Source of the DNA: Candidatus Staskawiczbacteria bacterium
Lineage (GTDB): Bacteria > Patescibacteriota > Minisyncoccia > Minisyncoccales > Staskawiczbacteraceae
NCBI GenBank assembly: GCA_903845295.1
Contig: CAIMWV010000027.1
Span: 8,819-72,818, forward strand
Direction of reading: 5' to 3'
Length of the DNA stretch: 64,000 nucleotides
Made by a program: the position numbers and the translations under genes. The stretch's first letter is position 1. The number at the start of each line of letters is the position of its first letter. A model generated the notes under the pieces. It saw nothing but the letters and a program-made list of their open reading frames with translations. It was not told the origin of the DNA and ran no database searches. Positions 1 through 64,000 of this stretch are shown in pieces.

Positions 1-128
1 CTTTTTTCCGAGGAGAGAAAGCTGATACGCAGTTGCGGTTTGTGCGGTGCCACTGGGGCGCGGCAAGATAATCGCAACCCAATCCGTGCCGGCCGCAGAG
101 GCTGGCGCACAGAGGAAAGGGTGAAACA

Positions 129-1016
129 ATGGGAACCAAGAACGAGTCCAGACTGCTCCAGAATATGACCATGGCACAGCTCGAGGCGGAATTTGACAGG
201 GCAATGGCCGAAGCCTCTTTACCAAGAGTGAACACTTGCATCCACGCTGCGGTCAAGGCCGTGGATAATGAATCGCGGATTCGCGATGCGGAGACCGTTG
301 TAGCCAGCCTCCAATTCTTAATGGGCACTTACCGCCGCATAAGCACGCGGTTCGGCAACAGCGACCCGGAAGCGACCAAGAAACTGTTCCGCCAGATACG
401 GGTGATAATCATTAAGAATTACACCGGCGATTCTATCGCCCCAATGTGGCTGACCGTCCCCGTGCCAAGAGAGTCTATGATTAGCAGAAGAGACAAGTTT
501 ATCACAGCCTTTTTTGCCGAATACGGGTGTGTGGACCTGGATTCAAGAGACCTGGCCGGCTTTGAGGAATATCTGCGGAACCTGTGGCAGGAAAGGGAAA
601 AAAGCAAAGTCACTGGCCATGCGCCAGTTGAGCTGATAAAAACAACGATAAGCGCCGGCGCGTTCGGCTTGCTGACGCATTTCCTGGTTTTCGAGGCTAT
701 CCCGTACATTTTCAATGAGCTTCTTGCACAAAACCTTGCACTTGCTCGGCGTCATACAGCGAGGGCTGCGCTAACATTCGAGTTGATCAAGCCAATGCCT
801 CTGGCGCTACATCCGATAATCATCGAACCGGTAGATAAAGAGAAAATCGAGTTGCTCTGTGCTACTGTCCTCCGACTGGAAGGAGGGTGTAATCCCCACC
901 CGAGTGATGAGGTTTTTAAGGGCGCTCGTGCCTTGCTCGAGCTTCTCGGCCAATACACGCTGCGCGATTGGGAATTAGGACAGGCGTCAACCGCAGTTAC
1001 GCATTCAGGGCAGTAA
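129..1016 (+). CDS. hypothetical protein (GC-rich module)
   Basis: 295-aa track ORF; SD-like aggaaaggg upstream; own hairpin+T-run terminator at 1031-1058; no motif I recognise. Confidence 0.5.
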   Translation: MGTKNESRLLQNMTMAQLEAEFDRAMAEASLPRVNTCIHAAVKAVDNESRIRDAETVVASLQFLMGTYRRISTRFGNSDPEATKKLFRQIRVIIIKNYTGDSIAPMWLTVPVPRESMISRRDKFITAFFAEYGCVDLDSRDLAGFEEYLRNLWQEREKSKVTGHAPVELIKTTISAGAFGLLTHFLVFEAIPYIFNELLAQNLALARRHTARAALTFELIKPMPLALHPIIIEPVDKEKIELLCATVLRLEGGCNPHPSDEVFKGARALLELLGQYTLRDWELGQASTAVTHSGQ

Positions 1017-1030
1017 CAAGCCAGCAACAG

Positions 1031-1058
1031 GCTCCAGAGCAATTTCTGGAGCTTTTTT
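1031..1058 (+). terminator. intrinsic terminator
   Basis: gctccag-N8-ctggagc stem followed by tttttt. Confidence 0.6.
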
Positions 1059-1066
1059 GTTAGGTC

Positions 1067-1094
1067 TTGACTAATTTTAAATTTATAGTAGAAT
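1067..1094 (+). promoter_or_regulatory. sigma70-like promoter
   Basis: TTGACT-16 nt-TAGAAT inside an AT-rich spacer between two GC-rich ORFs. Confidence 0.5.
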
Positions 1095-1166
1095 ATAGGC
1101 ATTGTCAGGACAATGGGTTCTGGCAGTGTTAGCAGTGGTTTTTTACCATTTTGGAGGGGTTCTTCC

Positions 1167-2450
1167 ATGTTCCGAGCTATTGCAGTGATCCTGTCGTTTG
1201 TGCTTTCTGGCGCCATCTTGGCTCAAGAAGCCGAATCGCGCGCAGGAGGCGGCGGCTGGACGACGTTTACGGATCCGTCGGGAGTGTTGTCAATCAGCAT
1301 GGACAACTCGGTCAGGGAAGACTCCTGGCAGATGCTCCAGATTCAGTCCACCGAGGATCTGGGACTGGGTGGCATTTCATTGTGTAACGACCAGGCGGTT
1401 TGGTCCGCCCTGCAGATCTACGTTGGGCCGTGGAGTCAGACAGTCGATTTCCAGATGCCCGTCGGCGTAAGCGGGCCTGGATTCTACTTCCAGCTGTCAA
1501 CAGCCTCGGTAGGCGTAAGGACTGCAGCTTTTGAAATCAAACCGCAGCCTACAATTACTGACTTCTGGCCGCAAACGGCGGCCTCTGGTCAGGAAGTGAC
1601 CGTGTTCGGATATGGGTTCGACGCCTTCAACTGCGCCAACCTGTACGCCCAGGACGCCAGCAGTTACTATTACACGGGCGACATTCCAGCAACAATGTGG
1701 GATGATGGCACGATTCATTTTACTATGCCGCAGTCCGTGTTTGTCAGAAGCCAAACGAACGGTGCCCTGACCGGGCAGGTCCCGTTGGAAAGCCTTAAGG
1801 AAGTCTCACTACAGATGTACGCGGGCTCCGATGGTTGGTCATCGAATACGGTCAATATCAAGATCGTGTCCACCAGCCTGAACATATCGATGTATCAAAA
1901 TGCGGACGGCAGCAACATCTTCACCATGGGGCAAGATATCCTGCAGTTCGTGGTCGCCGGCGAAAACTTCGGCAACGCCTCCGTGAACCTGGTGAAAACC
2001 CAGGGTACGAAGTCAACTGTTCCGATTTGCACAATCGCCGGCGCGTATCAAAACTTCGAGCAGAGCAGCTGGAGCATCCCGACGGACATCGCGGCCGGCA
2101 CATATGTGCTGTCCATGGCCTTCGGAGATTCTGTTGTGACCACACCGGAGTTTTCCATCGTCGCTCCTTACGTGCCGCCGGAAATCGTGTATGTTCCGGT
2201 TCCGACCACGCCGACTTCATCTCCGTCAGAAGTTCACGACGTGACTGTGCAAATCAACAACAACCTGACTGGATTCTCAATTCGCAAAAGTGGAAAGAGA
2301 ATGGTTACATTCTTTAGTAAGGTCAAGGCTGGGACCGAGAACAACAAACGGCCGCAATATGTGTTGCCGGATGTCGAGATGATTCCGTATGTCGCTCCTC
2401 CGATAGTGAAGAACACTACCGTGGGAACGACTGTGGAATTCCAGTTCTAA
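1167..2450 (+). CDS. secreted protein with IPT/TIG-like Ig-fold repeats (GC-rich)
   Basis: Start moved to M19 of track ORF 1113..2450 (ggagggg SD upstream); signal peptide MFRAIAVILSFVLSGAILAQ; ITDFWPQTAASGQEVTVFGYGF resembles IPT/TIG pattern. Confidence 0.55.
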   Translation: MFRAIAVILSFVLSGAILAQEAESRAGGGGWTTFTDPSGVLSISMDNSVREDSWQMLQIQSTEDLGLGGISLCNDQAVWSALQIYVGPWSQTVDFQMPVGVSGPGFYFQLSTASVGVRTAAFEIKPQPTITDFWPQTAASGQEVTVFGYGFDAFNCANLYAQDASSYYYTGDIPATMWDDGTIHFTMPQSVFVRSQTNGALTGQVPLESLKEVSLQMYAGSDGWSSNTVNIKIVSTSLNISMYQNADGSNIFTMGQDILQFVVAGENFGNASVNLVKTQGTKSTVPICTIAGAYQNFEQSSWSIPTDIAAGTYVLSMAFGDSVVTTPEFSIVAPYVPPEIVYVPVPTTPTSSPSEVHDVTVQINNNLTGFSIRKSGKRMVTFFSKVKAGTENNKRPQYVLPDVEMIPYVAPPIVKNTTVGTTVEFQF

Positions 2451-2485
2451 TAGAAACAAGTAGGTGAGTTCATATTGAACTTGCA

Positions 2486-2515
2486 AAAGCCCCACATGTG
2501 TATAGGGGCTTTTAT
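2486..2515 (+). terminator. intrinsic terminator
   Basis: aaagcccc-N11-ggggcttt stem then T-rich tail. Confidence 0.55.
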
Positions 2516-2546
2516 ATTGCAATTTTTCTTGAAAAAATAATTGGTA

Positions 2547-2650
2547 TTGACCCTTCACCATAACAGTTGGGTTTTTATTTAAAAACGGATAAGCTTATAA
2601 TTTTTTATATTTACTCAATAAATAATACTGCCGGAATGGTGAAGGGTTGA
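2547..2650 (+). repeat. ~105-bp inverted-repeat element, copy A (MITE-like)
   Basis: Terminal arms ttgacccttcaccat / atggtgaagggttga (12 bp perfect); about 80% identical by eye to the reverse complement of 52834-52938. Confidence 0.75.
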
Positions 2651-2674
2651 CATAGTTTTTAATCGGAGTAATAT
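2647..2674 (+). promoter_or_regulatory. sigma70-like promoter formed by right end of element A
   Basis: TTGACA-16 nt-TAATAT; the -35 lies inside the element arm. Confidence 0.55.
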
Positions 2675-2703
2675 TAGAAAAAATATCCAAAAGTTGTAAA
2701 ATT

Positions 2704-2799
2704 ATGTTTGCAGTTATTAAGTATAAACCTAAGGAAAAATTTTACCAGAAAAACAAACAAGTGTTCACAGAAGTAGAAATTACTATGGTCTCTGGCTAA
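2704..2799 (+). CDS. possible 31-aa leader/small ORF (MFAVIKYKPKEKFYQKNKQVFTEVEITMVSG)
   Basis: ATG..TAA read by eye between promoter 2647-2674 and hairpin 2794-2833; no SD; AT-rich. Confidence 0.15.
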   Translation: MFAVIKYKPKEKFYQKNKQVFTEVEITMVSG

Positions 2800-2804
2800 C
2801 AATA

Positions 2805-2827
2805 GCCCCCGTTTTCGGGGGTTTTTG
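2805..2827 (+). terminator. intrinsic terminator / possible attenuator upstream of 2879..4138
   Basis: cccccg-tttt-cggggg stem plus ttttt; enclosed in outer pairing ggctaacaa/ttgttagcc (2794-2833). Confidence 0.6.
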
Positions 2828-2878
2828 TTAGCCAGAGAGTGCGTGGCTCTTTGGCAATTTAAGGTGAGGAGGTGTGGC

Positions 2879-4138
2879 ATGAAGGAGCCGATTGTTAACA
2901 CAGAAGGGGACCCGCCGTACCTGCAGGGCAAGAAGATGGTCGGGCCCTACGAGCGGCTGTTCTGGGATGCAGTGAAGAAAGAGAAGGAGCTGGTGGAGGA
3001 ATTCAATAAGAGGCACAAGATAAAGGACCCGTACGTGGGCATAGATGCCGCACACTTGCATCTTTGCCGGGCTTTTACTTTGGATACGAAGTATCTTGCG
3101 CACATCGAGACTTCGCCCATGGAAGCAGCCAAATTACCGTTGTCTGCCAAGCAGGACATGGTGGGCGATCTGCACCGTGGCGTGGCCTATACCGAAGAAA
3201 GTTTGACAGAACGGATGGCTTTTGCCGCAGAAATGCTGATTTTCTTTGGGGCGAGAAGGGCCTCAACGTGCATTGACGCAACTCCAGATATCGGGTTCCG
3301 CGCAATGCACGTGGCAATCAAGCTGAAAAAGAAGCTTGCCAAAGAGAAGAGGTTGAATTTGGCCATCGGTCCGACCCCCATTTTCGGACTTAGGGAAGAC
3401 CGCTGGGATGTGTTTGCCGAGGCGGCTCGCTTGCCTGAAGTCGATTTTCTTGCCGGCCTTCCTGAAAAAGACATGGTTGCTGATTTGAACAGAAAAGACG
3501 GCAGGATTGGCTTCCAGCGGCACATCAGGAAGGTGATGGATCTGGCCTGCGAAGTCGGCAAGGAAGTCCAGTTTCATCTTGACCAGATGAACATTGAACC
3601 CGAACGCGGAACAGAATTGCTGCTTGAAGCGTTGGAAGGATATGTTGAACAGCCGAAAGTTCCGAACCACAATCCCAAAGATCCGGTGACCTGGGTAATC
3701 CATATGATTTCGCCGTCATGTTACGATGAGCAGCGTTTTCGCAGGCTTGTTGACGGCCTTCTCAAACACAATGTCGGCGTGATTGTCTGTCCGACGGCGG
3801 GGCTATCCATGCGCCAGCACGCGGCAATGAAAACCCGCACCCACAACTGCATGGCCAGGGTCTTGGAACTTTGCGTGATGCGCGTGCCCGTCAAAATCGG
3901 GCCAGATAATATGGGCGATGCCTTTGTCCCGCAAACAGACGGCAATATGTTCGATGAAATTAAGCTGCTCGGCTACGCAATCAGGCATGCACAGACATCA
4001 TTCTATGCAAAACTCGCCATGGGGATTCCGCTCAATAATATTGACAGAGGGATAGCGGCTAACGTGCTCCGTCAAGACTATGAAATAAATTCCAACGACG
4101 ATCCTTCCTGGAAGCCGCCCATCAAGCTGAAAAGCTGA
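2879..4138 (+). CDS. metal-dependent amidohydrolase, cytosine deaminase (CodA)-like (GC-rich)
   Basis: Start at M19 of track ORF (gaggagg SD). HLHLCRAF, VQFHLDQ, VIVCPTAGLSM and GPDNMGDAFVPQTDGNMFDE resemble CodA-family metal-binding and active-site blocks. Confidence 0.65.
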   Translation: MKEPIVNTEGDPPYLQGKKMVGPYERLFWDAVKKEKELVEEFNKRHKIKDPYVGIDAAHLHLCRAFTLDTKYLAHIETSPMEAAKLPLSAKQDMVGDLHRGVAYTEESLTERMAFAAEMLIFFGARRASTCIDATPDIGFRAMHVAIKLKKKLAKEKRLNLAIGPTPIFGLREDRWDVFAEAARLPEVDFLAGLPEKDMVADLNRKDGRIGFQRHIRKVMDLACEVGKEVQFHLDQMNIEPERGTELLLEALEGYVEQPKVPNHNPKDPVTWVIHMISPSCYDEQRFRRLVDGLLKHNVGVIVCPTAGLSMRQHAAMKTRTHNCMARVLELCVMRVPVKIGPDNMGDAFVPQTDGNMFDEIKLLGYAIRHAQTSFYAKLAMGIPLNNIDRGIAANVLRQDYEINSNDDPSWKPPIKLKS

Positions 4139-4263
4139 AGCGCCAAGTAGCGGATTGGGCAAAATAGTTCCCAAAAAACCCAAAGGGTTCAGTGATGATA
4201 AGTTCAGGATTCAGGGACTGGCAAAGATATGCCCGATTAAACAAGGCAAAAATTTTGCAGTTC

Positions 4264-4292
4264 GGAAGCTCTTATGGGCTTCCATTTTTTTT
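4264..4292 (+). terminator. intrinsic terminator
   Basis: ggaagc-N8-gcttcc stem followed by tttttttt. Confidence 0.6.
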
Positions 4293-4364
4293 GGCAAAAA
4301 TTTGACAAAATCTAATGATAGACTAGTGTATACTTATGTAAGTTCCTTTACAGGAGAGTGCCTC

Positions 4365-4604
4365 ATGGCTGGTCAAAAATTGCCAGAACAAGAATCCCTC
4401 AACGCATTGGGCGTTTTTCACGAAGGCTTGGCCGTTGTCCAAGTTCAAGGAGAGTGGTTTCATATCCTGCAATCCGGCGAGCCGGCATATCCAGAGCGTT
4501 ACGAACGCGCTGAATACTTTCAAAATGGGGCAGCCTGGGTTAAGGTAAAAGGAGGGGGGTGGAAAAGGATAGATAAACACGGCAAAGAAATAAAGAACGA
4601 GTAG
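4365..4604 (+). CDS. small WG-repeat (KWG-like) protein (GC-rich)
   Basis: M71 of track ORF 4155..4604, preceded by caggagag; FHEGLAVVQVQGEWFHI and FQNGAAWVKVKGGGWKRIDKHGKEI match the WG-repeat pattern. The upstream part of the ORF is AT-rich promoter/terminator DNA. Confidence 0.5.
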   Translation: MAGQKLPEQESLNALGVFHEGLAVVQVQGEWFHILQSGEPAYPERYERAEYFQNGAAWVKVKGGGWKRIDKHGKEIKNE

Positions 4605-4649
4605 GCTTTACTTTCTAATCGGGGTGAAGCTTTTTTATTGATAAAATTT

Positions 4650-4658
4650 TGGTAAAAT
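4650..4658 (+). promoter_or_regulatory. extended -10 promoter (TGgTAAAAT) for prmC, leaderless geometry
   Basis: TGgTAAAAT ends 7 nt before the A of ATG 4665. Confidence 0.4.
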
Positions 4659-4664
4659 AAATAA

Positions 4665-5423
4665 ATGCAAAAAGAATTTGAGTGGCTTTTAAAAGAAAAA
4701 TATAATAATAAGCCGACCAGGAATTTTTATAAAGACGTAGGAAGATTAAAGGCGGGCGAGCCTTTAGATTATGTAATCGGATTTACTGAGTTTTTGCGAT
4801 GTAAAATTGATTTATCTAAGAAACCTTTAATACCAAGGCCAGAAACAGAATACTGGGTAGGAGAAGTAATAAAAGAAATAAAAAAAGAAAATCATTCGTC
4901 GCGCGGCTCCTCAGGACAAAATTTGCGAATTTTGGATATGTTTGCCGGGTCAGGGTGTATTGGTTTGGCAGTTTTGAAGAATATTAAGAATAGCGAGGTT
5001 GACTTTACTGACAAAGCTAAAAATTGCCTGGAACAGATAAAGATTAATTTAAAAATAAATAAAATAAAATCTGGCAGTTATGCAATAATCCAATCTGATA
5101 TTTTTGACAGTGTAAAAGACAAATACGATTACATTTTTGCCAATCCGCCATATATCGCAATAAAAAGAAGAAATAAGATACAAAAGTCAGTTTTAAAATT
5201 TGAGCCGAAGACGGCTTTATTCGGCGGGAGCGACGGACTTTTTTATATCAGAAAATTTTTGAAAAATGCAAAAAAGCACCTGAACGAGAGCGGAGAAATC
5301 TTTATGGAGCTTGATTTTGTGCAAAAAAATGAAATAGAAGGGCTTACTAAAAAATACAAATACAAAAAATACGAATTTTGGAAAGACCAATTCGGAAAAT
5401 ATAGGTGTTTGGTTTGCGGATAA
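4665..5423 (+). CDS. prmC: release factor glutamine N5-methyltransferase
   Basis: DMFAGSGCIGLA SAM-binding block and FANPPYI (NPPY) catalytic motif. Confidence 0.85.
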   Translation: MQKEFEWLLKEKYNNKPTRNFYKDVGRLKAGEPLDYVIGFTEFLRCKIDLSKKPLIPRPETEYWVGEVIKEIKKENHSSRGSSGQNLRILDMFAGSGCIGLAVLKNIKNSEVDFTDKAKNCLEQIKINLKINKIKSGSYAIIQSDIFDSVKDKYDYIFANPPYIAIKRRNKIQKSVLKFEPKTALFGGSDGLFYIRKFLKNAKKHLNESGEIFMELDFVQKNEIEGLTKKYKYKKYEFWKDQFGKYRCLVCG

Positions 5424-5426
5424 TTC

Positions 5427-5441
5427 TTATTGTGCGACAAA
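5427..5441 (+). repeat. module-boundary motif TTATTGTGCGACAAA
   Basis: Starts 4 nt after prmC stop; 5425-5441 is 17/17 identical to 42196-42212; GC-rich pur island begins downstream. Confidence 0.8.
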
Positions 5442-5499
5442 GATTAATGGAACAGCCAGCAGGTTGTTTTTTATTGGTTTTGTGTTATTATCGTAATCA

Positions 5500-5520
5500 G
5501 CACCTTTCCATGTGAATAGG
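5500..5520 (+). promoter_or_regulatory. 21-nt box GCACCTTTCCATGTGAATAGG upstream of purE-like gene
   Basis: 17/21 identical to 6082-6102 upstream of purC. Confidence 0.4.
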
Positions 5521-5563
5521 AACAGGTGATGAAGTAAAAACCTTGAACTAGGGAGGATTTGAA

Positions 5564-6076
5564 ATGGATCAGGATTCTACGGCAACACCGACAAAGATAA
5601 TCGCCATCATTCTTGGGAGTAAGAATGACTGGCCGAAAGTCCAGCAGGTGATTTCCGGATACACTGCAGATAAAGTAAGGATTGTGGTACATGTAATAAG
5701 TTGCCACCGCAATCCATACGAGGTTGTTGCCTTCGCCGAAGGGTCTGATTATTTCAACGCCGTCATTTGTGTCGGCGGCAAAGCCTTTGCTTTGCCCGGC
5801 GTACTTGACGCGTTTATCCACGCAAATGGCAAAAAAACCCCTGTGATAGGGGTTGCGCTTGGCGAACCAGCTAGTGAAGCTCTCACGGCCGCCGTCTTGT
5901 CTATTAAACAGATTCCGGACCAGCCGGTCATTATGCCAGGACAAGATGTTTATCTGGGCCCTGAAGGTCTTGGGCTTGCGATCGAACGCGTCATCGCCAA
6001 CAGATTGCCCGAGCATAACGAAAGAAAAGAAAAACTCGCTGAACTCGAAATTTACAAGAATTTCAACGGAGATTAG
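5564..6076 (+). CDS. purE: PurE-family protein (AIR carboxylase / N5-CAIR mutase-like) (GC-rich)
   Basis: ILGSKNDW, SCHRNP, GGKAFALPGVLDA and PVIGVAL match conserved PurE blocks; agggagg SD. Confidence 0.75.
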   Translation: MDQDSTATPTKIIAIILGSKNDWPKVQQVISGYTADKVRIVVHVISCHRNPYEVVAFAEGSDYFNAVICVGGKAFALPGVLDAFIHANGKKTPVIGVALGEPASEALTAAVLSIKQIPDQPVIMPGQDVYLGPEGLGLAIERVIANRLPEHNERKEKLAELEIYKNFNGD

Positions 6077-6080
6077 GGGT

Positions 6081-6105
6081 TGCACCTTTCACTGTGAAGG
6101 GTGCA
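6081..6105 (+). promoter_or_regulatory. RNA/DNA hairpin between purE and purC
   Basis: tgcacctttca / tgaagggtgca, 11-bp stem (one G-U) with a 3-nt loop; contains the TGAAGGGTGC box. Confidence 0.5.
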
Positions 6106-6148
6106 TTCCAGATGAGTCCGCAACCGGAAAAAAGGAGGGCGAAAGAAA

Positions 6149-7048
6149 ATGGAATCTTCGGATGTCTTGATGGAAACCGACATACCCAGTCTCTCAGAAC
6201 CCCATCGCGGCAAAGCCCGCGATAATTACGATCTTGGTGACGGCAGGATGGCCATTGTCACCACTGACCGCCTCAGCGCCTTTGACGTGATAATGAATCA
6301 AGGAATTCCCGATAAGGGGAAAGTGCTGAATCAGCTCACGAAATTCTGGCTGACAAGGCCAAACCAAGTCGTTCCCAATCATTTACTGGGCACTGATCTG
6401 GCTCTCCTGCCGCCAGCATTTCAGAGGCCGGAGCTTGAAGGCCGGACAATGATTGTCCGCAAAGTGAAGAAGGTTTTTCCAGTCGAATGTGTTGTACGGG
6501 GATATATAATGGGCTCCGGCTGGGAAAGCTATCAAGCCGACGGCACGGTTTGCGGAATCAAGCTGCCTCCCGGCCTCAAGCTTTGCGACAAGTTGGAGAA
6601 AGCCATATTCACTCCGACAACCAAGGAAGAAAAAGGCCACGACAAGCCGATTACTTTCGAGCAGATGGTCGGCATAGTAGGGAAAGATGCTGCCGAAGCA
6701 ATGCGCTATGCCAGCATCAGGTTGTACGAAGAGACGCATGATTTCGCTTTGGAGCGCGGCATTATCATTGCCGACACGAAGTTCGAATTCGGGCTTCTTT
6801 TCGACGTGATCATGTTGATTGACGAGGTTTTGACCCCGGATTCCAGCCGGTTTTGGCCGAAAGAAAGCTGGGTGCCGGGCAAAAATCCGCCGAGTTTGGA
6901 TAAGCAGCCAGTCCGCGACTGGCTCAAGGCTACCGGATGGAACAAACAGCCGCCGCCGCCGGATTTGCCTCCCGAACTGGTCGCTTCTACTCAGAAAAAG
7001 TATTTGAGGATTTACGAGTTGCTTACCGGCCAATCCTTGGCTGAATAA
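6149..7048 (+). CDS. purC: phosphoribosylaminoimidazole-succinocarboxamide (SAICAR) synthase (GC-rich)
   Basis: GKARDNYD and IVTTDRLSAFDV signature blocks; IIIADTKFEFG; aaggaggg SD. Confidence 0.9.
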   Translation: MESSDVLMETDIPSLSEPHRGKARDNYDLGDGRMAIVTTDRLSAFDVIMNQGIPDKGKVLNQLTKFWLTRPNQVVPNHLLGTDLALLPPAFQRPELEGRTMIVRKVKKVFPVECVVRGYIMGSGWESYQADGTVCGIKLPPGLKLCDKLEKAIFTPTTKEEKGHDKPITFEQMVGIVGKDAAEAMRYASIRLYEETHDFALERGIIIADTKFEFGLLFDVIMLIDEVLTPDSSRFWPKESWVPGKNPPSLDKQPVRDWLKATGWNKQPPPPDLPPELVASTQKKYLRIYELLTGQSLAE

Positions 7049-7273
7049 GCGGCTCGGAAATTCTCGAATCTATGTCCTTATCACGTGCAAGCGGGGTGGG
7101 GACTTTTTGTTTGCAAAATTTAACATTTTTGTTAGTATCTATTTAGCATTGCTCTTTGAAAATCTCTGAAGGGATTTTAGAGCAACTGTTCAACCCGCGA
7201 GTTTTACGGGTGTGGGCGTCGCCTGGGGCGACATTCGACATTTTGAGGGGTCAAAAGCCCCGGGAGAGGGAAG

Positions 7274-8932
7274 ATGGGAAAAGCGGAAAAGACAGCCGAA
7301 TTAAGGACACTGGTGTTGGAAAATCCAGGCAAAATTCCTGTCAATATGGCTTTACCGGGCAATCCCCGGTACCAGCCCAAGTCACTCGTTGACTACTTCG
7401 GGTACGACAAGCTTTACCTTGGGCCGATACATGTCATCCTAGCAACGCTCAGGGTTCTGGGCAGGATTGCGGCGATACCGGCCCAGGACGCGGATTTGCT
7501 GGATGGCGCCTTGACCGCCAAGCTTCTCACGATCCGGACCGGCTTGGTTGACCAAGTCGAGCGAGGGCTGACCAACCATGATATCCGCGCGCTGGTGCTG
7601 ATAATGCAGTGGATGTCTCCGATGCAGATCGGGCGGTGGTGGCACAAGCCGAACACGAGCTACGATGATTTGGAATCCGGACGTGCCGTCCATTTCATCC
7701 AGGCGCATGAGAAGGTGGTGAGGAAACAGACCAACAAGGTCATCGAACATTTGGTCAAACTGGCCTACGATAACGCTGATGTCCGCTGCATTCTCAGGAC
7801 TCATCTGCAGGATGCACTGCCAGGCACCATGGGGTTTTGGTTCTCATGCATACTGGGCCAACTGCTTGAGAGCATTTCCGCCGCCAATGCTTCGGCAGGC
7901 GCTATCGTCGCTAAAATTTCCGGCGCAACCGGGAATAAGAATGCCCAGATCCATTTGGGCATCGAAGCTCGTTGCCAGGCAAAGCTCAAAATGAGCTTTG
8001 AAGAAGCTGTTCTGCAAGAACTCGGACAAAGTGCCGGGCTTAGCCGTCCGCTCAGGCCGGCGCTGGTCAGCAAGCAGATTCTTTTGCCCGGACCGCTTGA
8101 AAGATATCTTTCTGATATTGTCGCGTGTTCCGCGGCCTTGGCCCAGTTGGGCGACGACGGCAGGATACTCATGAGCAGCCGGATCGGAGAGTTCAGGGAA
8201 CCATTTGATCCGGGCCAGGCCGGCTCTTCGACAATGCTCAAAGTGAATCCATTCAGGCTGGAAAATCTTGTGGCAATGTGGAGGAAGAACGTCGGGGAGC
8301 TTGTGAAGGTGCAGATCAATGCCTTAAGTAACCTTCAGCGCGATCTGACAGGTAGCGCTGTCACCCGCGATTATCCCGCAATAGTGGTCAACCTCGCGGA
8401 ACAACTGCAGACGCTACTGCGCGCCAAAGATGACAAACCGCCCTTCATTGCCCGGCTGACGGTTGACAAAGACAGCTGCATGCGCAATCTGCTGGAGGCG
8501 GGCGATACTATATTGGCTGAGCCCCTTCAGATCGCCATCGAGATGGCAGGATATCCTCTTGACGGCTATGAACTGGTGAACCAGAAGGCGCGGTATATGA
8601 CCACAAAGGGAATCTCCCTTGGCGAAGCTGTGTGCCGTTTACTGGACGCAACTGCAAGACGCGATGGAGAGGAGGCTGCCATAGCCTTGCTAGAATCCGG
8701 CAAATTGAAGGACATGGCAATGCCTCTAGTCAAAAGGCCTGTTACGCTTGTGGAAGCCACGCAGAAGCTTTTGGTAGAGGAAGACCAATCCGCAGTTTGG
8801 GAAGCCATTCCGGCAGAGACGCGAGAGATGTTCAGACACCCGGAGAACTACATCGGCGACGCGCCGGCACAAGCAAGAAAAGTGGCAAAGCGGGCTGAGC
8901 AGTATCTCGCCGCAGAACCTGCGAGTAAGTAA
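7274..8932 (+). CDS. purB: adenylosuccinate lyase-like (fumarate lyase superfamily), long form (GC-rich)
   Basis: TNHDIRALV, RTHLQDALPGTMGF, GATGN and GSSTMLKVNPFRLEN resemble PurB/lyase-1 signatures. 552 aa is about 100 aa longer than typical PurB. Confidence 0.7.
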   Translation: MGKAEKTAELRTLVLENPGKIPVNMALPGNPRYQPKSLVDYFGYDKLYLGPIHVILATLRVLGRIAAIPAQDADLLDGALTAKLLTIRTGLVDQVERGLTNHDIRALVLIMQWMSPMQIGRWWHKPNTSYDDLESGRAVHFIQAHEKVVRKQTNKVIEHLVKLAYDNADVRCILRTHLQDALPGTMGFWFSCILGQLLESISAANASAGAIVAKISGATGNKNAQIHLGIEARCQAKLKMSFEEAVLQELGQSAGLSRPLRPALVSKQILLPGPLERYLSDIVACSAALAQLGDDGRILMSSRIGEFREPFDPGQAGSSTMLKVNPFRLENLVAMWRKNVGELVKVQINALSNLQRDLTGSAVTRDYPAIVVNLAEQLQTLLRAKDDKPPFIARLTVDKDSCMRNLLEAGDTILAEPLQIAIEMAGYPLDGYELVNQKARYMTTKGISLGEAVCRLLDATARRDGEEAAIALLESGKLKDMAMPLVKRPVTLVEATQKLLVEEDQSAVWEAIPAETREMFRHPENYIGDAPAQARKVAKRAEQYLAAEPASK

Positions 8933-8955
8933 TAACGAACTTCGTGTTCGTAATG

Positions 8956-8986
8956 GGCTCCAAGAAGCAAGGAGCCTCTTTTTTTT
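8956..8986 (+). terminator. intrinsic terminator
   Basis: ggctcc-N9-ggagcc stem followed by a T-run. Confidence 0.6.
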
Positions 8987-9006
8987 GCTATAAATTTACG
9001 TGGAAA

Positions 9007-9035
9007 TTGCTGGCTTAATATTTTTTTGCTATAAT
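9007..9035 (+). promoter_or_regulatory. sigma70-like promoter, leaderless geometry
   Basis: TTGCTG-17 nt-TATAAT; the -10 ends 7 nt before ATG 9043. Confidence 0.55.
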
Positions 9036-9042
9036 TAAAAGT

Positions 9043-9756
9043 ATGACAAGCAAGCCCATACAACTTTCGCCGAATTCTTTAAATTTATTTTTGGAATGTC
9101 CGCATTGTTTTTGGCTGGATAAAAATTTAGGAATTAAAAGGCCTCCTCCGTATCCTTATGCCTTGAATTCGGCAGTTGACGGATTATTGAAAGAAGAGTT
9201 TGACACATACAGAGCAAAAAATTTACCTCATCCGTTGCTTAAGGAAAACAATATTGATGCGCATTTGTTTGGAAACCAAAAATTATTAAACCAGTGGAGA
9301 AATAATTTTGCAGGCATAAGATATTTTGACCAGAATTTGCAAGCAACTTTATTCGGCGCAGTTGATGATGTTTTAGAATTCGACCCTTCGCCCGGTGACT
9401 CAGGGCAGGTGAAAAAAATCGCTCCCTTGGATTATAAATCAACCGGCAGTTCTGCGGCAAATGTCTACGACAGATTCCAACTGCAATTGGACACATATAC
9501 ATTTTTAATGGAGAAAAACGGATTTTCAACTCCGAGAAAGGGTTATCTGGCTTTTTATATCGTTGACAAAAGCAGGGGATTCATTGACCGCCTGCCGTTC
9601 AGAAAGGAAGTTATAGAAATAGAAACAAATCCGTCGGATATTTATGAAATTTTCAAAGACGCGGTGGGATGCCTAAAAAATCCGGCTCCGCCTCAGCACA
9701 GCTCCGATTGCCAATTCAAGAAATGGCTGGACGGAGCAAGACCGTTCAGTAATTAA
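9043..9756 (+). CDS. PD-(D/E)XK nuclease, Cas4/RecB-like
   Basis: N-terminal CPHC, GAVDDV...LDYKS (D..D/ExK), QLQLDTY (QxxxY), C-terminal Cys. Confidence 0.65.
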   Translation: MTSKPIQLSPNSLNLFLECPHCFWLDKNLGIKRPPPYPYALNSAVDGLLKEEFDTYRAKNLPHPLLKENNIDAHLFGNQKLLNQWRNNFAGIRYFDQNLQATLFGAVDDVLEFDPSPGDSGQVKKIAPLDYKSTGSSAANVYDRFQLQLDTYTFLMEKNGFSTPRKGYLAFYIVDKSRGFIDRLPFRKEVIEIETNPSDIYEIFKDAVGCLKNPAPPQHSSDCQFKKWLDGARPFSN

Positions 9757-9781
9757 TAAAATTAAAATATAAAATTATACA

Positions 9782-11317
9782 ATGAAAATGCCCAAGTTTT
9801 TAAAAAGAAAAGGAAATATCTGGATTATCGCAATTATAGTAATTTTAATTATCGCCGGGTATTTTATTTTTGGCAGGAAAAATAACGCGAGCTCCATCCA
9901 GACAGGCTTTGCCACAAAACAGAATTTGCAGGAAACCGTGCTTTCCACGGGGCAAGTGATATCCGAAACAGATATCAGTTTGAGTTTTCAGGGCAGTGGC
10001 GTTGTTGATAAAATTTCAGTGAAAGAGGGCGATAAAGTAGAACAAGGGCAGATCTTAGCTTCGCTTGATGAGTCTGGCGCGCTTGCCACTTTGACTTCAG
10101 CTCAGGGGGCTTTAGCCCAAGCCGAGGCAAATTATGAAAAACTTTTGGCAGGAGCCACTCCACAAAGCATAAAAACGGTTCAGGACTCCGTAAATTCATC
10201 CAGGCAGAATTTGATCAATGTGTATAATGGAGCATTAAATACTTTAAATAATGCCCATGCAACAATTTATAATGCTTATACAGTCGTGAAAACTTTGCAA
10301 GATAATTATTTTTTAATACAAAATCCGCAAGGTATTCAGGTTTCTAATGCCAAGAACGATATTAACAGCAATATGCAAACTGTGCAGAATGATTTAAACA
10401 TAGCTGAAACAAGCATGGCTCCGGCAGATATAGATACAGCAGTGACGCAGACTATTTTATCTCTCAATGATGCTTATGACGATATAAATATTATCAGAGC
10501 TCAGTGCGACCAGGAAATATATTATTATATAGTTACCGCCGCAGATAAGACATCTATAGATACTCAAAAAACATCTGTTAACACCGCCTTGACCGGCGTT
10601 ACTGCATTACAGCAAAATATTGCTTCTTTGAAATTAGCTTTGCAAACAGCAGAAGACCAATTAAGCGTTGCAACCGCTCCGCCGACGCAGGCAGACATTA
10701 ATTTGGCCAAGGCCCAAATACTTTCAGCTCAGGGGCAGGTTGATTCAGCTCAGACAGTCTTAAATAATTTGATTATAACTGCTCCTGAGCCGGGAACGAT
10801 TACGCAGGTGGATATCAAAGTCGGTGAACAAGCCACGCCGTCAAAGGAGGTTATGGTTTTGCAGGATATTAATAATCTGCACGCAGAAGCCGATGTGAGC
10901 GAGGCCAATGTTGCGTCTTTGCAAGTGGGCCAGTCCGTTGATTACACCTTTGATGCTTTGGGGCCGGACCAGCACTTTGCAGGAAAAGTTTTAACAATTA
11001 ACCCGGCGTCGATTGTAATTTCCGGCGTTGTAGACTATTTGGTCAAGGGGAGTTTAGATAATATTCCAGGCATTAAGCCCGGCATGACTGCAAATATGAC
11101 GATTTTAGTCGCTCAAAAAGATAACGCTCTGGCTGTACCGTCTACGGCCATAATAAATAATAACAGCAAGCAATATGTAAGAGTTATTGATGATCCAAAA
11201 ACTCTGGCGTACCACCAGGTTGAGGTCCAGACAGGATTGCAGGCGGATGGGGGATTAGTAGAAATTATTTCGGGACTCAGCGAAGGCCAGGAAATTGTAA
11301 CCTATGTAAAACCATAA
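9782..11317 (+). CDS. efflux transporter periplasmic adaptor (HlyD/MacA family)
   Basis: N-terminal TM, long coiled-coil, barrel-sandwich blocks (ITAPEPGTITQVDIKVGE); precedes the ABC ATPase and two FtsX-type permeases. Confidence 0.8.
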   Translation: MKMPKFLKRKGNIWIIAIIVILIIAGYFIFGRKNNASSIQTGFATKQNLQETVLSTGQVISETDISLSFQGSGVVDKISVKEGDKVEQGQILASLDESGALATLTSAQGALAQAEANYEKLLAGATPQSIKTVQDSVNSSRQNLINVYNGALNTLNNAHATIYNAYTVVKTLQDNYFLIQNPQGIQVSNAKNDINSNMQTVQNDLNIAETSMAPADIDTAVTQTILSLNDAYDDINIIRAQCDQEIYYYIVTAADKTSIDTQKTSVNTALTGVTALQQNIASLKLALQTAEDQLSVATAPPTQADINLAKAQILSAQGQVDSAQTVLNNLIITAPEPGTITQVDIKVGEQATPSKEVMVLQDINNLHAEADVSEANVASLQVGQSVDYTFDALGPDQHFAGKVLTINPASIVISGVVDYLVKGSLDNIPGIKPGMTANMTILVAQKDNALAVPSTAIINNNSKQYVRVIDDPKTLAYHQVEVQTGLQADGGLVEIISGLSEGQEIVTYVKP

Positions 11318-11403
11318 TGAACTTAATTGAAGTTGAGAATTTGCAGCCTTTTATGTATTTTTTAAATGAAGGGTGCGAGCACGGACAAGCTATTAATTTT
11401 TAA
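11317..11403 (+). pseudogene. ghost 5' end of the ABC ATPase gene (MNLIEVENLQ...)
   Basis: ATG overlaps the adaptor stop (TAATG). The first 9 codons are homologous to the real start at 11424 (MPLIEVENLK), mostly synonymous differences, then run into inserted DNA. Confidence 0.6.
11344..11380 (+). repeat. CAGCCTTTTAT..ATGAAGGGTGCGAGC element, copy 1
   Basis: Near-identical to 42333-42369; box AAGGGTGCGAG also at 23261-23275 (minus). Confidence 0.7.
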
Positions 11404-11423
11404 ATTTTTACATTCCAAAAATT

Positions 11424-12140
11424 ATGCCTCTTATAGAAGTCGAGAACCTTAAAAAGGATTATATTAATGACGAGGTTGTTACGCGTGTTTTGCATGACAT
11501 AAGCTTTAAGATAAACGAAGGGGAATTTGTGGCGATTATGGGGCCATCGGGGTCTGGCAAGTCCACCTTAATGCATATTTTAAGCTTTTTAGACCGGCCC
11601 ACTTCCGGCTTATATAAATTTGAAGGAAAGGATACAAAAAGTTTTAATGATGAATATCTTGCAAAATTAAGGAATGAACGAGTCGGATTTGTCTTTCAAT
11701 CTTTTAATTTATTGGCGCGCACAACCGTCTTAGACAATGTAAGGCTGCCTTTAATTTACAGCAAATTAAAGAATTATGATAAGCTGGCTGAAAAAGCATT
11801 GGCATCTGTCGGGCTTTCCCACAGATTGGAATATTTTACAAACCAGATTTCCGGCGGAGAAAAACAAAGAGTGGCGATTGCAAGAGCTTTGGTCAATAAT
11901 CCGGCTGTAATTTTTGCCGATGAGCCAACAGGAAATTTGGATTCCAAATCGGGCAACACAGTGATGTTTATTTTACAGAAATTAAATCACCAAGGCCACA
12001 CAATTATATTGGTTACTCATGAAACCGATACAGCAAATCACGCTAAAAGAATTATCCGCATTAAAGATGGCGAAATTATTTCCGACGAAAAAGTGGAAAA
12101 GAGAACTATAGCCACAGAAGATAAAGACTTGGTTAAATAA
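11424..12140 (+). CDS. ABC transporter ATP-binding protein (MacB/LolD type)
   Basis: Walker A GPSGSGKST, signature LSGGEKQR, Walker B IIFADEPT. Confidence 0.9.
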   Translation: MPLIEVENLKKDYINDEVVTRVLHDISFKINEGEFVAIMGPSGSGKSTLMHILSFLDRPTSGLYKFEGKDTKSFNDEYLAKLRNERVGFVFQSFNLLARTTVLDNVRLPLIYSKLKNYDKLAEKALASVGLSHRLEYFTNQISGGEKQRVAIARALVNNPAVIFADEPTGNLDSKSGNTVMFILQKLNHQGHTIILVTHETDTANHAKRIIRIKDGEIISDEKVEKRTIATEDKDLVK

Positions 12141-12149
12141 AAGTGTAGT

Positions 12150-13421
12150 ATGGATTTTTTAGGAACTATAAAGCTTGTTTTCAGGACTCTGCTTGCCAGA
12201 AAAGGCAGGTCGTTTTTGACTATTTTGGGAATTGTTATCGGGGTTGGCGGAGTTATTATTATAATTTCTTTGGGAGCCGGCGCGCAGAGCTTGATTTTAG
12301 GGCAGGTTACAAAACTTGGTTCTAATTTATTAAGCGTTGCGCCCGGTAAAAGTAATGAGAAAGGTCCGCCGTCACAAGTTTTTGGAATTACTGTTACAAC
12401 TTTGGCGAACAGCGATGCAGATTCTTTAAGAAGTAAAACGCAGGTTCCTCACGCTTCGGCCGTCTGCGCAATGGTCAGAGGCTCGATTACGGCCACGTGG
12501 CAGAATAAAAATGTAGATACTAATTTTACCGGCACGGAAAGCAGTTATTCAGATGTGGTAAGCTTTACAATGCAGGAGGGTCAATTTTTTAACCAGCAAG
12601 AAGAAAAGGGGAATGCTAATGTTGCGGTTTTAGGTTCTACTACGGCTGATGAATTATTTGGTGGAACCGGGGTCAGTCCGATTGGGCAAGTTATTAAGGT
12701 AAAAAGTTCTCTGCAAACACAGGCCGGCGGAATTCCTTTGAGAGTAATCGGCGTTATTGCACCTAGGGGCAGTTCATTCTTCCAAGATAACGACGACCAG
12801 GTTTTTATTCCTTTGACTATTGGCCAAGAGCAGCTTCTAGGCATACATTATTTGCAGGCAATAAACATAAAAGTTGATTCGTCAGGAAATATACAGCAGA
12901 CAATCGATGATGTTACTAGAGTTTTAAATCAAAACCACCGCATACAACGCGCTGTAGACGCGGACTTCACTGTTTACAATATTGCTGATGCAATAAGTGT
13001 TTTAAGCACCATTACAAACGCCCTCAGGCTATTTTTGACTGCAATGGCTGCAATTTCTTTGATTGTCGGCGGAATTGGAATTTTAAATATTATGTTGGCC
13101 ACCGTGGCCGAAAGAACAAGGGAAATTGGTTTGAGAAAAGCAGTTGGTGCAACAAACTCGGCAATCGCCAGGCAATTTTTACTGGAAGCAGGGGCCTTAA
13201 CTTTCCTGGGGGGAATTATAGGAATTATTATTGGCGTAATAATTTCTTATCTTATAACATTGCTGATGCATTATTTGGGATATGACTGGGCTTTTGTGGT
13301 TTCCATAACCTCGGTTTTACTAGCAGTTGGAGTTTCAATTTTAACCGGTGTGATTTTTGGTTTGTATCCGGCGTTGAAAGCATCAAAACTAAATCCAATA
13401 GACGCATTAAGGTATGAATAA
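12150..13421 (+). CDS. ABC transporter permease (MacB/FtsX family)
   Basis: N-terminal TM, periplasmic domain, C-terminal FtsX-type 3-TM block (REIGLRKAVGAT). Confidence 0.85.
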   Translation: MDFLGTIKLVFRTLLARKGRSFLTILGIVIGVGGVIIIISLGAGAQSLILGQVTKLGSNLLSVAPGKSNEKGPPSQVFGITVTTLANSDADSLRSKTQVPHASAVCAMVRGSITATWQNKNVDTNFTGTESSYSDVVSFTMQEGQFFNQQEEKGNANVAVLGSTTADELFGGTGVSPIGQVIKVKSSLQTQAGGIPLRVIGVIAPRGSSFFQDNDDQVFIPLTIGQEQLLGIHYLQAINIKVDSSGNIQQTIDDVTRVLNQNHRIQRAVDADFTVYNIADAISVLSTITNALRLFLTAMAAISLIVGGIGILNIMLATVAERTREIGLRKAVGATNSAIARQFLLEAGALTFLGGIIGIIIGVIISYLITLLMHYLGYDWAFVVSITSVLLAVGVSILTGVIFGLYPALKASKLNPIDALRYE

Positions 13422-14658
13422 CAGAAAAGCATTCAGGCAATCTATAAAAGCATTATCTGCGAACCCTGTCCGCACGGTTTTGACTACCTTGGGAATTGTG
13501 ATCGGCATTGCCACAGTCATAATGGTCTTATCAGCCGGAGCCGGCTTTAGAAGTTTGATAAATAATGAAATCCAATCTCTCGGAAGCGACACTTTATTTA
13601 TTAAAACAAGAGTCCCGCCAACAACGAAAAATCGCGCCCAGACATTAAGCCCCGGAATTGCCATTGGGATCACAAGCTTTAAACAGCGCGACTTAGACGA
13701 TATTAAAAAGTTGAACAACGTTGTTAATGATTATGGCATGGTTACCGGCATGGCGGTGGCGAGTTATAGAAATAATCAAAAGAGCGCGCTTTATTTTGGG
13801 TCTTCGTCAGAAAGATTTATTATAGACCGGCACACACTAAAAGAGGGTAGATTTTATACAAAGGCGGAAGACTCGGGAGCCGCACAGGTGGTTATTTTGG
13901 GAAGCAATATAGCAGATGATTTATTTGTTCAAGATGATCCATTGGGGAAATTACTGCGCGTCGGAAATCTAAATTTCCAGGTTATAGGAGTTTATAATTC
14001 TCAGGGTTCTGTCGGAGGCGATGGAGCAGACGACAGTATTTATATGCCATTAGCAACCGCGCAAAAAAAAATGTTAGGCGTTGATTATATAACCGTGGCG
14101 GTAGTTCAGTTAAAAAACACGAATTTGAGTGACGCCACAGCCGCGCTTATCAGGACAACTTTGAGGCATAATCACAATATAACAAATCCTGACAAAGATG
14201 ATTTTATTGTAATGACTCAGGCGCAGGTTCTTGATATTTATAATACAATCTTTAACGGAATAACTATTTTGCTTATCTGCATTGCCTCTATTTCTTTGGT
14301 TGTCGGCGGAGTCGGAATTATGAATATTATGTATGTGGTTGTTACCGAGAGAACAGCTGAAATAGGATTAAAAAAAGCGCTGGGGGCAACCAACTCAGAC
14401 ATCCTGAAAGAATTTTTAATAGAATCTATTTTAGTCACGGTTTTAGGCGGAATCATAGGCATTTTATTCGGCTCTATTTTAAGCTGGCTGGTTTCTATTA
14501 TTGCAAATTCTAATGGACTGATGTGGATATTTACAGTGCCGCTATATGCAGTAGTTATCGCCGTTGGAGTTTCTGGCACCATTGGAATGGCTTTCGGGGT
14601 TTTGCCGGCAAGGTCGGCCGCAAAATTAGATCCAATAGAGGCCTTGCGGTATGAATAA
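13414..14658 (+). CDS. ABC transporter permease (MacB/FtsX family), paralog
   Basis: Same architecture (AEIGLKKALGAT); 8-nt overlap with the upstream permease. Confidence 0.85.
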   Translation: MNNRKAFRQSIKALSANPVRTVLTTLGIVIGIATVIMVLSAGAGFRSLINNEIQSLGSDTLFIKTRVPPTTKNRAQTLSPGIAIGITSFKQRDLDDIKKLNNVVNDYGMVTGMAVASYRNNQKSALYFGSSSERFIIDRHTLKEGRFYTKAEDSGAAQVVILGSNIADDLFVQDDPLGKLLRVGNLNFQVIGVYNSQGSVGGDGADDSIYMPLATAQKKMLGVDYITVAVVQLKNTNLSDATAALIRTTLRHNHNITNPDKDDFIVMTQAQVLDIYNTIFNGITILLICIASISLVVGGVGIMNIMYVVVTERTAEIGLKKALGATNSDILKEFLIESILVTVLGGIIGILFGSILSWLVSIIANSNGLMWIFTVPLYAVVIAVGVSGTIGMAFGVLPARSAAKLDPIEALRYE

Positions 14659-14740
14659 CAAATTTGAAAATTTAAAAGGCATTGCAAAACAAACAATAGA
14701 GAGTTAAAATTAACACAATAAATTAACCTTTAAAAAAAAC

Positions 14741-15388
14741 ATGAATACCAATAAATCTTCGGGCCTGCCTGCGCAGGCAGGCCAGGCATCAAGATTGCTT
14801 TTAGTTTTAGCAATCGTAGTTTTAGTCGCCGCGATTATAGTTTATTTAGTTATGAGGATGGCAACGCCAGCACCAAAACCTGTTGCGCCCACAACACCTA
14901 CAATACAATTGCCAATTTATGAGCAGGTTTTGGGAAATATTAGATTTGTTTTTGAATCTGCAATAGACAGAGGAAGTGTTTTGACGGCGTCTAGCACTAT
15001 AAATAGCCAATACACTTCTTCTAATCAGAAAGACCTGACCGTAAGCAACCCGGGAGCAAAATTTATCCAGGTTACAATCGGGGCGCAAAATATTGGCACG
15101 GAAAACACGGAGCAAAACGCATGGACCATAGGAAATATTGTTGATTCGCGAGGAAGAAATTTTGTCCCTCTTGAGACATATACAGTTGCTCCATGGATTC
15201 CTAATCCTGATTTGTGCGGCGCGCTGCTGAAGCCGGCATTCGATCCGAGTCCGTGCACGAAAGTATACGAAGTTTCAAAAGAATCGACGGGACTAAAGGT
15301 AGTGGTTAAAACCGGAATAAATAATACTGCCAATAATCTTTCTTCTGGAAAAACTAATCAATTTTTGATTGATTTAATAGTCAAATAA
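14741..15388 (+). CDS. membrane-anchored secreted protein (DUF4352-like)
   Basis: N-terminal TM LLLVLAIVVLVAAIIVYLV followed by a beta-rich domain. Confidence 0.45.
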   Translation: MNTNKSSGLPAQAGQASRLLLVLAIVVLVAAIIVYLVMRMATPAPKPVAPTTPTIQLPIYEQVLGNIRFVFESAIDRGSVLTASSTINSQYTSSNQKDLTVSNPGAKFIQVTIGAQNIGTENTEQNAWTIGNIVDSRGRNFVPLETYTVAPWIPNPDLCGALLKPAFDPSPCTKVYEVSKESTGLKVVVKTGINNTANNLSSGKTNQFLIDLIVK

Positions 15389-15404
15389 GCGAGCTGCAAC
15401 GAGC

Positions 15405-15509
15405 TTATCCCGCCCTCTAATCAGTCATGAAATTGCAGAGGGGAAAAAGGATATTTATTAAAGAAAGTAAGCAAAAATAATTTTAAAATGAGCATAGAGG
15501 GCGGGGTAA
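15405..15509. repeat. 105-bp inverted-repeat element (arms TTATCCCGCCCTCTA / TAGAGGGCGGGGTAA)
   Basis: 15-nt arms with 1 mismatch and an AT-rich interior; same length class as 2547-2650. Confidence 0.55.
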
Positions 15510-15542
15510 TAATTACTCGCTTCTATCGCCCGCGATTATCAA

Positions 15543-15935
15543 ATGGCAGACAACAAAGATAAACAAGAAGAAATCAAAGTGCCGGAAAAAAAAATTCCGG
15601 CGGGCGAGCAGGCAGTACATTTTGGACGCGAAGCAGAAAAATCTATAGAAAAAAAAGAAATTTCACAAGATGAAAAAATTGTTTCAGAAGAGTTGAAAAG
15701 AGAAATAGAGTTGATGGAAGTTGACGATAATATGAAAAAACAGGCGGAACAAAAAGCAAATAAAATCCAGTTTCTGGCAGACGACGATAAATTAAAAAAA
15801 CTTTTGGAAATTGCCAGGGAAAAGGGCGTCCTTTTTGCAATAAAGGTTGCTAAATCAATGAATGACCCTTTTATTTTAGACACATTGCACGATGCCTTAG
15901 CAAGAGAAGGATACTATCAAAAATTTATAAAATAG
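15543..15935 (+). CDS. hypothetical K/E-rich coiled-coil protein
   Basis: 130-aa track ORF co-oriented with neighbours; the competing antisense ORF 15539..15883 is less plausible. Confidence 0.4.
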   Translation: MADNKDKQEEIKVPEKKIPAGEQAVHFGREAEKSIEKKEISQDEKIVSEELKREIELMEVDDNMKKQAEQKANKIQFLADDDKLKKLLEIAREKGVLFAIKVAKSMNDPFILDTLHDALAREGYYQKFIK

Positions 15936-15977
15936 ATTAATATCAGCCGAAGGTTGTTTTTTTGAATTTATAATTTT

Positions 15978-18458
15978 ATGTCAATAATTATTCCGGGCTT
16001 AATTTTAGTTTTTTTATTGATTGTTATGGCATTCATCATGGTTTTAAATGCCGAGACAAATGAAAAAAACTCCGTTTTCGGCGGATTGGAGATGGTTTTG
16101 TTTTTAGTGATGATGCCAAAAAATGCTCCCAAAAAAGAAGGTGAAGCGCAGAAAGAAGAAAAGATGATGATAGCACAGATGGAGCAAGTTTTTGCCAATT
16201 TTTTATTTTTAAAAAAACCCAGGCCATTTCAAGCTCCGCCCTGCTGTACATTTGAAATTGCTTCTCAAATTGGAAGTTCTGACATCTCTTTTTATGTGGC
16301 GGTTCCAAAATATTTAGATTCTGTTTTTGAAAAATATGTGCAGGGCGTTTATCCTAGCGCGGTGGTTGACAAAGTCCCTCAGGATTATACGATTTTTGAA
16401 CCGCAGGGAGCAACCGCTGGGGCATATCTGCAGCTTTCTGAAAGTTCTCTTTTTCCTATAAGCACATACCAGTTATTAGAAACGGATCCTTTGGCTTCAG
16501 TAACAAATAATTTAAGCAAAATTTCAGCAAACGAAGGCGGGGCAGTGCAGGTATTGATAAGGCCCTTATCAAAATTGAATTTAAGAAAAAAAGGAGAAAA
16601 AGCTTTAAAAAAAATAAGGGAAGGAAAACCTGTCAGGGATGCTGTAATCCAGGCATACCAGGGGCCCATAATGGAGGAATTTGAAAATATGTGGAAAGCG
16701 TTATTTGGTAAGGATTTAAAGAAAAAAGAGGAAGAGTTGGGCCTAAGGGACAAAGAACAGTCTTTTGACCAAAAAGGATATGACGCAATTCAAAGCAAAA
16801 TTCAAAAACAGCCGTTTGAGGTTAACATCCGGGTTGTGGCATCCGCAGAATCGGAAGGCCGCGCGGAAGAAATTTTAAATCATCTGACTTCAGCTTTCAG
16901 CCAATTTTCATTGTCTGCAACAAACAGTTTAGAGGTTAAAGAAGTTTATAAAAAAGAATTGCAAAAATTAGCTTATGATTTCAGTTTCAGAAATTTCAAT
17001 GCAAAGCAGTCAAATATCCTGAACTTGGAGGAATTGGCAAGCATTTATCATTTTCCAACACATTATATTGAAACTCCGTATATTAAAGCTGCAAAGTCAA
17101 TAACAGCCGCTCCGCCATCGGATTTGCCGGAAAAAGGTGTGCTTACAATCGGAAAAGTCAGTTATAGAAATGAAGAAAGAAAAGTTTGTTTTGCCACACC
17201 CACGGACAGACGCAGGCATTTCTATTACATTGGCCAGACCGGTACCGGAAAATCATGGTTTATGAAGAGCATGATAATACAGGACATCATAAACGGCGAA
17301 GGCGTTGCGGTTATTGACCCCCATGGAGAACTTATTGAGGATGTTTTGGCTTTTATCCCAAAAGAAAGGATTGATGACGTAGTCATTTTTGAACCCTTTG
17401 ACATTGAAAGGCCATGTGGTTTGAATATGTTGGAGTATGACAGCCCGGAACAAAAAGATTTTGCGGTCCAGGAAATGATTGCGATTTTTATGAAACTTTT
17501 TCCGCCGGAAATCATCGGTCCGATGTTTGAGCACTATATGAGAAACGCGATGCTGGCTCTGATGGCAGACAAGGATAATCCGGGAACTTTGGTTGAAATT
17601 CCCAAAATGTTTACCGACCCGACTTTCTTGCAGCAGAGAATGGCAAAGGTTTCTGATCCTGTTGTAAGGTCTTTCTGGACAAAAGAATGGGGGCAGACAA
17701 CCGGTTCTACAAGGTCTGACATGTTGGGATACGTGGTTTCAAAGCTGGGCAGATTCATTGAAAATGAAATGATGCGAAATATTATAGGCCAGTCTCATTC
17801 CGGATTCAATCTGGCGGATATAATGGACGGCAAAAAAATCTTTTTAGCAAACCTGTCTAAAGGTTTGACGGGGGAGGTAAACAGTTCTTTGCTTGGTTTG
17901 ATTTTGGTTTCCAAAATGCAAATGGCCGCCATGAGAAGGGCAAAGATAGCAGAAGCTGACAGGAAAGACTTTTTCCTTTATATCGACGAGTTCCAGAATT
18001 TTACAACAGATTCAATCGCTTCCATCTTGTCTGAAGCCAGAAAATATAAATTGAGCCTGATAATGGCGCACCAGTATATGCCGCAGTTAAAACAGGAAAT
18101 AAGAGATGCGGTTTTGGGAAACGTCGGTACAATCGGCGCATTCAGGATCGGGGCTGAAGATGCCGAAAACCTGGAAAAACAGTTTGAGCCCGGATTTTCA
18201 AGATTTGACCTGGTAAATTTGGACAACTTCACGCTCATAATAAAAATGATGATAAACAATAAAATTTCCACGCCATTTAAAATGCAGACGCTTCCTCCGC
18301 CCAAAGGAAGGCCGGAAATAGTAGAAGCAATCAAAAAAATATCTAAGCTGAAATATTCGCGTCCAAAGGATATTGTTGAACAGGAAATTATGCAACGTTC
18401 GTTTGTTGAAGTTCCGCCGGCCGCGCCGGCCCAGCCGATTATTCCTCCCAAAAAATAA
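15978..18458 (+). CDS. membrane-anchored VirD4/TraG/TraD-like (HerA/FtsK-type) ATPase
   Basis: N-terminal TM segments; Walker A GQTGTGKS; Walker B FFLYIDEFQNF; MAHQY block typical of coupling proteins. Confidence 0.7.
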   Translation: MSIIIPGLILVFLLIVMAFIMVLNAETNEKNSVFGGLEMVLFLVMMPKNAPKKEGEAQKEEKMMIAQMEQVFANFLFLKKPRPFQAPPCCTFEIASQIGSSDISFYVAVPKYLDSVFEKYVQGVYPSAVVDKVPQDYTIFEPQGATAGAYLQLSESSLFPISTYQLLETDPLASVTNNLSKISANEGGAVQVLIRPLSKLNLRKKGEKALKKIREGKPVRDAVIQAYQGPIMEEFENMWKALFGKDLKKKEEELGLRDKEQSFDQKGYDAIQSKIQKQPFEVNIRVVASAESEGRAEEILNHLTSAFSQFSLSATNSLEVKEVYKKELQKLAYDFSFRNFNAKQSNILNLEELASIYHFPTHYIETPYIKAAKSITAAPPSDLPEKGVLTIGKVSYRNEERKVCFATPTDRRRHFYYIGQTGTGKSWFMKSMIIQDIINGEGVAVIDPHGELIEDVLAFIPKERIDDVVIFEPFDIERPCGLNMLEYDSPEQKDFAVQEMIAIFMKLFPPEIIGPMFEHYMRNAMLALMADKDNPGTLVEIPKMFTDPTFLQQRMAKVSDPVVRSFWTKEWGQTTGSTRSDMLGYVVSKLGRFIENEMMRNIIGQSHSGFNLADIMDGKKIFLANLSKGLTGEVNSSLLGLILVSKMQMAAMRRAKIAEADRKDFFLYIDEFQNFTTDSIASILSEARKYKLSLIMAHQYMPQLKQEIRDAVLGNVGTIGAFRIGAEDAENLEKQFEPGFSRFDLVNLDNFTLIIKMMINNKISTPFKMQTLPPPKGRPEIVEAIKKISKLKYSRPKDIVEQEIMQRSFVEVPPAAPAQPIIPPKK

Positions 18459-18474
18459 TTAACAGTTTTTTAAA

Positions 18475-19509
18475 ATGCCAAAATCAAGAGATTCACTTCC
18501 GGACGTCGAAAATTTTTCTTCGGAAGAGCAACCGAAAAAAGTTGAACGTCGCGGCAGGCCGAGAAAAAATACTGTGGAGTCGGAACCAGCTCCTGTCGCA
18601 ATAAATCCGGAATTGATTAAACGACAGCAAGCAAAAGACGCCGCGGAGCTTGCCGAAGCAAGAGAAGAATTAGAAAATCCGGAATTTTTTGCTGCGCTCA
18701 AAGAAATGGGTGAAGAAGTGAAGCGGGACAGATGTTGTTATGCCATACAGACAAAAATAAAACCGGGAGATAAATTTATGGGGGTGACTGAAGATGCGTC
18801 AGGAGGGGAAGGCAATGCTATTTATCGGGGCTATAGGGGCGGTTCTTCTAAAATGTCTGAAAACTTTTTTAGGGGCAGCGATCCTAGTCCATTAATGGAT
18901 TTTTATCTTGACAGTCAAATTAGATATGGCAAAGAAAGAACAAATATTGCTATTGTCCCGCTTATAGAAGAACGCTTTGCTGTGGATCATTATGAAAAGA
19001 AAACTGAAACAAAAATAGAAGAAAAACCATTTTTATTTTTTTTCAAGAAAAAAGTTGAAACTAAAAAAGAAATAAGTGTCCCGGTGAAAAAACGGCAACG
19101 AACAAGAAAAAAAATGAAAGATGTCGGGGGCCAGGGAGAAGACGAGGTGGTGGGATTGAATTTTTCATATGATTGTCCGGAATATGTAAGAGAAAAAGGT
19201 GGCTCAATACGTAAAGGGAGAGAGGGTACAACATTCGTGACCATTTTAATGAGCAAGGAATTGGCTGAGAAAATGGTAAATGGTGTAAAAGAAAACCCGG
19301 AAAATTTTTGGAAAATATTAAATGCAATGAATCCTGATTTGCTCAAAAAGTCTCCTCCGCAGGAAAAGGGCAGGGGTGTGCACGTATACCAACCCGCTGG
19401 CACAGCTGGGCTAGATCAAAGTTTTGCGAGTTTAGGAATTAACCGGAGTTTAATCGAATTTGAACCAGATAAAGACGTTCCATTAGTGCCATGGAAAGAA
19501 AAAGAATAA
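18475..19509 (+). CDS. hypothetical protein
   Basis: 344-aa track ORF immediately downstream of the ATPase; charged N-terminus; no motif recognised. Confidence 0.45.
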   Translation: MPKSRDSLPDVENFSSEEQPKKVERRGRPRKNTVESEPAPVAINPELIKRQQAKDAAELAEAREELENPEFFAALKEMGEEVKRDRCCYAIQTKIKPGDKFMGVTEDASGGEGNAIYRGYRGGSSKMSENFFRGSDPSPLMDFYLDSQIRYGKERTNIAIVPLIEERFAVDHYEKKTETKIEEKPFLFFFKKKVETKKEISVPVKKRQRTRKKMKDVGGQGEDEVVGLNFSYDCPEYVREKGGSIRKGREGTTFVTILMSKELAEKMVNGVKENPENFWKILNAMNPDLLKKSPPQEKGRGVHVYQPAGTAGLDQSFASLGINRSLIEFEPDKDVPLVPWKEKE

Positions 19510-19520
19510 TTTTTTAAACA

Positions 19521-19556
19521 AAAAGCGTATCGAATGATGGAAATGATACGCTTTTT
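19521..19556. terminator. bidirectional intrinsic terminator
   Basis: aaaagcgtatc-N13-gatacgctttt between convergent genes. Confidence 0.65.
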
Positions 19557-19571
19557 AGTTTGAAATTTAAA

Positions 19572-20132
19572 TTATACCCGTTTTACATATTCGCCGAGTT
19601 CCGTGTTCACTTCAATCACATCTCCTTCTTCAATAAACAGCGGGACCTGTATAACTGCTCCTGATTCTAATACCGCCTCTTTAGTTCCTGCCTGAGCGCG
19701 GTCGCCTTTGATTCCTGCGGCTGCTTCTTTAACTTTCAATTGTACTTTTATCGGCAGTTTGAAAGTAATAATTTTTTCCTCAAAAACTATTCCTGTTACC
19801 AGCTCATTCGGCCTTAAAAATTTTGCCTGAGGTCCTATTTGGGCTTCTGTAAAGAAAAATCTTTTTGCCGGTTCATTTTTTTCGCAGAAAAAATATTGTC
19901 CCTTGGTTTGGTACAAAAACTTGATTTCTTTCTTTTCTAAATCGGCCTCATCAAAAACATCCCCTTGCTGGAAATTTTTTTCCTGGACCCTGCCGTCTAT
20001 CAGATTCCTTATTTTACTCTGGATGACGGGCCTTCTTTGGGCCGTTTTCATCATACTGGCTTCCAAAACTTCCCATGGCTGGCCCTCATAAATAAATTGT
20101 ACTCCCGGGTGCAAATCTGTATGTGTTAGCAT
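19572..20132 (-). CDS. efp: elongation factor P
   Basis: 186 aa; N-terminal LHPGVQFIYEGQPWEVLE and OB-domain pattern typical of EF-P. Confidence 0.9.
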   Translation of the reverse strand: MLTHTDLHPGVQFIYEGQPWEVLEASMMKTAQRRPVIQSKIRNLIDGRVQEKNFQQGDVFDEADLEKKEIKFLYQTKGQYFFCEKNEPAKRFFFTEAQIGPQAKFLRPNELVTGIVFEEKIITFKLPIKVQLKVKEAAAGIKGDRAQAGTKEAVLESGAVIQVPLFIEEGDVIEVNTELGEYVKRV

Positions 20133-20157
20133 TTTAACTTATTATTTAATTATATGT

Positions 20158-20868
20158 CTACTGTATTACTCTCCACTCTATGGTGGATTGTTTATCGGCG
20201 AATTCCAACCACTCGCCATACTTTGAAATTACAAACCATTTCTTTTTTGTTTCCGACCAAATCATCGGATCTCCTTTATAAAATGGCTTTTTGACTATTT
20301 CTTTCGGTTTTAGCCTGTCTAATTCCAGCCATTTTTTAAAGACAGTTTCAATCGCATAATCCAATTTTCTGGTATTTGCCCATTGAGCCACCTTATCAAT
20401 GGCCTCTTTTGCTTTTTCAACAGAACCTGCCAATTCCAGCAATTGTTTTGCCGGCTTTGTAAATCGAGAATATATTATCTTCCTCTTTTTAGCATTTTCT
20501 TTCAATTCCTGCAACCCCAGTCCTTTTGATAGGAAAAAGTGCGTGATAACCTGCTGTATTGCTGTTTCTTCTTTTAACTCCTCATATTCTTTAATCTTTC
20601 CATGCTTTATAAACTCCTCAATTTTTTTTGCATTTTTATCACCTATAATTCCTTTAACTTTGAAAACTTCCCAAAGCTTTTGCCCCTCGCTTTTGCTCGG
20701 GGTAAGTGTTCGCTGTGCTCCCTTATAAATTTCCGAGACATCAGCCTGTAAAGACTCCAAATATTCAGCAGCTTTTCTGTAAGCATTTATATGAAAAGCG
20801 CTATCGCCCCTGATATTCAGCAGTTCGGCCATCTCATTGAAGATTTTAGCAATTTCTTTATTAATCAT
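20158..20868 (-). CDS. helix-hairpin-helix protein (PolX N-terminal-like domain) of unknown function
   Basis: NKEIAKIFNEMAELLNIRGDSAFHINAYRKAAEYLESL resembles the PolX 8-kDa/HhH N-terminus; the rest is unrecognised. Confidence 0.45.
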   Translation of the reverse strand: MINKEIAKIFNEMAELLNIRGDSAFHINAYRKAAEYLESLQADVSEIYKGAQRTLTPSKSEGQKLWEVFKVKGIIGDKNAKKIEEFIKHGKIKEYEELKEETAIQQVITHFFLSKGLGLQELKENAKKRKIIYSRFTKPAKQLLELAGSVEKAKEAIDKVAQWANTRKLDYAIETVFKKWLELDRLKPKEIVKKPFYKGDPMIWSETKKKWFVISKYGEWLEFADKQSTIEWRVIQ

Positions 20869-20909
20869 AACACTTTAATTTTAGGTCATTTTATGATAAT
20901 ATTCAACCA

Positions 20910-21476
20910 ATGGAAAAACGTCATCGAATTTTTATTGCTATAAACCTGCCAGAAGAAATAAAAAAAGAGTTATTTTCGTATTCTGAAAAATGGCCTGAGC
21001 TACCAGCTAAATGGACGGATAAAGATAATCTGCATATAACTTTGGAGTTTTTAGGCGCATTAACAGACGAAGAAACAGGCGAGGTTTGCGTAATAGTCAA
21101 AGATGTGGCGAAAAGGCACAGTTCTTTTTCTTTAAGTTTAAATCAAATTTTATATGGGCCTCCTAAAAAAATCCCTCCAAAAATGGTTTGGGCAGAAGGA
21201 GAAAAATCAAAGGAGCTTTCTTTGCTTAAAGAAGATTTAGAGAATTCTTTAACAGAAAAAGTCCGTTTTGTCCCGGAAAACAGGACTTTCGCGCCGCACA
21301 TTACGCTGGCCCGCATAAGCACATGGGAATGGAAGGGGATTGAACCCGATGAAAGGCCGGAAATAAATGAAAAATTTGAACTGCCATTTACAGTTGAATC
21401 AATTGAAGTTATGGAGTCAGAATTGAAGCGCGGTGGCCCGGTTTACACAGTTTTAGAATCACATAACTTGAAATAA
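20910..21476 (+). CDS. thpR: RNA 2',3'-cyclic phosphodiesterase (2'-5' RNA ligase family)
   Basis: Two HxT/S motifs: LHITLEFLG and PHITLARI. Confidence 0.85.
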   Translation: MEKRHRIFIAINLPEEIKKELFSYSEKWPELPAKWTDKDNLHITLEFLGALTDEETGEVCVIVKDVAKRHSSFSLSLNQILYGPPKKIPPKMVWAEGEKSKELSLLKEDLENSLTEKVRFVPENRTFAPHITLARISTWEWKGIEPDERPEINEKFELPFTVESIEVMESELKRGGPVYTVLESHNLK

Positions 21477-21524
21477 GCTTATAACATCGGATCAAATAAT
21501 AGGAAAAATAAAAGATAATTAATA

Positions 21525-21670
21525 TTCACCCCCACACCAAACGAGTTACGATTTTTTTCAAATTGTGTGAGAGTGAATACAACAGAAAAATAATAATTAA
21601 ATACAAACGGGGTAATAATTTTGAGAAAAAAAATCTTTGAATAATAAACTCGTTATGGTGTGGGGGTGAA
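21525..21670 (+). promoter_or_regulatory. long inverted repeat occluding murC SD/start
   Basis: ttcacccccacaccaaacgagtt (21525-21547) pairs with aactcgttatggtgtgggggtgaa (21647-21670): 23 bp with a 1-nt bulge. The right arm holds the gggggtg SD and GTG start. Confidence 0.6.
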
Positions 21671-22973
21671 AATCCATTTTATCGGCATTGGCGGAATAGG
21701 CGTTTCCGCCTTAGCCCAGTATTATTTATCAAAAGGAGACGAGGTTTCGGGCTCGGATTTGGTTGTTTCGGAAATTACTGAAATGCTGGCGGGAAAAGGA
21801 ACTAAAATAAAAATTGGCAAGCATAGCGCCAGAAATGTGCCAAACGACGCTAAAATGGTTGTTTACAGCCCAGCTGTTGAGGTATCTAACCCCGAATATA
21901 AAAAGGCTAAAACCCGCAAAATGAAGTTAAGAAGCTATCCTGAAGCATTGGGCGAGCTGACCAAAAAATATTTTACCATCGCAGTTTCAGGAGCGCATGG
22001 CAAAAGTACTACCACAGCTTTAATTTCTTTAATTCTAACCAAGGCGGGTTTAGATCCTACCGTAATTGTCGGCACAAAAATAAAGGAATTTGATAACACA
22101 AATTTCCGCTCAGGAAAAAGCAAATATCTGGTTATTGAGGCCGACGAATTTAATGCTTCATTTTTAAATTATTGGCCTAAGATCATTGTCTTGACCAATA
22201 TTGAAAGGGAACATCTGGATTTCTACAAAAATCTGGAAAATATAATGAAAACTTTCGATAAATATATTTCTCATCTGCCTGAGGATGGAGTTTTAGTTGC
22301 AAATGCTGATGATGAAAATATCATCAAATTAAAAATGCAAAAAGTTCAAAGGCCTTTTAAAATTGAAAATTATTCCTTAAAGCAGATTGAAGCGGAAGAA
22401 TTGAAGAAAATCATGCAGATTCCGGGACGTCACAATTTGGCGAATGCCTTGGCTGCCTTGGCAGTGGCCAGATTTCTTGGCATAAAGGATAAAACTTCTT
22501 TTTCAGCTCTTTCTAAATATCAAGGCGCTTGGCGGAGGTTTGATTTAAAGGAAACAGAGATTAGCGGAAAAAAAATTACCTTGGTTTCAGATTACGGCCA
22601 CCATCCAACCGAAATAAAGGTTACATTACAGGCGGCCAGAGAAAAATTCCCGCACAAAAAAATCTGGTGCGTTTTCCAACCGCACCAATTTCAGCGCACA
22701 TTTTATCTGTTTGACGAATTCGTCAAAGTTTTCCAAAATTCGCCTGTCGATATGGCAATTATTACCGACATATACAGCGTTGCCGGCAGGGAAAGCGCAA
22801 AAATAAAAAGAAAAGCGAATTCAAGAAAATTAGTTAAGGCAATTGGAAAACCGACGGTTATTTATATCAAGAAAGATAAAATCAAAAATTATTTAAAAAA
22901 TAATTTGGAGGACGGACAAGTGCTGCTTATTATGGGCGCGGGAGACATTTATGAACTTTCAAAAAATTTATAA
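21660..22973 (+). CDS. murC: UDP-N-acetylmuramate--L-alanine ligase
   Basis: IHFIGIGGIGVSALA N-terminus; GAHGKSTTTA P-loop; GTG start at 21660 or 21666. Confidence 0.9.
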   Translation: MGVKIHFIGIGGIGVSALAQYYLSKGDEVSGSDLVVSEITEMLAGKGTKIKIGKHSARNVPNDAKMVVYSPAVEVSNPEYKKAKTRKMKLRSYPEALGELTKKYFTIAVSGAHGKSTTTALISLILTKAGLDPTVIVGTKIKEFDNTNFRSGKSKYLVIEADEFNASFLNYWPKIIVLTNIEREHLDFYKNLENIMKTFDKYISHLPEDGVLVANADDENIIKLKMQKVQRPFKIENYSLKQIEAEELKKIMQIPGRHNLANALAALAVARFLGIKDKTSFSALSKYQGAWRRFDLKETEISGKKITLVSDYGHHPTEIKVTLQAAREKFPHKKIWCVFQPHQFQRTFYLFDEFVKVFQNSPVDMAIITDIYSVAGRESAKIKRKANSRKLVKAIGKPTVIYIKKDKIKNYLKNNLEDGQVLLIMGAGDIYELSKNL

Positions 22974-23035
22974 AAAAAACGCGGGCGCAGTAACGTCCGC
23001 TTCTGAAGGCGAGTTCTAATTATTTTTTTGTTATT

Positions 23036-23260
23036 TTATTTACGCATTTTGTCCACTACACTCTCGGCCACTCTTCCTAGAAGTTCAGCTTCTGCTTCTG
23101 TTATGCATGAACCATCGGAGTTTACAAAACCACTGCCATTGCAATGAGTACACTCTATTGGAGGTTTTTTCACTTTTATGCAATGGGGACAAATTCTTAC
23201 GTGTTCGCTTGCAGCCAGCACAGTTTCAATTTTTTCAAGACCCCTTGTAATGGTTTTCAT
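23036..23260 (-). CDS. small zinc-ribbon protein
   Basis: 74 aa with CPHC...CTHCNGSG Cys pairs. Confidence 0.5.
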   Translation of the reverse strand: MKTITRGLEKIETVLAASEHVRICPHCIKVKKPPIECTHCNGSGFVNSDGSCITEAEAELLGRVAESVVDKMRK

Positions 23261-23275
23261 ACTCGCACCCTTTAT
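23261..23275 (-). repeat. ATAAAGGGTGCGAGT box abutting start codon
   Basis: The reverse complement reads ataaagggtgcgagtATG; shares the 11-mer AAGGGTGCGAG with 11369-11379. Confidence 0.55.
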
Positions 23276-23421
23276 AAAAGAGTCAATGAGCTATCTATTA
23301 ATAAATAATACCACAAATATCGCTGTAATTTTATCAGTAGTTATCAACAGTTTTATTTTTTTATATAAACAGCTATAATACAATAATTCATTCCGTTAAA
23401 TACTGCCTTTAGGCATAAAAT

Positions 23422-24636
23422 ATGATAAATACAAATTCCCAAAAAATAGATGAAGTTTTAAACCGCGGGACAATAGTCGAGATTTTGCCCGGTAACGAAG
23501 AGTTCCGCACAAAATTATTAAGCGGTAAAAAGCTTAAATTTTATATTGGTTTTGACGCGACCTCGCCGACACTGCATTTAAGCCATGCTAAAAACATCAT
23601 GCTAATGGAAAAGTTCAGGCAGCTGGGACACGAAGTAATAATCCTTTTCGGAGATTTCACGGCCCGAATAGGGGATCCATCGGGAGAGAGTTCTGCCAGG
23701 AAACAATTGTCCCGCAAAGAAGTTGTAAATAACGTGAAAAAATGGAAGCAATTGATAAAGCCCCTGATGAATTTTAGTGACCACAAAAATCCTCCGAAAA
23801 TAAAATATAATAACGATTGGCTTTCAAAACTTACAATGGAAGAGGTTATAGATTTAGCCAGCCACTTTACCGTACAAAGAATGCTGGAGCGCGATATGTA
23901 CCAAAAACGGATAAAAGAAGAAAAACCAATATATCTGCATGAATTTTTATACCCTTTAATGCAAGGATATGATTCGGTGGCTATGGACGTTGACGTTGAA
24001 GTTTGCGGAACAGATCAAATTTTTAATGCTTTGGCGGGAAGGGATTTGATGAAAAAATTAAAGGGTAAAGATAAATTTGTGGTTGCTGTAACATTGATGG
24101 AAAATCCCAAAACGGGAGAGCTGATGTCAAAAAGCAAAGGTACCGGAGTGTTTTTGGATGCAAATCCCGTCCAAATGTTTGGGCAAATTATGGCTCAGCC
24201 GGATGAAATGACGGAAATTTTATTTATAAATAACACCTATTTGCCGCTGGAAGAAATCAAGGGGATAGTTGCAGGAAATCCTAGAGACGCTAAAGCCAGA
24301 TTAGCTTTTGAAATAGTTAAAATATTTTATGGAGATAAACAGGCAAAAATAGCAGGAGAAGAATTTAACAGGGTATTTCATAACAAAGAACTACCAAGCG
24401 ATATTCCATCCTTTGAAACACCAAAAAATAATTATTTTATTTTGGACTTGTTGTTTGATACAAAACTGGCTTCCTCAAAAAATGAAGCTAAAAGATTAAT
24501 CGAGGGCAGGGGAGTGGAAATAATCAATAAAGATAAAAAAGAAAGAATCTCTGATTGGAAAAAAGAAGTTACTTTGCAAGACGGGATGATAATAAAAGTC
24601 GGCAGCAGGAAATTTGTAAAAATCAAAATTAAATAA
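23422..24636 (+). CDS. tyrS: tyrosine--tRNA ligase
   Basis: HIGH-type PTLHLSHA, KMSKS-type LMSKSKG, C-terminal S4-like domain. Confidence 0.9.
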   Translation: MINTNSQKIDEVLNRGTIVEILPGNEEFRTKLLSGKKLKFYIGFDATSPTLHLSHAKNIMLMEKFRQLGHEVIILFGDFTARIGDPSGESSARKQLSRKEVVNNVKKWKQLIKPLMNFSDHKNPPKIKYNNDWLSKLTMEEVIDLASHFTVQRMLERDMYQKRIKEEKPIYLHEFLYPLMQGYDSVAMDVDVEVCGTDQIFNALAGRDLMKKLKGKDKFVVAVTLMENPKTGELMSKSKGTGVFLDANPVQMFGQIMAQPDEMTEILFINNTYLPLEEIKGIVAGNPRDAKARLAFEIVKIFYGDKQAKIAGEEFNRVFHNKELPSDIPSFETPKNNYFILDLLFDTKLASSKNEAKRLIEGRGVEIINKDKKERISDWKKEVTLQDGMIIKVGSRKFVKIKIK

Positions 24637-24638
24637 TT

Positions 24639-25256
24639 ATGAAAAAAAATACTATAATTTTAATTGTAATAATTATTATCGCCATAATCGCAATCGGCGG
24701 ATATTTTGTACACACAAAACTATCTCTGCAAAAAGTGCAAACACCCGTTGCAGATAAAACCGCTGACTGGAATACTTTAAACAACGATGAATTCGCTTTT
24801 TCTATAAAATATCCAAATGATTTTTTCGATGCCGGTCATGATCCCAAAATTTTGGTTGGTGATTGTAACTACGATGTTTTTCCGGGAAAATGCCCTAATA
24901 TTGTAAATGAGGTCGTTGAAGGTTCGCCCAGCGGATCATCCACTGAAGCTATTATAAGCAATTGGGGAAATCGGGGCGGTAAGGAAATGGCCATAAACAA
25001 TACTACTTACTGTTATTACAATATAGGAGATGCAGCAATGATGCATCAATATTATTATGATTATTATGCTACAGTAAAAAATCAAAAATGTATTGTTGTA
25101 CAGTTAGATTCCGTTTCGGTTAGTTGCGACGTTTATCTGCCGCTTGAACCCGGAAATACGGAACAAGCAAAAAATTATAATGATTGCTTGACTAAAAATG
25201 CAGAGAGACCAAAAATATTGAACGAAATAATTAATACTTTTAAATTTATAAAATAA
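24639..25256 (+). CDS. membrane-anchored hypothetical protein
   Basis: N-terminal TM IILIVIIIIAIIAIGGYFV; no motif recognised. Confidence 0.5.
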   Translation: MKKNTIILIVIIIIAIIAIGGYFVHTKLSLQKVQTPVADKTADWNTLNNDEFAFSIKYPNDFFDAGHDPKILVGDCNYDVFPGKCPNIVNEVVEGSPSGSSTEAIISNWGNRGGKEMAINNTTYCYYNIGDAAMMHQYYYDYYATVKNQKCIVVQLDSVSVSCDVYLPLEPGNTEQAKNYNDCLTKNAERPKILNEIINTFKFIK

Positions 25257-25267
25257 CAAAAAACTTT

Positions 25268-26674
25268 ATGCAAAGATTTTTAATAAAAGACACTGCAAAA
25301 CACATCGGAGAAAAGGTCAGGGTTTGCGGATGGGTGAACACAAGAAGAGCCCATGGTAAAATCTTGTTTATTGACCTGCGGGATATCAGCGGAATCCTAC
25401 AGGTTGTTTTTGTGCCTTCGAATAAGGAGGTTTATGATATGGCCCAAACTTTGAGGGCGGAATGGGTTGTAGAAATTATCGGGCAAATTGTAAAAAGGCC
25501 GGAAAATATGGTCAACCCGAAAATTGAAACGGGTAAGGTGGAGCTTTCAGTGGAAAGCCTAAAAGTTTTATCAGAATCGGAAACCCTGCCACTATCCATT
25601 GAAGGAGACGGTTACGATATTGGCGAGGAAACGAGAATGAAATACAGATATTTAGATTTACGAAGAGAGCGGATGAAAAATAATCTTATTGTGCGACATA
25701 AAGTGATAAAATTTATCAGAGATTTTTTGGATAAAGAAGGTTTTGCTGAAATTGAAACGCCAATTTTAACTAAATCAACGCCAGAAGGAGCAAGGGATTA
25801 TATCGTGCCTTCGCGCCAAGAACCGGGTAAATTTTATGCTCTTCCGCAATCGCCGCAGCAATACAAACAATTATTAATGGTTGCAGGCCTGGAAAAATAT
25901 TTTCAGATGGCAAAATGTTTAAGAGATGAAGACCCGAGAGGGGACAGACAGCCGGAATTTACCCAACTCGATCTTGAAGCAAGTTTTGTAAGCCAGGAAG
26001 ATGTTATGGATTTAACAGAACGTCTTTTAATTTTAATCGTGCAGAATTTATTTCCGAATAAAAAAATACAGGAAATTCCGTTTCCGAGGATAAGTTATAA
26101 AGACGCGATGAAAAAGTATAATTCAGATAAGCCGGATATCAGGAAGGATAAAAACGACAAAAACCTTCTGGCATTTTGCTGGGTCATTGATTTTCCATTT
26201 TTTGAGAAAACAGAAGAGGGCGGATGGACTTTCACACACAACCCGTTTTCAGCTGCCAAACCGGAATTTGATGAAGATCTGTTGAACAAGAAAAATATAG
26301 AGAACATTTTAACCAGCCAATACGATGTTGCGCTAAACGGCTTTGAAATAGGCGGGGGGTCTATCCGAAACCACAGGCCCGAGGCTCTTGAAAAGGTTTT
26401 TGAAATAATGGGGTATAAAAAAGAGGTAATACATGAAAAATTCGGGCATATGATGGAGGCCTTTAAATATGGAGCTCCTCCTCACGGAGGGATTGCTTGG
26501 GGTATAGACAGGGTTTTTGCTTTATTATTTGAAGAGCCGAATATAAGGGAAGTTATGGCGTTTCCTAAAACCGGAGACGGCAGAGATCTTATGATGAAAG
26601 CACCTTCTGAGGTTGATAAAAAACAATTGAAGGAATTACATATAAGCATAACAAAAGAAAAAAAGAAAAAATAA
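25268..26674 (+). CDS. aspS: aspartate--tRNA ligase (short form without GAD insertion)
   Basis: FYALPQSPQQYKQLLMVAG and CLRDEDPRGDRQPEFTQLDLE class II motifs; 468 aa. Confidence 0.9.
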   Translation: MQRFLIKDTAKHIGEKVRVCGWVNTRRAHGKILFIDLRDISGILQVVFVPSNKEVYDMAQTLRAEWVVEIIGQIVKRPENMVNPKIETGKVELSVESLKVLSESETLPLSIEGDGYDIGEETRMKYRYLDLRRERMKNNLIVRHKVIKFIRDFLDKEGFAEIETPILTKSTPEGARDYIVPSRQEPGKFYALPQSPQQYKQLLMVAGLEKYFQMAKCLRDEDPRGDRQPEFTQLDLEASFVSQEDVMDLTERLLILIVQNLFPNKKIQEIPFPRISYKDAMKKYNSDKPDIRKDKNDKNLLAFCWVIDFPFFEKTEEGGWTFTHNPFSAAKPEFDEDLLNKKNIENILTSQYDVALNGFEIGGGSIRNHRPEALEKVFEIMGYKKEVIHEKFGHMMEAFKYGAPPHGGIAWGIDRVFALLFEEPNIREVMAFPKTGDGRDLMMKAPSEVDKKQLKELHISITKEKKKK

Positions 26675-27651
26675 TGAACCTAAAGCGCGCTGTCGGAGGA
26701 TTTTTATTATCGTTTGTGTTTTTAGTATTTTTTGCATATATGCTTTCCGGCGTTAAATGGATTCTTTTGAATTACATACAAATTCCAGGCGAATCAGTGC
26801 AAAGCACAAACAGTATAAATGAAGAAGCGGCTTTGGGAAGCATTTCTGCAGGCGTTCAAAATGTTATACAGCAAAATACTGCTCAAAATATTATCCAACC
26901 CGCTGTTGAGCCGCAAATAATTACCAAACCGGAAATTAATGCAAAATCCGCAATTTCGGTTCAAAGCAGCCTCCAGGATATAAATAAAACTATTTTTGAA
27001 AAGGATAGCAATATACGGCTACCGATCGCCAGCCTTACTAAACTGATGACAGCAGTTGTTGTTTTAGATAATTATAATTTATCAACTATTTTGCAGGTAG
27101 ATAAAATTGCTGATTCGCAGGATCCCTTAAAACAGGACGTAAAACTGGGCGATATAATGACAGTGGAAAACTTTTTAGACATAATGATGGTTGGTTCTTC
27201 CAACAAGTCAGCGTATGCTTTGTCTGAGTTGGCCGGGGAGCAAAAATTTGTGACCCTAATGAACCAAAAAGCGAAAGATTTAAGCATGCAAGACACCTTT
27301 TTTGCCGATCCTACTGGTTTGAGCTCAAGAGATGTTTCCACAGCGGAAGATTTAGCAAGGCTTGCTGATCATATTTTGAAAAATTATCCTAAAATAGCTG
27401 ACATAAGCAAACTGAAGGAGCTTTATGTGCCAGGGTTTGGAAATGTAGAGAATACAGATCAGCTTTTAGGCGAGATTCCTGATATAATCTGCAGTAAAAC
27501 CGGCTTTACTGCAGATGCTAAAGGGTGCCTGCTTCTGGTGATAAATAATCCTAATAATAATGATTATTTAATCAACGTAATTTTAGGGGCTGATGACAGA
27601 TTTTCTGAGATGAAAAAATTAATTAATTATTCAAATGCGACGTGCAAATAA
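26674..27651 (+). CDS. D-alanyl-D-alanine carboxypeptidase (PBP5-like)
   Basis: SxxK (ASLTKLMT), SxN (GSSNKS), KTG (SKTGFT). Confidence 0.8.
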   Translation: MNLKRAVGGFLLSFVFLVFFAYMLSGVKWILLNYIQIPGESVQSTNSINEEAALGSISAGVQNVIQQNTAQNIIQPAVEPQIITKPEINAKSAISVQSSLQDINKTIFEKDSNIRLPIASLTKLMTAVVVLDNYNLSTILQVDKIADSQDPLKQDVKLGDIMTVENFLDIMMVGSSNKSAYALSELAGEQKFVTLMNQKAKDLSMQDTFFADPTGLSSRDVSTAEDLARLADHILKNYPKIADISKLKELYVPGFGNVENTDQLLGEIPDIICSKTGFTADAKGCLLLVINNPNNNDYLINVILGADDRFSEMKKLINYSNATCK

Positions 27652-27668
27652 CAGATTATAATTAACAG

Positions 27669-28730
27669 ATGACAATACTCACCTTTAATGTTATCAAGGT
27701 TTTCATTCTGGCGGCTGTTGCTTCGGCTATAGCTATTTTTTGGTGTCCGCTGCTGACGCATTTTTTGTACAAACATAAATTCTGGAAAAAAAGCGCGAGG
27801 CAGAAAGCAATTTCTGGCGAAGATGCAGTTGTTTTTAATCATCTACACAAGGAAAAGGAAGTCGGCACGCCCCGCATGGGAGGTCTTCTTGTTTGGCTCA
27901 CAGTTATTTTTATTATTTTTTTGTTTTTTATATTATCTTTAATCTTTCCAAATACATGGCTGGCTAATTTTAATTTTTTATCAAGGGGCCAGACATGGCT
28001 GCCGCTTTTTACATTAATTGTTGCATCATTTGTAGGATTAATAGATGATATTTTAGTTGTTAAGGGCTGGGGGAAATATATTGGCGGGGGAATCTCTTTT
28101 AAAAAGCGGGCATTGCTTGTAATTTTAATCGGCCTCATCGGGAGCATCTGGTTTTACCAAAAGTTAGGGTGGGATACGGTTTATATTCCTTTTTTTGGCG
28201 ACTTGTCCATTGGATTGTGGTATATTCCTTTATTTATTTTAGTGACCGTTGCCTGCTGGTCCGGCGGCATAATAGACGGCTTAGACGGCCTTGCCGGAGG
28301 AACCTTTGCATCGATTTTCGGTGCGTTCACTATAATAGCTTTTTCTTTAGGCAAAATTGATCTGGCGGCCTTCTGCGCAGTTGTTGCAGGAACCTTGTTT
28401 GCTTTTTTATGGTTTAATATTCCTCCTGCCAGATTTTATATGGGGGAGACGGGCATACTTGGATTGACAACCGTGCTGTCTGTCATAGCTTTTTTAACTG
28501 ATTCTGTTTATGTTTTGCCCGTAATCGCCGGTCTTTTAGTGATTGAAGTTTTGTCTGTAATAATCCAGCTTTTATCCAAAAAATTCAGGAAGAAAAAAGT
28601 ATTCCTTTCAACGCCGATTCATCACCATTTCGAGGCTATTGGCTGGCCCTCATACAAAGTAACAATGCGAGCCTGGATTATAGGTATAGTATTGGCCTTC
28701 GTAGGCGTTGCGATAAGGCTGCTGAGATAA
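27669..28730 (+). CDS. mraY: phospho-N-acetylmuramoyl-pentapeptide transferase
   Basis: GLIDDILVVKG, DGLDGLAGG, polytopic membrane protein. Confidence 0.9.
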   Translation: MTILTFNVIKVFILAAVASAIAIFWCPLLTHFLYKHKFWKKSARQKAISGEDAVVFNHLHKEKEVGTPRMGGLLVWLTVIFIIFLFFILSLIFPNTWLANFNFLSRGQTWLPLFTLIVASFVGLIDDILVVKGWGKYIGGGISFKKRALLVILIGLIGSIWFYQKLGWDTVYIPFFGDLSIGLWYIPLFILVTVACWSGGIIDGLDGLAGGTFASIFGAFTIIAFSLGKIDLAAFCAVVAGTLFAFLWFNIPPARFYMGETGILGLTTVLSVIAFLTDSVYVLPVIAGLLVIEVLSVIIQLLSKKFRKKKVFLSTPIHHHFEAIGWPSYKVTMRAWIIGIVLAFVGVAIRLLR

Positions 28731-28780
28731 GTAATTCTTGTTCCATCTTATTTTTTTATTTCTGTATATTTGTCCAAAAA

Positions 28781-29656
28781 ATGCCTGAATATATGCAAAG
28801 AAAAACTTTATGTCAAAGAGGGTTACTATGTTTAAAAAACCATGGTTTTTTTTGGTGTGCTAAACAACGTGTAGGTTTATTAAAGGAAAAATTAGGAAAC
28901 TTATATAAATATGGAACATTTGATATATTTAATAATAGAATTTGTATCGAAACTATTACTGCTTGTAACAGAAAATGTTATTATTGTCCTAATTCAATAT
29001 ACGATAGAGGACTAATACAAAATCTTAAAAAAATGGACACAGATTTATTTTATAAAATCATAGATGAATTAGCTGAGCTAAAATGGAATGGTGAAGTTGC
29101 TCCCATTCGCTATGGCGAACCGTTATTAGACGATCGCATGCCGGTTTTGATTAAATATACACGGGATAAATTACCAAATTCTAGGATTTACCTTTATACA
29201 AATGGAGATTTATTAACCGTTGATTTGTATAAAAAATTGATACTGGCAGGCGTTAACGTTTTTGCTGTAACCAAGCACCCCGGTGGCGAGCATGAAAATG
29301 TTGAAAAAGTCATTCTGTATCGTAGCTCATATGGTAATAACGGCGTTGAAGTACGCTACAACACTTTAACGAACATATTTAACCGAGGTGGCATAGTGGA
29401 AGTTAGTGAAGAAATTGACAAGACGGATGCTTGTAGAGACCAGCTACAGCAAGTTATTGTTGATTATGCAGGAAATATCGTATTTTGTTGCAATGATTAT
29501 TTTACATCTCTTAAACTCGGAAATATAAGGACCGAAAAGTTAATAGACATATGGAAAAAGCCATTTTATAAACAATTGAGAAAAGATATTAAAAATGGTA
29601 TTTATAAATTAGATATATGTAAGAAATGTAAAGTAGGCCGACCTTTATCTCTGTAA
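28781..29656 (+). CDS. radical SAM protein with C-terminal Cys-rich (SPASM/twitch-like) region
   Basis: CNRKCYYCPN (CxxxCxxC); C-terminal FCCNDY...CKKCKVG. Confidence 0.7.
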   Translation: MPEYMQRKTLCQRGLLCLKNHGFFWCAKQRVGLLKEKLGNLYKYGTFDIFNNRICIETITACNRKCYYCPNSIYDRGLIQNLKKMDTDLFYKIIDELAELKWNGEVAPIRYGEPLLDDRMPVLIKYTRDKLPNSRIYLYTNGDLLTVDLYKKLILAGVNVFAVTKHPGGEHENVEKVILYRSSYGNNGVEVRYNTLTNIFNRGGIVEVSEEIDKTDACRDQLQQVIVDYAGNIVFCCNDYFTSLKLGNIRTEKLIDIWKKPFYKQLRKDIKNGIYKLDICKKCKVGRPLSL

Positions 29657-29706
29657 AAGATGGGGGTTGCAGATTAAAGAGTTGATATAAAAAGAGCTTA
29701 TTTGGG

Positions 29707-29760
29707 ATTATCGGCATTGTTTTGGCCTTCGTAGGCGTTGCGATAAGGCTGCTGAGATAA
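29707..29760 (+). pseudogene. orphan duplicate of mraY 3' end
   Basis: Encodes IIGIVLAFVGVAIRLLR*. The last 39 nt (29722-29760) are identical to 28692-28730; the 15 nt before differ only synonymously. Confidence 0.8.
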
Positions 29761-29803
29761 ACAACTTGAAGAAAGCCTTAAAATAAGTATAATCAAAAAG
29801 TAC

Positions 29804-29874
29804 GGGCCCATAGTAAACCGGTATTACGCCTCCATGGCATGGAGGAAGACGGGGTTCAATTCCCCGTGGGTCCA
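29804..29874 (+). tRNA. tRNA-Ala (anticodon GGC)
   Basis: Cloverleaf folded by hand: acceptor GGGCCCA/TGGGTCC with G3:U70, anticodon loop aTGGCat, T-arm cgggg-TTCAATT-ccccg; no encoded CCA. Confidence 0.85.
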
Positions 29875-29878
29875 CTGC

Positions 29879-29915
29879 CTAAAATACCTCAGTAAATGAG
29901 GTATTTTAGCTGTTT
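29879..29915 (+). terminator. intrinsic terminator after tRNA
   Basis: 13-bp stem ctaaaatacctca/tgaggtattttag, then ctgtttt. Confidence 0.6.
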
Positions 29916-30044
29916 TAAGACATCTCTTTGCCCTTTTTTACCCCTATAGATATCCTACATATTTAATCGCCCAGCTATTGACTTATTTTATTTAAAATGA
30001 TAGAATATAGTATTAGTTAAAAACCTTTAATTACAGTCAAAAAT

Positions 30045-31361
30045 ATGCAAAATATGCAAACAATGAAAAAATTAATTATTACAGGCATCTTCTTATCAAT
30101 GATGTTTGTTTTGGCGTTAACAATGCCTGGCACTGTCCATGCACAATATGGATGCACCTCGAACTACCAAGAGAGATGTTCGGGAAATAATTTGTATTGG
30201 TACGACTCATGCGGTAACCAGCAAAATCTTGTCCAATATTGCCAGAACGGCTGCTACAATAACTCATGCCAGAACAATTACAACAATTACAACAATTACG
30301 GTAATTGCACCTATCACGCCTATAAACTTTGCGTGGGAAATAACATTTACTGGTATGACTCATGCCAAAACCAGCAAGACCTATATTATAACTGCACTAA
30401 CAATGGCCAGGTCTGCCAGTATGGCCAATGCACTGCATATATTCAGCCAATCCAGCCCGTAAATAATTATCCCATTAATACTTATACGGCATACTACAGA
30501 ACATCGTGCAGCGGCGATTCTATCGTTTGGTATGACTCGCTCGGAGTACGCAGCGGCTTATATAAAAATTGCACCGATAATAACAGCTGTACACTAGACA
30601 CGTGTTCTGGCAACAAATGCTTAAATACAATAAAATGCGATGGATCCACCTGTGCCGTCGGCACTGCTGACTACAATATCTACTGTGGAACTACGCCGGC
30701 GAATACAACTGCGCCGACGGACAGTCAAAACCATTGTGGCAACGGATTATGCGAAACTACTTTAGGAGAAACATCGGACAACTGTCCAAACGATTGTAAA
30801 TTAAATACGAATGCGGCCGCAAGTGCATTGTCAATTTCGTTATTTGCCAAAAAAGACTCTGGTTCTAATCAATGGCAAAAAACGGCCCAAGTCGGCCCTA
30901 ACAGCCAGGTTTATTTTATGATTTCTGCGACAAACACTTCAACAACTCCAATCGATAATGTAAGTGTTTCAGCTAATATTCCAAGTGAAATTTCTTCTTT
31001 GGGAAATTTGCAGGTTAACGGAGTTGCAGTTTCCGGAGATATAGTTTCAGGAATTAATATCGGCTCTGTCGCTCCGGCAAGCGCAAAATTAGTTACTTTT
31101 GAAGGGAAAACACAAACTATTTCAGCGGCCGGAGCAAAACAAGCAACTGCAACAAGCAATGTTTCAGGAGCCACAACACATTCAGATTCTGTTTCGATAA
31201 ATTTTAATCCTGCCCAGGCAGCTGCCGCAATTTCTAATACTCCTGCAGCGACAACCGGTTTTTGGGGATTTTTAAAACGCTGGTATTTATGGATTTTAGG
31301 AGGCCTTGTGCTGATATTCCTGTTCATTGTCGTGTTCAAACGACTTTCTTCCGACGTATAA
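30045..31361 (+). CDS. Cys-rich repeat surface protein with C-terminal TM anchor
   Basis: Signal peptide; three repeats of C..G(N/D)..(Y/V)WYDS(C/L)..Q..(Y/N)C; Thr/Ala-rich linker; C-terminal WYLWILGGLVLIFLFIVVF. Confidence 0.6.
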   Translation: MQNMQTMKKLIITGIFLSMMFVLALTMPGTVHAQYGCTSNYQERCSGNNLYWYDSCGNQQNLVQYCQNGCYNNSCQNNYNNYNNYGNCTYHAYKLCVGNNIYWYDSCQNQQDLYYNCTNNGQVCQYGQCTAYIQPIQPVNNYPINTYTAYYRTSCSGDSIVWYDSLGVRSGLYKNCTDNNSCTLDTCSGNKCLNTIKCDGSTCAVGTADYNIYCGTTPANTTAPTDSQNHCGNGLCETTLGETSDNCPNDCKLNTNAAASALSISLFAKKDSGSNQWQKTAQVGPNSQVYFMISATNTSTTPIDNVSVSANIPSEISSLGNLQVNGVAVSGDIVSGINIGSVAPASAKLVTFEGKTQTISAAGAKQATATSNVSGATTHSDSVSINFNPAQAAAAISNTPAATTGFWGFLKRWYLWILGGLVLIFLFIVVFKRLSSDV

Positions 31362-31382
31362 AAATTTAACAAACAAACAATC

Positions 31383-31408
31383 AAAAAGCCCCGGAAACAG
31401 GGCTTTTT
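31383..31408. terminator. bidirectional terminator
   Basis: aaaaagccc-N8-gggcttttt between convergent genes. Confidence 0.55.
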
Positions 31409-31454
31409 GATTGTTATCAGAACAATAAAAAACCGCAACATGTTTTGTGCGGTG

Positions 31455-33065
31455 TCACTCGGCAACTTCTGCCAAGCGAAGCAATCTCTCCTTCCTGAGT
31501 TCATGCGCCAAGTCTTTCGGAAAGCGCAGCTTCTCGGTGGAATATATATAAAGGAAAAATGGCTGAGCGGTTCGGGTTATCGCCCTGATCTCTTCAGCCT
31601 CTTTTGGCCGAGCTTCTGGAAAAGCCATTGCCCTCCCGTTTTCCCAAACCATGAAATCAGACAACCCGGAACTTTTATTAAGTTTGGACTCATCTAGGTG
31701 TATCATGATATCCGAATCCTTCAGCAGTTCTCTTTCCCTGTCATGGGCTTCCTTGATCGTGCCGAATCTTTCAATCCTCGGATTCAGGTCATTGCTGACC
31801 GAGTTAAGAAAGAAATACTGCCCGATTACTTTATCCATTATTTCCATGAGGCGTTGGTCGCCGATGGCAAGCAGCTCTTTGAGCGTTATTATCTTTTTAT
31901 GGAAAAGATATTTTGCCAAAACTTTTATAAGGCCGTCTTCTAAAAAGCGGCTGGCCGGATTGTAGTAAAGCGTACGGAACATCAAAGCCCGGAGCTTCAG
32001 AAAATCAGCCAGGCGATCGGCATCGTCAATCACCAGCATACTGTCGCGTATATGCGCGCAGTCCCAGATACTGCAGATAAGCGGATTAACCTTTAGCATT
32101 TCCCGTATCCGCCTGAATTCGTAGCAGAACGGTATGTCGTCGCGCTCGGAATTCTGGTTCAGAAGATACTCAACGTCGCGCGCTGTGTAAGAGACCTTGT
32201 CGGCAAGATCTAAAATCCTGCCCATTGCTCCTTTTTGCATGATTACGGAACAAAGAGCTTCCTGGTTAATGCCGTATTTCCGCCGGAATTCCTTGAACCC
32301 GGCGGTAGAGAATTTCTCATCATAATGGCGGTCTTCGTCAAACAGTTCCGGATCAACGGCTTTCATTGTATCCCCGCCGGCCGGAGTCCTCCAATCGTGG
32401 CTGAATGCGGCGGTTTTCAGGGTAAGCAGTTCCTGCCCGGACAAGCCGTTATTCAGGCCGATCAATGTGGCCAAAACCCCGACATCTATGCTGTGCAGAA
32501 ACCTTGTGTGGCAAAAAGTGCTCGCATAGGTCGGAAGTTCTTTTTGCCTGATTACCGGATCGTGCAGGAAGCCAAGCTGTTTTATTCCGTTAAGCCGCCA
32601 AAGGTCAAATGTAGTGCAAACGTCATGGATAAATCCGCCGTCTTTGGTGAGATAGCCGATTCCGGTAAGTTCAAAACCCGGAACAATCAGATCTGTTTCA
32701 ATCGGCGCATCCTGGATCCAGTACTCCCAACGCACTGGAACCTTCTGGCGCGCTGAAAGTTTGTTCATCCAGCCAGGCTCCTGGCCGGAGTGAGAATTGC
32801 GGTATTCTGAATACATGACCCGCAAAAAATGCATAGACGCCATTTCTAATGCCGGCATCATGAAATCAGGCAGCTCAATATGGTGGTTTTTGCACATCTG
32901 CAAAAACCAATCCTGTTTACAAATCAGGGCGCTCTTTGGCCCGACCTTCTGCGAACGGGGCCAATCCGGCATGATAACCAAGTCTTCAATCACATGCTCT
33001 TGCGGGCCTGTGATTATTTCTTGCGCATTGTATTTCACAAGCCCTCCTTTCCTCCCGTGGCTCAC
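31455..33065 (-). CDS. HD-domain phosphohydrolase (dNTPase/SAMHD1-like) (GC-rich)
   Basis: HTRFLHSIDVG and AAFSHDWRTPAGGD resemble the H..HD metal motifs; GTG start. Confidence 0.65.
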   Translation of the reverse strand: MSHGRKGGLVKYNAQEIITGPQEHVIEDLVIMPDWPRSQKVGPKSALICKQDWFLQMCKNHHIELPDFMMPALEMASMHFLRVMYSEYRNSHSGQEPGWMNKLSARQKVPVRWEYWIQDAPIETDLIVPGFELTGIGYLTKDGGFIHDVCTTFDLWRLNGIKQLGFLHDPVIRQKELPTYASTFCHTRFLHSIDVGVLATLIGLNNGLSGQELLTLKTAAFSHDWRTPAGGDTMKAVDPELFDEDRHYDEKFSTAGFKEFRRKYGINQEALCSVIMQKGAMGRILDLADKVSYTARDVEYLLNQNSERDDIPFCYEFRRIREMLKVNPLICSIWDCAHIRDSMLVIDDADRLADFLKLRALMFRTLYYNPASRFLEDGLIKVLAKYLFHKKIITLKELLAIGDQRLMEIMDKVIGQYFFLNSVSNDLNPRIERFGTIKEAHDRERELLKDSDIMIHLDESKLNKSSGLSDFMVWENGRAMAFPEARPKEAEEIRAITRTAQPFFLYIYSTEKLRFPKDLAHELRKERLLRLAEVAE

Positions 33066-33180
33066 TGTTTTATGTTATCAAGGTGCCCAGGATTTCAGCT
33101 TAATACAAGAATCTCTAAAAATCAAACAAAAAAAAGCCTGCCAATCTGACAGACCTGCTTTCTTATATATTCGAGGGATT

Positions 33181-33381
33181 CTAAATGTTTTCGGTTTCCG
33201 GCTGTCTGGACTTTTCCAGCTTGTCCAACAGCATAATTACCGCCAAAGCCAATACGGCTGTAAGGAATCCTGTCACGAATCCGAACACGAAGCCGAACTT
33301 GGATCCTGAAAGGACGCCTGTTATCAATCCTTGTAACAGGACGATAACCAGCATGTATTGAAAACCTATCGTTTTCGGCAT
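33181..33381 (-). CDS. small 2-TM membrane protein
   Basis: 66 aa, two hydrophobic helices, gggaggg SD upstream. Confidence 0.45.
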   Translation of the reverse strand: MPKTIGFQYMLVIVLLQGLITGVLSGSKFGFVFGFVTGFLTAVLALAVIMLLDKLEKSRQPETENI

Positions 33382-33562
33382 TATCTTCGCCCTCCCGTTT
33401 GGGTTGCCAATGTTCCACGTTTTTTAGTATATACTATTATTTTTAATATGTCAACTATTTGAGTTTCCTTTGAAATCGGTTATACTAAAGTATTCCGTAT
33501 AAAAAAACTGCCCGCCCTTCAAATGAGAAGAAGCGGGTCCTATCTTGGATCCCCGAAGGGAT

Positions 33563-33754
33563 TTACTTGCCCCGGCGCAATGCCAGGGACAGCCCCGCGA
33601 ACACCGTACCGGTGATGGCTATCCACACAATGTTAGTGTGGAGCGCGATCAGAAGCACGAGTCCTACGAGACTGACAACCCATAGGGCTGCCAGGATCCA
33701 GACGACCGCCGCCCAGACCCGAAGACCAAACATAAAAGCCTTTTCGATCGACAT
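33563..33754 (-). CDS. small 2-TM membrane protein (GC-rich)
   Basis: Start moved to M15 of the track ORF (ggaggtg SD 4 nt upstream). Confidence 0.45.
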   Translation of the reverse strand: MSIEKAFMFGLRVWAAVVWILAALWVVSLVGLVLLIALHTNIVWIAITGTVFAGLSLALRRGK

Positions 33755-33833
33755 GGTGCACCTCCACAGGGTTATTATTGGCGAAGAAAGAGCCAACTGC
33801 CAATGAATTGGCAGGCCAGGAACACAGTTGTTC

Positions 33834-33862
33834 TTGACAAATTAATCATAGCATATTATTAA
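33834..33862 (+). promoter_or_regulatory. sigma70-like promoter for murI
   Basis: TTGACA-17 nt-TATTAA. Confidence 0.5.
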
Positions 33863-33914
33863 ATAGTTGTCAAGTCCTTATCCATTATTTAAGGACGAGC
33901 TCAATAGCATAAAA

Positions 33915-34712
33915 ATGATAGGCATTTTTGATTCTGGCGTGGGTGGGCTGACAGTAGTGAAAGAAATCTTCAAATACCTGCCCGAATACCAGATAATTTA
34001 TTTCGGCGACACGGCAAGGCTTCCTTATGGAACAAAAGGGGCTAATTTTGTCAAAAAATATTCCGAAAAAATAACCCGGTGGCTTTTGGATAGGGGAGCC
34101 AAAATTATTGTCGTTGCCTGTAATACTTCCTCGGCCTGGGCGGCAGATTCTTTGAAAGAGAAGTTTCCTAATGTGCCGATTTTCGAAATGATAACTCCGG
34201 CCGTCAAAACAGCGGTTAAAATAACCAAAAACAAGAAAATCGGGATTATCGGCACGCCCGGAACTATAAAAAGCGGCGTTTATAAAAAGAAACTTTCAGA
34301 ACTGGACGGCGGATTGAAATTTTATTCCAAAGCGTGCCCATTATTCGTTCCGTTGGTTGAGGAGGGTTTGGTGGACGATAAGATTACAGAAGAGATTGCT
34401 AAAAGATATCTGGTAGAACTGAAAAAGGATAAAATTGATTCATTGATTTTAGGATGCACCCATTATCCTTTGTTGAAAAATACGATTGCCAAAGTTATGG
34501 GCAAGAAGGTAAATATAATCAATCCAGCTGAAGCCATCACCAAAGACTTGAAAGAATTTTTGAAAAAGAATCCCGCGATAGAACAAACGATAAAAAAGGG
34601 GAGCGATCACAAGTTTTTCTTTTCCGACGAGCCGTATAATTTCGAGAAAATCGGCCACCTATGCTTCAATAAAAAATTAAACCCTATAGTGGAAGATCCA
34701 TTCAATATCTAA
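33915..34712 (+). CDS. murI: glutamate racemase
   Basis: ATG at M17 of the track ORF; GIFDSGVGGLTV, VVACNTSSA, LGCTHYPLL. Confidence 0.9.
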   Translation: MIGIFDSGVGGLTVVKEIFKYLPEYQIIYFGDTARLPYGTKGANFVKKYSEKITRWLLDRGAKIIVVACNTSSAWAADSLKEKFPNVPIFEMITPAVKTAVKITKNKKIGIIGTPGTIKSGVYKKKLSELDGGLKFYSKACPLFVPLVEEGLVDDKITEEIAKRYLVELKKDKIDSLILGCTHYPLLKNTIAKVMGKKVNIINPAEAITKDLKEFLKKNPAIEQTIKKGSDHKFFFSDEPYNFEKIGHLCFNKKLNPIVEDPFNI

Positions 34713-34716
34713 TTAT

Positions 34717-35340
34717 ATGATTAAGGCAGTGATATTCGACTATGGAGGAGTTTTAAAAACTGCGCACCGTCTTTCAGACGACATACCTACAATTTTTAAT
34801 GTGTCCCAAGAAGAGGTCAAAAACCAGCAGGAGAATGCCGCACCACTATTCAGTCTTTTGCAGAGAAGCCTTATCGAAGAAGACGAATTTTGGAAAAGAT
34901 ATTCAGAATTAATCAAAAAATCCGTTCCTAAAAATTGTGGGGAATTAGCCAGAAAACTTTACGAGAAATCTTTAGTTTTTTACCCGGAAACAACAGGGTT
35001 TGTGAAAAAATTAAGAAAAGCTAAGATTAAAGCAGCTGTTTTATCCAACATTATTGAACTTCAGGCGGATATAATCAGAAAAAATAGCGGCTACGAAGGG
35101 TTTGACGTCGTAGTTCTGTCTTGCGAAGAAAAACTGGAAAAGCCAAAGCCGGAAATTTATCTTTTAGCCTCTAAACGATTAGGCGTAAAATCCGAAGAAT
35201 GTATTTTTATCGATGATAAGAAAGAAAATATATCAACAGCAGAAAGTTTGGGGATGCGGACCGTTGCAGCTGACAGTCCTGGCCAAGTAATAAAAGATGT
35301 TTCTAATATTATAAACTCAGAAAATGGAGAAACTATTTAA
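34717..35340 (+). CDS. HAD-family hydrolase
   Basis: AVIFDYGGVL (DxD-type motif I), LSNI, FIDDKKEN. Confidence 0.8.
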   Translation: MIKAVIFDYGGVLKTAHRLSDDIPTIFNVSQEEVKNQQENAAPLFSLLQRSLIEEDEFWKRYSELIKKSVPKNCGELARKLYEKSLVFYPETTGFVKKLRKAKIKAAVLSNIIELQADIIRKNSGYEGFDVVVLSCEEKLEKPKPEIYLLASKRLGVKSEECIFIDDKKENISTAESLGMRTVAADSPGQVIKDVSNIINSENGETI

Positions 35341-36700
35341 GGGCAAAAAGGTTACTGTAATGGGTTTAGGATTGAATAATGGGGGAGTGGGCGTGGCAAA
35401 ATATTTCGGCGAGAACGGCGCAGATGTTTTGGTTACGGATTTAAAAACCAAGAAAGAGCTGGCAAAGTCGCTTTTAAAGCTTAAAAAATACAAGATAAAA
35501 TATCGGCTGGGGGGACACATTGAAGAAGATTTCATTAAAACTGATTTGGTAATTAAAAACCCGGCCGTGCCATTGAGTTCTAAATTTTTGCAGATTGCCC
35601 GCGACAACAACGTGAAGGTTGATACCGATACCAACATTTTTTTTAATTTATGCCCGGCGAAGATAATTGGCGTTACCGGCACTAAAGGCAAATCAACTAC
35701 TGCCACCTTGATTTACGAATTAGTGAAGGTTCAAAACAAGAAAGCCTTTTTAGCTGGTAATATCGGCGTTTCGCCCTTAGAGATTTTAAATAAAATTACA
35801 CCGGATGCCATAGTGATTTTAGAGCTGTCTAATTTTGAATTGGAAGAACTGGAAAAAAGCCCGCATATTGCCGCAATAACCACGGTTTTACCAGATCATT
35901 TAAACCGCTATAAATCATACAACGATTACATCGCCACTAAGCGTCTGATATTCAAATACCAAAAACCGGATGACCACCTAGTTTTGAATTATGATAACGA
36001 AATTACCAGAAACTTTGCGAAACTGTCTCGCTCCAATGTTTATTTGTTTTCTGCCGACAAAAAAGCTAATGGGTGTTTTCTGAAAGGCGATGAAATATTT
36101 TTTAACCTGGAAAAAGATCCCATATTTGATATTAAGAATTTAAAAATTTTTGGCAGGCACAATGTTTCCAATATTTTATCGGCCGTCACGGTTGCCAAAA
36201 TAATGGATATCTCAAACGATAAGATACGGAATGTTTTGCAGAATTTTACCGGCGTTGCCAACAGGCAGGAGCTTATAGCTGAAAACAAAGGAGTGGAATA
36301 TATCAATGACACCACTGCCACCATGCCAGAGGCCGTGATTTTTGCTATTAGGGCGACTAAGCAGAGATTTCCCAAATCAGAGATAATTTTAATCTTAGGC
36401 GGGCAGGACAAAAATTTATATTTCAGAAATTTGGCGGCTGAAATCAATACGGAATTAAAAAAAATTGTTTTATTGCCTGGAACTGCTTCTGATATAATAA
36501 AAAATGAGCTATCGGCAATGGGTTCTAAAATAAAGATTATTCCCGCTCCGTCAATGCAGGAAGCTGTCAAAAAAGCTGAAGGAATATCTAAAAGAGGAGA
36601 TGTAGTCATACTTTCTCCGGGAGCGGCAAGCTTTAATTTATTTAAAAATGAATTCGACAGGGGTGAACAATTCGTCAAGGCAGTTAAAAGTCTAAGATGA
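35324..36700 (+). CDS. murD: UDP-N-acetylmuramoylalanine--D-glutamate ligase
   Basis: VMGLGLNNGGVGVAKY Rossmann block, GVTGTKGKSTTA P-loop. Confidence 0.9.
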   Translation: MEKLFKGKKVTVMGLGLNNGGVGVAKYFGENGADVLVTDLKTKKELAKSLLKLKKYKIKYRLGGHIEEDFIKTDLVIKNPAVPLSSKFLQIARDNNVKVDTDTNIFFNLCPAKIIGVTGTKGKSTTATLIYELVKVQNKKAFLAGNIGVSPLEILNKITPDAIVILELSNFELEELEKSPHIAAITTVLPDHLNRYKSYNDYIATKRLIFKYQKPDDHLVLNYDNEITRNFAKLSRSNVYLFSADKKANGCFLKGDEIFFNLEKDPIFDIKNLKIFGRHNVSNILSAVTVAKIMDISNDKIRNVLQNFTGVANRQELIAENKGVEYINDTTATMPEAVIFAIRATKQRFPKSEIILILGGQDKNLYFRNLAAEINTELKKIVLLPGTASDIIKNELSAMGSKIKIIPAPSMQEAVKKAEGISKRGDVVILSPGAASFNLFKNEFDRGEQFVKAVKSLR

Positions 36701-37824
36701 ACAAGCATTTTAATTATTTTTTATTTGTCCTGGTTGTTATTTTGGTAGGCTCCAGCTTTTTGTTTCTGGCATGCCTTTCAGCTCCGGCATCTTTGCAGAG
36801 ATTCGGGAACACTAATTATTATTTATTCCACCAGCTGCTTTTTGGACTTCTGCCAGGAATTGTTTTAGGGTTTGCTGCTTATAAAATTTCTTTGCAGTTT
36901 TTAAAAAAAATGGCGCCCTGGCTGGTGCTGGGAAACCTTATACTTTTGTTTCTGGTTTTTATACCAAAAATCGGATCCAGCGCCGGAGGCGCCAGCCGTT
37001 GGATTAATCTCGGCGTCGGCTCTATCCAGCCTTCAGAATTCTTAAAAATTACAGCTATTTTATATATATCGGCCTGGATTGCCTCTAAATTATCTGAAAC
37101 GCAGGTAAAAGACTGGAAATCCATTACAAAAAAAGGTTATCATAACATAATATATATATTTCTTCCTTTCGTAATTTTTTTAGGTTTGATTTCCGTTGCG
37201 CTGTACTTTCAGAAAGATGCCAGCACCTTGGGAATTATTGCTATCACATTGCTTGCCATGTATTTTTCAGCCAGAACTCCGCTTTGGCACACTTTATTGA
37301 TATTGATTTCCGGAGCCAGTATTTTATTGTTCCTGATAAAATTTGAGCCGTATCGTTTAGACCGCTGGTTAATTTTTTTACACCCGGACGTAGACCCATT
37401 GGGCAAGGGGTTCCAGCTTCGCCAGTCATTGATTTCTTTGGGTTCCGGCGGAGTTTTCGGAAAGGGTTTGGGAATGTCAACCCAAAAATTCGGATTTTTG
37501 CCGCAGGCAATGTCTGATTCGATTTTTGCCATATTTGGCGAAGAATCGGGAATAGCCGGATGCTGTGCACTGATAGTAATTTTCATTTTATTTTTTTGGC
37601 TGGGTATACAAATTTCCAAAAACTCAAATGACAGATTTTCAAAAATGACAGCTGTGGGTATTGTCGTCTGGATAACCTTTCAGGCATTTATAAATATGTC
37701 TTCAGTCGCAGGAATTTTTCCTTTAGCCGGGATCCCATTGCCATTTTTTTCATATGGCGGATCGCATCTGGTAGTTGAACTGATTGGCGTCGGACTTTTA
37801 TTAAATATTTCAAAAAACACATAA
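36697..37824 (+). CDS. ftsW: SEDS-family lipid II flippase/polymerase FtsW/RodA
   Basis: Polytopic; QLRQSLISLGSGGVFGKGLG..FLPQAMSDSIFAIFGEE. Confidence 0.9.
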   Translation: MNKHFNYFLFVLVVILVGSSFLFLACLSAPASLQRFGNTNYYLFHQLLFGLLPGIVLGFAAYKISLQFLKKMAPWLVLGNLILLFLVFIPKIGSSAGGASRWINLGVGSIQPSEFLKITAILYISAWIASKLSETQVKDWKSITKKGYHNIIYIFLPFVIFLGLISVALYFQKDASTLGIIAITLLAMYFSARTPLWHTLLILISGASILLFLIKFEPYRLDRWLIFLHPDVDPLGKGFQLRQSLISLGSGGVFGKGLGMSTQKFGFLPQAMSDSIFAIFGEESGIAGCCALIVIFILFFWLGIQISKNSNDRFSKMTAVGIVVWITFQAFINMSSVAGIFPLAGIPLPFFSYGGSHLVVELIGVGLLLNISKNT

Positions 37825-37830
37825 TTAAAT

Positions 37831-38250
37831 ATGATAGAAGATAATCGTCCATCAATAGGCGTTGCTGTAATAGTTGTAAAAGACCAAAAAATTCTTATTG
37901 GAGAAGATAGGCGAAAGGGGAAAAACATCTTTGGCGTTCCCGGCGGACATTGGGAAAATAAAGAAACCCTTAAAGAATGCTCGGTTAGAGAAGTCAAAGA
38001 GGAAAGCGGAATAGTTTGCCAAAATCCACAATTAGTTTCGGTTTATGATTTTTTTCGAGAAGATAAAAGCAAAAATTATGTAAGCATCGGGATGAAAACA
38101 GACTATGTTTCAGGCAAGCCAAAAAATCTTGTCGAAGAGGGAAGATTAAATTGGGAATGGTATACTATAGAAGATGCGCTAAAATTGAACTTGTTCCCAG
38201 CCGACAGAATTTTAATCCAGCGATATTTATCCGGCGTGATTTACGAATGA
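37831..38250 (+). CDS. NUDIX hydrolase
   Basis: Nudix box GGHWENKETLKECSVREVKEESG. Confidence 0.8.
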   Translation: MIEDNRPSIGVAVIVVKDQKILIGEDRRKGKNIFGVPGGHWENKETLKECSVREVKEESGIVCQNPQLVSVYDFFREDKSKNYVSIGMKTDYVSGKPKNLVEEGRLNWEWYTIEDALKLNLFPADRILIQRYLSGVIYE

Positions 38251-38269
38251 AAATTAAAAAACAATAATT

Positions 38270-39385
38270 ATGAAAATATTATTTACCGGGGGCGGCACCG
38301 GCGGGCACGTTTACCCGATAGTTGCCATTGTCAGAGAAATAAGGAGAATCTATCCTAAAAAGGATCTGGAATTTTATTATCTGGGGCCAAAAGATGATTT
38401 TGGCCTGATTTTGCTTTCACAGGAAGATTTCATCATAAAAACAATAGTTTCCGGGAAGATAAGGAGATATTTTTCTTTGCAAAATTTCGTTGACATCTTA
38501 TTTAAAATCCCATTCGGCACAATACAAAGTTTCTTTTTGCTTTTAGCCATAAAACCGGACTTAATCTTCAGCAAAGGCGGCTCAGGATCCATCGCCGTAA
38601 CTTATTCAGCCAGGCTTTTGAGAATTCCCGTGTTTTTGCACGAATCAGATGTTGTGCCGGGGCTATCCAATCAAACCACGGCAAAATGGGCGAAGAAAAT
38701 TTTTACTTCTTTCCCGAAGACAGAATATTTTGACCCGGAGAAGATAATAATAGTGGGAAACCCGATAAGAAAAGAGATTTTAGACGGTGATAAAGAAACT
38801 GCAGCCGAAATATTTAATTTAACCCTTTCAAAACCAATAATTCTAATAATAGGCGGCTCGCAGGGAGCCGAGGCAATCAATGATTTCATTCTGCTGATTT
38901 TGAATAATTTATTAAGAGACTATGAGCTAATCCATGTTACGGGCACAAAAAATCTGAAAGAGGAGGAAGCTGAGGCCCAGGTTGTAGAGGAAAAAGATGA
39001 AGACATTTATTACCATCCGGTCGGGTTTTTAGACGAGGGAAAAATAAAGCATGCGTACAAGGCAGCAGACCTGATAATTTCACGTTCCGGCTCCGGATCA
39101 ATTTTTGAAATTGCAGCAATCGGAAAGCCGAGCATTTTAATTCCTCTTCCGTCTGCAGCCGGCAACCACCAGTCAAAAAATGCCTATGCATATGCGGAGA
39201 CCGGAGCCTCTATGGTTATAGAACAAGAAAACCTGACCCCCAATTTCTTTATGGAAAATATCCAATTATTATTCTTGCATCCCGAAAAATTAGAACAAAT
39301 GAGAAATGCGGCTCTGGATTTTGCAAAACCTTTGGCAGCCCGCGCAATTGCCAGGGAAATCTTAGAATTTTTGATGCTCGACTAA
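38270..39385 (+). CDS. murG: UDP-GlcNAc:lipid I N-acetylglucosaminyltransferase
   Basis: ILFTGGGTGGHVYPIVA; GGSQGA; C-terminal GT28 pattern. Confidence 0.9.
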   Translation: MKILFTGGGTGGHVYPIVAIVREIRRIYPKKDLEFYYLGPKDDFGLILLSQEDFIIKTIVSGKIRRYFSLQNFVDILFKIPFGTIQSFFLLLAIKPDLIFSKGGSGSIAVTYSARLLRIPVFLHESDVVPGLSNQTTAKWAKKIFTSFPKTEYFDPEKIIIVGNPIRKEILDGDKETAAEIFNLTLSKPIILIIGGSQGAEAINDFILLILNNLLRDYELIHVTGTKNLKEEEAEAQVVEEKDEDIYYHPVGFLDEGKIKHAYKAADLIISRSGSGSIFEIAAIGKPSILIPLPSAAGNHQSKNAYAYAETGASMVIEQENLTPNFFMENIQLLFLHPEKLEQMRNAALDFAKPLAARAIAREILEFLMLD

Positions 39386-39389
39386 AATT

Positions 39390-40883
39390 ATGAAAAAGAA
39401 AGAAGAAATAAAAAAAATCCGCGTCAGATTCGCACCATCGCCGACAGGGCCATTGCATGTCGGAGGCAGCCGGACCGCTTTATTTAATTGTCTTTTTGCC
39501 AAAAAAAATAATGGCAAATTTGTGCTGCGCATTGAAGACACTGACGTCCAGAGATCTGAACAGAAATGGACTGATGAAATTATTGAAGAGCTTAAGTGGC
39601 TGGGGATCCAATGGGATGAAGGACCGGACATCGGCGGGGAATTCGGACCGTACAAACAATCTCAAAGACTGGATATTTATGAAAAATATTTGAAAAAACT
39701 TTTAGAAGAGGATAAAGCATATTATTGCTTTTGTACAGAAGAGGAGTTAGAAGCCAACCACCAGGAACAGATGAGCAGGGGAGTGGCTCCAAAATATGAC
39801 GGTAAGTGCGCCCATTTGCCGAAGGAAACAGTCCAGAAAAATTTGGCAGAAGGAAAATCATCTGTGATAAGGTTCAGGATCCAAAATAAAAAAATCAAAT
39901 TTAATGATTTAATCCGTGGAGAAGTGGAATTTGATGCAGGACTCCTTGGGGATGTGGTAATAGCAAAAAATCTGAACGCTCCTTTATATCACTTCGCAGT
40001 TGTAGTCGATGATTTTTTAATGCAGATAAGCCATGTGATACGGGGCGAAGAACATTTGTCAAACACTCCGCGCCAGATATTGCTGATTCAAGCCCTTGGT
40101 TTTGAACAGCCTGTATACGCCCACTTGCCGTTAATGCTGAATACCGACAGGTCTAAGCTTTCCAAGCGCCAAGGCGATGTGGCATTAGCCGATTACCATG
40201 AACAGGGATATTTGCCGGAAGCTTTGGTTAATTTTATGGTTTTGCTGGGCTGGAACCCGGGAACCGAAAAAGAAGTGTTCACGATGGCGCAGTTGGCAAG
40301 GGAATTTTCAATAGAAAAGGTGCAGAAAGCAGGAGCTGTATTCAATATCCAAAGATTGGATTTTTTGAACGGGCTTTATATCCGTGAAAAACCAATTGAA
40401 AAATTAACTGAACTTTGTGTACCTTATCTCAAAGAGGCCGGACTTTTAATTGCCGGACAAATATCTGAAGCTTCGTTGCAAAAAGTAATCGAAGTTTCAA
40501 GAACCAGAATGAAAAAATTATCGGAGATTTCCGGCTTGTCAGATTTCTTCTTCCAAAATAAACTGGGCTACGACAAAGACTTACTAAAATGGCAGAAGAT
40601 GTCAGATAGCGAAGTGAAGGATTCTTTATCATTTTCAAAAAAAATATTGTCTGACACTAAAAAATGGGATTTGAAGGATTTGGAAACAGAACTATTCGCT
40701 GCATCTGATAAATTCAATTCAGAAAAAGGTTATCCTGAAAAAAATAGAGGATACCTGCTTTGGCCATTGCGCGTGGCGTTGTCGGGCAAAGATTCCTCGC
40801 CAAGCCCATTTGAAATAGCTGATATTTTAGGCAGAGAAAAAACAATAAAACGCATCGACGAAGCTATAAAGATGCTTGCATAA
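39390..40883 (+). CDS. gltX: glutamate--tRNA ligase
   Basis: RFAPSPTGPLHVGG (HIGH), KLSKRQG (KMSKS). Confidence 0.9.
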   Translation: MKKKEEIKKIRVRFAPSPTGPLHVGGSRTALFNCLFAKKNNGKFVLRIEDTDVQRSEQKWTDEIIEELKWLGIQWDEGPDIGGEFGPYKQSQRLDIYEKYLKKLLEEDKAYYCFCTEEELEANHQEQMSRGVAPKYDGKCAHLPKETVQKNLAEGKSSVIRFRIQNKKIKFNDLIRGEVEFDAGLLGDVVIAKNLNAPLYHFAVVVDDFLMQISHVIRGEEHLSNTPRQILLIQALGFEQPVYAHLPLMLNTDRSKLSKRQGDVALADYHEQGYLPEALVNFMVLLGWNPGTEKEVFTMAQLAREFSIEKVQKAGAVFNIQRLDFLNGLYIREKPIEKLTELCVPYLKEAGLLIAGQISEASLQKVIEVSRTRMKKLSEISGLSDFFFQNKLGYDKDLLKWQKMSDSEVKDSLSFSKKILSDTKKWDLKDLETELFAASDKFNSEKGYPEKNRGYLLWPLRVALSGKDSSPSPFEIADILGREKTIKRIDEAIKMLA

Positions 40884-40885
40884 AT

Positions 40886-40900
40886 TTATTATGCGACAAA
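40886..40900 (+). repeat. module-boundary motif variant TTATTATGCGACAAA
   Basis: Starts 3 nt after the gltX stop; overlaps candidate GNAT start codons. Confidence 0.65.
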
Positions 40901-41445
40901 TGACAATAAAGAAGTTTGGAAACAAAAAAATTATAATAAGAAAACTCACAAGAGAAGATCTGAAGATTGCTGACAAATTCAGAGATTTTACAAATTCCCT
41001 GGTTGCAGAGAATGCCAAAATAGCCATGAACGAGAAAATAGACCTGAAAGGCGAGCATAAATTTTTATCGGACACTCTTAATAGTGTTAAAAATAAGAAA
41101 AGAGTTTACCTTATAGCAGAATGCGACGAAAAAATAATAGGCACTGCCAGCATAACTCAGTTATCATGGAGAAGCAACCATGTAGGGGAGCTTGGTGGGA
41201 TAGCCGTTAAAGACGGCTATAGGAGATTAGGGCTTGGTAAATACATGATGGCGCAGATTATAGAGCTGGCTAAAAAAGAACTTCATCCAAAGCCTAAAAT
41301 GATAAGATTATTCGTCTATATAAATAATAAGCCGGCCATAAGGCTTTATAGAAAATTAGGTTTTAAAAAAGTGGCAAAGCTTCCAAAACACATACAATAT
41401 AAAGGAAAGTTAATTGACGAGTTTGCAATGATTTTGGAATTATAG
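40891..41445 (+). CDS. GNAT-family N-acetyltransferase
   Basis: GGIAVKDGYRRLGLGKYMM acetyl-CoA motif A; start ambiguous (40876, 40891 or 40900). Confidence 0.75.
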   Translation: MRQMTIKKFGNKKIIIRKLTREDLKIADKFRDFTNSLVAENAKIAMNEKIDLKGEHKFLSDTLNSVKNKKRVYLIAECDEKIIGTASITQLSWRSNHVGELGGIAVKDGYRRLGLGKYMMAQIIELAKKELHPKPKMIRLFVYINNKPAIRLYRKLGFKKVAKLPKHIQYKGKLIDEFAMILEL

Positions 41446-41447
41446 CT

Positions 41448-41462
41448 TCATTGTGCGACAAA
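41448..41462 (+). repeat. module-boundary motif TCATTGTGCGACAAA
   Basis: Starts 3 nt after the GNAT stop. Confidence 0.8.
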
Positions 41463-41510
41463 ACAGTGTGAAATGCGATATTTTACGCTGTTTTTTCGTC
41501 GGTGTTACTA

Positions 41511-41539
41511 TTGACAAACCATATTAAATGTGGTATAGT
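41511..41539 (+). promoter_or_regulatory. near-consensus sigma70 promoter of GC-rich module
   Basis: TTGACA-17 nt-TATAGT with TGg extended -10. Confidence 0.6.
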
Positions 41540-41630
41540 ATAGCTAGATAGTCAGGCTACGGGAATGGTTCCCGCATGCCGGTTGACAATCAAGTCGGGA
41601 AGTCAAGGAAGATGAGAAAGGAGTTGTCAC

Positions 41631-42122
41631 ATGAAATACCTTTGTTGGGCGATTGCGATCTGGCTGGGCCTGCTAGGAATGGTGGGCCTGGTGTTCGCGG
41701 AGGAGAAGGGCCAGACGGCGATCTGTATCGCGCCACTTGACCAGTACCTCATGCGGGCCGAGGACACGGTTGGCGAAGGCAACAGGGTGTTCATCCGCAC
41801 CTACGAGGTAACGGAAGATGGCGGCAAATACGCCATCCAAGTTGCCACGAGGGAGGGTTCGGTAACATCCTACATCAAGGCAGAGGCCTTCTGCGGCAAC
41901 TTGCGGGTGCTGGAACTCCATCTTCGGAAGTCTCCGGATGCCTACCAAGAGTGCAAGAAGGTTGGGGAATTGCTGAAACTGGCAAAGGCCTCAAACCTCA
42001 AGAAGGTCGTGGTATACAAGCGCGACAACAAAGGCGCTTGGCTAACGAAGGAATTCGTGGAGGACCCGACTGCTCCCCTTGGTGGTGACATCGAGAGGGA
42101 GGCACAAAAAGCCCTGCGATAG
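41631..42122 (+). CDS. secreted hypothetical protein (GC-rich module)
   Basis: Signal peptide MKYLCWAIAIWLGLLGMVGLVFA; aaaggag SD. Confidence 0.55.
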   Translation: MKYLCWAIAIWLGLLGMVGLVFAEEKGQTAICIAPLDQYLMRAEDTVGEGNRVFIRTYEVTEDGGKYAIQVATREGSVTSYIKAEAFCGNLRVLELHLRKSPDAYQECKKVGELLKLAKASNLKKVVVYKRDNKGAWLTKEFVEDPTAPLGGDIEREAQKALR

Positions 42123-42144
42123 CGGGGCAGGGGCGAAAGCTCAG

Positions 42145-42180
42145 AGGGCCACTAGAGTATAACTCGACGTGGCCCTTTGA
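42145..42180 (+). terminator. hairpin terminator of module
   Basis: agggccac-N16-gtggccct then ttt. Confidence 0.5.
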
Positions 42181-42197
42181 AATGCAATTTTATACTC

Positions 42198-42212
42198 TTA
42201 TTGTGCGACAAA
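42198..42212 (+). repeat. module-boundary motif TTATTGTGCGACAAA
   Basis: Identical to 5427-5441; closes the module opened at 41448. Confidence 0.8.
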
Positions 42213-42307
42213 TAGTGCCGGGAGTGCAGGGTTTGATACTTTAATTAGAGCTCTTTTTTTACGGAAAAAGAAATGGTAAAATACGACAATATGCAAAAAA
42301 TTTATTT

Positions 42308-42358
42308 ATGAATAAAAAGCTTATATTTTATACAGCCTTTTATATATTTTATATATGA
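42308..42358 (+). pseudogene. ghost 5' end of membrane-protein gene (MNKKLIFYT...)
   Basis: Homologous to the real start at 42419 (MNKKIIFYI), then runs into the CAGCCTTTTAT element. Confidence 0.55.
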
Positions 42359-42369
42359 AGGGTGCAAGC
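42333..42369 (+). repeat. CAGCCTTTTAT..ATGAAGGGTGCAAGC element, copy 2
   Basis: Aligns with 11344-11380. Confidence 0.7.
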
Positions 42370-42418
42370 AGTCTTCGTTTATTTATTATGACAGGGCGCG
42401 GAGCAAAATAAAATATTT

Positions 42419-42772
42419 ATGAACAAAAAGATAATTTTTTATATAGTTTTGATAATTGTTATATTGATTTTCGTATTTTTGAGCCAGCAGGTATATTCAA
42501 GGTGGGTGGGAAAAACCCTTATTTCCGGCATAACAAGCCGGGCATCGGCATACCTGGCAAAAGGGGCTAATTGGGCTATGTCCGACATATACCCGAAAGT
42601 AAACAATCAATTGAAAAGTGGGGGAGAGACAATGCAAAATAAAGCCGAACAAACAAAACAAAATATTTTTTCTGACGCCGCAAAAAATATTGGAAATTAT
42701 TTTTCCGGAATTGCAAATAGTATTCTCCATCCGGGAACTGCGCAAAGCTCCCAAACTTCAACCGGCCGATAA
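42419..42772 (+). CDS. membrane-anchored hypothetical protein
   Basis: N-terminal TM IIFYIVLIIVILIFVFL. Confidence 0.5.
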   Translation: MNKKIIFYIVLIIVILIFVFLSQQVYSRWVGKTLISGITSRASAYLAKGANWAMSDIYPKVNNQLKSGGETMQNKAEQTKQNIFSDAAKNIGNYFSGIANSILHPGTAQSSQTSTGR

Positions 42773-42854
42773 AGTTGTACTTTAGGTCGTCTTTTTAGGC
42801 CGCCTGTGGATTTTATGGGGTTGACATGGGCTTAGGGGACGGTTATTATCAATA

Positions 42855-42896
42855 TATAGACTATGTCGCAAAATGTAGGTAAAGCGACGTTCTATA
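42855..42896. promoter_or_regulatory. imperfect palindrome with two inverted half motifs upstream of recombinase gene
   Basis: TATAGActaTGTCGC-N14-GCGACgtTCTATA, 19 nt before ATG 42915. Confidence 0.45.
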
Positions 42897-42914
42897 AGGG
42901 CCCACTTCTAAAAC

Positions 42915-43889
42915 ATGGAAAAATCATCAAAGCCAATAAAAGAACATCTGCAAGACTTTTTAGATTATTGTGAAGTTGAAAAAGGTTTGCGCGACAATAC
43001 TCAAGAGAATTATAAAAATTATCTGCAGAAATTTTTTAATTGGTTAGATCAGGCCAAATTAAGCTCTCTGCTCCCCCATCAATTGACCTCAGACCACATT
43101 TGGGCCTATAGATTATACCTTTCCAGGACCCCAAGCCCGGCTACTGGCAAATTGCTGTCAAAAGGCACCCAGAACTACTATTTAATCGCTTTAAGGGCCT
43201 TTTTAGGCTATTTTGTGGCTAAAGACGTACTTTCACTGCCTCCGGACAAAATATCGCTCTCAAAGCCAGATAGAGGCTCAAAAAGCATAAAATTCCTTAG
43301 TTTAGACCAGATTGGCAAGCTTTTAGCCTCTATTGAGCCAAAAGACGATATAAGCACCCGCGACAGGGCCATTTTGGAGGCTTTTTTCTCAACCGGCCTT
43401 AGAATTGCCGAACTTGTATCCTTAAATCTTGAACAGTTTAATAGCTTAAAAGATAAAAAAGATATGGAGCTGGGCGTTATCGGCAAGGGCGGCAAACCTC
43501 GCGTGGTTTATTTTTCAGAACGAGCTTTAAACTATATCAGAAAATATCTTGAAATACGAAACGATGTTAAGCATGCCAATCAAAAAGCCCTATTTATAAA
43601 CTTTAGGGATAAAAAAGATGATGCAGATGCCAGGCTCACACCAAGATCTATTGAAAGAATGGTCAAAAAATATGCCCTGCTTTCAGGCGTTCCGATTTTT
43701 ACTACCCCACATACCTTACGCCACTCATATGCAACAGATTTATTAAACCAAGGAGTTGACCTGCGCAGCATCCAAGAATTTCTGGGACACAGTAACATTG
43801 CCACAACGCAAATTTATACGCACGTAACCAACAAACGTTTAAGGGATATACATCATCAGTTTCATAGTGACCCTGATAAAAATAATTAA
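42915..43889 (+). CDS. tyrosine site-specific recombinase (XerC/D-like)
   Basis: N-terminal SAM-like core-binding domain; STGLRIAEL (Arg I), HTLRHSYAT (H-x-x-R), LGHSNIATTQIYTHV (catalytic Tyr). Confidence 0.85.
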   Translation: MEKSSKPIKEHLQDFLDYCEVEKGLRDNTQENYKNYLQKFFNWLDQAKLSSLLPHQLTSDHIWAYRLYLSRTPSPATGKLLSKGTQNYYLIALRAFLGYFVAKDVLSLPPDKISLSKPDRGSKSIKFLSLDQIGKLLASIEPKDDISTRDRAILEAFFSTGLRIAELVSLNLEQFNSLKDKKDMELGVIGKGGKPRVVYFSERALNYIRKYLEIRNDVKHANQKALFINFRDKKDDADARLTPRSIERMVKKYALLSGVPIFTTPHTLRHSYATDLLNQGVDLRSIQEFLGHSNIATTQIYTHVTNKRLRDIHHQFHSDPDKNN

Positions 43890-43923
43890 CAATCCACCAT
43901 CCTGCCTGCATTGAGCGAAGCCG

Positions 43924-43940
43924 AATTGTCGCACAATAAA
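43924..43940 (-). repeat. module-boundary motif (reverse orientation: AATTGTCGCACAATAAA)
   Basis: 35 nt after the recombinase stop, 60 nt beyond the DapA-like stop; 43925-43941 is 17/17 identical to 61516-61532. Confidence 0.8.
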
Positions 43941-43944
43941 ACAG

Positions 43945-43989
43945 CCCCGCAATCGCTTGGCTTATTTAGCTTTGCGATTACGGGGTTTT
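43945..43989. terminator. bidirectional terminator
   Basis: 12-bp stem ccccgcaatcgc/gcgattacgggg (1 mismatch), T-run after and A-run before. Confidence 0.6.
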
Positions 43990-44000
43990 AGGGCTGTAAA

Positions 44001-45113
44001 CTAGGTGCCAGAGGCGTTTTCGTCGTAGATCGAGGGTGTCTGGTTCAATCTATCTTCGATATTGACTCCGAAGAACTCGGCGATGGGCTGGAAAATCTCG
44101 GGACTGTTTTTCTGAACTTCCCGAAGGCCCTCCAAGACCAGAAGAACGCCTTGCGCTGTCATTTTTCCCAGCGGCTCACGGCAGGGGCCGGACGGCATGC
44201 CCAAGATCCGCATCATAGTTTTGATGCCCACGGGGTTGCGGAACTTGTCTTTGACCTTGTAGATCTTTGTTTCAGCTCCATTTCCGGGAATGCTGACTTC
44301 GCGTTCGGCAGAAACAGTCACCAGCCTGAACAACGGCGCGAGTTTGGTATGCATCGCGGCCGCAGTTTCAGATTCTCTGTGCAGCAGGTGCTGGCACATC
44401 TTTTGCACCGCAGCCGGAGCGATGTTGGCGATCACCGAGATGACGCCGCAAGCTTGTATGCTGGTTTCGTTCATCATGTAGTAGGTCATGTCGTCATCGC
44501 CGGAAAAAATCTGGAAATCCGGCGGGGTTATACTGCGCGTCTCCCGGAATTTATCCATATTTCCGGTTGCCTGCTTCACGGCGCAGATATTGGGATAGCG
44601 CCGCGCCAAAACTCCAAGGTCCGCGCAAGAAAGCTCGCAGCCCGTGCGCCCCGGAATTATGTAAGGCACAATCGGCAAATTGGGATGCAGCGCGGCAATC
44701 GGCCCGTAGTAATGGCGGGCGATCTCAAAGGAAGACGGCCCGTTGTAGTAAGGATCAACCATCAACGCTCCGTCGCAACCAGAAGCCTCGGCCAAAGCAA
44801 CGTAGGATTTGGCTTCTTTGGTGGAATTGGACCCGCAGCCGGCCAGGATGCCCAACTTTTCCTGGCTGTTGGAGTTAATTTCATGGACCAGTCTGGCTGA
44901 CTCAACAATCACCAGGTGATGCCCGCGCTCATTCAGTGTCGAGGTTTCACCGGTTGTTCCCATGGGAACAATTCCGGACACATTGTTTGAAGCGAAGAAA
45001 CTGACCAGCCTGGCGATGCCGGGCCGGTCTATTTTCCCATCCTTCAAAAAAGGCGTTACCATGGCTACCCATGCGCCTGTGGCCAACCGTAACTTCTTTT
45101 CCTGCGTTTCCAT
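44001..45113 (-). CDS. DapA/NAL-family class I aldolase (dihydrodipicolinate synthase-like) with C-terminal extension (GC-rich module)
   Basis: GIVPMGTTGETSTL and ICAVKQATGN (Schiff-base Lys block); 370 aa versus about 290 typical; taggag SD. Confidence 0.75.
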   Translation of the reverse strand: METQEKKLRLATGAWVAMVTPFLKDGKIDRPGIARLVSFFASNNVSGIVPMGTTGETSTLNERGHHLVIVESARLVHEINSNSQEKLGILAGCGSNSTKEAKSYVALAEASGCDGALMVDPYYNGPSSFEIARHYYGPIAALHPNLPIVPYIIPGRTGCELSCADLGVLARRYPNICAVKQATGNMDKFRETRSITPPDFQIFSGDDDMTYYMMNETSIQACGVISVIANIAPAAVQKMCQHLLHRESETAAAMHTKLAPLFRLVTVSAEREVSIPGNGAETKIYKVKDKFRNPVGIKTMMRILGMPSGPCREPLGKMTAQGVLLVLEGLREVQKNSPEIFQPIAEFFGVNIEDRLNQTPSIYDENASGT

Positions 45114-45139
45114 GATGTGACTCCTAAAATGCGGTTGTA

Positions 45140-45168
45140 ATTAAAGGTACAGAATTTAGCAGTATCAA
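45140..45168 (-). promoter_or_regulatory. sigma70-like promoter of DapA-like module
   Basis: Minus strand reads TTGATA-17 nt-TTTAAT. Confidence 0.5.
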
Positions 45169-45223
45169 CTGCCAAACGAATTTATGTTAGCCCTATTTCC
45201 ATTTTTTGTAAATATATTATTAA

Positions 45224-45238
45224 AGTGTCGCATAATAA
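45224..45238 (-). repeat. module-boundary motif variant (AGTGTCGCATAATAA)
   Basis: 2 nt after the dinB stop (minus strand). Confidence 0.7.
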
Positions 45239-45240
45239 TG

Positions 45241-46329
45241 TCACTTTACCATTTTTTCTAATCTTACGCCGATAAGGCGTATTAATTTGCTTTTTGGATT
45301 ACTCCTTTTATCCAAAAACGGCAAAATGAGCTTCAAAATTTCTATTTCAAACTTCTTTTCGTTATTTATATCAATCCCCTCTTTAAAAGTCTTAGAACTG
45401 GTTTTTGTCTCAAAATCAGCGAAGCGGACTGTAATTGTTACAGTTTTAAATTTAGAAAATCCGCTTTCTATAAATCTTTTAAAAACATTGCCGGATAATT
45501 CCTTCATCTTATCGTAAATAAGTACGGCGTTTAGCGTATTTTGATTAAACGTAGTTTGCTCCCCGATAGATTTTATCTCATGATATTCAGTAATCGGGTC
45601 GTCATCAATTCCCCTGGCTTTGTAATATATCTTCTCTCCCTGCTTGCCCAACATTTCTTTCAGTTCTTCTATGGAAGGTTTATTTAAATCTTCAATGGTT
45701 CGGATGCCTTTTTGATAAAAAATTTCGGCGGTCTTAGGGCCTATCCCGGGAAGCTCTCTTATGTCCAGCGGATTCAAAAATCTTTGCACGTCCTTTTCCA
45801 TAACTGAAAGCATTCCGTTAGGTTTATTGATTCCTGCTGCAATCTTAGAGACAAGCTTATTGGGACCGATTCCTACAGAACAGGTTATCTTTTCTTTTTT
45901 ATAAATTTCTTCCTTTATTTTTCTGCAAATGGCTTCTGCTTTTTTAAACGTTCCGGAAAAACTTAAATCAAAATAAAATTCATCTATGCTTGCCTGTTCC
46001 ACATCATCTGAATACTTTTTAATGATGTAAAGAATATTATCAGAAGCCTTGTTATATAACTCAAAATCTACAGGCAGGAAGATAACTCCTTCCTTGCATT
46101 GCTTTTTGGCTTCTTCTGACAGGCGCCATGCAAATGAAATGGGCATGGCTGAATGAATGCCATACTCCCTTGCTTTATAGTTTGCGGTGGATACAACTCC
46201 CCTGCCGATGCCATTGATTATCTCAGAACCTACAACAATGGGTTTTCCCGAAAAGCCAGGCGTGGCAGCCTCTTCAACTGAGGCGAAGAAAGCATCCATG
46301 TCCAGGTGCGCAATTATTCTTTTATCCAT
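45241..46329 (-). CDS. dinB: DNA polymerase IV
   Basis: IIAHLDMDAFFASVEE, Y-family palm/finger pattern, HhH GIGPKT. Confidence 0.9.
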   Translation of the reverse strand: MDKRIIAHLDMDAFFASVEEAATPGFSGKPIVVGSEIINGIGRGVVSTANYKAREYGIHSAMPISFAWRLSEEAKKQCKEGVIFLPVDFELYNKASDNILYIIKKYSDDVEQASIDEFYFDLSFSGTFKKAEAICRKIKEEIYKKEKITCSVGIGPNKLVSKIAAGINKPNGMLSVMEKDVQRFLNPLDIRELPGIGPKTAEIFYQKGIRTIEDLNKPSIEELKEMLGKQGEKIYYKARGIDDDPITEYHEIKSIGEQTTFNQNTLNAVLIYDKMKELSGNVFKRFIESGFSKFKTVTITVRFADFETKTSSKTFKEGIDINNEKKFEIEILKLILPFLDKRSNPKSKLIRLIGVRLEKMVK

Positions 46330-46335
46330 GTTTAA

Positions 46336-46344
46336 ATTCTACCA
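46336..46344 (-). promoter_or_regulatory. extended -10 promoter (TGgTAGAAT), leaderless geometry for dinB
   Basis: The -10 ends 6 nt before the A of the ATG. Confidence 0.45.
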
Positions 46345-46371
46345 CAAAAATACGCTCTGTATTCCTTCTTA

Positions 46372-46388
46372 TGTTGTCGCATAATGAA
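46372..46388 (-). repeat. module-boundary motif variant (TGTTGTCGCATAATGAA)
   Basis: Between the dinB start region and the terminator of the YfiH-like module. Confidence 0.7.
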
Positions 46389-46402
46389 AATATGCCGAAA
46401 TA

Positions 46403-46431
46403 TAAAAAAAATCGCATGTGGTTAATGCGAT
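46403..46431 (-). terminator. intrinsic terminator of YfiH-like module
   Basis: atcgcat-N7-atgcgat stem; T-run on the minus strand. Confidence 0.55.
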
Positions 46432-46459
46432 ATAGGTTCGGCAGTTGCCAAACCCTGTC

Positions 46460-47212
46460 TTATAAACAAGCGAGTGCCAAAAATCTTCCTTCGTGCCCGC
46501 AATTTTCAGCCCGGCGGTGCGAAGGAAAGATATATTCTTCGGATCCGGGAAGCCTCGAACAGCATGTGCAGATTTTGTCATCTGCAAAAATATTGCCCTC
46601 GGCTAATCCATATTCCTGAAGCTGTTTCCGCGCTTCTTCGCGTAGGTCCAATTTGTCATAACAGCATGGTCCGATGCCCGGGCCTATTGCCGCCACAATT
46701 CGGCTGGTAGATATTCCATGCTGGAGCATGTGTACTGCCTCCACTCCAATATGGATTATCTCAATCTCCAGGCTTTTCTTACTGACGTGCAGAAGGCAAC
46801 AAAACTGATAGTTGGGATCTGCCGATCCTAAGATTACCGGCAAACAATCTGCCGGGCAGAGCGTCAGTGGAATATTGATCATGGTCGTCGCTAAGCCATC
46901 GCATTTAAACGTTCCTCCGCCGGCAACGATATCTGTGATGTTTTTCTCGGTGACAACCTTGATCATGTTACCCACCCCGGGAATCATGTGAACCCGGTTT
47001 TTAGCTGAAATCCCGACCAGCTCGAAAAAAGCGGCTACGTTTCTATCAGCCGCAGCCTCATCTCCCGCCTCTTTAGCCCATCTGCGAGACATGTTCCCAA
47101 ACTGCTCGCCAGCCAAAACGGTTGAAAAAACGTTGAAAACAGGAAATTCTGAAAAAGACATCACCTGCTGCCCATGGTCATATTCTGCAAACGCCAAAGA
47201 TTTACTCTGCAT
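46460..47212 (-). CDS. YfiH/PgeF (DUF152, laccase-domain) family protein (GC-rich module)
   Basis: LTLCPADCLPVIL, CLLHVSKKSL and IGPGIGPCCY match the ADC.P / H / GP.I..C.Y pattern of the family; aaggag SD. Confidence 0.7.
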   Translation of the reverse strand: MQSKSLAFAEYDHGQQVMSFSEFPVFNVFSTVLAGEQFGNMSRRWAKEAGDEAAADRNVAAFFELVGISAKNRVHMIPGVGNMIKVVTEKNITDIVAGGGTFKCDGLATTMINIPLTLCPADCLPVILGSADPNYQFCCLLHVSKKSLEIEIIHIGVEAVHMLQHGISTSRIVAAIGPGIGPCCYDKLDLREEARKQLQEYGLAEGNIFADDKICTCCSRLPGSEEYIFPSHRRAENCGHEGRFLALACL

Positions 47213-47279
47213 AAATGCGCACTCCTTATTGCTTGATGGAAGGAACTAAATTCAGCGAGTTCGCCCGCTAAACATATAT

Positions 47280-47307
47280 ATTATATATGTTTATTACCTT
47301 TTGTCAA
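47280..47307 (-). promoter_or_regulatory. consensus sigma70 promoter of YfiH-like module
   Basis: Minus strand reads TTGACA-16 nt-TATAAT. Confidence 0.6.
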
Positions 47308-47346
47308 CGCTTAGTGTCTGTTGATTTGTTAGGAGGTATAATTAAA

Positions 47347-47407
47347 CTGTCGCACAATGGGTCGCACAATCGACAACAGTGTTGACACACTATTGTCGCC
47401 TAATCAA
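47347..47407 (-). repeat. cluster of boundary-motif copies (tandem CTGTCGCACAAT GGGTCGCACAAT, palindrome CGACAACAGTG-ttgaca-CACTATTGTCG, variant TATTGTCGCCTAATCAA)
   Basis: Read directly; four motif-related units within 61 nt. Confidence 0.75.
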
Positions 47408-47473
47408 TATTAAGCAACATTTTTGCAAAAAAGCCGCTTAATATTAAGACGCTGGCAAGTTTTCAGGTTTATA

Positions 47474-47488
47474 CTTGTCGCACAATTA
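47474..47488 (-). repeat. module-boundary motif (CTTGTCGCACAATTA)
   Basis: Core TTGTCGCACAAT exact. Confidence 0.75.
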
Positions 47489-47503
47489 ATTATCTAGTAT
47501 AAT
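47475..47503 (+). promoter_or_regulatory. promoter for LAGLIDADG gene using motif as -35
   Basis: TTGTCG-17 nt-TATAAT. Confidence 0.5.
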
Positions 47504-47531
47504 AAAAATATACAAACTTAAATCAAAAAAT

Positions 47532-48026
47532 ATGGCGAAAGAAAATTTTAATATTGTGACTTTGGTAAACAATGACGGATGCTTTGATTTGCAATTCAGG
47601 AAAGACACGAGGCACGAAAGGACCAACTCCCCCACTTACTACAGATGGAAGGCGCAATTTATAGTTACTTCCCCGAAAGATAATGTTAAAATTTTAGAAA
47701 AAATTAAAAATGAGATGGGCTGCGGCGAAGTAACCGTTTCAAAAGACCAGGCAAGGTTCTCAGTACAGAAAATCGGCGATATTGCGGAAAATATCGTGCC
47801 GTTCTTCAGAAAAAATTCTCTGTCGGATAAAAAGAAAAAAGATTTTGAGCTTTGGGCAAAAGGAGTCGAAGTAATCCAGAGGAATAAAGGAAAATATTTG
47901 GCCAGCTGGAAAAAGAATGACATATGCACCCTCATAGAAATCCACAAGTCATCAGCAAAATACAAAACGCATCCAAGAACTCCTAAGTGGTTAGACCTAG
48001 CAAAATCATTATCGAGAACAGCATAG
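47532..48026 (+). CDS. free-standing single-motif LAGLIDADG homing endonuclease
   Basis: LVNNDGCF (LAGLIDADG-like), IVPFFRKNSLSDKKKKDFELWAKGVEVI typical of the family; 164 aa. Confidence 0.7.
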   Translation: MAKENFNIVTLVNNDGCFDLQFRKDTRHERTNSPTYYRWKAQFIVTSPKDNVKILEKIKNEMGCGEVTVSKDQARFSVQKIGDIAENIVPFFRKNSLSDKKKKDFELWAKGVEVIQRNKGKYLASWKKNDICTLIEIHKSSAKYKTHPRTPKWLDLAKSLSRTA

Positions 48027-48076
48027 TTCGGAGCTCGCCCCGCTCAAATAAAAAATGTATAAAACGGGGTAAGAAT

Positions 48077-48133
48077 CGCCCAAGAATACCAAAATGGTTA
48101 GAAATGGCTAAAGTACTATCAAAAACAAATTAG
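48077..48133 (+). pseudogene. remnant C-terminus of a second LAGLIDADG gene
   Basis: Translates RPRIPKWLEMAKVLSKTN*, versus HPRTPKWLDLAKSLSRTA* at the end of 47532..48026. Confidence 0.6.
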
Positions 48134-48142
48134 TATCAACGA

Positions 48143-48169
48143 AAAAGCGAGGAACACCCTCGCTTTTTT
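48143..48169. terminator. bidirectional terminator
   Basis: aaaaagcgagg-aacac-cctcgctttttt. Confidence 0.65.
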
Positions 48170-48182
48170 ATATTATTTATAA

Positions 48183-48197
48183 TTTCACACAATAGAG
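48183..48197 (-). repeat. degenerate boundary motif (TTTCACACAATAGAG)
   Basis: 9/11 match to TGTCGCACAAT; 6 nt after the uppS stop. Confidence 0.35.
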
Positions 48198-48202
48198 ATC
48201 AT

Positions 48203-48889
48203 CTATTTGCCGAAACGGCGGGAACGCTTGTCAAATTCGGCTAAGGCTACGTCTAAATCCTGTTCCGTAAAATCCGGCCAGAATTTCGGGGAAAAATATA
48301 ACTCAGAATAAGCTGCCTGCCATAAGACAAAGTTGGACATACGCATTTCCCCGCCGGCCCTTATTATAAAATCAGGTGAGGGTAATCCGGCAGTTGATAA
48401 ATAGCTTTCGAATAATTTTTCATCAATTTTATCTGCCGGAATTTTTGCTTCAACAATTTTTTCTACCGCCTGCAAGATATCCCATTTCCCGCCGTAACTT
48501 ATCGCTAAATTTAGAAAAAGATTTGAATTATTTTTTGTCGCCTCCTCCGTTTTTTTAATGGCTTCCTGCAATGATTTCGGCAGCCTTTCACGCTGCCCTA
48601 TTACCCTCACTCTTGTCCCCTCTTTGTCATACTTGGATAAATTATCTATCAAGCAACTTTCCAAAAGCTTCATTAAATAATCGACTTCCTCTTTGGTCCT
48701 GTTCCAATTTTCAGTTGAAAAGCCGAAAGCCGTAAGAACTTTCACTCCCTTATTTTTGCACCATTCAGAAAAATCCAAAAGATTATTATATCCCTGTTTG
48801 TGGCCTTCCAATGTGCCTATACCCCTTTGTCTCGCCCATCTCCTGTTTCCGTCTGGAAATAAAACTATGTGCTGTGGAATGTTTTGCAT
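48203..48889 (-). CDS. uppS: undecaprenyl (isoprenyl) diphosphate synthase
   Basis: LFPDGNRRWA, FGFSTENWNR, IIRAGGEMRMSNFVLWQ. Confidence 0.9.
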   Translation of the reverse strand: MQNIPQHIVLFPDGNRRWARQRGIGTLEGHKQGYNNLLDFSEWCKNKGVKVLTAFGFSTENWNRTKEEVDYLMKLLESCLIDNLSKYDKEGTRVRVIGQRERLPKSLQEAIKKTEEATKNNSNLFLNLAISYGGKWDILQAVEKIVEAKIPADKIDEKLFESYLSTAGLPSPDFIIRAGGEMRMSNFVLWQAAYSELYFSPKFWPDFTEQDLDVALAEFDKRSRRFGK

Positions 48890-49076
48890 GTTACTGTTTT
48901 TGTAATATTTGTATCGGCTCTTTTGACTGGTATTTTGCAGTTATATATCCTGATGCAAAAGCAAGCAAAATTAAAAGCGCGACTATTATAAATAGCATTA
49001 TATCACTAAAATGGCCTTTGACAAAGTCTCTTATTTCTGATAACATAAGATTTATAATTAGTAACAAACAACTGAT

Positions 49077-49364
49077 ATGTCAAAAACTAAACAAGGAGGT
49101 TCGTCCAGGTTGGGAAGAGATTCGGCCGCCCAAAGGCTTGGAATTAAAATCTCAGCCGGCCAAAAGGTTAAAATTGGAATGATTATTGTGAGACAGCGCG
49201 GTACAAAATATCTTTTAGGCAAAAATGTGAAAAAAGGTTCTGATGACACCATTTATGCGATGAAAGACGGAGTAGTTAAATTTTCTTCAAAATCTAAAAA
49301 GCTTTTTAACGGATCGAGAAGGATAGCCAAGGTAGTTTCGGTCGAGCTCGGAAAAACAAAATAG
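49077..49364 (+). CDS. rpmA: 50S ribosomal protein L27
   Basis: [29 protein letters not shown]. Confidence 0.9.
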
Positions 49365-49373
49365 AATCCTACG

Positions 49374-49412
49374 AAAAAACCGCCTGAGCCCCATAGGGAC
49401 GGGCGGTTTTAT
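49374..49412. terminator. bidirectional terminator
   Basis: aaaaaaccgcc...ggcggtttt between rpmA and pyrG. Confidence 0.55.
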
Positions 49413-49414
49413 TT

Positions 49415-51037
49415 TTATTTCTGATTTTTTATCGCCGCCCTTACAAATTCCTTAAATAACGGGTGGGGTTTTAACGGCCTTGATTTAAATTCCGGATGGA
49501 ATTGGGTACCGATAAAAAATGGATGATCAGGAAGTTCAATAATTTCCACTAGGTTTTTCTGGGGATTAATTCCTGATATAATCAGGCCATTTTTTTCTAG
49601 GATTTCCCTGAACTCGTTGTTAACCTCGTAGCGATGGCGATGACGCTCGGAAATATTCGGTTTTCCATAAGCACTGAAAGTTTTAGTCATTGGTTTTAGT
49701 TTGCAATCATAAGCTCCTAATCTCATTGTCCCACCGTAATTTTTCTCTGCCAACAGAGCCTTTTGTTCCTGCATAAAATCGATGACCGGCGTGCAGTCTT
49801 TGGAGAGTTCGGTTGAGTTGGCGTTTTCGATTCCGCAGACATTTCTGGCAAATTCTATCACCGACAGCTGAAGGCCAAAACATAATCCCAAAAACGGTAT
49901 TTTGTGTTCCCGGCAAAATTTGATAGCTTTTATCTTACCCTCTACTCCCCTGTTCCCGAATCCGCCAGGAACTATTACGCCATCATACTTTTTTAATTCA
50001 GCCACCGCCCCGGCATCCTTTTCATATTTTTCCGCCGACAGCCAGGTTATTTCCGGTTTGGCATCCAAAGAATAAGCTGCATGTTTTATGGCTTCGATAA
50101 CCGATATATAAGAATCCATCAGGGTAAAGCTGCCTGTTTCAAAATACTTTCCAACAATTCCCACCTTGACTGTCTTCTTGGGATTTTTAATGATTTTGAC
50201 AAAATTTTTCCAGTCTTTCAGGTCTTTTTTCCTTGAATGTAAATCAAACTTTTTCAAAATTTTATTTCCCAAATTCTCTTGTTCAAAATTCACCGGTATT
50301 TCATAAATTGATTCAACATCGGGCGCAGAAATGATGTCGCCAGGAGTGACATTACAGTTAACGGCAATCTTTCTTTTTCTTAATTCATCAAGGGCCACCA
50401 TTGAACGGGCCAAAATTATGTCCGGCTGGATTCCCGCCGAGTTCAGGCTTCTTACAGCATACTGGGTCGGCTTGGTTTTCATTTCTCCTGGGAAATGAGG
50501 AATGGGCAGATAGCTGACCAAAACAAAAAGCACGTCTTTCGGGTGTTGCAATTTCATCATTCTGGCGGCTTCTAAAAAAAGAAGGTTCTGGTATTCGCCG
50601 ACTGTTCCGCCGATTTCAATTAAAACAAAATCTGCTTTTGCTTTTTTACCCGCCTTTTTGATTCTCGATATAACTTCGTTGGGAATATCAGGCACAACCT
50701 CAACACACCTCCCTCCATATTCCAAATTTCTTTCGCGGTTAATTACCGTCTGGTAAATCCGGCCGGTGGTCATATAATTATCGCTGTAAATATTCTCGTC
50801 TAAAAATCTCTCATAATTTCCCACATCCTGATCGCATTCATCGCCGTCTTCGGTAACAAAAACTTCCCCATGCTCTGTCGGGTTCATTGTCCCTGCGTCC
50901 ACGTTGATATAAGGGTCTATTTTAATCGCCGTGACACTGAATCCTTTGCTTTTTAAAATTTTACCCATTGATGCGGCGGCCACTCCTTTGCCAACGCCCG
51001 ACATTACTCCGCCAACGACGAAAATATATTTTTTCAT
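49415..51037 (-). CDS. pyrG: CTP synthase
   Basis: KYIFVVGGVMSGVGKG N-terminus; GLCFGLQ glutaminase Cys; 540 aa. Confidence 0.95.
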   Translation of the reverse strand: MKKYIFVVGGVMSGVGKGVAAASMGKILKSKGFSVTAIKIDPYINVDAGTMNPTEHGEVFVTEDGDECDQDVGNYERFLDENIYSDNYMTTGRIYQTVINRERNLEYGGRCVEVVPDIPNEVISRIKKAGKKAKADFVLIEIGGTVGEYQNLLFLEAARMMKLQHPKDVLFVLVSYLPIPHFPGEMKTKPTQYAVRSLNSAGIQPDIILARSMVALDELRKRKIAVNCNVTPGDIISAPDVESIYEIPVNFEQENLGNKILKKFDLHSRKKDLKDWKNFVKIIKNPKKTVKVGIVGKYFETGSFTLMDSYISVIEAIKHAAYSLDAKPEITWLSAEKYEKDAGAVAELKKYDGVIVPGGFGNRGVEGKIKAIKFCREHKIPFLGLCFGLQLSVIEFARNVCGIENANSTELSKDCTPVIDFMQEQKALLAEKNYGGTMRLGAYDCKLKPMTKTFSAYGKPNISERHRHRYEVNNEFREILEKNGLIISGINPQKNLVEIIELPDHPFFIGTQFHPEFKSRPLKPHPLFKEFVRAAIKNQK

Positions 51038-51070
51038 AAGCAGTTTAGTAGTTTCTATTTTTTATAGGAC

Positions 51071-51095
51071 AAAAGCCACGCTTCCGTGGCTTTTT
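51071..51095 (-). terminator. intrinsic terminator after rplI
   Basis: aaaagccacg-cttc-cgtggctttt. Confidence 0.6.
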
Positions 51096-51099
51096 GTTT

Positions 51100-51579
51100 T
51101 TACTCTTCTGCGAGGTCATCCTTAGATGTTGCTTCCGGCCCCGCTGTTATTATTACTTTTATTTCTGCCTCTAAATTATGGTCTAATTTTATATTTATCG
51201 GGAACTCTCCGGTTTCTTTAATAGGATTCTCTAGCTTAACCTGTGATTTCTTGACTTCAAACCCCATTTCCTTTAACTTTTCGACAATTTTTTGGCTGTT
51301 GATTGATTCAAAAAGTTGCCCCTCATCTCCAACCTTTACCACAATATTCAATTCCAACCCATCGAGGCCCGAAGCCAAGGCCTGCACTTTTTTCAAATCT
51401 TCTTCCGCTTCCTTTTCTATAACCAATTTTTGGTCTCCCAGCCATTTTAAAGCTTGCTTGGTTGCAGCTCTGGCTATTTTTTTTGGAAATAAAAAATTTC
51501 TTGCATGGCCATTTTTAACTTCTTTTATTTCGTATTTTTTGCCAAGACCTTCAACGTCTTGTAAGAGAATCACTTTCAT
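51100..51579 (-). CDS. rplI: 50S ribosomal protein L9
   Basis: MKVILLQDVEGLGKKYEIKEVKNGHARNFLFP. Confidence 0.9.
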   Translation of the reverse strand: MKVILLQDVEGLGKKYEIKEVKNGHARNFLFPKKIARAATKQALKWLGDQKLVIEKEAEEDLKKVQALASGLDGLELNIVVKVGDEGQLFESINSQKIVEKLKEMGFEVKKSQVKLENPIKETGEFPINIKLDHNLEAEIKVIITAGPEATSKDDLAEE

Positions 51580-51614
51580 GTTTGATTTTTCTAATTAACC
51601 TTAATATTTGTATT

Positions 51615-52796
51615 CTACTTTAAACTGTTTATTATTTCAAGGGCTTTGTCTAATTGCGGGTCTTTTTTTTGTTGGATATCCTGGTCTGTTATATCAACTT
51701 TTATGTCGGGGGTTAATCCTACATCTGAAATTGAGTTGCCTTTCGGAGTCAGCCAGTTGGCAATAGTTACTTTGAGAAACGATCCCCCTCTTAAATTTAC
51801 AACTTCCTGGACGCATCCTTTTCCAAAAGACTTGGTTCCTATCAATTTTATATTTCTATCGTCTCTCAACGCGCCGGCTAAAATTTCGGATGCCGAAGCC
51901 GATCCCTGGTTTATCAAAATAACCATCGGATAGTTCGCGAGGTCGGAATTTCCATCTGCTTTATATATTTGCTGCGGTTTTCCTTTTCCAAAATCCTCAA
52001 TTGTCACTGTTTGCCCTTTTTGCAAAAACCATCCGGCAAGATCCTGGGCGACATTAAGATATCCTCCCGGATTATTCCTTAAATCCAATACTATTTTTTT
52101 TGCCGGGCTTTGTAAAATTTTAAGGGCGATTGTTTCAAAGTCAGAAGAAAGCGTATCATCAAACTGATAAATTTGCACATAAGCTATGTCTCCGTCCTTA
52201 AGCGACCACTCTATTGAAGGAACTTTTATTGTATCCCTTGTGATTTTAATATCCTTTGTATTATTCCAGCCGTCCCTCAAAACAGTCAATGTCACAGATG
52301 TTCCTTTTGGCCCGCGGATTAAACTTACCGCCTCATCTGAAGCCATATTTGTGGCATCCTGGCCGTTTATTTTTACGATTGTGTCTCCGGATTTTAATCC
52401 TGCTTTTTCTCCGGGAGTGCCTTTCAAAGGAGCAATAACCGTAAGCAAACCCTGTTTAATGCCTATTTCCACCCCAATGCCGTCAAATGATCCGGAAAGA
52501 TTTTGTTCAAACATTTTAGCCTGATTTGGGTCAAAAAAATCGGTGTAGGGATCTCCCAATGAATTTGTCATCCCCTCTATCGCGCCGTAAACTACTTTTT
52601 GGTCAGTTATTTTTGAAGGAGTAATAAAATTTTGCTGGAGCTTATTGTAGGCATCCCAGAAAAGGGAAAAATCAATAGTTCCCGGCTGAGGCACATGATA
52701 AGCTACTTTTGCAACTCCAATCCAAATACCCAGTCCGAAAACGGCAATAAAGCACACAACTAAAATTGCTATATAAATTATTTTTTTACTATTCAT
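51615..52796 (-). CDS. ctpA: carboxy-terminal processing protease (S41)
   Basis: PDZ block plus GSASASEILAGAL and KSFGKG S41 motifs; N-terminal TM. Confidence 0.85.
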   Translation of the reverse strand: MNSKKIIYIAILVVCFIAVFGLGIWIGVAKVAYHVPQPGTIDFSLFWDAYNKLQQNFITPSKITDQKVVYGAIEGMTNSLGDPYTDFFDPNQAKMFEQNLSGSFDGIGVEIGIKQGLLTVIAPLKGTPGEKAGLKSGDTIVKINGQDATNMASDEAVSLIRGPKGTSVTLTVLRDGWNNTKDIKITRDTIKVPSIEWSLKDGDIAYVQIYQFDDTLSSDFETIALKILQSPAKKIVLDLRNNPGGYLNVAQDLAGWFLQKGQTVTIEDFGKGKPQQIYKADGNSDLANYPMVILINQGSASASEILAGALRDDRNIKLIGTKSFGKGCVQEVVNLRGGSFLKVTIANWLTPKGNSISDVGLTPDIKVDITDQDIQQKKDPQLDKALEIINSLK

Positions 52797-52808
52797 ACTT
52801 ATACAAAC

Positions 52809-52837
52809 ATAATAACAAAATTATTTTTGTAAATCAA
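52809..52837 (-). promoter_or_regulatory. promoter for ctpA formed by end of element B
   Basis: Minus strand reads TTGATT-17 nt-TATTAT. Confidence 0.5.
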
Positions 52838-52938
52838 CCCTTCACCATTTCGTTAATATCGTTTATTGATTAAATATAAAAAGATCGTAAGCTTATACAT
52901 TCTTAAATAAAAATCCGACTTGTATGGTGAAGGGTCAA
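52834..52938 (-). repeat. ~105-bp inverted-repeat element, copy B
   Basis: Arms tcaacccttcaccat / atggtgaagggtcaa; the reverse complement aligns along its full length with 2547-2650. Confidence 0.75.
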
Positions 52939-52981
52939 TGCCAGTTAGTATCTATATTTTTAAAAATCGTCAAAATTTTGC

Positions 52982-53021
52982 AAAAAAAAGCGACTGTGTG
53001 CAAAACTTCACACACAGTCGC
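52982..53021 (-). terminator. intrinsic terminator of GC-rich secreted-protein gene
   Basis: 11-bp perfect stem gcgactgtgtg/cacacagtcgc; T-run on the minus strand. Confidence 0.65.
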
Positions 53022-53048
53022 GACGACCAATGGCCGCCCTTACTCTTG

Positions 53049-54320
53049 TTAGCGTGTGCCTACCGCGAACTCAAGTTTGCCTTCACGGGTCCACTTGAAC
53101 CCAATAACCGTACTTCGTGGGCCGATTCTTTCTGAGCCCACAATCCAGTCATTCGACAGGTAATCCTGGTATTTCGTCGGAACCGGGGCAACTACGTTCT
53201 GCCCCAACCGAATGGCGGTAATCCCCGGGAAGGGTGTTCGTCTTCCTCCCGAAGATACTGCCAGTCCAGGCCCCACGGACAGGATTATTCTGTTCGGCAT
53301 AGGCGGGACCACTATGGTTCCCACGTCTAGCACCGTGACATTAATATTGAACGGCGGAAGACTGCCAACGTTGATGACAATCTTCCCGGCACCGGAGATT
53401 GCGAAGGTGCCGGAAAACGTTCCGAACCCTCCACTATCCGAGCCTGCAACCATCGGCATACTGCTACCGTCCGAAGCAACCATGGTTGCAGTCGGTGTCG
53501 CAGTCGCAGGGACATAGTCAAACGTCAGATTGAACGGCTGCCCCGCGATTACATACTGCGGGCACACAACATTTGTCACACCCGTTGTGACTGTTGCTGG
53601 CGTCGTCGCCGCCGGAACCAAGATATTAATGCTGGCCGGCACCGGCATACTTCCAATCGTGACCTCCACCGTGTGCCTATCTGCCGTAGTGAAGGTCGGA
53701 GTGACCGTGAAGTTGCCCTTGCCCGTTCCTGTACCAGTAGCAGTGACAGCAACCTTCACCGAAGGCGCCTTATCAACGCTAATGTTCACGTCCAGCCCGG
53801 CATCGGCCGTGTAGTCAAACGTTACGGGAATGGGCTGGCTCAGAGCTATCGCCCCGAGCGTCCAATTATCGACAGTCGGTAACTTCACCGCTGGCGACGA
53901 CGGAGCCGCAACCACTTGGAACGCAGCTTTGTCAATCGCTGCGCTTCCATCGGCTGGAACGACGTGAATATGGTACTGACCAGCGGCCGCCGGAGTCCAA
54001 CTAGTTCGACCGACCGAGTAGCCAGCATCATCCGGCTGATCGTTCTTAAAGCTAGCAACGGTTTTGCCATCTCCAAGAACTTGCGGTACGTTCGAGCTGT
54101 TCAACACCGACATACTGAAGTCGGCGTCAAAGCGGACCGCGATCACGAACTGTGCACCCACCATGGGCGTGTCGCTCGCGATCGGAGCAACCGTCATCAG
54201 GTCTACCGCCCTACTGGCCGCCGGCGGCGCCTCGAACTTGACTTCCACGTCCAACGCGAACGCGGGAGCCATTACGCTCGCCACAATGGCGAACGCGCAG
54301 ATGTAAAACAACTTTCTCAT
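53049..54320 (-). CDS. secreted protein with repeated Ig-like/beta-sandwich segments (GC-rich)
   Basis: Start moved to M26 (gaggagg SD); signal peptide MRKLFYICAFAIVASVMAPAFA; T/V/A-rich beta repeats. Confidence 0.55.
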   Translation of the reverse strand: MRKLFYICAFAIVASVMAPAFALDVEVKFEAPPAASRAVDLMTVAPIASDTPMVGAQFVIAVRFDADFSMSVLNSSNVPQVLGDGKTVASFKNDQPDDAGYSVGRTSWTPAAAGQYHIHVVPADGSAAIDKAAFQVVAAPSSPAVKLPTVDNWTLGAIALSQPIPVTFDYTADAGLDVNISVDKAPSVKVAVTATGTGTGKGNFTVTPTFTTADRHTVEVTIGSMPVPASINILVPAATTPATVTTGVTNVVCPQYVIAGQPFNLTFDYVPATATPTATMVASDGSSMPMVAGSDSGGFGTFSGTFAISGAGKIVINVGSLPPFNINVTVLDVGTIVVPPMPNRIILSVGPGLAVSSGGRRTPFPGITAIRLGQNVVAPVPTKYQDYLSNDWIVGSERIGPRSTVIGFKWTREGKLEFAVGTR

Positions 54321-54407
54321 GACATCCTCCTCTCGCAAATCCCAAGGGACTCGAAGCCCCCTTCTGTCCATCTCGGGGGGCTCACAATGGCCCACCTCAC
54401 TACCATA

Positions 54408-54436
54408 ATGATAGCATATTGAATTGAACTTGTCAA
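54408..54436 (-). promoter_or_regulatory. near-consensus promoter formed by end of element C
   Basis: Minus strand reads TTGACA-17 nt-TATCAT. Confidence 0.55.
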
Positions 54437-54538
54437 GCCTTCACCTTACCAAAAATACTTTTTTTAAATTAACATAAAAATCTTTAAACCTTGTATAATT
54501 TTCAGAGAAAAGATACAACTAGTACAATGAAGGCTCAA
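54433..54538 (-). repeat. ~105-bp inverted-repeat element, diverged copy C
   Basis: Arms tcaagccttcacctt / atgaaggctcaa; same length and architecture as copies A and B. Confidence 0.55.
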
Positions 54539-54551
54539 TAATTGGAGGCAT

Positions 54552-54592
54552 CCAAAACAAAACTCAGGTTTTTAGCCTGAGTTTTGTTTTGG
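54552..54592. terminator. 17-bp perfect hairpin downstream of sortase gene
   Basis: ccaaaacaaaactcagg-N7-cctgagttttgttttgg. Confidence 0.55.
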
Positions 54593-54607
54593 ACAGATAA
54601 TAGTGAC

Positions 54608-55330
54608 TTAATTGTTAACCAGTTCTGCCTCAACTGTTATTCTTTGATAGTCTTTTCCCGGCGGCCAGCAGCTGATTAATGTCAGAACATTATTATTGGC
54701 GGACAAACTGTCTGCCGGGACATCTGCGCCCCTTTGGATTATCGTCTTCTGTTTGACTACGTATGTGTATTGCTTGTTATTGAGGTCAATTGAAATGGTA
54801 TCCCCTGCTGACAGCTTTTCTAAATTGGTAAAAACCCAGTCGTGCTTTATTGTTGGCCATCCCGGAGGAGCTGAGTGCCCTAAAATTATAATCTGGCCTA
54901 TTTGTCCCGGGTAAACTGAACCAGGGTAATAAACCACCCCCTGATCAAGGTCTTTTGCAAGAGAAGTCTTGTCGGTGCTTGTTGAAAAAATAATTGGAAC
55001 AGAAAGAGATATTTTTGGAATTTCAAGCGTGTTTTGCTTGTCTGTATAATTTGTTTTTACATCCGATACCGTCTGAGATGTGGTATTTTGGCCTTGCCCT
55101 CCTAAATTTTGCTCTGGCAAAATTTTAGCGGGTGAATGGTTTGGATAAAAATATGCATTCATAGTGGAAGCATCGATGGTTGGATAAGGATTAAAAAAAT
55201 CTTCTACTAATCCCGACACTTCTTTGTAATTGAAAATCCAGGAAACATCATTCCAGTTTATAATCAGAAAACTTGCCAAATATATCAATACAGCCACTTT
55301 TATTATTTTTTTTGTATTGTATCCGTTCAT
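54608..55330 (-). CDS. sortase-family transpeptidase
   Basis: N-terminal TM; IILGHSAPP (His), LTLISCWP (TLxTC-like Cys), RITVEA (Arg). Confidence 0.8.
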   Translation of the reverse strand: MNGYNTKKIIKVAVLIYLASFLIINWNDVSWIFNYKEVSGLVEDFFNPYPTIDASTMNAYFYPNHSPAKILPEQNLGGQGQNTTSQTVSDVKTNYTDKQNTLEIPKISLSVPIIFSTSTDKTSLAKDLDQGVVYYPGSVYPGQIGQIIILGHSAPPGWPTIKHDWVFTNLEKLSAGDTISIDLNNKQYTYVVKQKTIIQRGADVPADSLSANNNVLTLISCWPPGKDYQRITVEAELVNN

Positions 55331-56388
55331 ATAATTATCTGGTGCGGAATTAATGAAATTATCGTTTCTTTGTTTATCAATGCAGCTGCAGACAATAATA
55401 CTAAGATAAGAACCGCCCTGAAGACAAGCTGTTTTTTGAAATTGATATGAAAATTGAAAAATATTAATGTAAGCAGGATGCCTATTACAACAAGAGATAC
55501 TCCGTAAATAATATCCTGCAACAACCCGTTATAATTATATAAAGCAAAATTCAATAATTTTGAAGATACATTATTTGCGCTGTTTCCTTTTTGGGGTTCT
55601 ATAGAATTTTGCGATTCTGTTGATTGTGACAACACCTTCTCATTTGTGTCGGCAGTTGCCGCAGTTTGCGCGGTTTGTGTATTAGCAATTGGCGCGGGCT
55701 TAACAGCCTCAGATGTTGTATTTTTTGCCGGCTGAACCGCAGCTGGTTTTTGATTATTATTTACCGCAACTGTCTTAGCCGGCAATTGACTTCCGAACTC
55801 CTGCACAACAACAATTGTATTATTTTGGCCAAATCCGTTTAAAACGGCTGTGCCGACATCCGTATAATTAGGATTTACAATGTTTGCTTTATGCGATGGC
55901 GAATTCAGCCAGGCGCTATAAACTTCCTGTGAATCATAAAATCCAATCGCCAGATTTTCACCTGCATATTTGTATTTATAACCTGCCTGTGAAAACCAAA
56001 ACCATGGCGAAACTCCGCTGGGGCTGGTATGGTTAAAATAATTATCTTGCACCATATTTTGTGCCTTCAGCTGAGCTGCCTGGTTTAATTTTGCATTCTC
56101 TGATAGGGGCTTTAATCCCAGAGATTGCCTTGTCTGGTTAACAAAATTTTCAAGAGCCGATTTTGTTATATCGGCGAAAAATATATTATGCGGGATATTA
56201 ATCGGAATTAAAGCCGTAGTGATTTTTAAAGCTAAAAGCAAAACAACGCAATAAAGCAATGCATTGCTTTGTAAAAATCTTGATTTATAATTGTTGTCTT
56301 CTGAGGGCAAAATGAATTGCTTTGCTTTCTCAAAAATATGTTCAATTACGCCCTCTTTTACAGAATAATCCATGTTTTTATAATACAC
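55327..56388 (-). CDS. CAP/SCP (YkwD-like) domain membrane protein
   Basis: NHTSPSG...GENLAIGF...AWLNSPSHKANIVNPNYTDVG; C-terminal TM segments. Confidence 0.7.
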   Translation of the reverse strand: MYYKNMDYSVKEGVIEHIFEKAKQFILPSEDNNYKSRFLQSNALLYCVVLLLALKITTALIPINIPHNIFFADITKSALENFVNQTRQSLGLKPLSENAKLNQAAQLKAQNMVQDNYFNHTSPSGVSPWFWFSQAGYKYKYAGENLAIGFYDSQEVYSAWLNSPSHKANIVNPNYTDVGTAVLNGFGQNNTIVVVQEFGSQLPAKTVAVNNNQKPAAVQPAKNTTSEAVKPAPIANTQTAQTAATADTNEKVLSQSTESQNSIEPQKGNSANNVSSKLLNFALYNYNGLLQDIIYGVSLVVIGILLTLIFFNFHINFKKQLVFRAVLILVLLSAAALINKETIISLIPHQIII

Positions 56389-56511
56389 TAATATTACTAT
56401 TTTGTCAATAGTTTAGCGTATACCCTCCTTCACATTAATTTTGCCACAATTAGCATGCCGAAGCAATAAAAAGCCCCTCTATGACAAGGGTGCGTGATTT
56501 TAAACTTTTTA

Positions 56512-57375
56512 TCACTTAATGCAGGTTTTATTGTCGCAGACGATTGCTTTATTTTGAGGCGTCAGGTTTATATATCGCAGGTTTTTCCTGCTGTCTGAGG
56601 AAATTCCGCCGTTTAACAACAGATCCAATTTTTTAAGCTGCGAGTTAATATCTGAATTCGGGCCCAAATCAAAATAAATATGCCAGCCTTCATTTGTGTC
56701 CGCATCTAATCTTAACGGGCTCGTGATCATCACCTCGTCTAAATTTATCTTAAAATTATCTTTCAGATTTTTTTGGATATCAGAAATCGCAGTTATTATA
56801 TTTTTTGCTATAACTTCTTCTCCGGAAAATACTTGGCTGTTTTCCAATACTTGCCGCACAATGGTGGTACCGGCAGGTATCGGGGCTAATGATTCAAAAA
56901 TAACCCCGTCACCATCGATTGAGAAGCAACTGCTGTCAGTTTGCCCTGAATTCGTTTGTGGGCAAAAAACTCCGATTGGCTTTCTTTCCTCAACATTTAT
57001 AATCAATGTTTGTGGCAGGTTTTTATTTATCGAAACATCTCCTATTAAAGGAAACTTTTCCAATATTTCCTTGCCTAGTTTATCGGTATCGGTTAAAAAG
57101 ATACTTTTAGAATCAATCTCCCAGTTTCCTATGCCAAAAATTTTAATATTAATATTTCCGGAAACTAAATTTTCGATATCCTTGCTTATAACTTTTTGAT
57201 TTCCCAGAACTATAATATTTTTAAACTGGATGCCAGAGTAAAATAGCAAGAAATATAGGACAGATGAAACAACGATTAAAAGCAAAATAACAATCCAAAA
57301 CCACAGCTTGGTAAAAATCGGTTTTTTTGGCTTTATTCTGTGGATTTTTGATTTTATATGGCTCTTCATATACAA
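56512..57375 (-). CDS. ftsQ: FtsQ-like cell division protein (POTRA)
   Basis: N-terminal TM then a POTRA-like IKNIIVLGNQKVISKDIENLV; position within the dcw-type cluster. Confidence 0.6.
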   Translation of the reverse strand: MYMKSHIKSKIHRIKPKKPIFTKLWFWIVILLLIVVSSVLYFLLFYSGIQFKNIIVLGNQKVISKDIENLVSGNINIKIFGIGNWEIDSKSIFLTDTDKLGKEILEKFPLIGDVSINKNLPQTLIINVEERKPIGVFCPQTNSGQTDSSCFSIDGDGVIFESLAPIPAGTTIVRQVLENSQVFSGEEVIAKNIITAISDIQKNLKDNFKINLDEVMITSPLRLDADTNEGWHIYFDLGPNSDINSQLKKLDLLLNGGISSDSRKNLRYINLTPQNKAIVCDNKTCIK

Positions 57376-57378
57376 CGA

Positions 57379-58431
57379 TTATAAATTCCTTTTTCTTTTT
57401 CTGATATTTTCTATCATATAATTTATCCAATATTTTTTTGAAATAATGAAATCCTGGGTTTTAACATAATTTTTTTTATAGCCTCCGAAACCCATCTTAA
57501 ACAGCGAAAGCCCTGCCCAGGGATGTTTTGATTTTTGGGCGTCAGATTCAGTTTCAATATCGGGCGCAATCCCCCAAAAATTATAAATCCTGCATCCCCT
57601 ATTCCTGGCTTCTTTTATGGCTCGCCACTGCAGTAAATATGAAACGGGAATTTTATTATAATCAGAAAGCGACCCTGAATGGTGATAAACACATATATCC
57701 TGCCAAAAAACAAAAATGGCAGCTGATACAACCTGTCCTTTATAATTTCCTAAAAAGAGCAGAATTTCTTTATCCTTTATAAAAGAATTAAATTGCGTCT
57801 CTAAATATTTTTCCGGAAAAACAACAAAATGGTGCCTTTTTGCAGTTTCAAGATAAACCGGCCAGAAAAGTTTTATATCTCCAATTCTATCGCTTATAGT
57901 AATCTGGATATCAGAATTCTTTTCCGCCTGGCGGATCAGGTACCTCGTGGTTTTGCGCATATTCATCAAAAGCTTTTCTTCCGGCGGAGTTATGTCTAAT
58001 TCCCACGTAACTTCAGGATGCATATGAATAGGCGCTTGCCTGAAGCCTAAATCTGTAAAAATATTTTCGTTTTCTTGATTATCCGACAAAATAGGGGCAA
58101 CCCTTATAAAACTTACGTTTTCTCCTTTGGCAAAATCGCTCAGTTGCAATAAAAACAATTCTAAAATTTCTTTTTTATCCTGGCCGTCTAAGCCCCCGAT
58201 AACAACCGGACCATGCGGGATAAATAAAAAAGTTCCTCGTCTGGCGGAAATTTTTAAAACTAAAGCAGCGCCAATTAATTTTTCTTCATTATAAACGCCT
58301 AACCTCCAAATTTTTTCTCCCATTTGGCTGTTAAATTCGCCCCAGTTCCAGGACTGCAAAAATGTTTTCTCAGCGCACTGCAAAAGAAAATTTTCCCACT
58401 CTTCTCTATTTATTATCTCTTTTAGTTCCAT
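57379..58431 (-). CDS. FemAB-family peptidoglycan interpeptide-bridge aminoacyltransferase
   Basis: FLQSWNWGEF N-terminal block and length/architecture of FemX-type enzymes. Confidence 0.75.
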   Translation of the reverse strand: MELKEIINREEWENFLLQCAEKTFLQSWNWGEFNSQMGEKIWRLGVYNEEKLIGAALVLKISARRGTFLFIPHGPVVIGGLDGQDKKEILELFLLQLSDFAKGENVSFIRVAPILSDNQENENIFTDLGFRQAPIHMHPEVTWELDITPPEEKLLMNMRKTTRYLIRQAEKNSDIQITISDRIGDIKLFWPVYLETAKRHHFVVFPEKYLETQFNSFIKDKEILLFLGNYKGQVVSAAIFVFWQDICVYHHSGSLSDYNKIPVSYLLQWRAIKEARNRGCRIYNFWGIAPDIETESDAQKSKHPWAGLSLFKMGFGGYKKNYVKTQDFIISKKYWINYMIENIRKRKRNL

Positions 58432-58432
58432 A

Positions 58433-59182
58433 TTATTTTTTGCATATATAAAACACTGGCGGATGTCTCCTTACATCATCCTCAGCTATCTGCAATTTTC
58501 CGTTTATTTCTATAATTTTAAATCCTGCTCGTATTATCTGTTTTTTCACTTCATCCACAGATGCAATATGAATATATTGTTTGATTGTGACTTCGTCCAG
58601 CCTTTTAAAAAATCTGTCGCCAAAATCCATCTCTGCAATATTAAATCCGATTGGTTTTAAAATATAGAATCTGACCCATTGCATTACCCAAAAGAAAAAA
58701 AATCTGCTGAACCAGACTCTTGGATGTGCAGTGAAAATACAAATCCCGTTTGGCTTCAAAACCCTGCGCATTTCTTTCAAGGCTTTTAATCTTTCATCTT
58801 TACCAGGTATTTGTGTCCAGCCTTGGTTAGAAAATAATAAATAATCAAAATAGCCATCGCCAAAATCAAGCTTTGTTGCGTCTCCAATCCTATAATCTAT
58901 GTTTAATTTTTCTTCTTCAGCTATTTTCTTTGCCGTTTTTATCATTTCAGGAACTAAATCCACAGCTATGATATTGTATCCCATTTTTGCCAACGGAATT
59001 GTTGTTCTGCCAGTGCCGCAACCTAAGTCTAATACCCAGCCCTTTCTATCAGCAAAATATTTAGAAATAAAATAATCTTCGCCGATCCAGAGGCCGTTGT
59101 GCGCAAATTTAGAATATTTGGCTTGCGCATTTTGCGCAGAAAATTCTTCTATCACAATTTTTTTAAAATCTTCTTTATTCAT
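58433..59182 (-). CDS. class I SAM-dependent methyltransferase
   Basis: VLDLGCGTGRTTIPLA motif I. Confidence 0.8.
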   Translation of the reverse strand: MNKEDFKKIVIEEFSAQNAQAKYSKFAHNGLWIGEDYFISKYFADRKGWVLDLGCGTGRTTIPLAKMGYNIIAVDLVPEMIKTAKKIAEEEKLNIDYRIGDATKLDFGDGYFDYLLFSNQGWTQIPGKDERLKALKEMRRVLKPNGICIFTAHPRVWFSRFFFFWVMQWVRFYILKPIGFNIAEMDFGDRFFKRLDEVTIKQYIHIASVDEVKKQIIRAGFKIIEINGKLQIAEDDVRRHPPVFYICKK

Positions 59183-60428
59183 AGTTCTTCAAAAAATTAA
59201 CAATTCTTTCGGCATCTTTTTGCGAAATATTTATATGGGTTGGCAGATTCAATGTTATTTTTGCCAGATCTTCGGCATTCGGGCAGCTGCCCTTTATATA
59301 TTTCATTTCTTCAAGGTTTGTGTCAAACGGGGCTATCGGAGTGGTATACCAGTCGCCGAGCAGGATGTTCTGCTTATGCCATGCATTATAAATTATCTCG
59401 TTGGCATCGGAATGTTTCACAGTAAAGCGCAGGAAAATATTTTTTCTGTTCTCAAACTTTTTAGGCAGTTGGAATTTGGCATCTTTCAGATTTTCAAAAT
59501 AATAATCAGCAATTTTTTGCCTGTGGCTGTTGAATTTTTCCAATTTGTCAAATTGGTTCAGGGCCATTGCAGCCAATGCATTCGGCATAGCTCTTGGAAA
59601 ATAATCCGGACGCTTCCCTTGCTTTTCCTGCCAGCTGACTGCCTTAGATAAAATATGGAGCCATTGCGATAAAACCAGAAATATTTTTCCCAAATCCAAA
59701 AAATTATAAATCGGCAGAATAATATAATTTAAAAGAATTGGGTGCAATAATTGCTGGAATATCCAAAATGAATTTGGCATGCCAAAATCGGCCTGAGCCT
59801 GCCGAAGGCTCTCAGCTAATTTATCGTCGTTTGTCACGGCCATTCCGCCATATACAGAAGAAATTACCTTGTCCCTTGAAAAACTGAAGAACGCAGTCTT
59901 GCTGTGAGAACCGACTTTCTCGCCGTTGAATTCAGCTCCAAGCGAATGTGCGCAATCCTCGATTAAAATAAGGCTGTTTGAACCACAAACTCCCCCAATT
60001 TGATCCATATCCGCCGGCAATCCAAAAGTATGCTGGACCACCACAACCCTGCTTTTAACATTAATTTTATGCTCTAAATCTTTTGCATCCATATTGAAGT
60101 CATCTTTGTTGCAATCTACATAAACGGGCTTTAAACCTTCCCATAAAACAGGGTTCGGCACGGCGTTGCACGTAAACGCCTGCAATAAAACCTCGCTCCC
60201 CTCTTGCAGATTCAGGGATTTTAAAATCGCAAAAAAAGAGCTCCTGCCGGAATTAAAAGAAAAGGCATATTTTATGCCTAAATATTTTTTAAATTTATTT
60301 TCCAGTTCTTCTGTTGCCCTCCCTTTTTTCCACAGCCATGGGCGTATAATCAAATTCAGAGCCAGATGTAAATCATCTTTCTCAACATTCGGAGATAATG
60401 AAATTGATATGGGTTTAAAATATCTCAT
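59175..60428 (-). CDS. DegT/DnrJ/EryC1/StrS-family aminotransferase
   Basis: LIEDCAHSLGA and FSFSRDKVIS (PLP Lys) blocks. Confidence 0.85.
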   Translation of the reverse strand: MRYFKPISISLSPNVEKDDLHLALNLIIRPWLWKKGRATEELENKFKKYLGIKYAFSFNSGRSSFFAILKSLNLQEGSEVLLQAFTCNAVPNPVLWEGLKPVYVDCNKDDFNMDAKDLEHKINVKSRVVVVQHTFGLPADMDQIGGVCGSNSLILIEDCAHSLGAEFNGEKVGSHSKTAFFSFSRDKVISSVYGGMAVTNDDKLAESLRQAQADFGMPNSFWIFQQLLHPILLNYIILPIYNFLDLGKIFLVLSQWLHILSKAVSWQEKQGKRPDYFPRAMPNALAAMALNQFDKLEKFNSHRQKIADYYFENLKDAKFQLPKKFENRKNIFLRFTVKHSDANEIIYNAWHKQNILLGDWYTTPIAPFDTNLEEMKYIKGSCPNAEDLAKITLNLPTHINISQKDAERIVNFLKNYE

Positions 60429-60433
60429 TATTT

Positions 60434-61408
60434 TTATTTTTTTTTACTCAACTCGCCTAATTTTCTAAAGGCTCTTTTGCCAAAAGTCTTTTCTATTAAC
60501 CTAGCTAATGGCATTAAATTTCCAGACATTGCTGCCCGAGCAAAAACATCAAAAACTTCACTCCTTTGAGAAAACTTATCTTTATTTTCTTCATAAATAG
60601 CATCAATAGCCCCGTCTAGTCTCTCTCTTTCATCCGGATAGCTATAAAAGGCGACGTTTACTTTATCAACATTATCAGCTGCCTTCAATATGCATAATAT
60701 ATTTTCTGCTAATCGTGATCTATCCGGGTGTTTTTGTAAAAAGATCTTTTTCAATTCCTCTACACTTTTTACCGATCCGGCTAAGGCTGGTATATCTGCG
60801 AAATATCTTTTGCCAAATAATGCGGCTAATTCCTCCGTTACTGCTTCGTTTATGTCATGAAAATAGGCGCCAGATTTATTACGCGTTTCAACGTTCAAAC
60901 CGACTCGTCTTGATTTTAACATTAACTTTTCTTCCCCTTGGATTTTTTCATGTGACTGAAAAGCATTAAAATGAATAACTTCATGTGCAAGCTTTGACGC
61001 AAATAGTAAAATTTTATCATCAGGAAAAATATATATAAAATGTTGGGAATTGTAGTGTCCTGCTCCTCCCTCCACTTTTATTTTACCTTGAGATTCCTCG
61101 TCCAATTTATTTATATCCAAAATGCGAATATGGTTCTCTGAAATATTTATTGGAGAACCGCCGTATTGCTTTACAAATTCGGGCATTTTTTCCAATATCC
61201 CCAAGATAACTTCTTTCTCTTCGGGTGTTTTATCTCTTTCCAAATCTTCCACCTTAAATTTCCTTTCACCTATAAAAATTTCTTTTTCGGACATATCATT
61301 AAAAATTTCCTTGGCTCCTTTTAGTGCGCTCTGTTCTTCCTCGGGCGTAACACCAACTATTCTGGATACACCGCTCTCTCTTTTAAATTGTTCCTGTTTT
61401 TCTGGCAT
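60434..61408 (-). CDS. hypothetical protein with HExxH metallopeptidase-like motif
   Basis: LAHEVIHFNAF; otherwise unrecognised. Confidence 0.45.
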   Translation of the reverse strand: MPEKQEQFKRESGVSRIVGVTPEEEQSALKGAKEIFNDMSEKEIFIGERKFKVEDLERDKTPEEKEVILGILEKMPEFVKQYGGSPINISENHIRILDINKLDEESQGKIKVEGGAGHYNSQHFIYIFPDDKILLFASKLAHEVIHFNAFQSHEKIQGEEKLMLKSRRVGLNVETRNKSGAYFHDINEAVTEELAALFGKRYFADIPALAGSVKSVEELKKIFLQKHPDRSRLAENILCILKAADNVDKVNVAFYSYPDERERLDGAIDAIYEENKDKFSQRSEVFDVFARAAMSGNLMPLARLIEKTFGKRAFRKLGELSKKK

Positions 61409-61410
61409 AT

Positions 61411-63021
61411 TTACTCAGTCAACAAATTAATTAATTCTGCCGGAACCCGGCCCTCCAGTAAAACTGTGTCGCCTGATTTGCAAAACAGCGTAATCATCGA
61501 GTAAATATCCTGAGGATTGTCGCACAATAAAATATTTTTGCCATCCATTCCGGCTTCTACGGCTCCTTGTTTCAACTCCTTAAACCTGTCTTTGCTTGTT
61601 ACTATAGCCAAGTCACAAACTTCTCCGATCTTTCTGCCGATTTTTTCATGGATTTCCGCTGATTTTTTACCCAATTCAATCAAACAAGGCATGACAATAA
61701 CCTTTTTATTTAGAAAAATCGAAAAATAATCCAAATCAGCAAAAACTCCGTCGGAATTCGCGGAATAAGAGGAATCTATAATATCAATGCCGTGCTTTCC
61801 GTGTTTTAAGGTCATTCCGGCCTGTTCCTCTGAAATATCCTTACAGCCCTCGGAAATTTCTCCAAAACTCATGCCCAATTCTTTTGCTATCAAAATAGCT
61901 CCTAAAAGATTCTGCACATTTTGCTTGCCCAAAACCTTTGCATCAAAATGCATTAATTCCCCGGTTTTATCAATCGCCAAAAATGAAATCCGGTCCCTTT
62001 GAACAGTAATGCCGTCTGACCAGATATCTAAATCTATTATCTTATTGCTTAAACCGTATATTTTTTTATTCCCGTCAAATTTTTTATACAGATTCAAACA
62101 ATATTTATTATCGCCATTCACAATCAAAATTCCATCTTTCGGCAATGCTCTGGCCAGTTCCCCGCCTCCCTCTGCTGAAAGCAGATTTTTTAATGAACCG
62201 AAAAGCGCCATATGCTGTTCGTTTACGCCCGTCACAATGCCGATTTTCGGCTTTAACATGGAGCAGACTTCTTCCACTTTTCCCTTATTATACGCGCCGA
62301 CTTCAGCAACAAAAATCTGGTAGCTGGGCTTTAAATCCTGCAGGATGCACTTAGCAATGCCGATTTCAGAATTCTGGTGCTCTTTTGTCTTTAGAACCTT
62401 GTATTTTTTGGAAAGTATCGTTGATAAAAATTCCTTGGTCGATGTTTTGCCGTAGCTTCCGGTAATGGCAATAACTTTAAGCCCGCTGACTGACTTTATC
62501 TTTTCCATTTTATTTCCGGCTTCCCTTAATGTGTTATTTCTCTGCAAAACAAAAAATGGCTGGAATAAAAGTACAATTGCAGAAATAATTATCGGGGTCA
62601 GAATATCAAATACCAAAAGCAACACCGGCTGGTATAAATCTTTGAATTTAGATGCCTGGACTAAAAATAGAATAACTACTGCAAAAGAGACAGCGGTCAA
62701 AAATAGCGCCTTGAGGGTTTTTCGCGGCTTTTTTACTGATCTGTTGAAAATCCCCTTTAAGAATAAAATTGATTCTGCCAGGTAAACCAGGAATAAAATG
62801 GAAAACAAATAAACAAACATCGGGCTTGCTATCAGGAATAAAATCAGCAAAGCCATTTTGACAAGCTGGATTAAGTTTAAAAATATTTTTTTGCCTTTAT
62901 GAGTCCTGAAATGGTCAGCAAACCTGCCCAGATGGTAATCCTTCAACTGCCACAAATAAAGCCAGAACAGGACATATTTTATCTCCCAAATAAGCCAAAT
63001 CGTGTTTAATAAAATAAACAT
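61411..63021 (-). CDS. murF: UDP-MurNAc-tripeptide--D-Ala-D-Ala ligase fused to an N-terminal polytopic membrane domain
   Basis: About 165 aa with about 5 hydrophobic helices, then IAITGSYGKTSTKEFL P-loop and the Mur ligase body. Confidence 0.8.
   Translation of the reverse strand: MFILLNTIWLIWEIKYVLFWLYLWQLKDYHLGRFADHFRTHKGKKIFLNLIQLVKMALLILFLIASPMFVYLFSILFLVYLAESILFLKGIFNRSVKKPRKTLKALFLTAVSFAVVILFLVQASKFKDLYQPVLLLVFDILTPIIISAIVLLFQPFFVLQRNNTLREAGNKMEKIKSVSGLKVIAITGSYGKTSTKEFLSTILSKKYKVLKTKEHQNSEIGIAKCILQDLKPSYQIFVAEVGAYNKGKVEEVCSMLKPKIGIVTGVNEQHMALFGSLKNLLSAEGGGELARALPKDGILIVNGDNKYCLNLYKKFDGNKKIYGLSNKIIDLDIWSDGITVQRDRISFLAIDKTGELMHFDAKVLGKQNVQNLLGAILIAKELGMSFGEISEGCKDISEEQAGMTLKHGKHGIDIIDSSYSANSDGVFADLDYFSIFLNKKVIVMPCLIELGKKSAEIHEKIGRKIGEVCDLAIVTSKDRFKELKQGAVEAGMDGKNILLCDNPQDIYSMITLFCKSGDTVLLEGRVPAELINLLTE
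61516..61532 (-). repeat. intragenic copy of boundary motif (ATTGTCGCACAATAAAA)
   Basis: 17/17 identical to 43925-43941; encodes ILLCDN near the murF 3' end. Confidence 0.7.
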
Positions 63022-63022
63022 T

Positions 63023-63769
63023 TCAGATATTATTTAAAACTTTTTCTGCTAAAATTTCCGGCTGTTTTCTGTTCAAATCGTGGCCGGCGCCGGGAATTAC
63101 GATAATTTTTGATTTTTTAATCTGTTTTTCTATAAAATAGCCGTCCGCTATAGGAGTAAATTCGTCTTTATCTCCCCAAATAATAATCGTCGGGACTTTG
63201 ATGAACGGCAGATGGAAAGACAGATCCTCGGAAACAACATTTAAATAAGTCTGCTTCATAATCCCCTCCACATAAACATAATCTGATTTGCGGATTATAA
63301 ACTTGTAAATCGCTTTCCTGAAAAAACTGTAATACGGGATAAAATAAAAGATTTTGACAACCTTGGAAATTTTCCTGAAAAAACTCTTTTTTGCCGTTTT
63401 TTTCCTTATACAGGCCGCAGAAACCAAAAATAATTTTTTAATCTCCTGCGCATGTTTAACCGCTATCTTCGATGCTAAGGCTCCGCCGAAAGAATGGCCT
63501 AAAAGATAAAAATCCCCCAGATTCAATTCTTTCACAAAGCCTTCGGCCCAATTAATATATTTGTTTGTATCCCATGGAACTGAAAGAGGGTCTGACTTTC
63601 CAAACCCTGGCAAATCAGGAATAATAACCTTAAAACCTTTTTCCGAAATTTTTTCTGCCACAGCAACCCACCTGTCAGAATTAGACCCCCAGCCGTGCAA
63701 AATTAAAAAGGGCTTACCCTCACCAAAAACCTGGTAATTCGTCTTGATTCCGTTGATTTCAGTTTCCAA
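63023..63769 (-). CDS. alpha/beta hydrolase
   Basis: HGWGSN and nucleophile elbow LLGHSFGG. Confidence 0.75.
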   Translation of the reverse strand: METEINGIKTNYQVFGEGKPFLILHGWGSNSDRWVAVAEKISEKGFKVIIPDLPGFGKSDPLSVPWDTNKYINWAEGFVKELNLGDFYLLGHSFGGALASKIAVKHAQEIKKLFLVSAACIRKKTAKKSFFRKISKVVKIFYFIPYYSFFRKAIYKFIIRKSDYVYVEGIMKQTYLNVVSEDLSFHLPFIKVPTIIIWGDKDEFTPIADGYFIEKQIKKSKIIVIPGAGHDLNRKQPEILAEKVLNNI

Positions 63770-63776
63770 TTTTTGT

Positions 63777-64000
<224 letters not shown>

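Follow-up and report, generated by a model that had tools for sequence, protein, structure and literature searches.

Phages and genomic islands that integrate into tRNA or protein genes carry their own, often diverged, copy of the gene end, which regenerates the gene, and they leave a partial ghost copy at the other junction; these insertions run to kilobases, code for an integrase and have a single target. MITEs are 50–500 bp long and generate duplications of 2–10 bp, and REPs make no target duplication. REPs carry a conserved GTAG or CGTC tetranucleotide at one end (PMC3733652). In insertion with long target duplication (Nobusato et al. 2000; Furuta, Abe and Kobayashi 2010, PMC2853133), the insert lies between direct repeats of more than 30 bp that are single at the empty site of a relative, and in many cases they include the start or stop of translation, which leaves the gene undestroyed. 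These events occur mostly in naturally competent bacteria by an unknown mechanism, and the published inserts are kilobases of restriction-modification genes, unique events with repeats of 46 to over 400 bp (PMC2853133). IS1549 and IS1634 (IS1634 family, formerly IS4) are the only insertion sequences reported with long direct repeats (8–514 bp), for which there is no mechanistic model (PMC2266710). In Ca. Staskawiczbacteria, the scattered tigRNA units of TIGR-Tas have palindromic stems with CUU at the stem base, enclosing box C, two spacers, a ~9-nt loop and box D, and tigRNA guides can repress transcription at gene starts (bioRxiv 10.64898/2026.09.09.750476).

In the window, the whole 64-kb stretch of DNA that was analysed, a hairpin repeat, hereafter H, is located nine codons into an ABC-transporter ATPase gene, and this gene keeps an intact start (Table 1). 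As the original prediction had it, the 5′ end of the gene is duplicated, with one copy at ATG 11317, which overlaps the adaptor stop TAA (11315–11317), and the other 107 nt downstream at ATG 11424. The upstream copy, or ghost start, is ATGAACTTAATTGAAGTTGAGAATTTG followed by CAGCC (MNLIEVENL), and the real start is ATGCCTCTTATAGAAGTCGAGAACCTT followed by AAAAAG (MPLIEVENL). The homology proposed between them holds for codons 2–9 (two identical, five synonymous and one non-synonymous), but the tenth codon (CAG versus AAA), which had been included, is already part of the repeat. A chance origin of this ghost was excluded, as a start-led peptide of 7/8 identity appeared in 0 of 2,000 shuffles of the 290 nt upstream. 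The ATPase has more than 100 orthologues at 86–92% identity, some of them named Ca. Staskawiczbacteria. Four contigs, with DNA from four ENA samples and named in two different styles, carry the 107-nt insert at 100% identity, which rules out an assembly artefact at this site.

Table 1. Features at the two H-bearing sites of the window, with the evidence for each
Feature	Coordinates	Strand	Evidence
Site 1: periplasmic adaptor gene (HlyD/membrane-fusion family)	9782..11317	+	ORF list; Pfam HlyD_D23, HlyD_3, Biotin_lipoyl_2; syntenic in relatives
Site 1: T1, upstream copy of the ~74-nt duplicated target	11270..11343	+	In-register display, period 107; T1/T2 local alignment
Site 1: ghost ORF, 28 codons (MNLIEVENLQPFMYFLNEGCEHGQAINF, then stop)	11317..11403	+	Same open frame in L030 (28 aa) and L072 (33 aa)
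Site 1: hairpin repeat H	11344..11381	+	63.4 bits; RNA fold -12.4 kcal/mol, z = -2.4
Site 1: T2, downstream target copy	11377..11450	+	Alignment of 11377-11405 with L055 adaptor 3′ end
Site 1: ABC transporter ATP-binding protein (MacB/LolD type), start-duplicated gene	11424..12140	+	Pfam ABC_tran, 6e-35
Site 1: two MacB-type permease genes, completing the operon	12150..14658 (12150-13421, 13414-14658)	+	Pfam MacB_PCD, FtsX
Site 2: T1, non-coding upstream sequence and ghost ATG 42308	42255..42332	+	Family D2; ghost codons 22/22 identical to L074
Site 2: hairpin repeat H, second copy	42333..42370	+	65.8 bits; fold -11.7 kcal/mol
Site 2: T2, with active start	42366..42443	+	Uninterrupted start in L077, L078

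The H core at site 1 covers 11344–11376, and conservation continues through GAGCA to 11381. T1, whose 5′ limit is approximate, contains the ghost start and, before it, the final 47 nt of the adaptor gene, which still function there. T2 consists of a 47-nt decayed copy of an adaptor-gene 3′ end (11377–11423) and the active start with the first nine codons (11424–11450). The segment 11377–11405 matched the adaptor 3′ end of the relative L055 at 22/28 positions (P<0.002; score reached by 0 of 500 shuffles) whereas the adaptor end of the window itself did not align with it (P = 0.75). Because 11377–11423 is a decayed adaptor 3′ end, the whole insert amounts to H plus an in-register target duplication of ~74 nt. 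An element of about 80 nt had been postulated here, but only 33–38 nt are common to copies, and the 47 nt that follow derive from an adaptor gene. The ghost ORF passes from the old stop-overlapping ATG through the hairpin to a stop 20 nt upstream of the real ATG. A promoter and terminator scan of the inserts at both sites found nothing exceeding shuffles.

H is an imperfect palindrome, CAGCCTTTTAT-N11-ATGAAGGGTGC(GAG), that starts with (A)CAGCC and finishes with GGTGCGAG. Its arms, CAGCCTTTTAT and ATGAAGGGTGC, are terminal inverted repeats of ten pairs, with two G-U pairs and one bulged G, and only 11–13 AT-rich nt lie between them. About 35 copies were found in the collections searched, two of them in the window, and all are on Ca. 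Staskawiczbacteria-type contigs. The two window copies share 89% identity over 38 nt, where 0 matches are expected, so the recurrence noted earlier at 42333 stands. Copies lie in both orientations to genes, and their reading frames relative to the ghost ATG vary (offsets 19–83 nt). The stems are near-invariant, with 0–1 mismatches, even in copies outside the selection by the search pattern, which is odd for old selfish copies. Pair counting detected no covariation in H, because the stems, partly fixed by the search pattern, are invariant. Contig breaks tend to fall near H (e.g., L082 and L083), and at three loci a CAGG motif, possibly by chance, lies ~105 nt upstream of it.

A covariance model of H detected no decayed copies in 304 kb, and 325 kb of related DNA contained neither a parent element nor lone H arms flanking a larger element. 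No copy was present in viral contigs, where the scan gave only an unrelated 36-nt coding match. Rfam searches of the window and six loci at the gathering threshold returned tRNA and rRNA only, with no match at H. The genes of the window are ordinary chromosomal genes; a transposase, nuclease or full-length parent element was not found, no transposase domain occurred among window ORFs of at least 100 aa, no RAYT (Y1 transposase) gene was seen within the window and 20-kb flanks, and Pfam scans of the window contained no Nop-domain gene. A free-standing LAGLIDADG gene (47532–48026) is one candidate for an enzyme that co-occurs with H.

We measured the offset between duplicated sequences as the best alignment of upstream with downstream sequence for each of 33 H copies. 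In 21 of them, the sequence 5′ of H reappears 3′ of it at an offset of 101–115 nt (P ~1e-19); L004b and L072, both at 108 nt, are further cases near 107 nt. The in-register structure T1-H-T2 recurs with one common hairpin at at least 15 loci. Copies of the repeat beside ghost starts, for which the original prediction proposed a search, do exist elsewhere. The duplicated targets comprise gene starts, the 23S rRNA promoter (L005, L021 and L025) and gene 3′ ends, such as that of an IscS-type gene (L010 and L026), and the unit length is constant whichever portion of T remains recognisable. Short conversion patches between T1 and T2 are present in L030 and L021.

Perfect duplications occur at L034 (73/73 nt) and L008 (75/75 nt). 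Both are in arrays that already held H, with no fresh insertion found at a naive site, and the left limit of the duplication is therefore not independently defined. At L034, the two flanking H copies differ at 6 of 33 positions, which favours a fresh insertion over a tandem copy (P = 9e-4). The same array has an unrelated 73-nt segment between two H copies (H1-Ta-H2), and H3-Tb after an identical Tb. Fourteen H copies have no duplication, and several of these are 5–14 nt from a start codon. GC at +4/+5 after H was found at 13/15 duplicated loci versus 1/14 others (P = 2e-5); duplicated and unduplicated copies may represent two sub-families or two insertion modes. The recurrence of this hairpin with duplicated targets at many genes suggests a small mobile element of a kind not yet described.

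Site 1 is uninterrupted and lacks the hairpin in five relatives (L052, L053/54, L055, L069 and L071), in which the adaptor stop and the ATPase ATG are 1–67 nt apart, in agreement with the idea that the insert entered a junction that had been tight. Two further lineages, judged from gene coordinates, also lack the spacer and small ORF, and the insert is carried only by window/L044/L030 and L072/73; a spacer with a conserved small ORF in all relatives, which the original prediction had named as the sign of a leader peptide, is thus not what the relatives show. Direct repeats of more than 30 bp flank H at both sites and are single at the empty sites of relatives, those for site 2 being L077 and L078. 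The ATPase site is filled in lineages with saturated four-fold sites (window versus L072, 53%), in which the upstream halves of T2 are unrelated. A close hairpin-less relative of the window lineage was not found for site 1, and all the empty-site relatives checked are at or near four-fold-site saturation (51–66%), so that the nearest-allele test is of limited power beyond the two ghost segments.

Comparison of ghost and active codons at seven loci (63 codons) identified 29 synonymous and 9 non-synonymous differences. Free drift of the ghost would give ~30 non-synonymous differences in 63 codons, and a value of 9 was reached by 0 of 400 simulations. At L037, the 12 nucleotide differences in 14 codons, Ser TCA/AGC and Arg CGT/AGA among them, are all synonymous. 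Every coding case retains an intact ghost ATG, and the ghost 3′ ends are likewise still protein-like. The window ATPase ghost is closer to the functional start of L055 (22/27) than to its own active start (17/27); both ghost halves flanking H are L055-like and the active halves are not. These patterns support the view that ghost and active start are two alleles shaped by coding selection, as had been suggested together with a donor-like allele, and recombination between lineages is the likeliest cause. The synonymous bias and the foreign-allele affinity of the ghost segments also agree with a gene-end copy on the element side that is a diverged allele restoring the gene. Identity between the window and L030 is a mosaic of 81–99%, which shows frequent recombination. 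Across the ghost and the upstream half of T2, the same pair differs at 14/74 positions outside H, compared with 19.8% of four-fold ATPase sites; because it diverges at about the neutral rate, the ghost is not under strong constraint. A diversity-generating retroelement was rejected, as the differences read from the sequence are not adenine-specific, and translational read-through or bypass was rejected on offsets that are not multiples of three and on in-frame stops.

A second ghost start, overlooked in the original prediction, lies beside the repeat at 42333. When all ORFs of at least 80 aa in the 64 kb were scanned, no ghost start other than these two emerged. The ghost ATG 42308 (MNKKLIFY; ORF 42308–42358) precedes ATG 42419 (MNKKIIFY) by 111 nt, matched in 0 of 2,000 shuffles, and the latter opens the gene of a 117-aa membrane-anchored protein (42419–42772). 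The recognisable repeat part of T1 is 42293–42332; T2 shares 5 nt with H (42366–42370, AAGCA, a GAGCA-type tail), and its resemblance to T1 is confined to the last 41 nt (42403–42443) of 78. The functional start of L074 matches the ghost codons at 22/22 and the active copy at 18/22, and the upstream part of T1 is 91% identical to L074. T2 is foreign over its first 35 nt, and identity is back just past T2 (62/66). L074 and L076 are also interrupted at this gene start, by a 129-nt insert and by H, respectively. A XerC/D-like gene (42915–43889) lies outside the site 2 repeats, with synteny seen in L074 and L076; the H-less L078 has no recombinase gene at the corresponding place. A donor-like uninterrupted allele for T2 was not found in L077 or L078. 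Because T2 resembles T1 over only 41 of its 78 nt, despite a ghost of young appearance, a simple in-place duplication is insufficient at this site without import from another lineage.

We propose, with a probability of about 0.5, that H is a tiny non-autonomous palindromic insertion element of 33–38 bp with a near-fixed target duplication of ~70–80 bp, and that alleles at its sites were exchanged by recombination. Integration, which we infer to proceed by a staggered cut made by a putative enzyme, would duplicate ~70–80 bp of target and yield T1-H-T2, the two target copies being offset by ~107 nt. With a duplication of this length, an insertion as deep as ~50 nt into a coding sequence (83 nt in L004b) would regenerate in T2 a complete start with its upstream context. 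Insertion in a promoter or near a gene 3′ end would likewise regenerate the target, and such insertions would therefore survive. The upstream copy would be left behind as a ghost start; at site 1, the old stop-overlapping ATG 11317 would now open the 28-codon ORF that ends 20 nt before ATG 11424. Homologous recombination between diverged Staskawiczbacteria lineages most likely carried the insertion across lineages, and the same recombination may have replaced flanking functional sequence up to the heterologous hairpin, which would give ghost and active segments separate allelic histories and would account for the allelic difference.

A tentative alternative is that the whole ~107-nt unit, H plus ~74 nt of replacement target end, moves, perhaps in the form of a small circle or a single strand, and enters the allelic site of another lineage through T homology, or another H by H-by-H recombination. 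The ghost would then be the resident start, functional until insertion, and the active start would come with the element, corresponding to the earlier suggestion of an element that carries a copy of its target. Site 2 has the expected pattern, in that T1 matches L074, the first 35 nt of T2 are foreign and identity resumes after T2, but the numbers are small and 18/22 is within the 80–94% range of the downstream gene. The H1-Ta-H2 arrangement at L034 looks as if an H+T unit had entered at H, and H3-Tb following an identical Tb, the constant unit length whatever remnant of T is recognisable, and the filling of the same ATPase site in saturated lineages with unrelated T2 upstream halves fit as well. 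At site 1, however, the foreign (L055-like) allele occupies both ghost halves flanking H rather than the whole of T2, a pattern that ordinary recombination, or a crossover where the gene begins, could produce as well. In addition, the first arrival at each new locus would still require a duplication-making event, and neither an enzyme nor a free unit is known. It is a speculative suggestion that H-led ~107-nt units form a new class of "self-rescuing" mobile DNA, in which a replacement copy of the interrupted gene end or promoter is carried, or made by a fixed ~74-nt ruler, and which homes into the same site in other lineages, leaving the resident copy as a ghost and H as the junction between alleles of different species.

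It is improbable that the target was simply duplicated in place and the ghost then decayed neutrally, without exchange between lineages. The perfect duplications at L034 and L008 indicate copies identical at the start, and the ghosts of the window and L030 do diverge at a neutral rate. However, the deficit of non-synonymous changes, the exclusively synonymous differences at L037 and the protein-like ghost 3′ ends are difficult to obtain by decay, and at site 2 the ghost has 0/22 changes relative to L074, yet most of the upstream part of T2 is unalignable with T1.

We consider it slightly less probable still that ghost ORF and hairpin form a regulatory device with a ghost peptide under selection, such as an upstream ORF relaying translational coupling, an attenuator or an RNA thermometer. 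The uniformly intact ghost ATG, the conserved H stems and the site 1 ghost ORF, open through H with its stop 7–20 nt before the real ATG in the window, L030 and L072, would suit such a leader. Against it stand the lack of the insert in most relatives, the varying frame of H relative to the ghost ATG and its occurrence in both gene orientations, the presence of a promoter and gene 3′ ends among the duplicated targets, the lack of pair covariation and of an Rfam match, and the neutral rate of ghost evolution.

The remaining candidate, a one-off homology-facilitated illegitimate recombination after DNA uptake, one of the two mechanisms named in the original prediction, or an assembly chimera of two strains, would explain copies that look like different alleles and contigs that break near H, but it predicts arbitrary junctions instead of a common offset and an in-register structure with one hairpin, and with the insert identical across independent samples and the same locus filled in the diverged L030, L044 and L072, it is very improbable here and is refuted by the family data as a general explanation.

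If the insertion-element reading is true, no smaller element would be known that comes with a long, ruler-like target duplication, and the H family would allow the unexplained insertion with long target duplication to be studied in a repeatable model with many loci. Insertion within the first codons of an essential-type operon gene could then be harmless, and H insertions would create tandem promoters, upstream ORFs and uncoupled operon junctions in small CPR genomes. The ghosts would serve as dated "fossil" alleles for tracing recombination among uncultured lineages. For annotation, start codons and short ORFs adjoining such hairpins would then be scars.

Among the known systems, tigRNA units share with H the bacterial group, a palindromic stem with CUU at its base and a scattered distribution, but the H interior of 11–13 AT-rich nt has no box C/D, and a TIGR-Tas guide unit was rejected on this architecture. 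As in integrative elements with a target-end copy, a diverged gene-end copy restores the gene and a ghost remains; unlike in those elements, only H, and no integrase gene, lies between T1 and T2 and each locus has its own target. Like MITEs and REP/REPIN sequences (Correia, RUP, RPE and REP), H is short and non-autonomous, occurs in many copies, forms a hairpin and is found mainly at gene borders, potentially in transcribed regions. It has the terminal inverted repeats of MITEs, but a duplication of ~70–80 bp in place of 2–10 bp; it is a multi-copy imperfect palindrome of 20–40 nt like REP/REPIN, but without the GTAG/CGTC head of REPs. Its duplication is twice its own length. IS1549 and IS1634 also produce long direct repeats upon insertion, but these full-length elements encode a DDE transposase and their repeats vary widely in length, whereas the H arms enclose 11–13 nt and no DDE transposase gene. 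Insertion with long target duplication has in common with H the long direct repeats, the single copy at the empty site and the spared gene; H differs from it in being one hairpin of 33–38 bp, reused at many loci, with a near-constant duplication of ~70–80 bp.

The ATG at 11317 opens MNLIEVENL, and the ABC ATPase itself starts 107 nt downstream at 11424 with MPLIEVENL. As originally predicted, the upstream copy is a ghost of the ATPase start: of the eight codons after the ATG, two are identical, five differ synonymously and one non-synonymously, and the match was equalled in 0/2000 shuffles of the upstream region. The sequence directly 3′ of this ghost, CAGCCTTTTATGTATTTTTTAAATGAAGGGTGCGAGCA (11344–11381), likewise recurs as predicted, at 42333–42370 with 89% identity and no copy expected by chance. 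There it adjoins a second ghost start, missed by the prediction, in which the ATG at 42308 (MNKKLIFY) duplicates that at 42419 (MNKKIIFY), the start of a small membrane-anchored protein gene, at an offset of 111 nt. The window contains only these two ghost starts, referred to as sites 1 and 2. An assembly artefact was ruled out for the site-1 insert because four contigs, from as many ENA samples, carry it at 100% identity. Two short contigs of the same strain (L082 and L083) end 115–172 nt upstream of the ATPase ATG, just before the insert, and the gene caller annotates the ghost-frame ORF there as a gene whose end lies 20 nt short of the ATPase; these breaks show how such scars fragment assemblies and yield spurious small genes.

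The recurring sequence, H, is an imperfect palindrome composed of CAGCCTTTTAT, a variable AT-rich loop of 11–13 nt and ATGAAGGGTGC, usually followed by GAG, with a potential fold of ten pairs, one bulged G and two G–U pairs. A search pattern built from the two arms gave matches in three Ca. Staskawiczbacteria genomes and, in metagenome contigs, about 28 true copies; none was found in viral contigs. The original observation is confirmed and extends to a family. Copies obtained outside the pattern selection had arm changes at just 0–1 positions, a covariance model detected no decayed copies in 304 kb, and Rfam gave no match at H. The arms remain intact whereas the ghost diverges. Irregular copies also occur. 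In L035 (minus strand, ~2700–2770), H is flanked by a further left arm (CAGCCTTCTAT) and a further right arm (ATGAAGGGCGC), resembling one H nested within another, and in L028 (minus strand, near the second H) an extra right arm lies 15 nt after H.

For each H copy, we aligned the 110 nt upstream with the 190 nt downstream. The best alignment had an offset of 101–115 nt in 21 of 33 copies (P about 1e-19), a regularity that did not bear out the illegitimate recombination originally suggested; two cases found later (L004b and L072) both had an offset of 108. The layout is in register, with an upstream (T1) and a downstream (T2) copy of a target of ~70–80 nt on either side of H. These copies are identical over 75 nt in L008 and over 73 nt in L034, where the two adjoining H copies differ at 6/33 positions (P = 9e-4 for a plain tandem copy followed by mutation). 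Genes with duplicated starts, judged from N-terminal sequences alone, appear to encode two ABC ATPases and RodA-like, pilin-like, lysyl-tRNA-synthetase-like and other proteins, with the insertion point 19–83 nt after the ATG. The 3′ end of an IscS-like gene was also duplicated, as was the sigma-70-type promoter of the 23S–5S rRNA operon in three lineages (L005 at 2499–2640, L021, and L025). In these lineages H lies within the −10 region of a TTGACA-N17-TATACT promoter, leaving two tandem promoters ~110 nt apart. No duplication was detectable at 14 H copies, several of them 5–14 nt from a start codon in either orientation, and GC at +4/+5 after H was found at 13/15 duplicated loci versus 1/14 others (P = 2e-5). 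The bias to gene ends and promoters would arise because the target duplication is long: only insertions whose duplicate restores a complete gene end or promoter would survive, an argument made earlier for long target duplications around restriction-modification genes (PMC2853133).

The site-1 insert had been read as an element of about 80 nt. This reading fails, because H copies have only 33–38 nt in common and the 47 nt from H to the active ATG (11377–11423) align with the adaptor 3′ end of a relative, L055 (22/28; 0/500 shuffles); they gave no alignment with the window's own adaptor end. The insert consists of H and a second copy of the junction, placed in register.

Among relatives, the uninterrupted adaptor–ATPase junction was found in five lineages (L052, L053/54, L055, L069, and L071), with the adaptor stop 1–67 nt from the ATPase ATG and no H; two further lineages look uninterrupted by gene coordinates. 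The window strain has a filled site, as do L044 (94% nucleotide identity) and L030 (88%). It is also filled in L072/L073, a lineage in which four-fold degenerate sites are saturated relative to the window (53%). There, one arm of H is altered (CCC for CCT), and T2 sequence 5′ of the ATG is similar to the lineage's own AT-rich spacer; this same position was probably filled in a separate event. The spacer of L071 (2934–3000) contains a 20-bp perfect palindrome centred on GCGGCCGC, and that of L072 (671–765) is a 95-nt AT-rich palindromic sequence upstream of the ghost start. At site 2, L077 and L078 have an uninterrupted start. L074 (2896–3031) and L075 carry a different, 129-nt insertion right after ATGAAC, with a 12-bp AT palindrome (GTAGAAAAAATT...AATTTTTTCTAC); the real start is a GTG located 135 nt downstream of the ghost ATG. 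The start of this gene seems to be an insertion hot spot for palindromic sequences.

The proposal that ghost and active copies are different alleles held. Across seven loci, 38/63 codons differed, 29 synonymously and 9 non-synonymously, compared with ~30 non-synonymous differences expected for a simulated freely drifting ghost (0/400 runs as low as 9). All 12 differences in 14 codons of L037 are synonymous, including Ser TCA/AGC and Arg CGT/AGA, and ghost 3′ ends are likewise protein-like (KVLLSIIKKIREIS versus KVLPGIVKKIRDIS). The site-1 ghost start (T1) is closer to the L055-type allele (22/27) than to its own active start (17/27), and the decayed adaptor end in T2 is also L055-like, which active segments are not. 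The site-2 ghost matches the functional start of L074 at 22/22, with 91% identity in the upstream part of T1; active codons match at 18/22, and T2 is unrelated to T1 over its first 35 nt. Between the window and L030, the insert outside H differs at 14/74 positions, a rate near that of ATPase four-fold sites (19.8%), and the ghost is without visible constraint. Three of the four synonymous ghost differences cluster in a single 15-nt patch that matches L030's own active copy exactly and looks like a conversion; L021 has a similar patch of 31 nt. The window/L030 alignment is a mosaic of 81–99% identity, indicating that exchange between lineages is common.

The simplest reading is an exact duplication followed by exchange between diverged lineages. 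The duplication would have been exact when made, as in L034, and later exchange, through either transfer of the filled allele by homologous recombination or flank replacement extending to the heterologous hairpin, would have given ghost and active segments separate histories. An unrelated 73-nt segment between two H copies in L034 hints at a less likely alternative, in which the ~107-nt unit as a whole is mobile, a cassette that brings its own replacement copy of the target. No enzyme for H was found in the window, where genes of the ordinary chromosomal kind are accompanied by one for a XerC/D-like recombinase and one for a free-standing LAGLIDADG endonuclease, and no parent element turned up in 325 kb of related DNA.

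The window also contains nine exact copies of the 9-mer TTGTGCGAC (longer form yTTATTGTGCGACAAA), mostly just 3′ of stop codons or terminators on the gene strand; with one mismatch there were 21 matches versus 9.8 expected. In L074, L077 and L078 the motif is likewise present 5′ of the site-2 gene, and L023 and L072 contain it as well (there TTGCGCGAC, one mismatch). It could be an uptake-signal-like or promoter/terminator motif. Three copies (47349–47485) lie just upstream of the LAGLIDADG gene, which is syntenic in contigs with an identical copy of the site-2 protein. Genes are almost all plus-strand before ~43.9–44.0 kb and almost all minus-strand after it, and this switch may mark a replication origin or terminus region.

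Positions of genes and motif copies in the window
Feature	Position	Strand	Remark
Adaptor gene, HlyD-type	9782–11317	+	stop TAA overlaps ATG 11317
XerC/D-like recombinase gene	42915–43889		at gene-orientation switch
Free-standing LAGLIDADG homing-endonuclease gene	47532–48026	+	within block of minus-strand genes
9-mer TTGTGCGAC	5430, 25689, 41451, 42201	+	exact match
9-mer TTGTGCGAC	43936, 47357, 47369, 47485, 61527	-	exact match

TIGR stem-loop guide RNAs, known from the same bacterial group, were rejected on architecture. The nearest descriptions to H are the "insertion with long target duplication" (PMC2853133), IS1549/IS1634, which make long direct repeats on insertion (PMC2266710), and small palindromic repeats of the MITE/REP type. 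Unlike these, H has no gene-sized insert, no transposase between its ends, no short duplication as in MITEs, and no GTAG/CGTC head of the kind given for REP sequences. We place H among the small palindromic insertion elements as a new variant, distinguished by the ruler-like duplication of ~74 bp of its target.

Follow-up and report, generated by a model that had tools for sequence, protein, structure and literature searches.

The locus considered here raises the question of how a single gene for a predicted radical SAM enzyme came to lie between mraY and a tRNA-Ala gene, with a copy of the mraY end on either side of it. It is part of a 64,000-nucleotide stretch of DNA (the window) from a Candidatus Staskawiczbacteria bacterium, a member of the CPR/Patescibacteria, a group with small genomes in which classical mobile elements are considered scarce. 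The features to which the analysis refers, in window coordinates, are as follows.

27669 to 28730, + strand: mraY, phospho-N-acetylmuramoyl-pentapeptide transferase, 353 aa, intact (Pfam PF00953 Glycos_transf_4; TIGR00445, E 6e-48)
28400 to 28740, + strand: hyperdivergent 3' block of mraY (~330 nt) that abuts the insertion, from comparison with strain L001
28675 to 28740, + strand: upstream copy of the repeat: last 18 codons (functional) and stop codon of mraY, then 10 nt (GTAATTCTTG)
28741 to 29704, + strand: 964 nt unique to the insertion, not beside mraY in relatives and 97.7% identical in L001, L002 and L085
28781 to 29656, + strand: predicted BtrN-like radical SAM dehydrogenase gene, 291 aa (Pfam Radical_SAM and SPASM; match to BtrN, 4m7t)
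29705 to 29768, + strand: downstream repeat copy, a 'ghost' mraY end plus ACAACTTG, untranslated and contiguous with the native spacer
29766 to 29793, + strand: promoter-like site TTGAAG-16-TATAAT 5' of the tRNA-Ala gene, a consensus match only
29804 to 29875, + strand: tRNA-Ala(GGC) (ARAGORN; Rfam RF00005, 55.5 bits)
29879 to 29909, + strand: terminator-like hairpin and T-run 3' of the tRNA-Ala gene

The mraY gene, whose orthologues in Staskawiczbacteria and Paceibacteria are 51-90% identical, contributes its end to a direct repeat of 56 nt (28675-28730 and 29705-29760; 93% identity and a start-to-start spacing of 1030 nt in the repeat search). The last 39 nt of this repeat are exact (28692-28730 and 29722-29760, the two matches in the window, with none in any of 100 shuffles), and the four differences between the copies, at offsets 7, 10, 13 and 16, all fall on third codon positions, both copies translating to IIGIVLAFVGVAIRLLR followed by the stop codon. 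Comparison with the second strain shows that the repeated unit runs a further 8-10 nt beyond the stop codon, up to CTTG, and is thus 64-66 nt long. The preliminary description had reported the exact 39-nt repeat, the common peptide with its four synonymous differences, a radical SAM/SPASM-like gene alone in the interval and a tRNA-Ala(GGC) gene 44 nt after the second copy, all of which agree with the present analysis (for the gene, by Pfam and open reading frames). It had also named a local tandem duplication that includes flanking sequence as a reading that would count against it, but homology stops abruptly at both repeat edges, with no significant similarity outside the repeat on either side; a tandem duplication with longer flanking homology was rejected on finding local alignments beyond either edge no better than shuffles.

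The sole sizeable open reading frame between the repeat copies is that of the radical SAM protein (motif CNRKCYYCPN), and the noncoding parts of the insert measure only 50 nt and 48 nt. The cluster motif CX3CX2C is present, with C61-N-R-K-C65-Y-Y-C68 aligning with the CNRTCWYC of BtrN (PF04055), as is a SPASM domain (PF13186, E 4e-12) with C-terminal auxiliary 4Fe-4S cysteines. The match to BtrN (PDB 4m7t; residues 50-284, E 4.5e-32, phmmer) includes these auxiliary-cluster cysteines, and all NCBIfam maturase matches are far under their cut-offs. By sequence, the protein is classed as BtrN-like, of the sugar/cyclitol dehydrogenase type, and not as a SPASM peptide maturase. The similarity to BtrN, the 2-deoxy-scyllo-inosamine dehydrogenase of butirosin biosynthesis, is full-length and extends to the CNRxCxYCPNS motif, but the present protein has ~45 extra N-terminal residues and the aminoglycoside pathway is absent nearby. 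Its homologues (50-63% identity) are found in ordinary glycosyl- and methyltransferase neighbourhoods, so that the substrate is probably a sugar different from that of BtrN; these neighbourhoods lack mraY, and the idea that the family acts as a mobile cassette elsewhere was rejected. The gene is probably co-transcribed with mraY, and it hints at strain-specific envelope sugar chemistry. Its composition looks foreign because its GC3 is 0.243, compared with 0.35-0.41 in neighbouring genes.

No recombinase, integrase or transposase domain was found in the insert by Pfam, nor is there an integrase remnant or pseudogene within it, and none of the reported repeat pairs is an inverted repeat that pairs its two ends. 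A DDE or other transposon or insertion sequence is therefore rejected, with no transposase, no terminal inverted repeats and a duplication of 64-66 nt. The nearest tyrosine recombinase, and the only one in the window, is Xer-like and lies 13 kb away. A phage vehicle was likewise discarded, since viral contigs lack any protein closely related to the radical SAM enzyme.

On the side of the tRNA-Ala gene, the right edge of the repeat (CTTG) falls inside the first hexamer of the promoter-like site, and the spacer that contains this site is homologous to the spacer of the empty site L098. The tRNA is the sole Rfam match in this region, with no Rfam RNA overlapping the downstream copy. The preliminary description had asked whether the Cys-rich neighbour, a 438-aa protein, co-varies with the radical SAM gene, as a RiPP maturase substrate might; it does not, since homologues follow mraY in L009, L011, L014, L015 and L016, all of which are devoid of the radical SAM gene, and the protein is a conserved mraY neighbour in its own right. 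Also rejected was a leftover ('ghost') 3' half of a tRNA beside the alpha/beta-hydrolase gene inserted in L001 (379/500 shuffles reach its score, and only GTCCAC is repeated).

The uninterrupted arrangement of mraY, short spacer and tRNA-Ala that the preliminary description led one to expect in relatives does exist in sister lineages, the distance from the mraY stop codon to the start of the tRNA being 45 nt in L098, 21 nt in L006, 127 nt in L092 and 143 nt in L007. The L098 spacer can be aligned with the downstream copy and spacer of the window, and downstream copy, spacer and tRNA are collinear with the empty-site relatives. Furthermore, this radical SAM gene does not lie within 5 kb of mraY at any of 80 species-representative loci, nor beside mraY in five closer lineages. 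Given this absence and the collinear empty sites, the insertion is derived, and it entered a variable hot spot: the same slot holds a GIY-YIG gene, unknown open reading frames or cdsA in other relatives, none of them with ghost tails (in the occupied variants L086, L089, L090, L092 and L095, candidate mraY tails were short matches at chance level). Carriers of the insertion in databases comprise two lineages only, ~94.5% identical over the region. Their junctions are identical (left TTCCATC..., right ...GAGCTTATTT), which indicates one insertion event. Precise loss would join the mraY body and tail directly to CTTGAAGAAAGCC, and a circular form would link ...GAGCTTATTT through one repeat to TTCCATC... 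When JGI metagenomes were scanned with a degenerate pattern for an empty site within the carrier lineage, one further carrier contig was all that came back. The earlier proposal of a mobile, integrase-less cassette therefore stands in part, as the insertion is derived, lacks a recombinase and has a foreign-looking GC3, but both carriers have both repeats with identical junctions, and neither a polymorphism between carrier and empty forms within the lineage nor a circular form or other sign of excision was found.

Also significant is the contrast in divergence across the locus. Between the two lineages, the radical SAM gene has a dS of 0.035, compared with 0.32 for mraY and 0.25 for aspS, and the low-divergence unit consists of exactly the cassette and one repeat copy, the downstream one. 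The true mraY tails differ at 10 of 56 positions, whereas the 56 nt of the downstream copies are identical (Fisher p 0.0013). The cassette may have moved between the lineages at a later stage, but its low divergence could simply reflect a clonal background with vertical inheritance, matching ORF205, whose dS of 0.067 is not significantly different from that of the cassette; the end of tyrS likewise shows the same between-lineage similarity as the cassette. The divergence of mraY is concentrated at its 3' end, where the block at 28400-28740 is 87.9% identical to L001 compared with 95.3% for the 5' 731 nt, and dS reaches 0.675 for codons 241-353. Judged by sequence, this block could be a donor-derived anchor stretch, although later imports would explain it equally well; no donor with adjacent mraY and radical SAM genes was found.

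The ten variable sites of the tails fall into two blocks with a single breakpoint (2/210 arrangements, p ~0.01), and the repeat copies are block-wise mosaics. The downstream copy of the window (B-D-ACAACTTG) matches, block by block, the majority among the four copies, and the other three each depart from this majority mainly in one block, the functional copy of the window also doing so in the post-stop block. For this reason the reading of a synonymously diverged replacement end as a foreign copy is not compelling; the functional copies could have diverged through later recombination imports into mraY, kept synonymous by selection. Every simple scenario, whether Campbell-type, one-sided or site-specific, needs at least one extra event to yield the four repeat copies observed, and the two carrier lineages in databases are too few to fix the order of events.

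The explanation that we favour, and hold to be somewhat better than an even prospect, is host recombination that used the mraY tail as its anchor, with later recombination within the repeats; host enzymes are assumed because no recombinase is encoded in the cassette. A low-GC, foreign BtrN-family gene (~965 bp) would have been inserted once into the spacer between mraY and tRNA-Ala(GGC), in an ancestor or donor of the two closely related Staskawiczbacteria lineages, using as homology the last 56 nt of mraY and the 8-10 nt downstream. A circular or looped molecule that carried an mraY-tail segment could have been taken in through a single crossover, or a homologous crossover on one side could have been combined with an illegitimate join, as in 'C-terminal displacement'. 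By both routes the mraY-tail segment would end up doubled, the upstream copy completing mraY and the downstream copy, presumably the native one, being left untranslated in its native context before the tRNA-Ala promoter, although under the single-crossover model the downstream copy may have been borne by the element. Breakpoints of later recombination or gene conversion would then have fallen within the repeats and produced the block-wise mosaics. The one-sided route has a precedent in homology-facilitated illegitimate recombination, which displaces the resident part downstream (PMC5361080), and, in keeping with it, the resident 3' segment here lies downstream, contiguous with its native flank, and homology has a sharp end. 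For RecA-dependent integration, 64-66 nt is short, which weighs against the favoured route.

The main rival, which we regard as unlikely, holds that an element with an integrase entered the 3' end of mraY, that the 64-66-nt repeats are its attL and attR, and that deletions spared one cargo gene, leaving a decayed site-specific element, comparable to the cis-mobilizable elements (CIMEs) of streptococci and able to move again only with an integrase from a related one. Direct repeats that span a conserved gene's 3' end and restore it, mraY being intact, are consistent with such a history, as are unoccupied attB-type sites in L098, L006, L092 and L007, the adjacent tRNA gene, and a low-divergence unit that has the content of an excised circle. 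CIMEs of 1.2-13 kb, with cargo but no recombination genes, are indeed documented, their flanking att sites lying at the ends (3') of rpmG, rpsI, fda and rplL (PMC7563491). However, the insert, with so little noncoding sequence, has no trace of an integrase, no integrase-bearing element occupies the site among ~90 related mraY loci, viral contigs have nothing closely related to the cargo gene, and the one tyrosine recombinase of the window is the distant Xer-like one.

Slightly less probable again is an exact local duplication at insertion, produced for instance when staggered breaks were filled in or when the template was switched in repair, in which neither copy would be foreign and the synonymous differences would have come later, via imports into functional mraY from other strains with tracts ending in the tail. 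The block-wise majority sequence of the downstream copy of the window fits this account, the hyperdivergent mraY block extends right up to the insertion, and selection on the functional copy would hold changes synonymous. Against it, the target duplications of known transposition are far shorter than 64-66 nt, the 6-site block in the L001 tail needs an import tract almost without right-side homology, and the arrival of the foreign gene is left unaccounted for. A metagenome assembly artefact that joined strain variants is extremely improbable: source samples do contain mixed strains (L001 and L090, for example, come from one ENA sample), but the same architecture was assembled independently from ENA, JGI and NCBI data in two lineages ~5% apart (the window-type protein on 5 NCBI/ENA contigs, L001 from ENA, L002 and L085 from two JGI samples), which argues that it is not an artefact.

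Compared with known systems, the insertion finds partial parallels. Genomic islands at the 3' ends of tRNA and tmRNA genes have direct repeats, strain-specific cargo and atypical GC, all of which are seen here beside a tRNA gene, but in the present case it is the mraY end that is duplicated, the tRNA is untouched and there is no integrase. Mobile open reading frames of fungal mitochondria (Allomyces atp6) bring with them a substitute C-terminus for the gene they enter, their insertion being driven by a homing endonuclease; the inserted frame is similarly flanked by a duplicated, diverged gene end, but the cargo here is a metabolic enzyme. C-terminal displacement was reportedly described by Jackson et al. 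in 2009, as cited in PMC5361080. In the Rhs, CDI and T6SS effector-immunity arrays where it operates (PMC5361080), incoming DNA is likewise anchored on a conserved gene segment, and the resident 3' part is pushed downstream and kept as an untranslated orphan with short homology. Here, by contrast, only 18 codons of an essential biosynthetic gene are displaced, the protein keeps its sequence, and instead of a new toxin tip with its immunity gene the insert carries an unrelated enzyme gene. CIMEs and integrase-less islets (PMC7563491) share the short cargo insert without recombination genes, direct repeats that restore a gene 3' end, and empty sites. They differ in that neither a related integrase-bearing element nor tandem accretion is seen at the present site, and in that the repeats are diverged and mosaic rather than a clean att core. 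The host, moreover, is a CPR bacterium, and the insert is no more than a candidate CIME; we know of no description of such integrase-less, att-flanked elements in CPR bacteria.

The insertion is real, yet of an ordinary accessory-gene kind, and it does not overturn current understanding. It shows a single accessory gene entering and persisting beside an essential cell-wall gene without dedicated machinery, at a locus where the empty sites, the displaced end of mraY and the breakpoints of recombination within 64-66-nt repeats are all documented. A more far-reaching view, which we think improbable and rank below both rivals of biological origin, is that the cassette is a recombinase-free 'hitchhiker' that takes along a copy of an essential, conserved gene's 3' end as its own portable stretch of homology, so that RecA of the host could loop it out, and back in where mraY meets tRNA-Ala in related cells. 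The much younger age of the cassette and one repeat copy relative to mraY would then be accounted for, and the slot would serve single-gene cassettes of Staskawiczbacteria in general as a docking site. The mraY/tRNA-Ala junction is also flagged as a variable slot for comparative work.

In a stretch of cell-wall and translation genes (23.4-40.9 kb of the window; tyrS, the unknown ORF205, aspS, a D-Ala-D-Ala carboxypeptidase gene and mraY, then murI, murD, ftsW, murG and gltX), the mraY 3' end is present twice, and a radical SAM gene is the sole ORF separating the copies.

Features of the mraY/tRNA-Ala locus (window coordinates)
27669-28730, mraY
28781-29656, radical SAM ORF, 291 aa, with Radical_SAM and SPASM domains
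29804-29875, tRNA-Ala(GGC)

The last 56 nt of mraY are found again at 29705-29760 with four mismatches, the final 39 nt being exact; this 39-mer has two exact matches in the window and none in shuffled sequence (0/100 shuffles). All four mismatches occupy third-codon positions, and either copy translates as IIGIVLAFVGVAIRLLR*. A repeat search and reading of the sequence thus bear out the preliminary description of a radical SAM insertion with a duplicated mraY end, coordinates included.

A relative of the radical SAM protein with 97% identity is encoded on the ENA contig L001 and the JGI contigs L002 and L085, which differ from one another by a single base and represent one strain. This second carrier has the same architecture and ~94.5% identity to the window over 23.3-29.9 kb. 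With the four copies laid out together (two per carrier lineage), the repeated unit extends from GGATT to CTTG, ending 8-10 nt past the stop codon (64-66 nt in total), and both insert junctions, ...CTTG/TTCCATC on the left and ...GAGCTTATTT/[G/A]GGATT on the right, are identical in the two lineages, which therefore indicates one insertion event. No homology is found beyond the repeat edges on either side, and a larger tandem duplication as the origin of the repeat is ruled out because similarity stops there. The feature is real and cleanly delimited.

The host, judged from its MraY relatives, is a Candidatus Staskawiczbacteria (Paceibacteria, CPR), and at 80 species-representative loci a radical SAM gene is absent within <=5 kb of mraY. 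The uninterrupted mraY-tRNA-Ala junction for which the preliminary description proposed a search is present among relatives, with tRNA-Ala(GGC) following the mraY stop after 45 nt (L098/L099), 21 nt (L006), 127 nt (L092/L093) or 143 nt (L007); the L098 spacer (ATTGAAAAGAAATTAAAAATAAGTATAAT...) can be aligned with the downstream copy and spacer of the window. Elsewhere the stop is followed by an 84-aa GIY-YIG gene (L086-L088), a 225-aa unknown ORF (L090/L091), cdsA on the opposite strand (L095-L097) or other ORFs (L089 and the P0248 contig), making the mraY/tRNA-Ala spacer a slot with variable content. Read from these alignments, the radical SAM insert is a derived insertion into this hot spot. 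No ghost mraY tail was found in the occupied slots of relatives; among the occupants, only the radical SAM insertion has a duplicated gene end.

Other variation was seen nearby. The GIY-YIG gene (L086 ~5160-5440, also L087 and L088; MraY 89% relative) is preceded by GGGGCCCATAG, which resembles the 5' end of the tRNA-Ala gene coming after. Directly 3' of tRNA-Ala, the second carrier has an extra 917-nt insertion that is missing from the window (L001 5658-6574, also L002 and L085) and encodes a 256-aa alpha/beta hydrolase; its ends share no repeat apart from GTCCAC, and a ghost-like match to the tRNA 3' half fell short of significance. Between tyrS and aspS, where relatives have ORFs of differing sizes (395, 239 and 183 aa), there may be a second variable slot, occupied in the window by ORF205 (24639-25256; no Pfam hit, low GC3 of 0.27, dS 0.067 versus L001).

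Among solved structures, the cargo is nearest to BtrN, the radical SAM dehydrogenase that acts in butirosin biosynthesis (E 4.5e-32, residues 50-284); CNRKCYYCPNS aligns with CNRTCWYCPNS of BtrN, as do the C-terminal auxiliary-cluster cysteines. No NCBIfam peptide-maturase model comes anywhere near its cut-off, and assignment as a SPASM peptide maturase is not upheld. Elusimicrobia, Omnitrophota, archaea and unassigned contigs contain homologues with 50-63% identity, which are surrounded by glycosyl- and methyltransferase genes and never adjacent to mraY; viral contigs yielded no close relatives. The GC3 of the gene (0.243 versus 0.35-0.41 in its neighbours) agrees with a foreign origin. Downstream of the tRNA, the Cys-rich protein of 438 aa, for which the preliminary description suggested a check of co-variation, is not a substrate co-varying with the radical SAM gene, being a conserved neighbour of mraY in species where that gene is missing (L009, L011, L014, L015, L016). 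A consensus scan found neither a + strand promoter-like site nor a terminator between mraY and the radical SAM gene, and co-transcription of the two is therefore plausible.

Compared with L001, the window has a synonymous divergence (dS) of 0.25 for aspS, 0.33 for the carboxypeptidase gene, 0.32 for mraY as a whole (0.19 for codons 1-240, 0.675 for codons 241-353), 0.12 for the Cys-rich gene and 0.035 for the radical SAM gene (6 synonymous and 13 non-synonymous differences), the last differing significantly from mraY (Fisher p 4e-11) and not from ORF205 (p 0.27). Precisely where the insert begins on its left side, divergence falls from 10-20% to ~2%. The 5' 731 nt of mraY are 95.3% identical across the two lineages versus <=85% to other species; its 3' 331 nt are 87.9% identical, about the identity of each lineage to other species (85-87%). 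Two further segments are hyperdivergent: 26700-26820, where the N-terminal region of the carboxypeptidase gene shows 25 differences per 60 nt, and 29876-30380, where identity is 76% from the tRNA terminator to within the 5' part of the Cys-rich gene. Across lineages the downstream copies differ at 0/56 positions and the functional tails at 10/56 (p 0.0013). The ten variable sites form two blocks, differences between tail and downstream copy being confined to the first 17 nt in the window and to the last 39 nt in L001; such a single-breakpoint partition has a probability of 2/210 and therefore implies at least one crossover or conversion inside the repeat.

Recombination by host functions anchored on the mraY tail, with further recombination within the repeats later, is the origin we regard as somewhat probable. 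A circular or looped molecule could have integrated by single crossover, or a one-sided homologous crossover could have been completed by an illegitimate join. Single-crossover integration of a circular molecule is a described route, and the one-sided crossover with illegitimate join has been described as well (PMC5361080). The main rival, a decayed site-specific element comparable to the integrase-less CIMEs of streptococci (PMC7563491), appears unlikely, as an integrase is lacking here: a domain search found no recombinase or transposase in the insert, where non-coding DNA amounts to no more than 50 nt and 48 nt on the two sides of the ORF and no inverted repeat pairs the ends, and the sole tyrosine recombinase in the window (42915-43889) has an XerC/D-like score and lies 13 kb away. 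An initially exact duplication is judged rather improbable, though compatible with the downstream copy of the window, which matches the consensus of the four copies block by block. Of the 'synonymously diverged replacement end' proposed earlier, the synonymous differences stand; the same consensus makes the evidence for a foreign copy weaker than assumed. An assembly artefact, for an architecture found in both carriers, deserves hardly any credence.

Two histories fit the divergence data. With a background divergence of ~5%, the cassette and one repeat copy would have been exchanged recently, which is the unit that a circle integrating by single crossover would carry; the lack of a lineage at intermediate distance in the MraY cluster mildly favours this history. 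With vertical inheritance and a clonal divergence of only ~2-3%, as in ORF205 and the tyrS end, imports from relatives lacking the cassette would have replaced core genes; import tracts into mraY must then end inside the tail because homology stops there, and overwriting the cassette would mean losing it. The downstream copy directly adjoins native spacer DNA, which a displaced resident end would be expected to do, and lies within the low-divergence unit, as would a copy brought in by the element if the crossover fell near the right edge of the repeat. The feature is an accessory-gene islet, strain-specific and with a duplicated end of its target gene, of a kind already known and modestly relevant to CPR genome dynamics.

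A motif absent from the radical SAM cassette, TTATT[A/G]TGCGACAAA, includes the small palindrome TTGT-N3-ACAA and has 10 matches at <=2 mismatches versus 0.43 expected by chance. Its sites (window 5427, 40886, 41448, 42198 and 58076 on the + strand, 43925, 45224, 46373 and 61516 on the - strand; L001 5663 and ~6494, L012 6191, L032 617) are mostly intergenic, directly 3' of stop codons and often followed by a hairpin and T-run. Three successive copies bound single genes (GNAT, 40876-41445; ORF163, 41631-42122) beside the Xer-like recombinase, and one copy and a degenerate second flank the L001 hydrolase insertion. For an 826-aa ORF (15978-18458) with weak VirD4/TraG/HerA-type coupling-ATPase domains, no link to the cassette was found. 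A 69-nt repeat of 71% identity (13355-13423 and 14592-14660), at the ends of two neighbouring ORFs, looks like tandem paralogous genes rather than a ghost gene end.

Follow-up and report, generated by a model that had tools for sequence, protein, structure and literature searches.

The question raised by this locus is whether a short motif, repeated between single genes on both sides of a recombinase gene, marks places where genes are gained and lost. The window, which is the whole 64,000-nt stretch of DNA that we analysed, comes from a tiny, uncultured Candidatus Staskawiczbacteria bacterium (CPR/Patescibacteria) and spans the replication terminus, as judged by GC skew and gene-strand switch. 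Cumulative GC skew is maximal near 43 kb and the gene strand flips from + to − at 43.9 kb, and because these two signals coincide at the recombinase gene (xer), we place xer at the terminus. Around the array are encoded GltX, a GNAT protein, an unknown 163-aa secreted protein, a 117-aa membrane protein with no family match in Pfam or NCBIfam, an Xer-like tyrosine recombinase, a DapA-like DHDPS, DinB, a PgeF/Cu-oxidase_4 protein, a single-domain LAGLIDADG protein and UppS. The same arrangement was found on 7 contigs of the index, the four displayed ones coming from four different samples, and an assembly artefact was therefore rejected.

The motif and its copies around xer

The features of the window are as follows.

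5427–5441, +: distant exact motif copy, 3 nt past the prmC stop, beside a GC-rich island
25686–25700, +: distant good motif copy, intragenic, polarity fitting the left replichore
40886–40900, +: motif copy, outer border of the left array, 2 nt past the gltX stop
40902–41445, +: GNAT acetyltransferase module, 34% GC, variable gene
41448–41462, +: motif copy, 2 nt past the GNAT stop
41511–42122, +: module of the 163-aa secreted protein, own promoter 41511–41539, ORF 41631–42122, 57% GC
42198–42212, +: motif copy
42419–42772, +: conserved 117-aa membrane protein (p117), part of a conserved p117-dif-xer core, its cluster found in 66 loci
42821–42849, +: xer promoter TTGACA-17-TATTAT, from promoter scoring, kept in relatives
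42863–42890, no strand: dif-like site ATGTCGCAAAA-TGTAGG-TAAAGCGACGT, an 11-6-11 imperfect palindrome between the xer promoter and start codon
42915–43889, +: Xer-family tyrosine recombinase, 324 aa, core gene, the sole one in the window
43925–43939, −: xer-proximal motif copy
44001–45113, −: DapA-like DHDPS module, 54% GC
45224–45238, −: motif copy, 2 nt past the dinB stop
45241–46329, −: DinB (Pol IV) module, 37% GC
46372–46386, −: motif copy between dinB and the Cu-oxidase_4 gene
46460–47307, −: PgeF/Cu-oxidase_4 module, 48% GC, promoter 47307–47280, terminator 46431–46411
47347–47404, −: cluster of three motif copies (47347, 47359 and a variant at 47393), the first two in tandem, 12 nt apart
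47474–47488, −: motif copy whose TTGTCG is the −35 box of the LAGLIDADG gene promoter (47475–47503), kept in relatives
47532–48026, +: single-domain LAGLIDADG protein (Pfam LAGLIDADG_1, I-OnuI-like), conserved core gene closing the right array
48183–48197, −: degenerate motif copy adjoining the uppS stop
61516–61530, −: distant motif copy inside murF, polarity fitting the right replichore

The consensus TTTT-ATT[G/A]TGCGACA occurs ~30-fold above chance in the window. TTATTGTGCGACAAA with at most 2 mismatches gives 8 matches where 0.33 are expected, a count of at least 8 being reached in 0 of 100 shuffles, and the 12-nt core with at most 1 mismatch gives 11 matches against 0.36 expected; 10 of 14 copies fall within 7 kb around xer. 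The positions given in a preliminary description of this DNA are correct, but its list was incomplete, missing the copy at 25686 (+) and one with 1 mismatch at 56851 (−). The distances it reported from stop codon to motif also hold, being 2–5 nt for prmC, gltX, GNAT, dinB and uppS and 61–75 nt for three GC-rich ORFs. The near-consensus promoters it ascribed to the GC-rich units are present at the 163-aa ORF (score 11/12) and the Cu-oxidase_4 gene (a perfect consensus, 12/12), but that of DHDPS is weak (9/12). Outside the terminus zone the motif is absent from most gene ends and promoters. Further GC-rich islands and indels in the neighbourhood have no motif at their borders.

Polarity, occupancy and borders in related loci

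We surveyed the polarity of exact motif copies in ~95 related loci and found 104 + and 0 − to the left of xer and 184 − and 9 + to the right, as expected of the two polar series that had been described as converging on the recombinase. About 5% of copies are inverted, several of them immediately beside xer; on the right, where inverted copies are few, most of them come after xer or the LAGLIDADG gene, both on the + strand. Motif density is 0.9–1.5 per kb within 1 kb of xer, where we estimate a chance level of ~0.001 per kb, and falls with distance from dif to ~1 per 6–25 kb, with strict polarity. Polarity had been thought to follow the upstream gene; instead it follows the side of dif, as is seen in loci with nothing inserted between xer and the LAGLIDADG gene, where both copies are on the − strand although the genes flanking them are both on the + strand. 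Module orientation is tied to motif polarity: c17 and GNAT genes are on the + strand when left of xer and on the − strand when right of it.

The empty state, in which xer is followed by exactly 2 copies in 67–174 nt and then by the LAGLIDADG gene, is found in 13 of 45 loci; an empty site had been predicted, but with one copy. Copy number grows with insert length (Spearman 0.75, p = 2e-9, 45 loci), ~0.6 copies being gained per transcription unit, and some insertions (L160, L010, L002) add zero copies. The gltX-uppS interval is hypervariable among otherwise syntenic Staskawiczbacteria genomes, each species having unrelated gene sets between motif copies (defence genes, an ABC transporter, LemA and TPM). 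GNAT and dinB, formerly described as resident genes, are variable modules: the GNAT module is missing from L035 and L002 and lies on either side of xer among relatives, and dinB, the sole module in L035, is missing from most relatives.

Several borders of non-homology lie at the motif. Homology of the window with L033 and L158 stops directly after TTGTCGCACAATAAAA (43941) and restarts inside the next copy (45232), the gap holding 1.3 kb with DHDPS in the window and 3.9 kb with three unrelated genes in L033 and L158. In L158 the mature part of the 163-aa protein is swapped for unrelated sequence, and homology restarts at the first base of the 42198 copy or no more than a few bases from it. The PgpA insertion of L033 and L034, which have a good motif copy at uppS and a PgpA module that the window does not have, and an insertion in L219 each terminate at the motif beside uppS. 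Immediately past the 47393 copy the window has a ~50-nt hairpin insertion relative to L033. Breakpoints at the motif had been proposed for module gain and loss, and 8 of 42 breakpoints are within 5 nt of a motif versus 5% of random intergenic positions, but ~80% of breakpoints in the wider neighbourhood lie away from it. L033 and L034 pass from 10% divergence to identity within ~50 nt of the 46372 motif; this recombination tract ends ~42 nt before the motif and not at it. Our searches gave no excised circle of the kind that had been suggested, no phage or plasmid bearing the motif and no donor of the GC-rich genes.

A one-arm Xer site as the favoured reading

By its sequence the recombinase belongs to the Xer family, as had been supposed. 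Its Pfam matches are Phage_integrase and a SAM-like N-terminal domain, its top NCBIfam matches are XerD, XerC and XerA (every one below cut-off), and its nearest PDB chains are a Pyrococcus XerC-like recombinase (4a8e), XerD (1a0p) and XerA (5hxy). Identity is 82–98% over the best 120 database homologues, and those with a source name are mostly Staskawiczbacteria. The palindrome noted earlier before the gene is real and dif-like. It coincides with the GC-skew maximum and the gene-strand switch, occurs at the same position in the majority of related loci whose sequence covers the xer leader, and has an invariant left arm and centre and a variable right arm across relatives. Its arm matches the motif at 9 of 11 bases (motif arm TTGTGCGACAA, dif arm TTTTGCGACAT). 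In the divergent relative L030 the dif-like site is GGTTCGCATAA-TTATAG-TTAAGCGCACC, which we take to be close to the canonical XerC arm, and each of the six listed copies with a matching motif context has TTATGCGA, identical over these 8 bases to the L030 dif arm.

Among 96 intergenic copies and the reconstructed circle junctions we saw neither a second arm nor a constant spacing nor any inverted symmetry, and the motif is therefore not a canonical tyrosine-recombinase core site; we found no attC-like structure at it, and the central regions vary between copies. Shufflon sfx sites, in which just the core and one arm are conserved and for which non-specific binding of a second Rci monomer has been proposed, are a precedent for one-arm sites (PMC11852207). 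Integrons, IMEX and Acinetobacter dif modules are all akin to the module system described here, yet none of them fits it.

Our best explanation, held tentatively and with somewhat less than even confidence, is that the motif copies are one-arm Xer sites at which promoter-bearing modules are gained, lost or exchanged. Each copy would consist of an 11-nt arm bound by the recombinase plus the initial bases of a T/A-rich centre, with no conserved partner arm; the copies form two mirror-image series with the arm always towards dif. We infer that Xer is the acting enzyme: one monomer would sit on the conserved arm and a second would bind non-specifically, with strand exchange at the border of arm and centre. 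The incoming DNA would be small non-autonomous modules of one gene or one operon, many of them bringing a promoter and a terminator of their own. Such modules would insert, excise or exchange places between motif copies, with a copy usually left on either side after each event. The arrays would grow outward from an ancestor with 1 copy left of dif and 2 between xer and the LAGLIDADG gene. The att-like insertion site first proposed keeps the support of the hypervariable interval, the empty state, the copy-number scaling and several motif borders, but the site amounts to a single arm with a T-tract, and copies also lie in core genes.

Copies in core genes and rival functions

The motif also occurs at conserved positions and with strict polarity inside the core genes gltX and murD. 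These intragenic copies are conserved at the DNA level, and in four species the GltX protein sequence is altered to accommodate the motif; three of the four have no copy between gltX and p117. Because it is conserved inside core genes at the cost of amino-acid changes, the motif is more than an insertion scar or att site, and since an insertion site in an essential gene makes no sense, another function must be under selection.

That function could be a polar terminus signal, either a Ter-like fork trap with two opposed groups around dif or a KOPS-like guide or stop for a translocase, bound by a LAGLIDADG-derived protein or by Xer, with modules merely accumulating near the terminus. As the whole explanation we consider this unlikely, and it is both the main rival and a possible companion of the one-arm Xer site, with which it may coexist. 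It would account for a near-absolute polarity set by the side of dif and not by gene strand, for the drop in density away from dif, for core-gene copies that compensate for a missing intergenic one, and for the replichore polarity of all three distant copies (5427, 25686 and 61516). The array also adjoins a gene that has a motif copy in its promoter and encodes a highly conserved protein of DNA-binding fold, an arrangement that mirrors tus/TerB and rtp/TerI. In 2 of 19 orthologues of this LAGLIDADG protein V or Y stands in place of the catalytic Asp, which suggests that nuclease activity is dispensable. The signal alone, however, leaves unexplained the rise of copy number with inserted units, the copies bordering unrelated modules with non-homology borders at or inside the motif, and the 9/11 match to the dif arm. 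Known KOPS are 8 nt, and the motif, at 11–15 nt, is much longer; no Tus or RTP domain was found among the 20 scanned proteins; and the inverted copies, several of them beside xer, would be harmful in a fork trap.

The LAGLIDADG protein might instead cut or nick the motif, with break repair capturing foreign DNA or driving gene conversion between the arrays, which we regard as improbable. Its gene is a core gene at the array edge in 45 loci, and the copy that supplies its −35 box makes it an equally placed candidate binder; a family search gave 685 homologues, and among the 120 listed at ≥75% identity a source is seldom named, but where it is, it is Staskawiczbacteria or Patescibacteria. The catalytic Asp is retained in most orthologues, but L023 has lost the catalytic residue and keeps a full array. 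Single-domain LAGLIDADG enzymes act as homodimers on 18–22 bp pseudo-palindromes with a 4-nt centre, whereas the motif is a strongly asymmetric 11–15-mer with an odd 3-nt centre, and mending a break would not leave an insert flanked by two copies of a 14-nt site. In L030 the motif is nearly unchanged although its Xer shares only 58% identity and its dif has diverged, as would suit a nuclease target, but the motif resembles the dif arm, and that of L030 is a TTATG variant of its own dif. Least probable of all is that the motif is a gene-end or regulatory element (terminator companion or operator box) or serves natural transformation as a DNA-uptake sequence. Many copies do lie 2–18 nt past stop codons, co-oriented with the gene, most inverted right-side copies follow + strand genes and one copy overlaps a −35 box. 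The motif is, however, missing from most gene ends and promoters beyond the terminus zone, has no U-tract or stable hairpin, is conserved at the DNA level within genes, lies on the − strand between two + strand genes in the empty state, and away from dif is sparse and strictly polar, whereas uptake sequences are spaced much more closely and lie in either orientation.

Returning to the one-arm Xer site, we conclude that in these bacteria the motif almost certainly has an additional polar, housekeeping function at the terminus, and that a half-dif-like motif bordering swappable modules suggests an undescribed route of gene capture.

Terminus, dif and the motif

The cumulative GC skew of the window climbs to ~43 kb and falls thereafter. 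As far as 43.9 kb genes lie on the + strand, and past that point most are on the − strand, with a convergent switch at 43–44 kb. From the skew peak and the strand switch, we conclude that the window spans the replication terminus. The names carried by homologues place the source lineage in Candidatus Staskawiczbacteria (CPR/Patescibacteria). The features of the region on which the analysis turns are as follows.

Features around the terminus
41511-41539, near-consensus promoter within a module
42419-42772, p117, a 117-aa membrane protein gene
42863-42890, dif-like palindrome
42915-43889, + strand, xer, the Xer-type recombinase gene
47307-47280, near-consensus promoter within a module
47532-48026, LAGLIDADG protein gene

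The recombinase belongs to the Xer family by Pfam and NCBIfam searches, with XerD, XerC and XerA as the best models, each below its cut-off, and its nearest solved structures are a Pyrococcus XerC-like recombinase, XerD and XerA. Its gene is a core gene, with 82–98% identity among the best 120 database homologues. After the xer promoter and 25 nt 5′ of the start codon sits a 28-bp palindrome with arms ATGTCGCAAAA and TAAAGCGACGT around the centre TGTAGG, and its position is kept in most related loci that reach into the xer leader. The most divergent relative, locus L030, has GGTTCGCATAA and TTAAGCGCACC around TTATAG, an arm that we take to be near the canonical XerC arm of dif. The genes xerS and xerH also adjoin their dif sites. 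We take the palindrome as the putative dif of a single-recombinase Xer system of the XerS/XerH/XerA type: the recombinase encoded beside it is of the Xer family, and the site lies at the terminus, where the skew maximum and the strand switch fall together. Throughout the loci examined, dif and xer are contiguous and intact, without insertion. The p117 gene, which has no family match, is always found just 5′ of dif and xer (66 loci).

The motif that a preliminary description of this DNA had picked out is non-random, as claimed there. With up to 2 mismatches, TTATTGTGCGACAAA gives 8 matches in the window versus 0.33 expected, and for its 12-nt core, with at most 1 mismatch allowed, the figures are 11 and 0.36. 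A looser scan of the window recovered every copy that had been named, and the motif-to-stop-codon distances and the gene identities (by family searches) were right as well, but the copy list was incomplete in that it left out an intragenic copy at 25686. Ten of the 14 good copies fall within 40.9–47.5 kb. The ~57 kb outside this terminus cluster holds 4 copies of strict polarity, and the three distant exact copies in the window have the polarity of their replichore.

In a logo of 96 intergenic copies that covers 40 nt on each side of the core, the sole information-bearing stretch is TTTT-ATTGTGCGACA(a). The conserved element is thus a linear 15-mer without attC-like symmetry, the 40 nt on either side show no conservation, and no second recombinase-binding arm appears in them. 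Nor did a partner arm emerge at reconstructed circle junctions, in which each module's distal arm was set against its proximal flank as excision would join them. The conserved 11-mer TTGTGCGACAA shares 9 of its 11 positions with the dif arm TTTTGCGACAT. The six listed L030 copies in motif context all have TTATGCGA, eight bases that also occur in that locus's own dif arm, and on both sides of dif the motif arm is directed towards dif and the T/A-rich part away from it. Because of these three agreements, the motif resembles one half of a Xer site; shufflon sfx sites are a precedent for asymmetric sites of tyrosine recombinases (PMC11852207). An Rfam scan of the window returned one tRNA and nothing else. 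In a search for phages and plasmids carrying the motif, at least 120 viral-contig stretches matched TTATTGTGCGACAA; among the matches listed, there was one match each and no clusters.

Polarity, gene content and borders in related loci

We compared ~95 non-redundant loci around xer homologues, with relatives covered over 10-kb flanks. The arrangement first described for the window also occurs on independent contigs from several samples and is therefore not an assembly artefact. A chimeric assembly as the origin of the GC-rich ORFs was rejected on the same ground, and relatives ~10% diverged also carry the modules for DHDPS (DapA-like) and Cu-oxidase_4 (PgeF-like). Exact copies of ATT[GA]TGCGACA left of xer number 104 on the + strand and 0 on the − strand, and right of xer 184 on the − strand and 9 on the + strand. 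Motif density is 0.9–1.5 per kb within 1 kb of xer and 0.04–0.18 per kb at 4–10 kb, and by our own estimate ~0.001 per kb is expected by chance.

The loci share a conserved gene frame, murD-ftsW-murG-gltX … p117-dif-xer … LAGLIDADG-uppS-L27-pyrG. Among the 45 loci with both xer and the LAGLIDADG gene, 13 are empty, with exactly two motif copies in the 67–174 nt between these genes, the second of which supplies the −35 box of the LAGLIDADG promoter. In the remaining loci, unrelated genes fill the interval: a kinase with LemA and TPM; an ABC transporter; Mrr, RNase H, a methylase, UvrD-OLD and Fic; or, in the window, DHDPS, DinB and a PgeF-like protein. The gltX-p117 interval is likewise variable among loci. 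Copy number grows with insert length (Spearman 0.75, p = 2e-9), with a fit of ~2 + 0.6 motif copies per transcription unit, and some inserts bring no copy. Genes of cluster c17 and GNAT genes are on the + strand when left of xer and on the − strand when right of it. Neither the four modules scanned in the window nor the Pfam lists of three relatives' arrays showed a recombinase domain. The near-consensus promoters earlier ascribed to the modules are present before the 163-aa secreted ORF and the Cu-oxidase_4 gene, but that of DHDPS is weak.

Loci L006/L007 have an array of defence-type genes, with motif copies between functional units.

Genes of the L006/L007 array
11000-20200, Mrr, Zn-ribbon protein, RNase H, N6/N4 methylase, OLD-TOPRIM ATPase with UvrD helicase (Gabija-like), Fic

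Loci L004/L005 encode, at 20429–20972 just past the L9 gene, a large serine recombinase with Resolvase, Recombinase and Zn_ribbon_recom domains, which may mark another mobile element near the terminus.

Alignment of the window with its relatives places several borders of non-homology at the motif. Against L033 and L158, two related loci whose Xer is 98% identical, 86–91% homology ends at 43941, directly 3′ of TTGTCGCACAATAAAA, and restarts at 45232, within the next motif copy. In these loci 3.9 kb with three other genes stand in place of the DHDPS module, and the distal copy is degenerate. On the other side of xer, the 163-aa cassette and its L158 counterpart keep promoter, leader and signal peptide, the rest is unrelated, and homology is back at, or a few bases from, the first base of the motif at 42198. 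Over window positions 41511–42122 (L158 8590–9267), promoter and leader are near-identical and the signal peptide matches at 57% over 30 aa, and the pair may represent a secreted protein that diversifies or, alternatively, the exchange of a portion of the gene. Between LAGLIDADG and uppS there are two independent insertions, PgpA (L033/L034) and a 1.5-kb segment (L219), each with an end at the motif adjoining uppS, where the window's copy is degenerate. A 50-nt hairpin insertion in the window relative to L033 starts directly after the copy at 47393. In a census of unique breakpoints, 8 of 42 lay within 5 nt of a motif, versus 5% of random intergenic positions.

A NUDIX gene between ftsW and murG (37831–38250) is a clean 0.45-kb indel versus L158, with flanks ~96% identical and no motif at either end. 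Gain and loss of modules with borders at the motif, as initially proposed, draws support from several borders and from the empty state, but not as a strict rule, given the NUDIX indel and the copy-free inserts.

L033 and L034 (5083–11121 and 2632–8670, respectively) differ by 6 mismatches in ~4.9 kb rightwards of the intergenic region between dinB and the Cu-oxidase_4 gene, whereas their dinB and xer genes are ~10% diverged and the stretch between these two is non-homologous. Judged from the alignment, the near-identity is the footprint of a recent between-strain recombination tract. The change from 10% divergence to identity stops, by the last mismatch, 42 nt before the motif, and we do not use it as an exact crossover: it is ambiguous and fits homologous recombination ending nearby more than a cut at the motif. 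We also sought a donor of the GC-rich DHDPS gene and found none. Besides the exact match, its sole close match is the L034 module (89%), and the next matches have at most 54% identity and come from mixed taxa.

The window contains further islands at 129–4138, 5471–8932, 31455–33806 and 53049–54395, with 47–57% GC in a genome of 37–40% GC. They hold purC, purB-like genes and large ORFs without a family match, and no motif was found at their borders except the copy at 5427. In locus L176, the interval between gene clusters c12 and c13 contains a homologue of the DHDPS gene found in the window, and for this reason that interval may be another hotspot. An AT-rich element of ~100 nt is present in three copies (2549–2648, 52836–52936 and 54435–54535) with 13–14-nt terminal inverted repeats, (A/G)CCCTTCACCAT…ATGGTGAAGGG. 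Two of the copies bracket the GC-rich ORF at 53049–54395 (57% GC) and the third lies between two GC-rich ORFs; the element may be a second junction type or MITE-like, tied to foreign-looking genes.

Proposed half-sites, probable terminus signals and known systems

The preliminary interpretation, in which the motif is an att-like border of gene modules, is upheld in part. Our leading reading, which we hold at somewhat under an even chance, is that the motif is a one-arm Xer-type site where small non-autonomous modules are gained, lost or exchanged. The arrays would then expand from an ancestral three-copy state. The anatomy, the polarity, the empty and filled loci, the rise of copy number with inserts and several borders at the motif are observed, whereas which enzyme acts, by what chemistry and on what form of incoming DNA is inferred.

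The motif also occurs within genes. Core genes of the left replichore have exact copies at conserved positions, always on the + strand. In gltX of four species (L004, L014, L021 and L026), a copy lies in the coding sequence 238 nt before the stop; its 16 nt, CTTTTATTGTGCGACA, are identical across the four while the sequence around them differs, and the peptide there reads (A/G)LLLCD(K/R) versus SLxFSEK in other species. In three of the four, the gltX-p117 interval lacks a copy. Selection cannot be for an insertion site inside an essential gene, so that on this pattern of conservation the motif almost certainly has the additional function of a polar terminus signal.

The main rival or companion to the half-site reading is a fork trap or translocase signal to which the LAGLIDADG protein or Xer would bind, and we regard it as possible but doubtful as the explanation of the motif. 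It accounts for the copies within genes, but leaves unexplained why copies scale with modules and where the borders fall. As with Tus/Ter and RTP/Ter, two groups of polar sites face each other across dif, and some sites are intragenic. The likeness extends to a putative binder gene beside a site in its own promoter, since tus/TerB and rtp/TerI have this arrangement and the LAGLIDADG gene with its motif copy is similar. Unlike in those systems, the sites here resemble a dif arm, multiply with modules and mark borders of non-homology. A Pfam scan of 20 window proteins found no Tus or RTP family domain, and the adjoining candidate is the LAGLIDADG protein. Translocase guides of the KOPS type are ~8-nt motifs, skewed along whole replichores and directed to dif; here a skew towards dif is present within the 10–40 kb scanned, and the motif is 11–15 nt.

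That the motif is the cleavage target of the LAGLIDADG protein is improbable. The protein is free-standing, single-domain and a strongly conserved core protein of the clade, with few database homologues (685), the best 120 of which are ≥75% identical. In place of its catalytic Asp, L023 has V and L032 has Y, and because of these two orthologues the protein may have been domesticated to bind DNA and not act as a nuclease. A gene-end, regulatory or uptake element is less probable still, for all its positions near stop codons and in a promoter, and a DNA uptake sequence is dense in both orientations, whereas the motif is sparse and polar outside the cluster.

To return to half-site recombination, the arrays are nearest in working to Acinetobacter dif modules, IMEX and integrons, and they fail defining features of each. 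In Acinetobacter, pdif sites are a full 28 bp with XerC and XerD arms in alternating orientation, and dif modules are mostly plasmid-borne in a two-recombinase host. PMC6449649 and PMC12907356 describe small modules with one or a few accessory genes and without a recombinase of their own, bounded by dif-related sites and shuffling among replicons, presumably through host Xer, with pdif-flanked modules on plasmids and lately on chromosomes too. The modules here are also small and bounded by dif-related sites, but each site has one arm instead of the two-arm 28 bp (by the logo and the circle junctions), copies form direct repeats on each side (104:0 and 184:9) and do not alternate, and the arrays are chromosomal, mirror-symmetric around dif and beside one xer gene.

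IMEX such as CTXphi, TLCphi, the gonococcal island and Legionella LME-1 are integrase-free and use host Xer at the terminus; the second arm is defective in some, and tandem arrays are possible. Related papers are PMC9226527 and PMC9765430. IMEX are phage- or island-sized and enter dif itself, whereas here dif is free and insertions lie at separate half-sites ~30 nt to >7 kb from xer. By our reasoning, the arm facing dif is the reverse of the orientation expected after serial dif integration. Scars of serial IMEX integration were rejected on this basis, as they would give arm-centre halves whose orientation on each side is the reverse of that observed, and dif is never occupied.

With integrons the arrays share a recombinase gene beside mostly single-gene cassettes, one short conserved core per cassette junction, content that varies between relatives, and an orientation fixed relative to replication. 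The recombinase has no IntI-specific domain (TIGR02249, 105 bits versus a cut-off of 265, over C-terminal residues 241–309 only) and no IntI signature by PRK15417 (59 versus 435). Integron attC sites are folded inverted repeats, of which the logo and circle junctions show none, and integron cassettes are promoterless with a common Pc, whereas here promoters lie within modules, the arrays are two and mirrored, and the recombinase is a housekeeping Xer beside dif.

Shufflon sfx sites, the substrates of Rci, are asymmetric: one arm is conserved along with the core, and the second arm varies (PMC11852207), and the motif has the same form of one conserved arm plus core. Shufflons solely invert segments between inverted sites within one gene, whereas here gene content varies. 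No inversion polymorphism was found, with gltX upstream of xer on the same strand in 65 of 65 gltX-bearing loci. Frequent left-right inversion of this kind was rejected, as the orientation of xer relative to gltX, LAGLIDADG and uppS is constant in every locus.

A possible gene-capture platform

In its widest form, for which our confidence is lower and clearly tentative, the proposal is that Staskawiczbacteria have a chromosomal gene-capture platform built on the housekeeping Xer/dif system, in which one-arm sites would make up two mirror-image arrays and double as polar terminus signals. Promoter-bearing modules, including defence systems and foreign GC-rich genes, would be inserted, excised and exchanged via single-arm, possibly single-strand-exchange, recombination. 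Our literature search found no description of such arrays, or of Xer or cassette systems, in CPR.

If true, cassette systems would have been invented independently a third time, besides integrons and dif modules, and in minimal-genome organisms, and Xer-dependent mobility, with IMEX of phage size and plasmid modules of Acinetobacter as its examples, would extend to single-gene one-arm cassettes on the chromosome. CPR/Patescibacteria have tiny, streamlined genomes and are thought to be host-dependent, and the means by which they gain and replace accessory genes are poorly understood. A hotspot beside xer and dif, with its 15-nt junction motif, empty state and modules that include defence systems, would offer a concrete mechanism, open to testing, by which genes flow through this large radiation of uncultured bacteria. 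Because it is selected within core genes with strict polarity, the motif may also show how these bacteria organise termination or chromosome segregation, and in metagenome-assembled genomes from the clade it is a simple marker both of the terminus and of the flexible gene pool.
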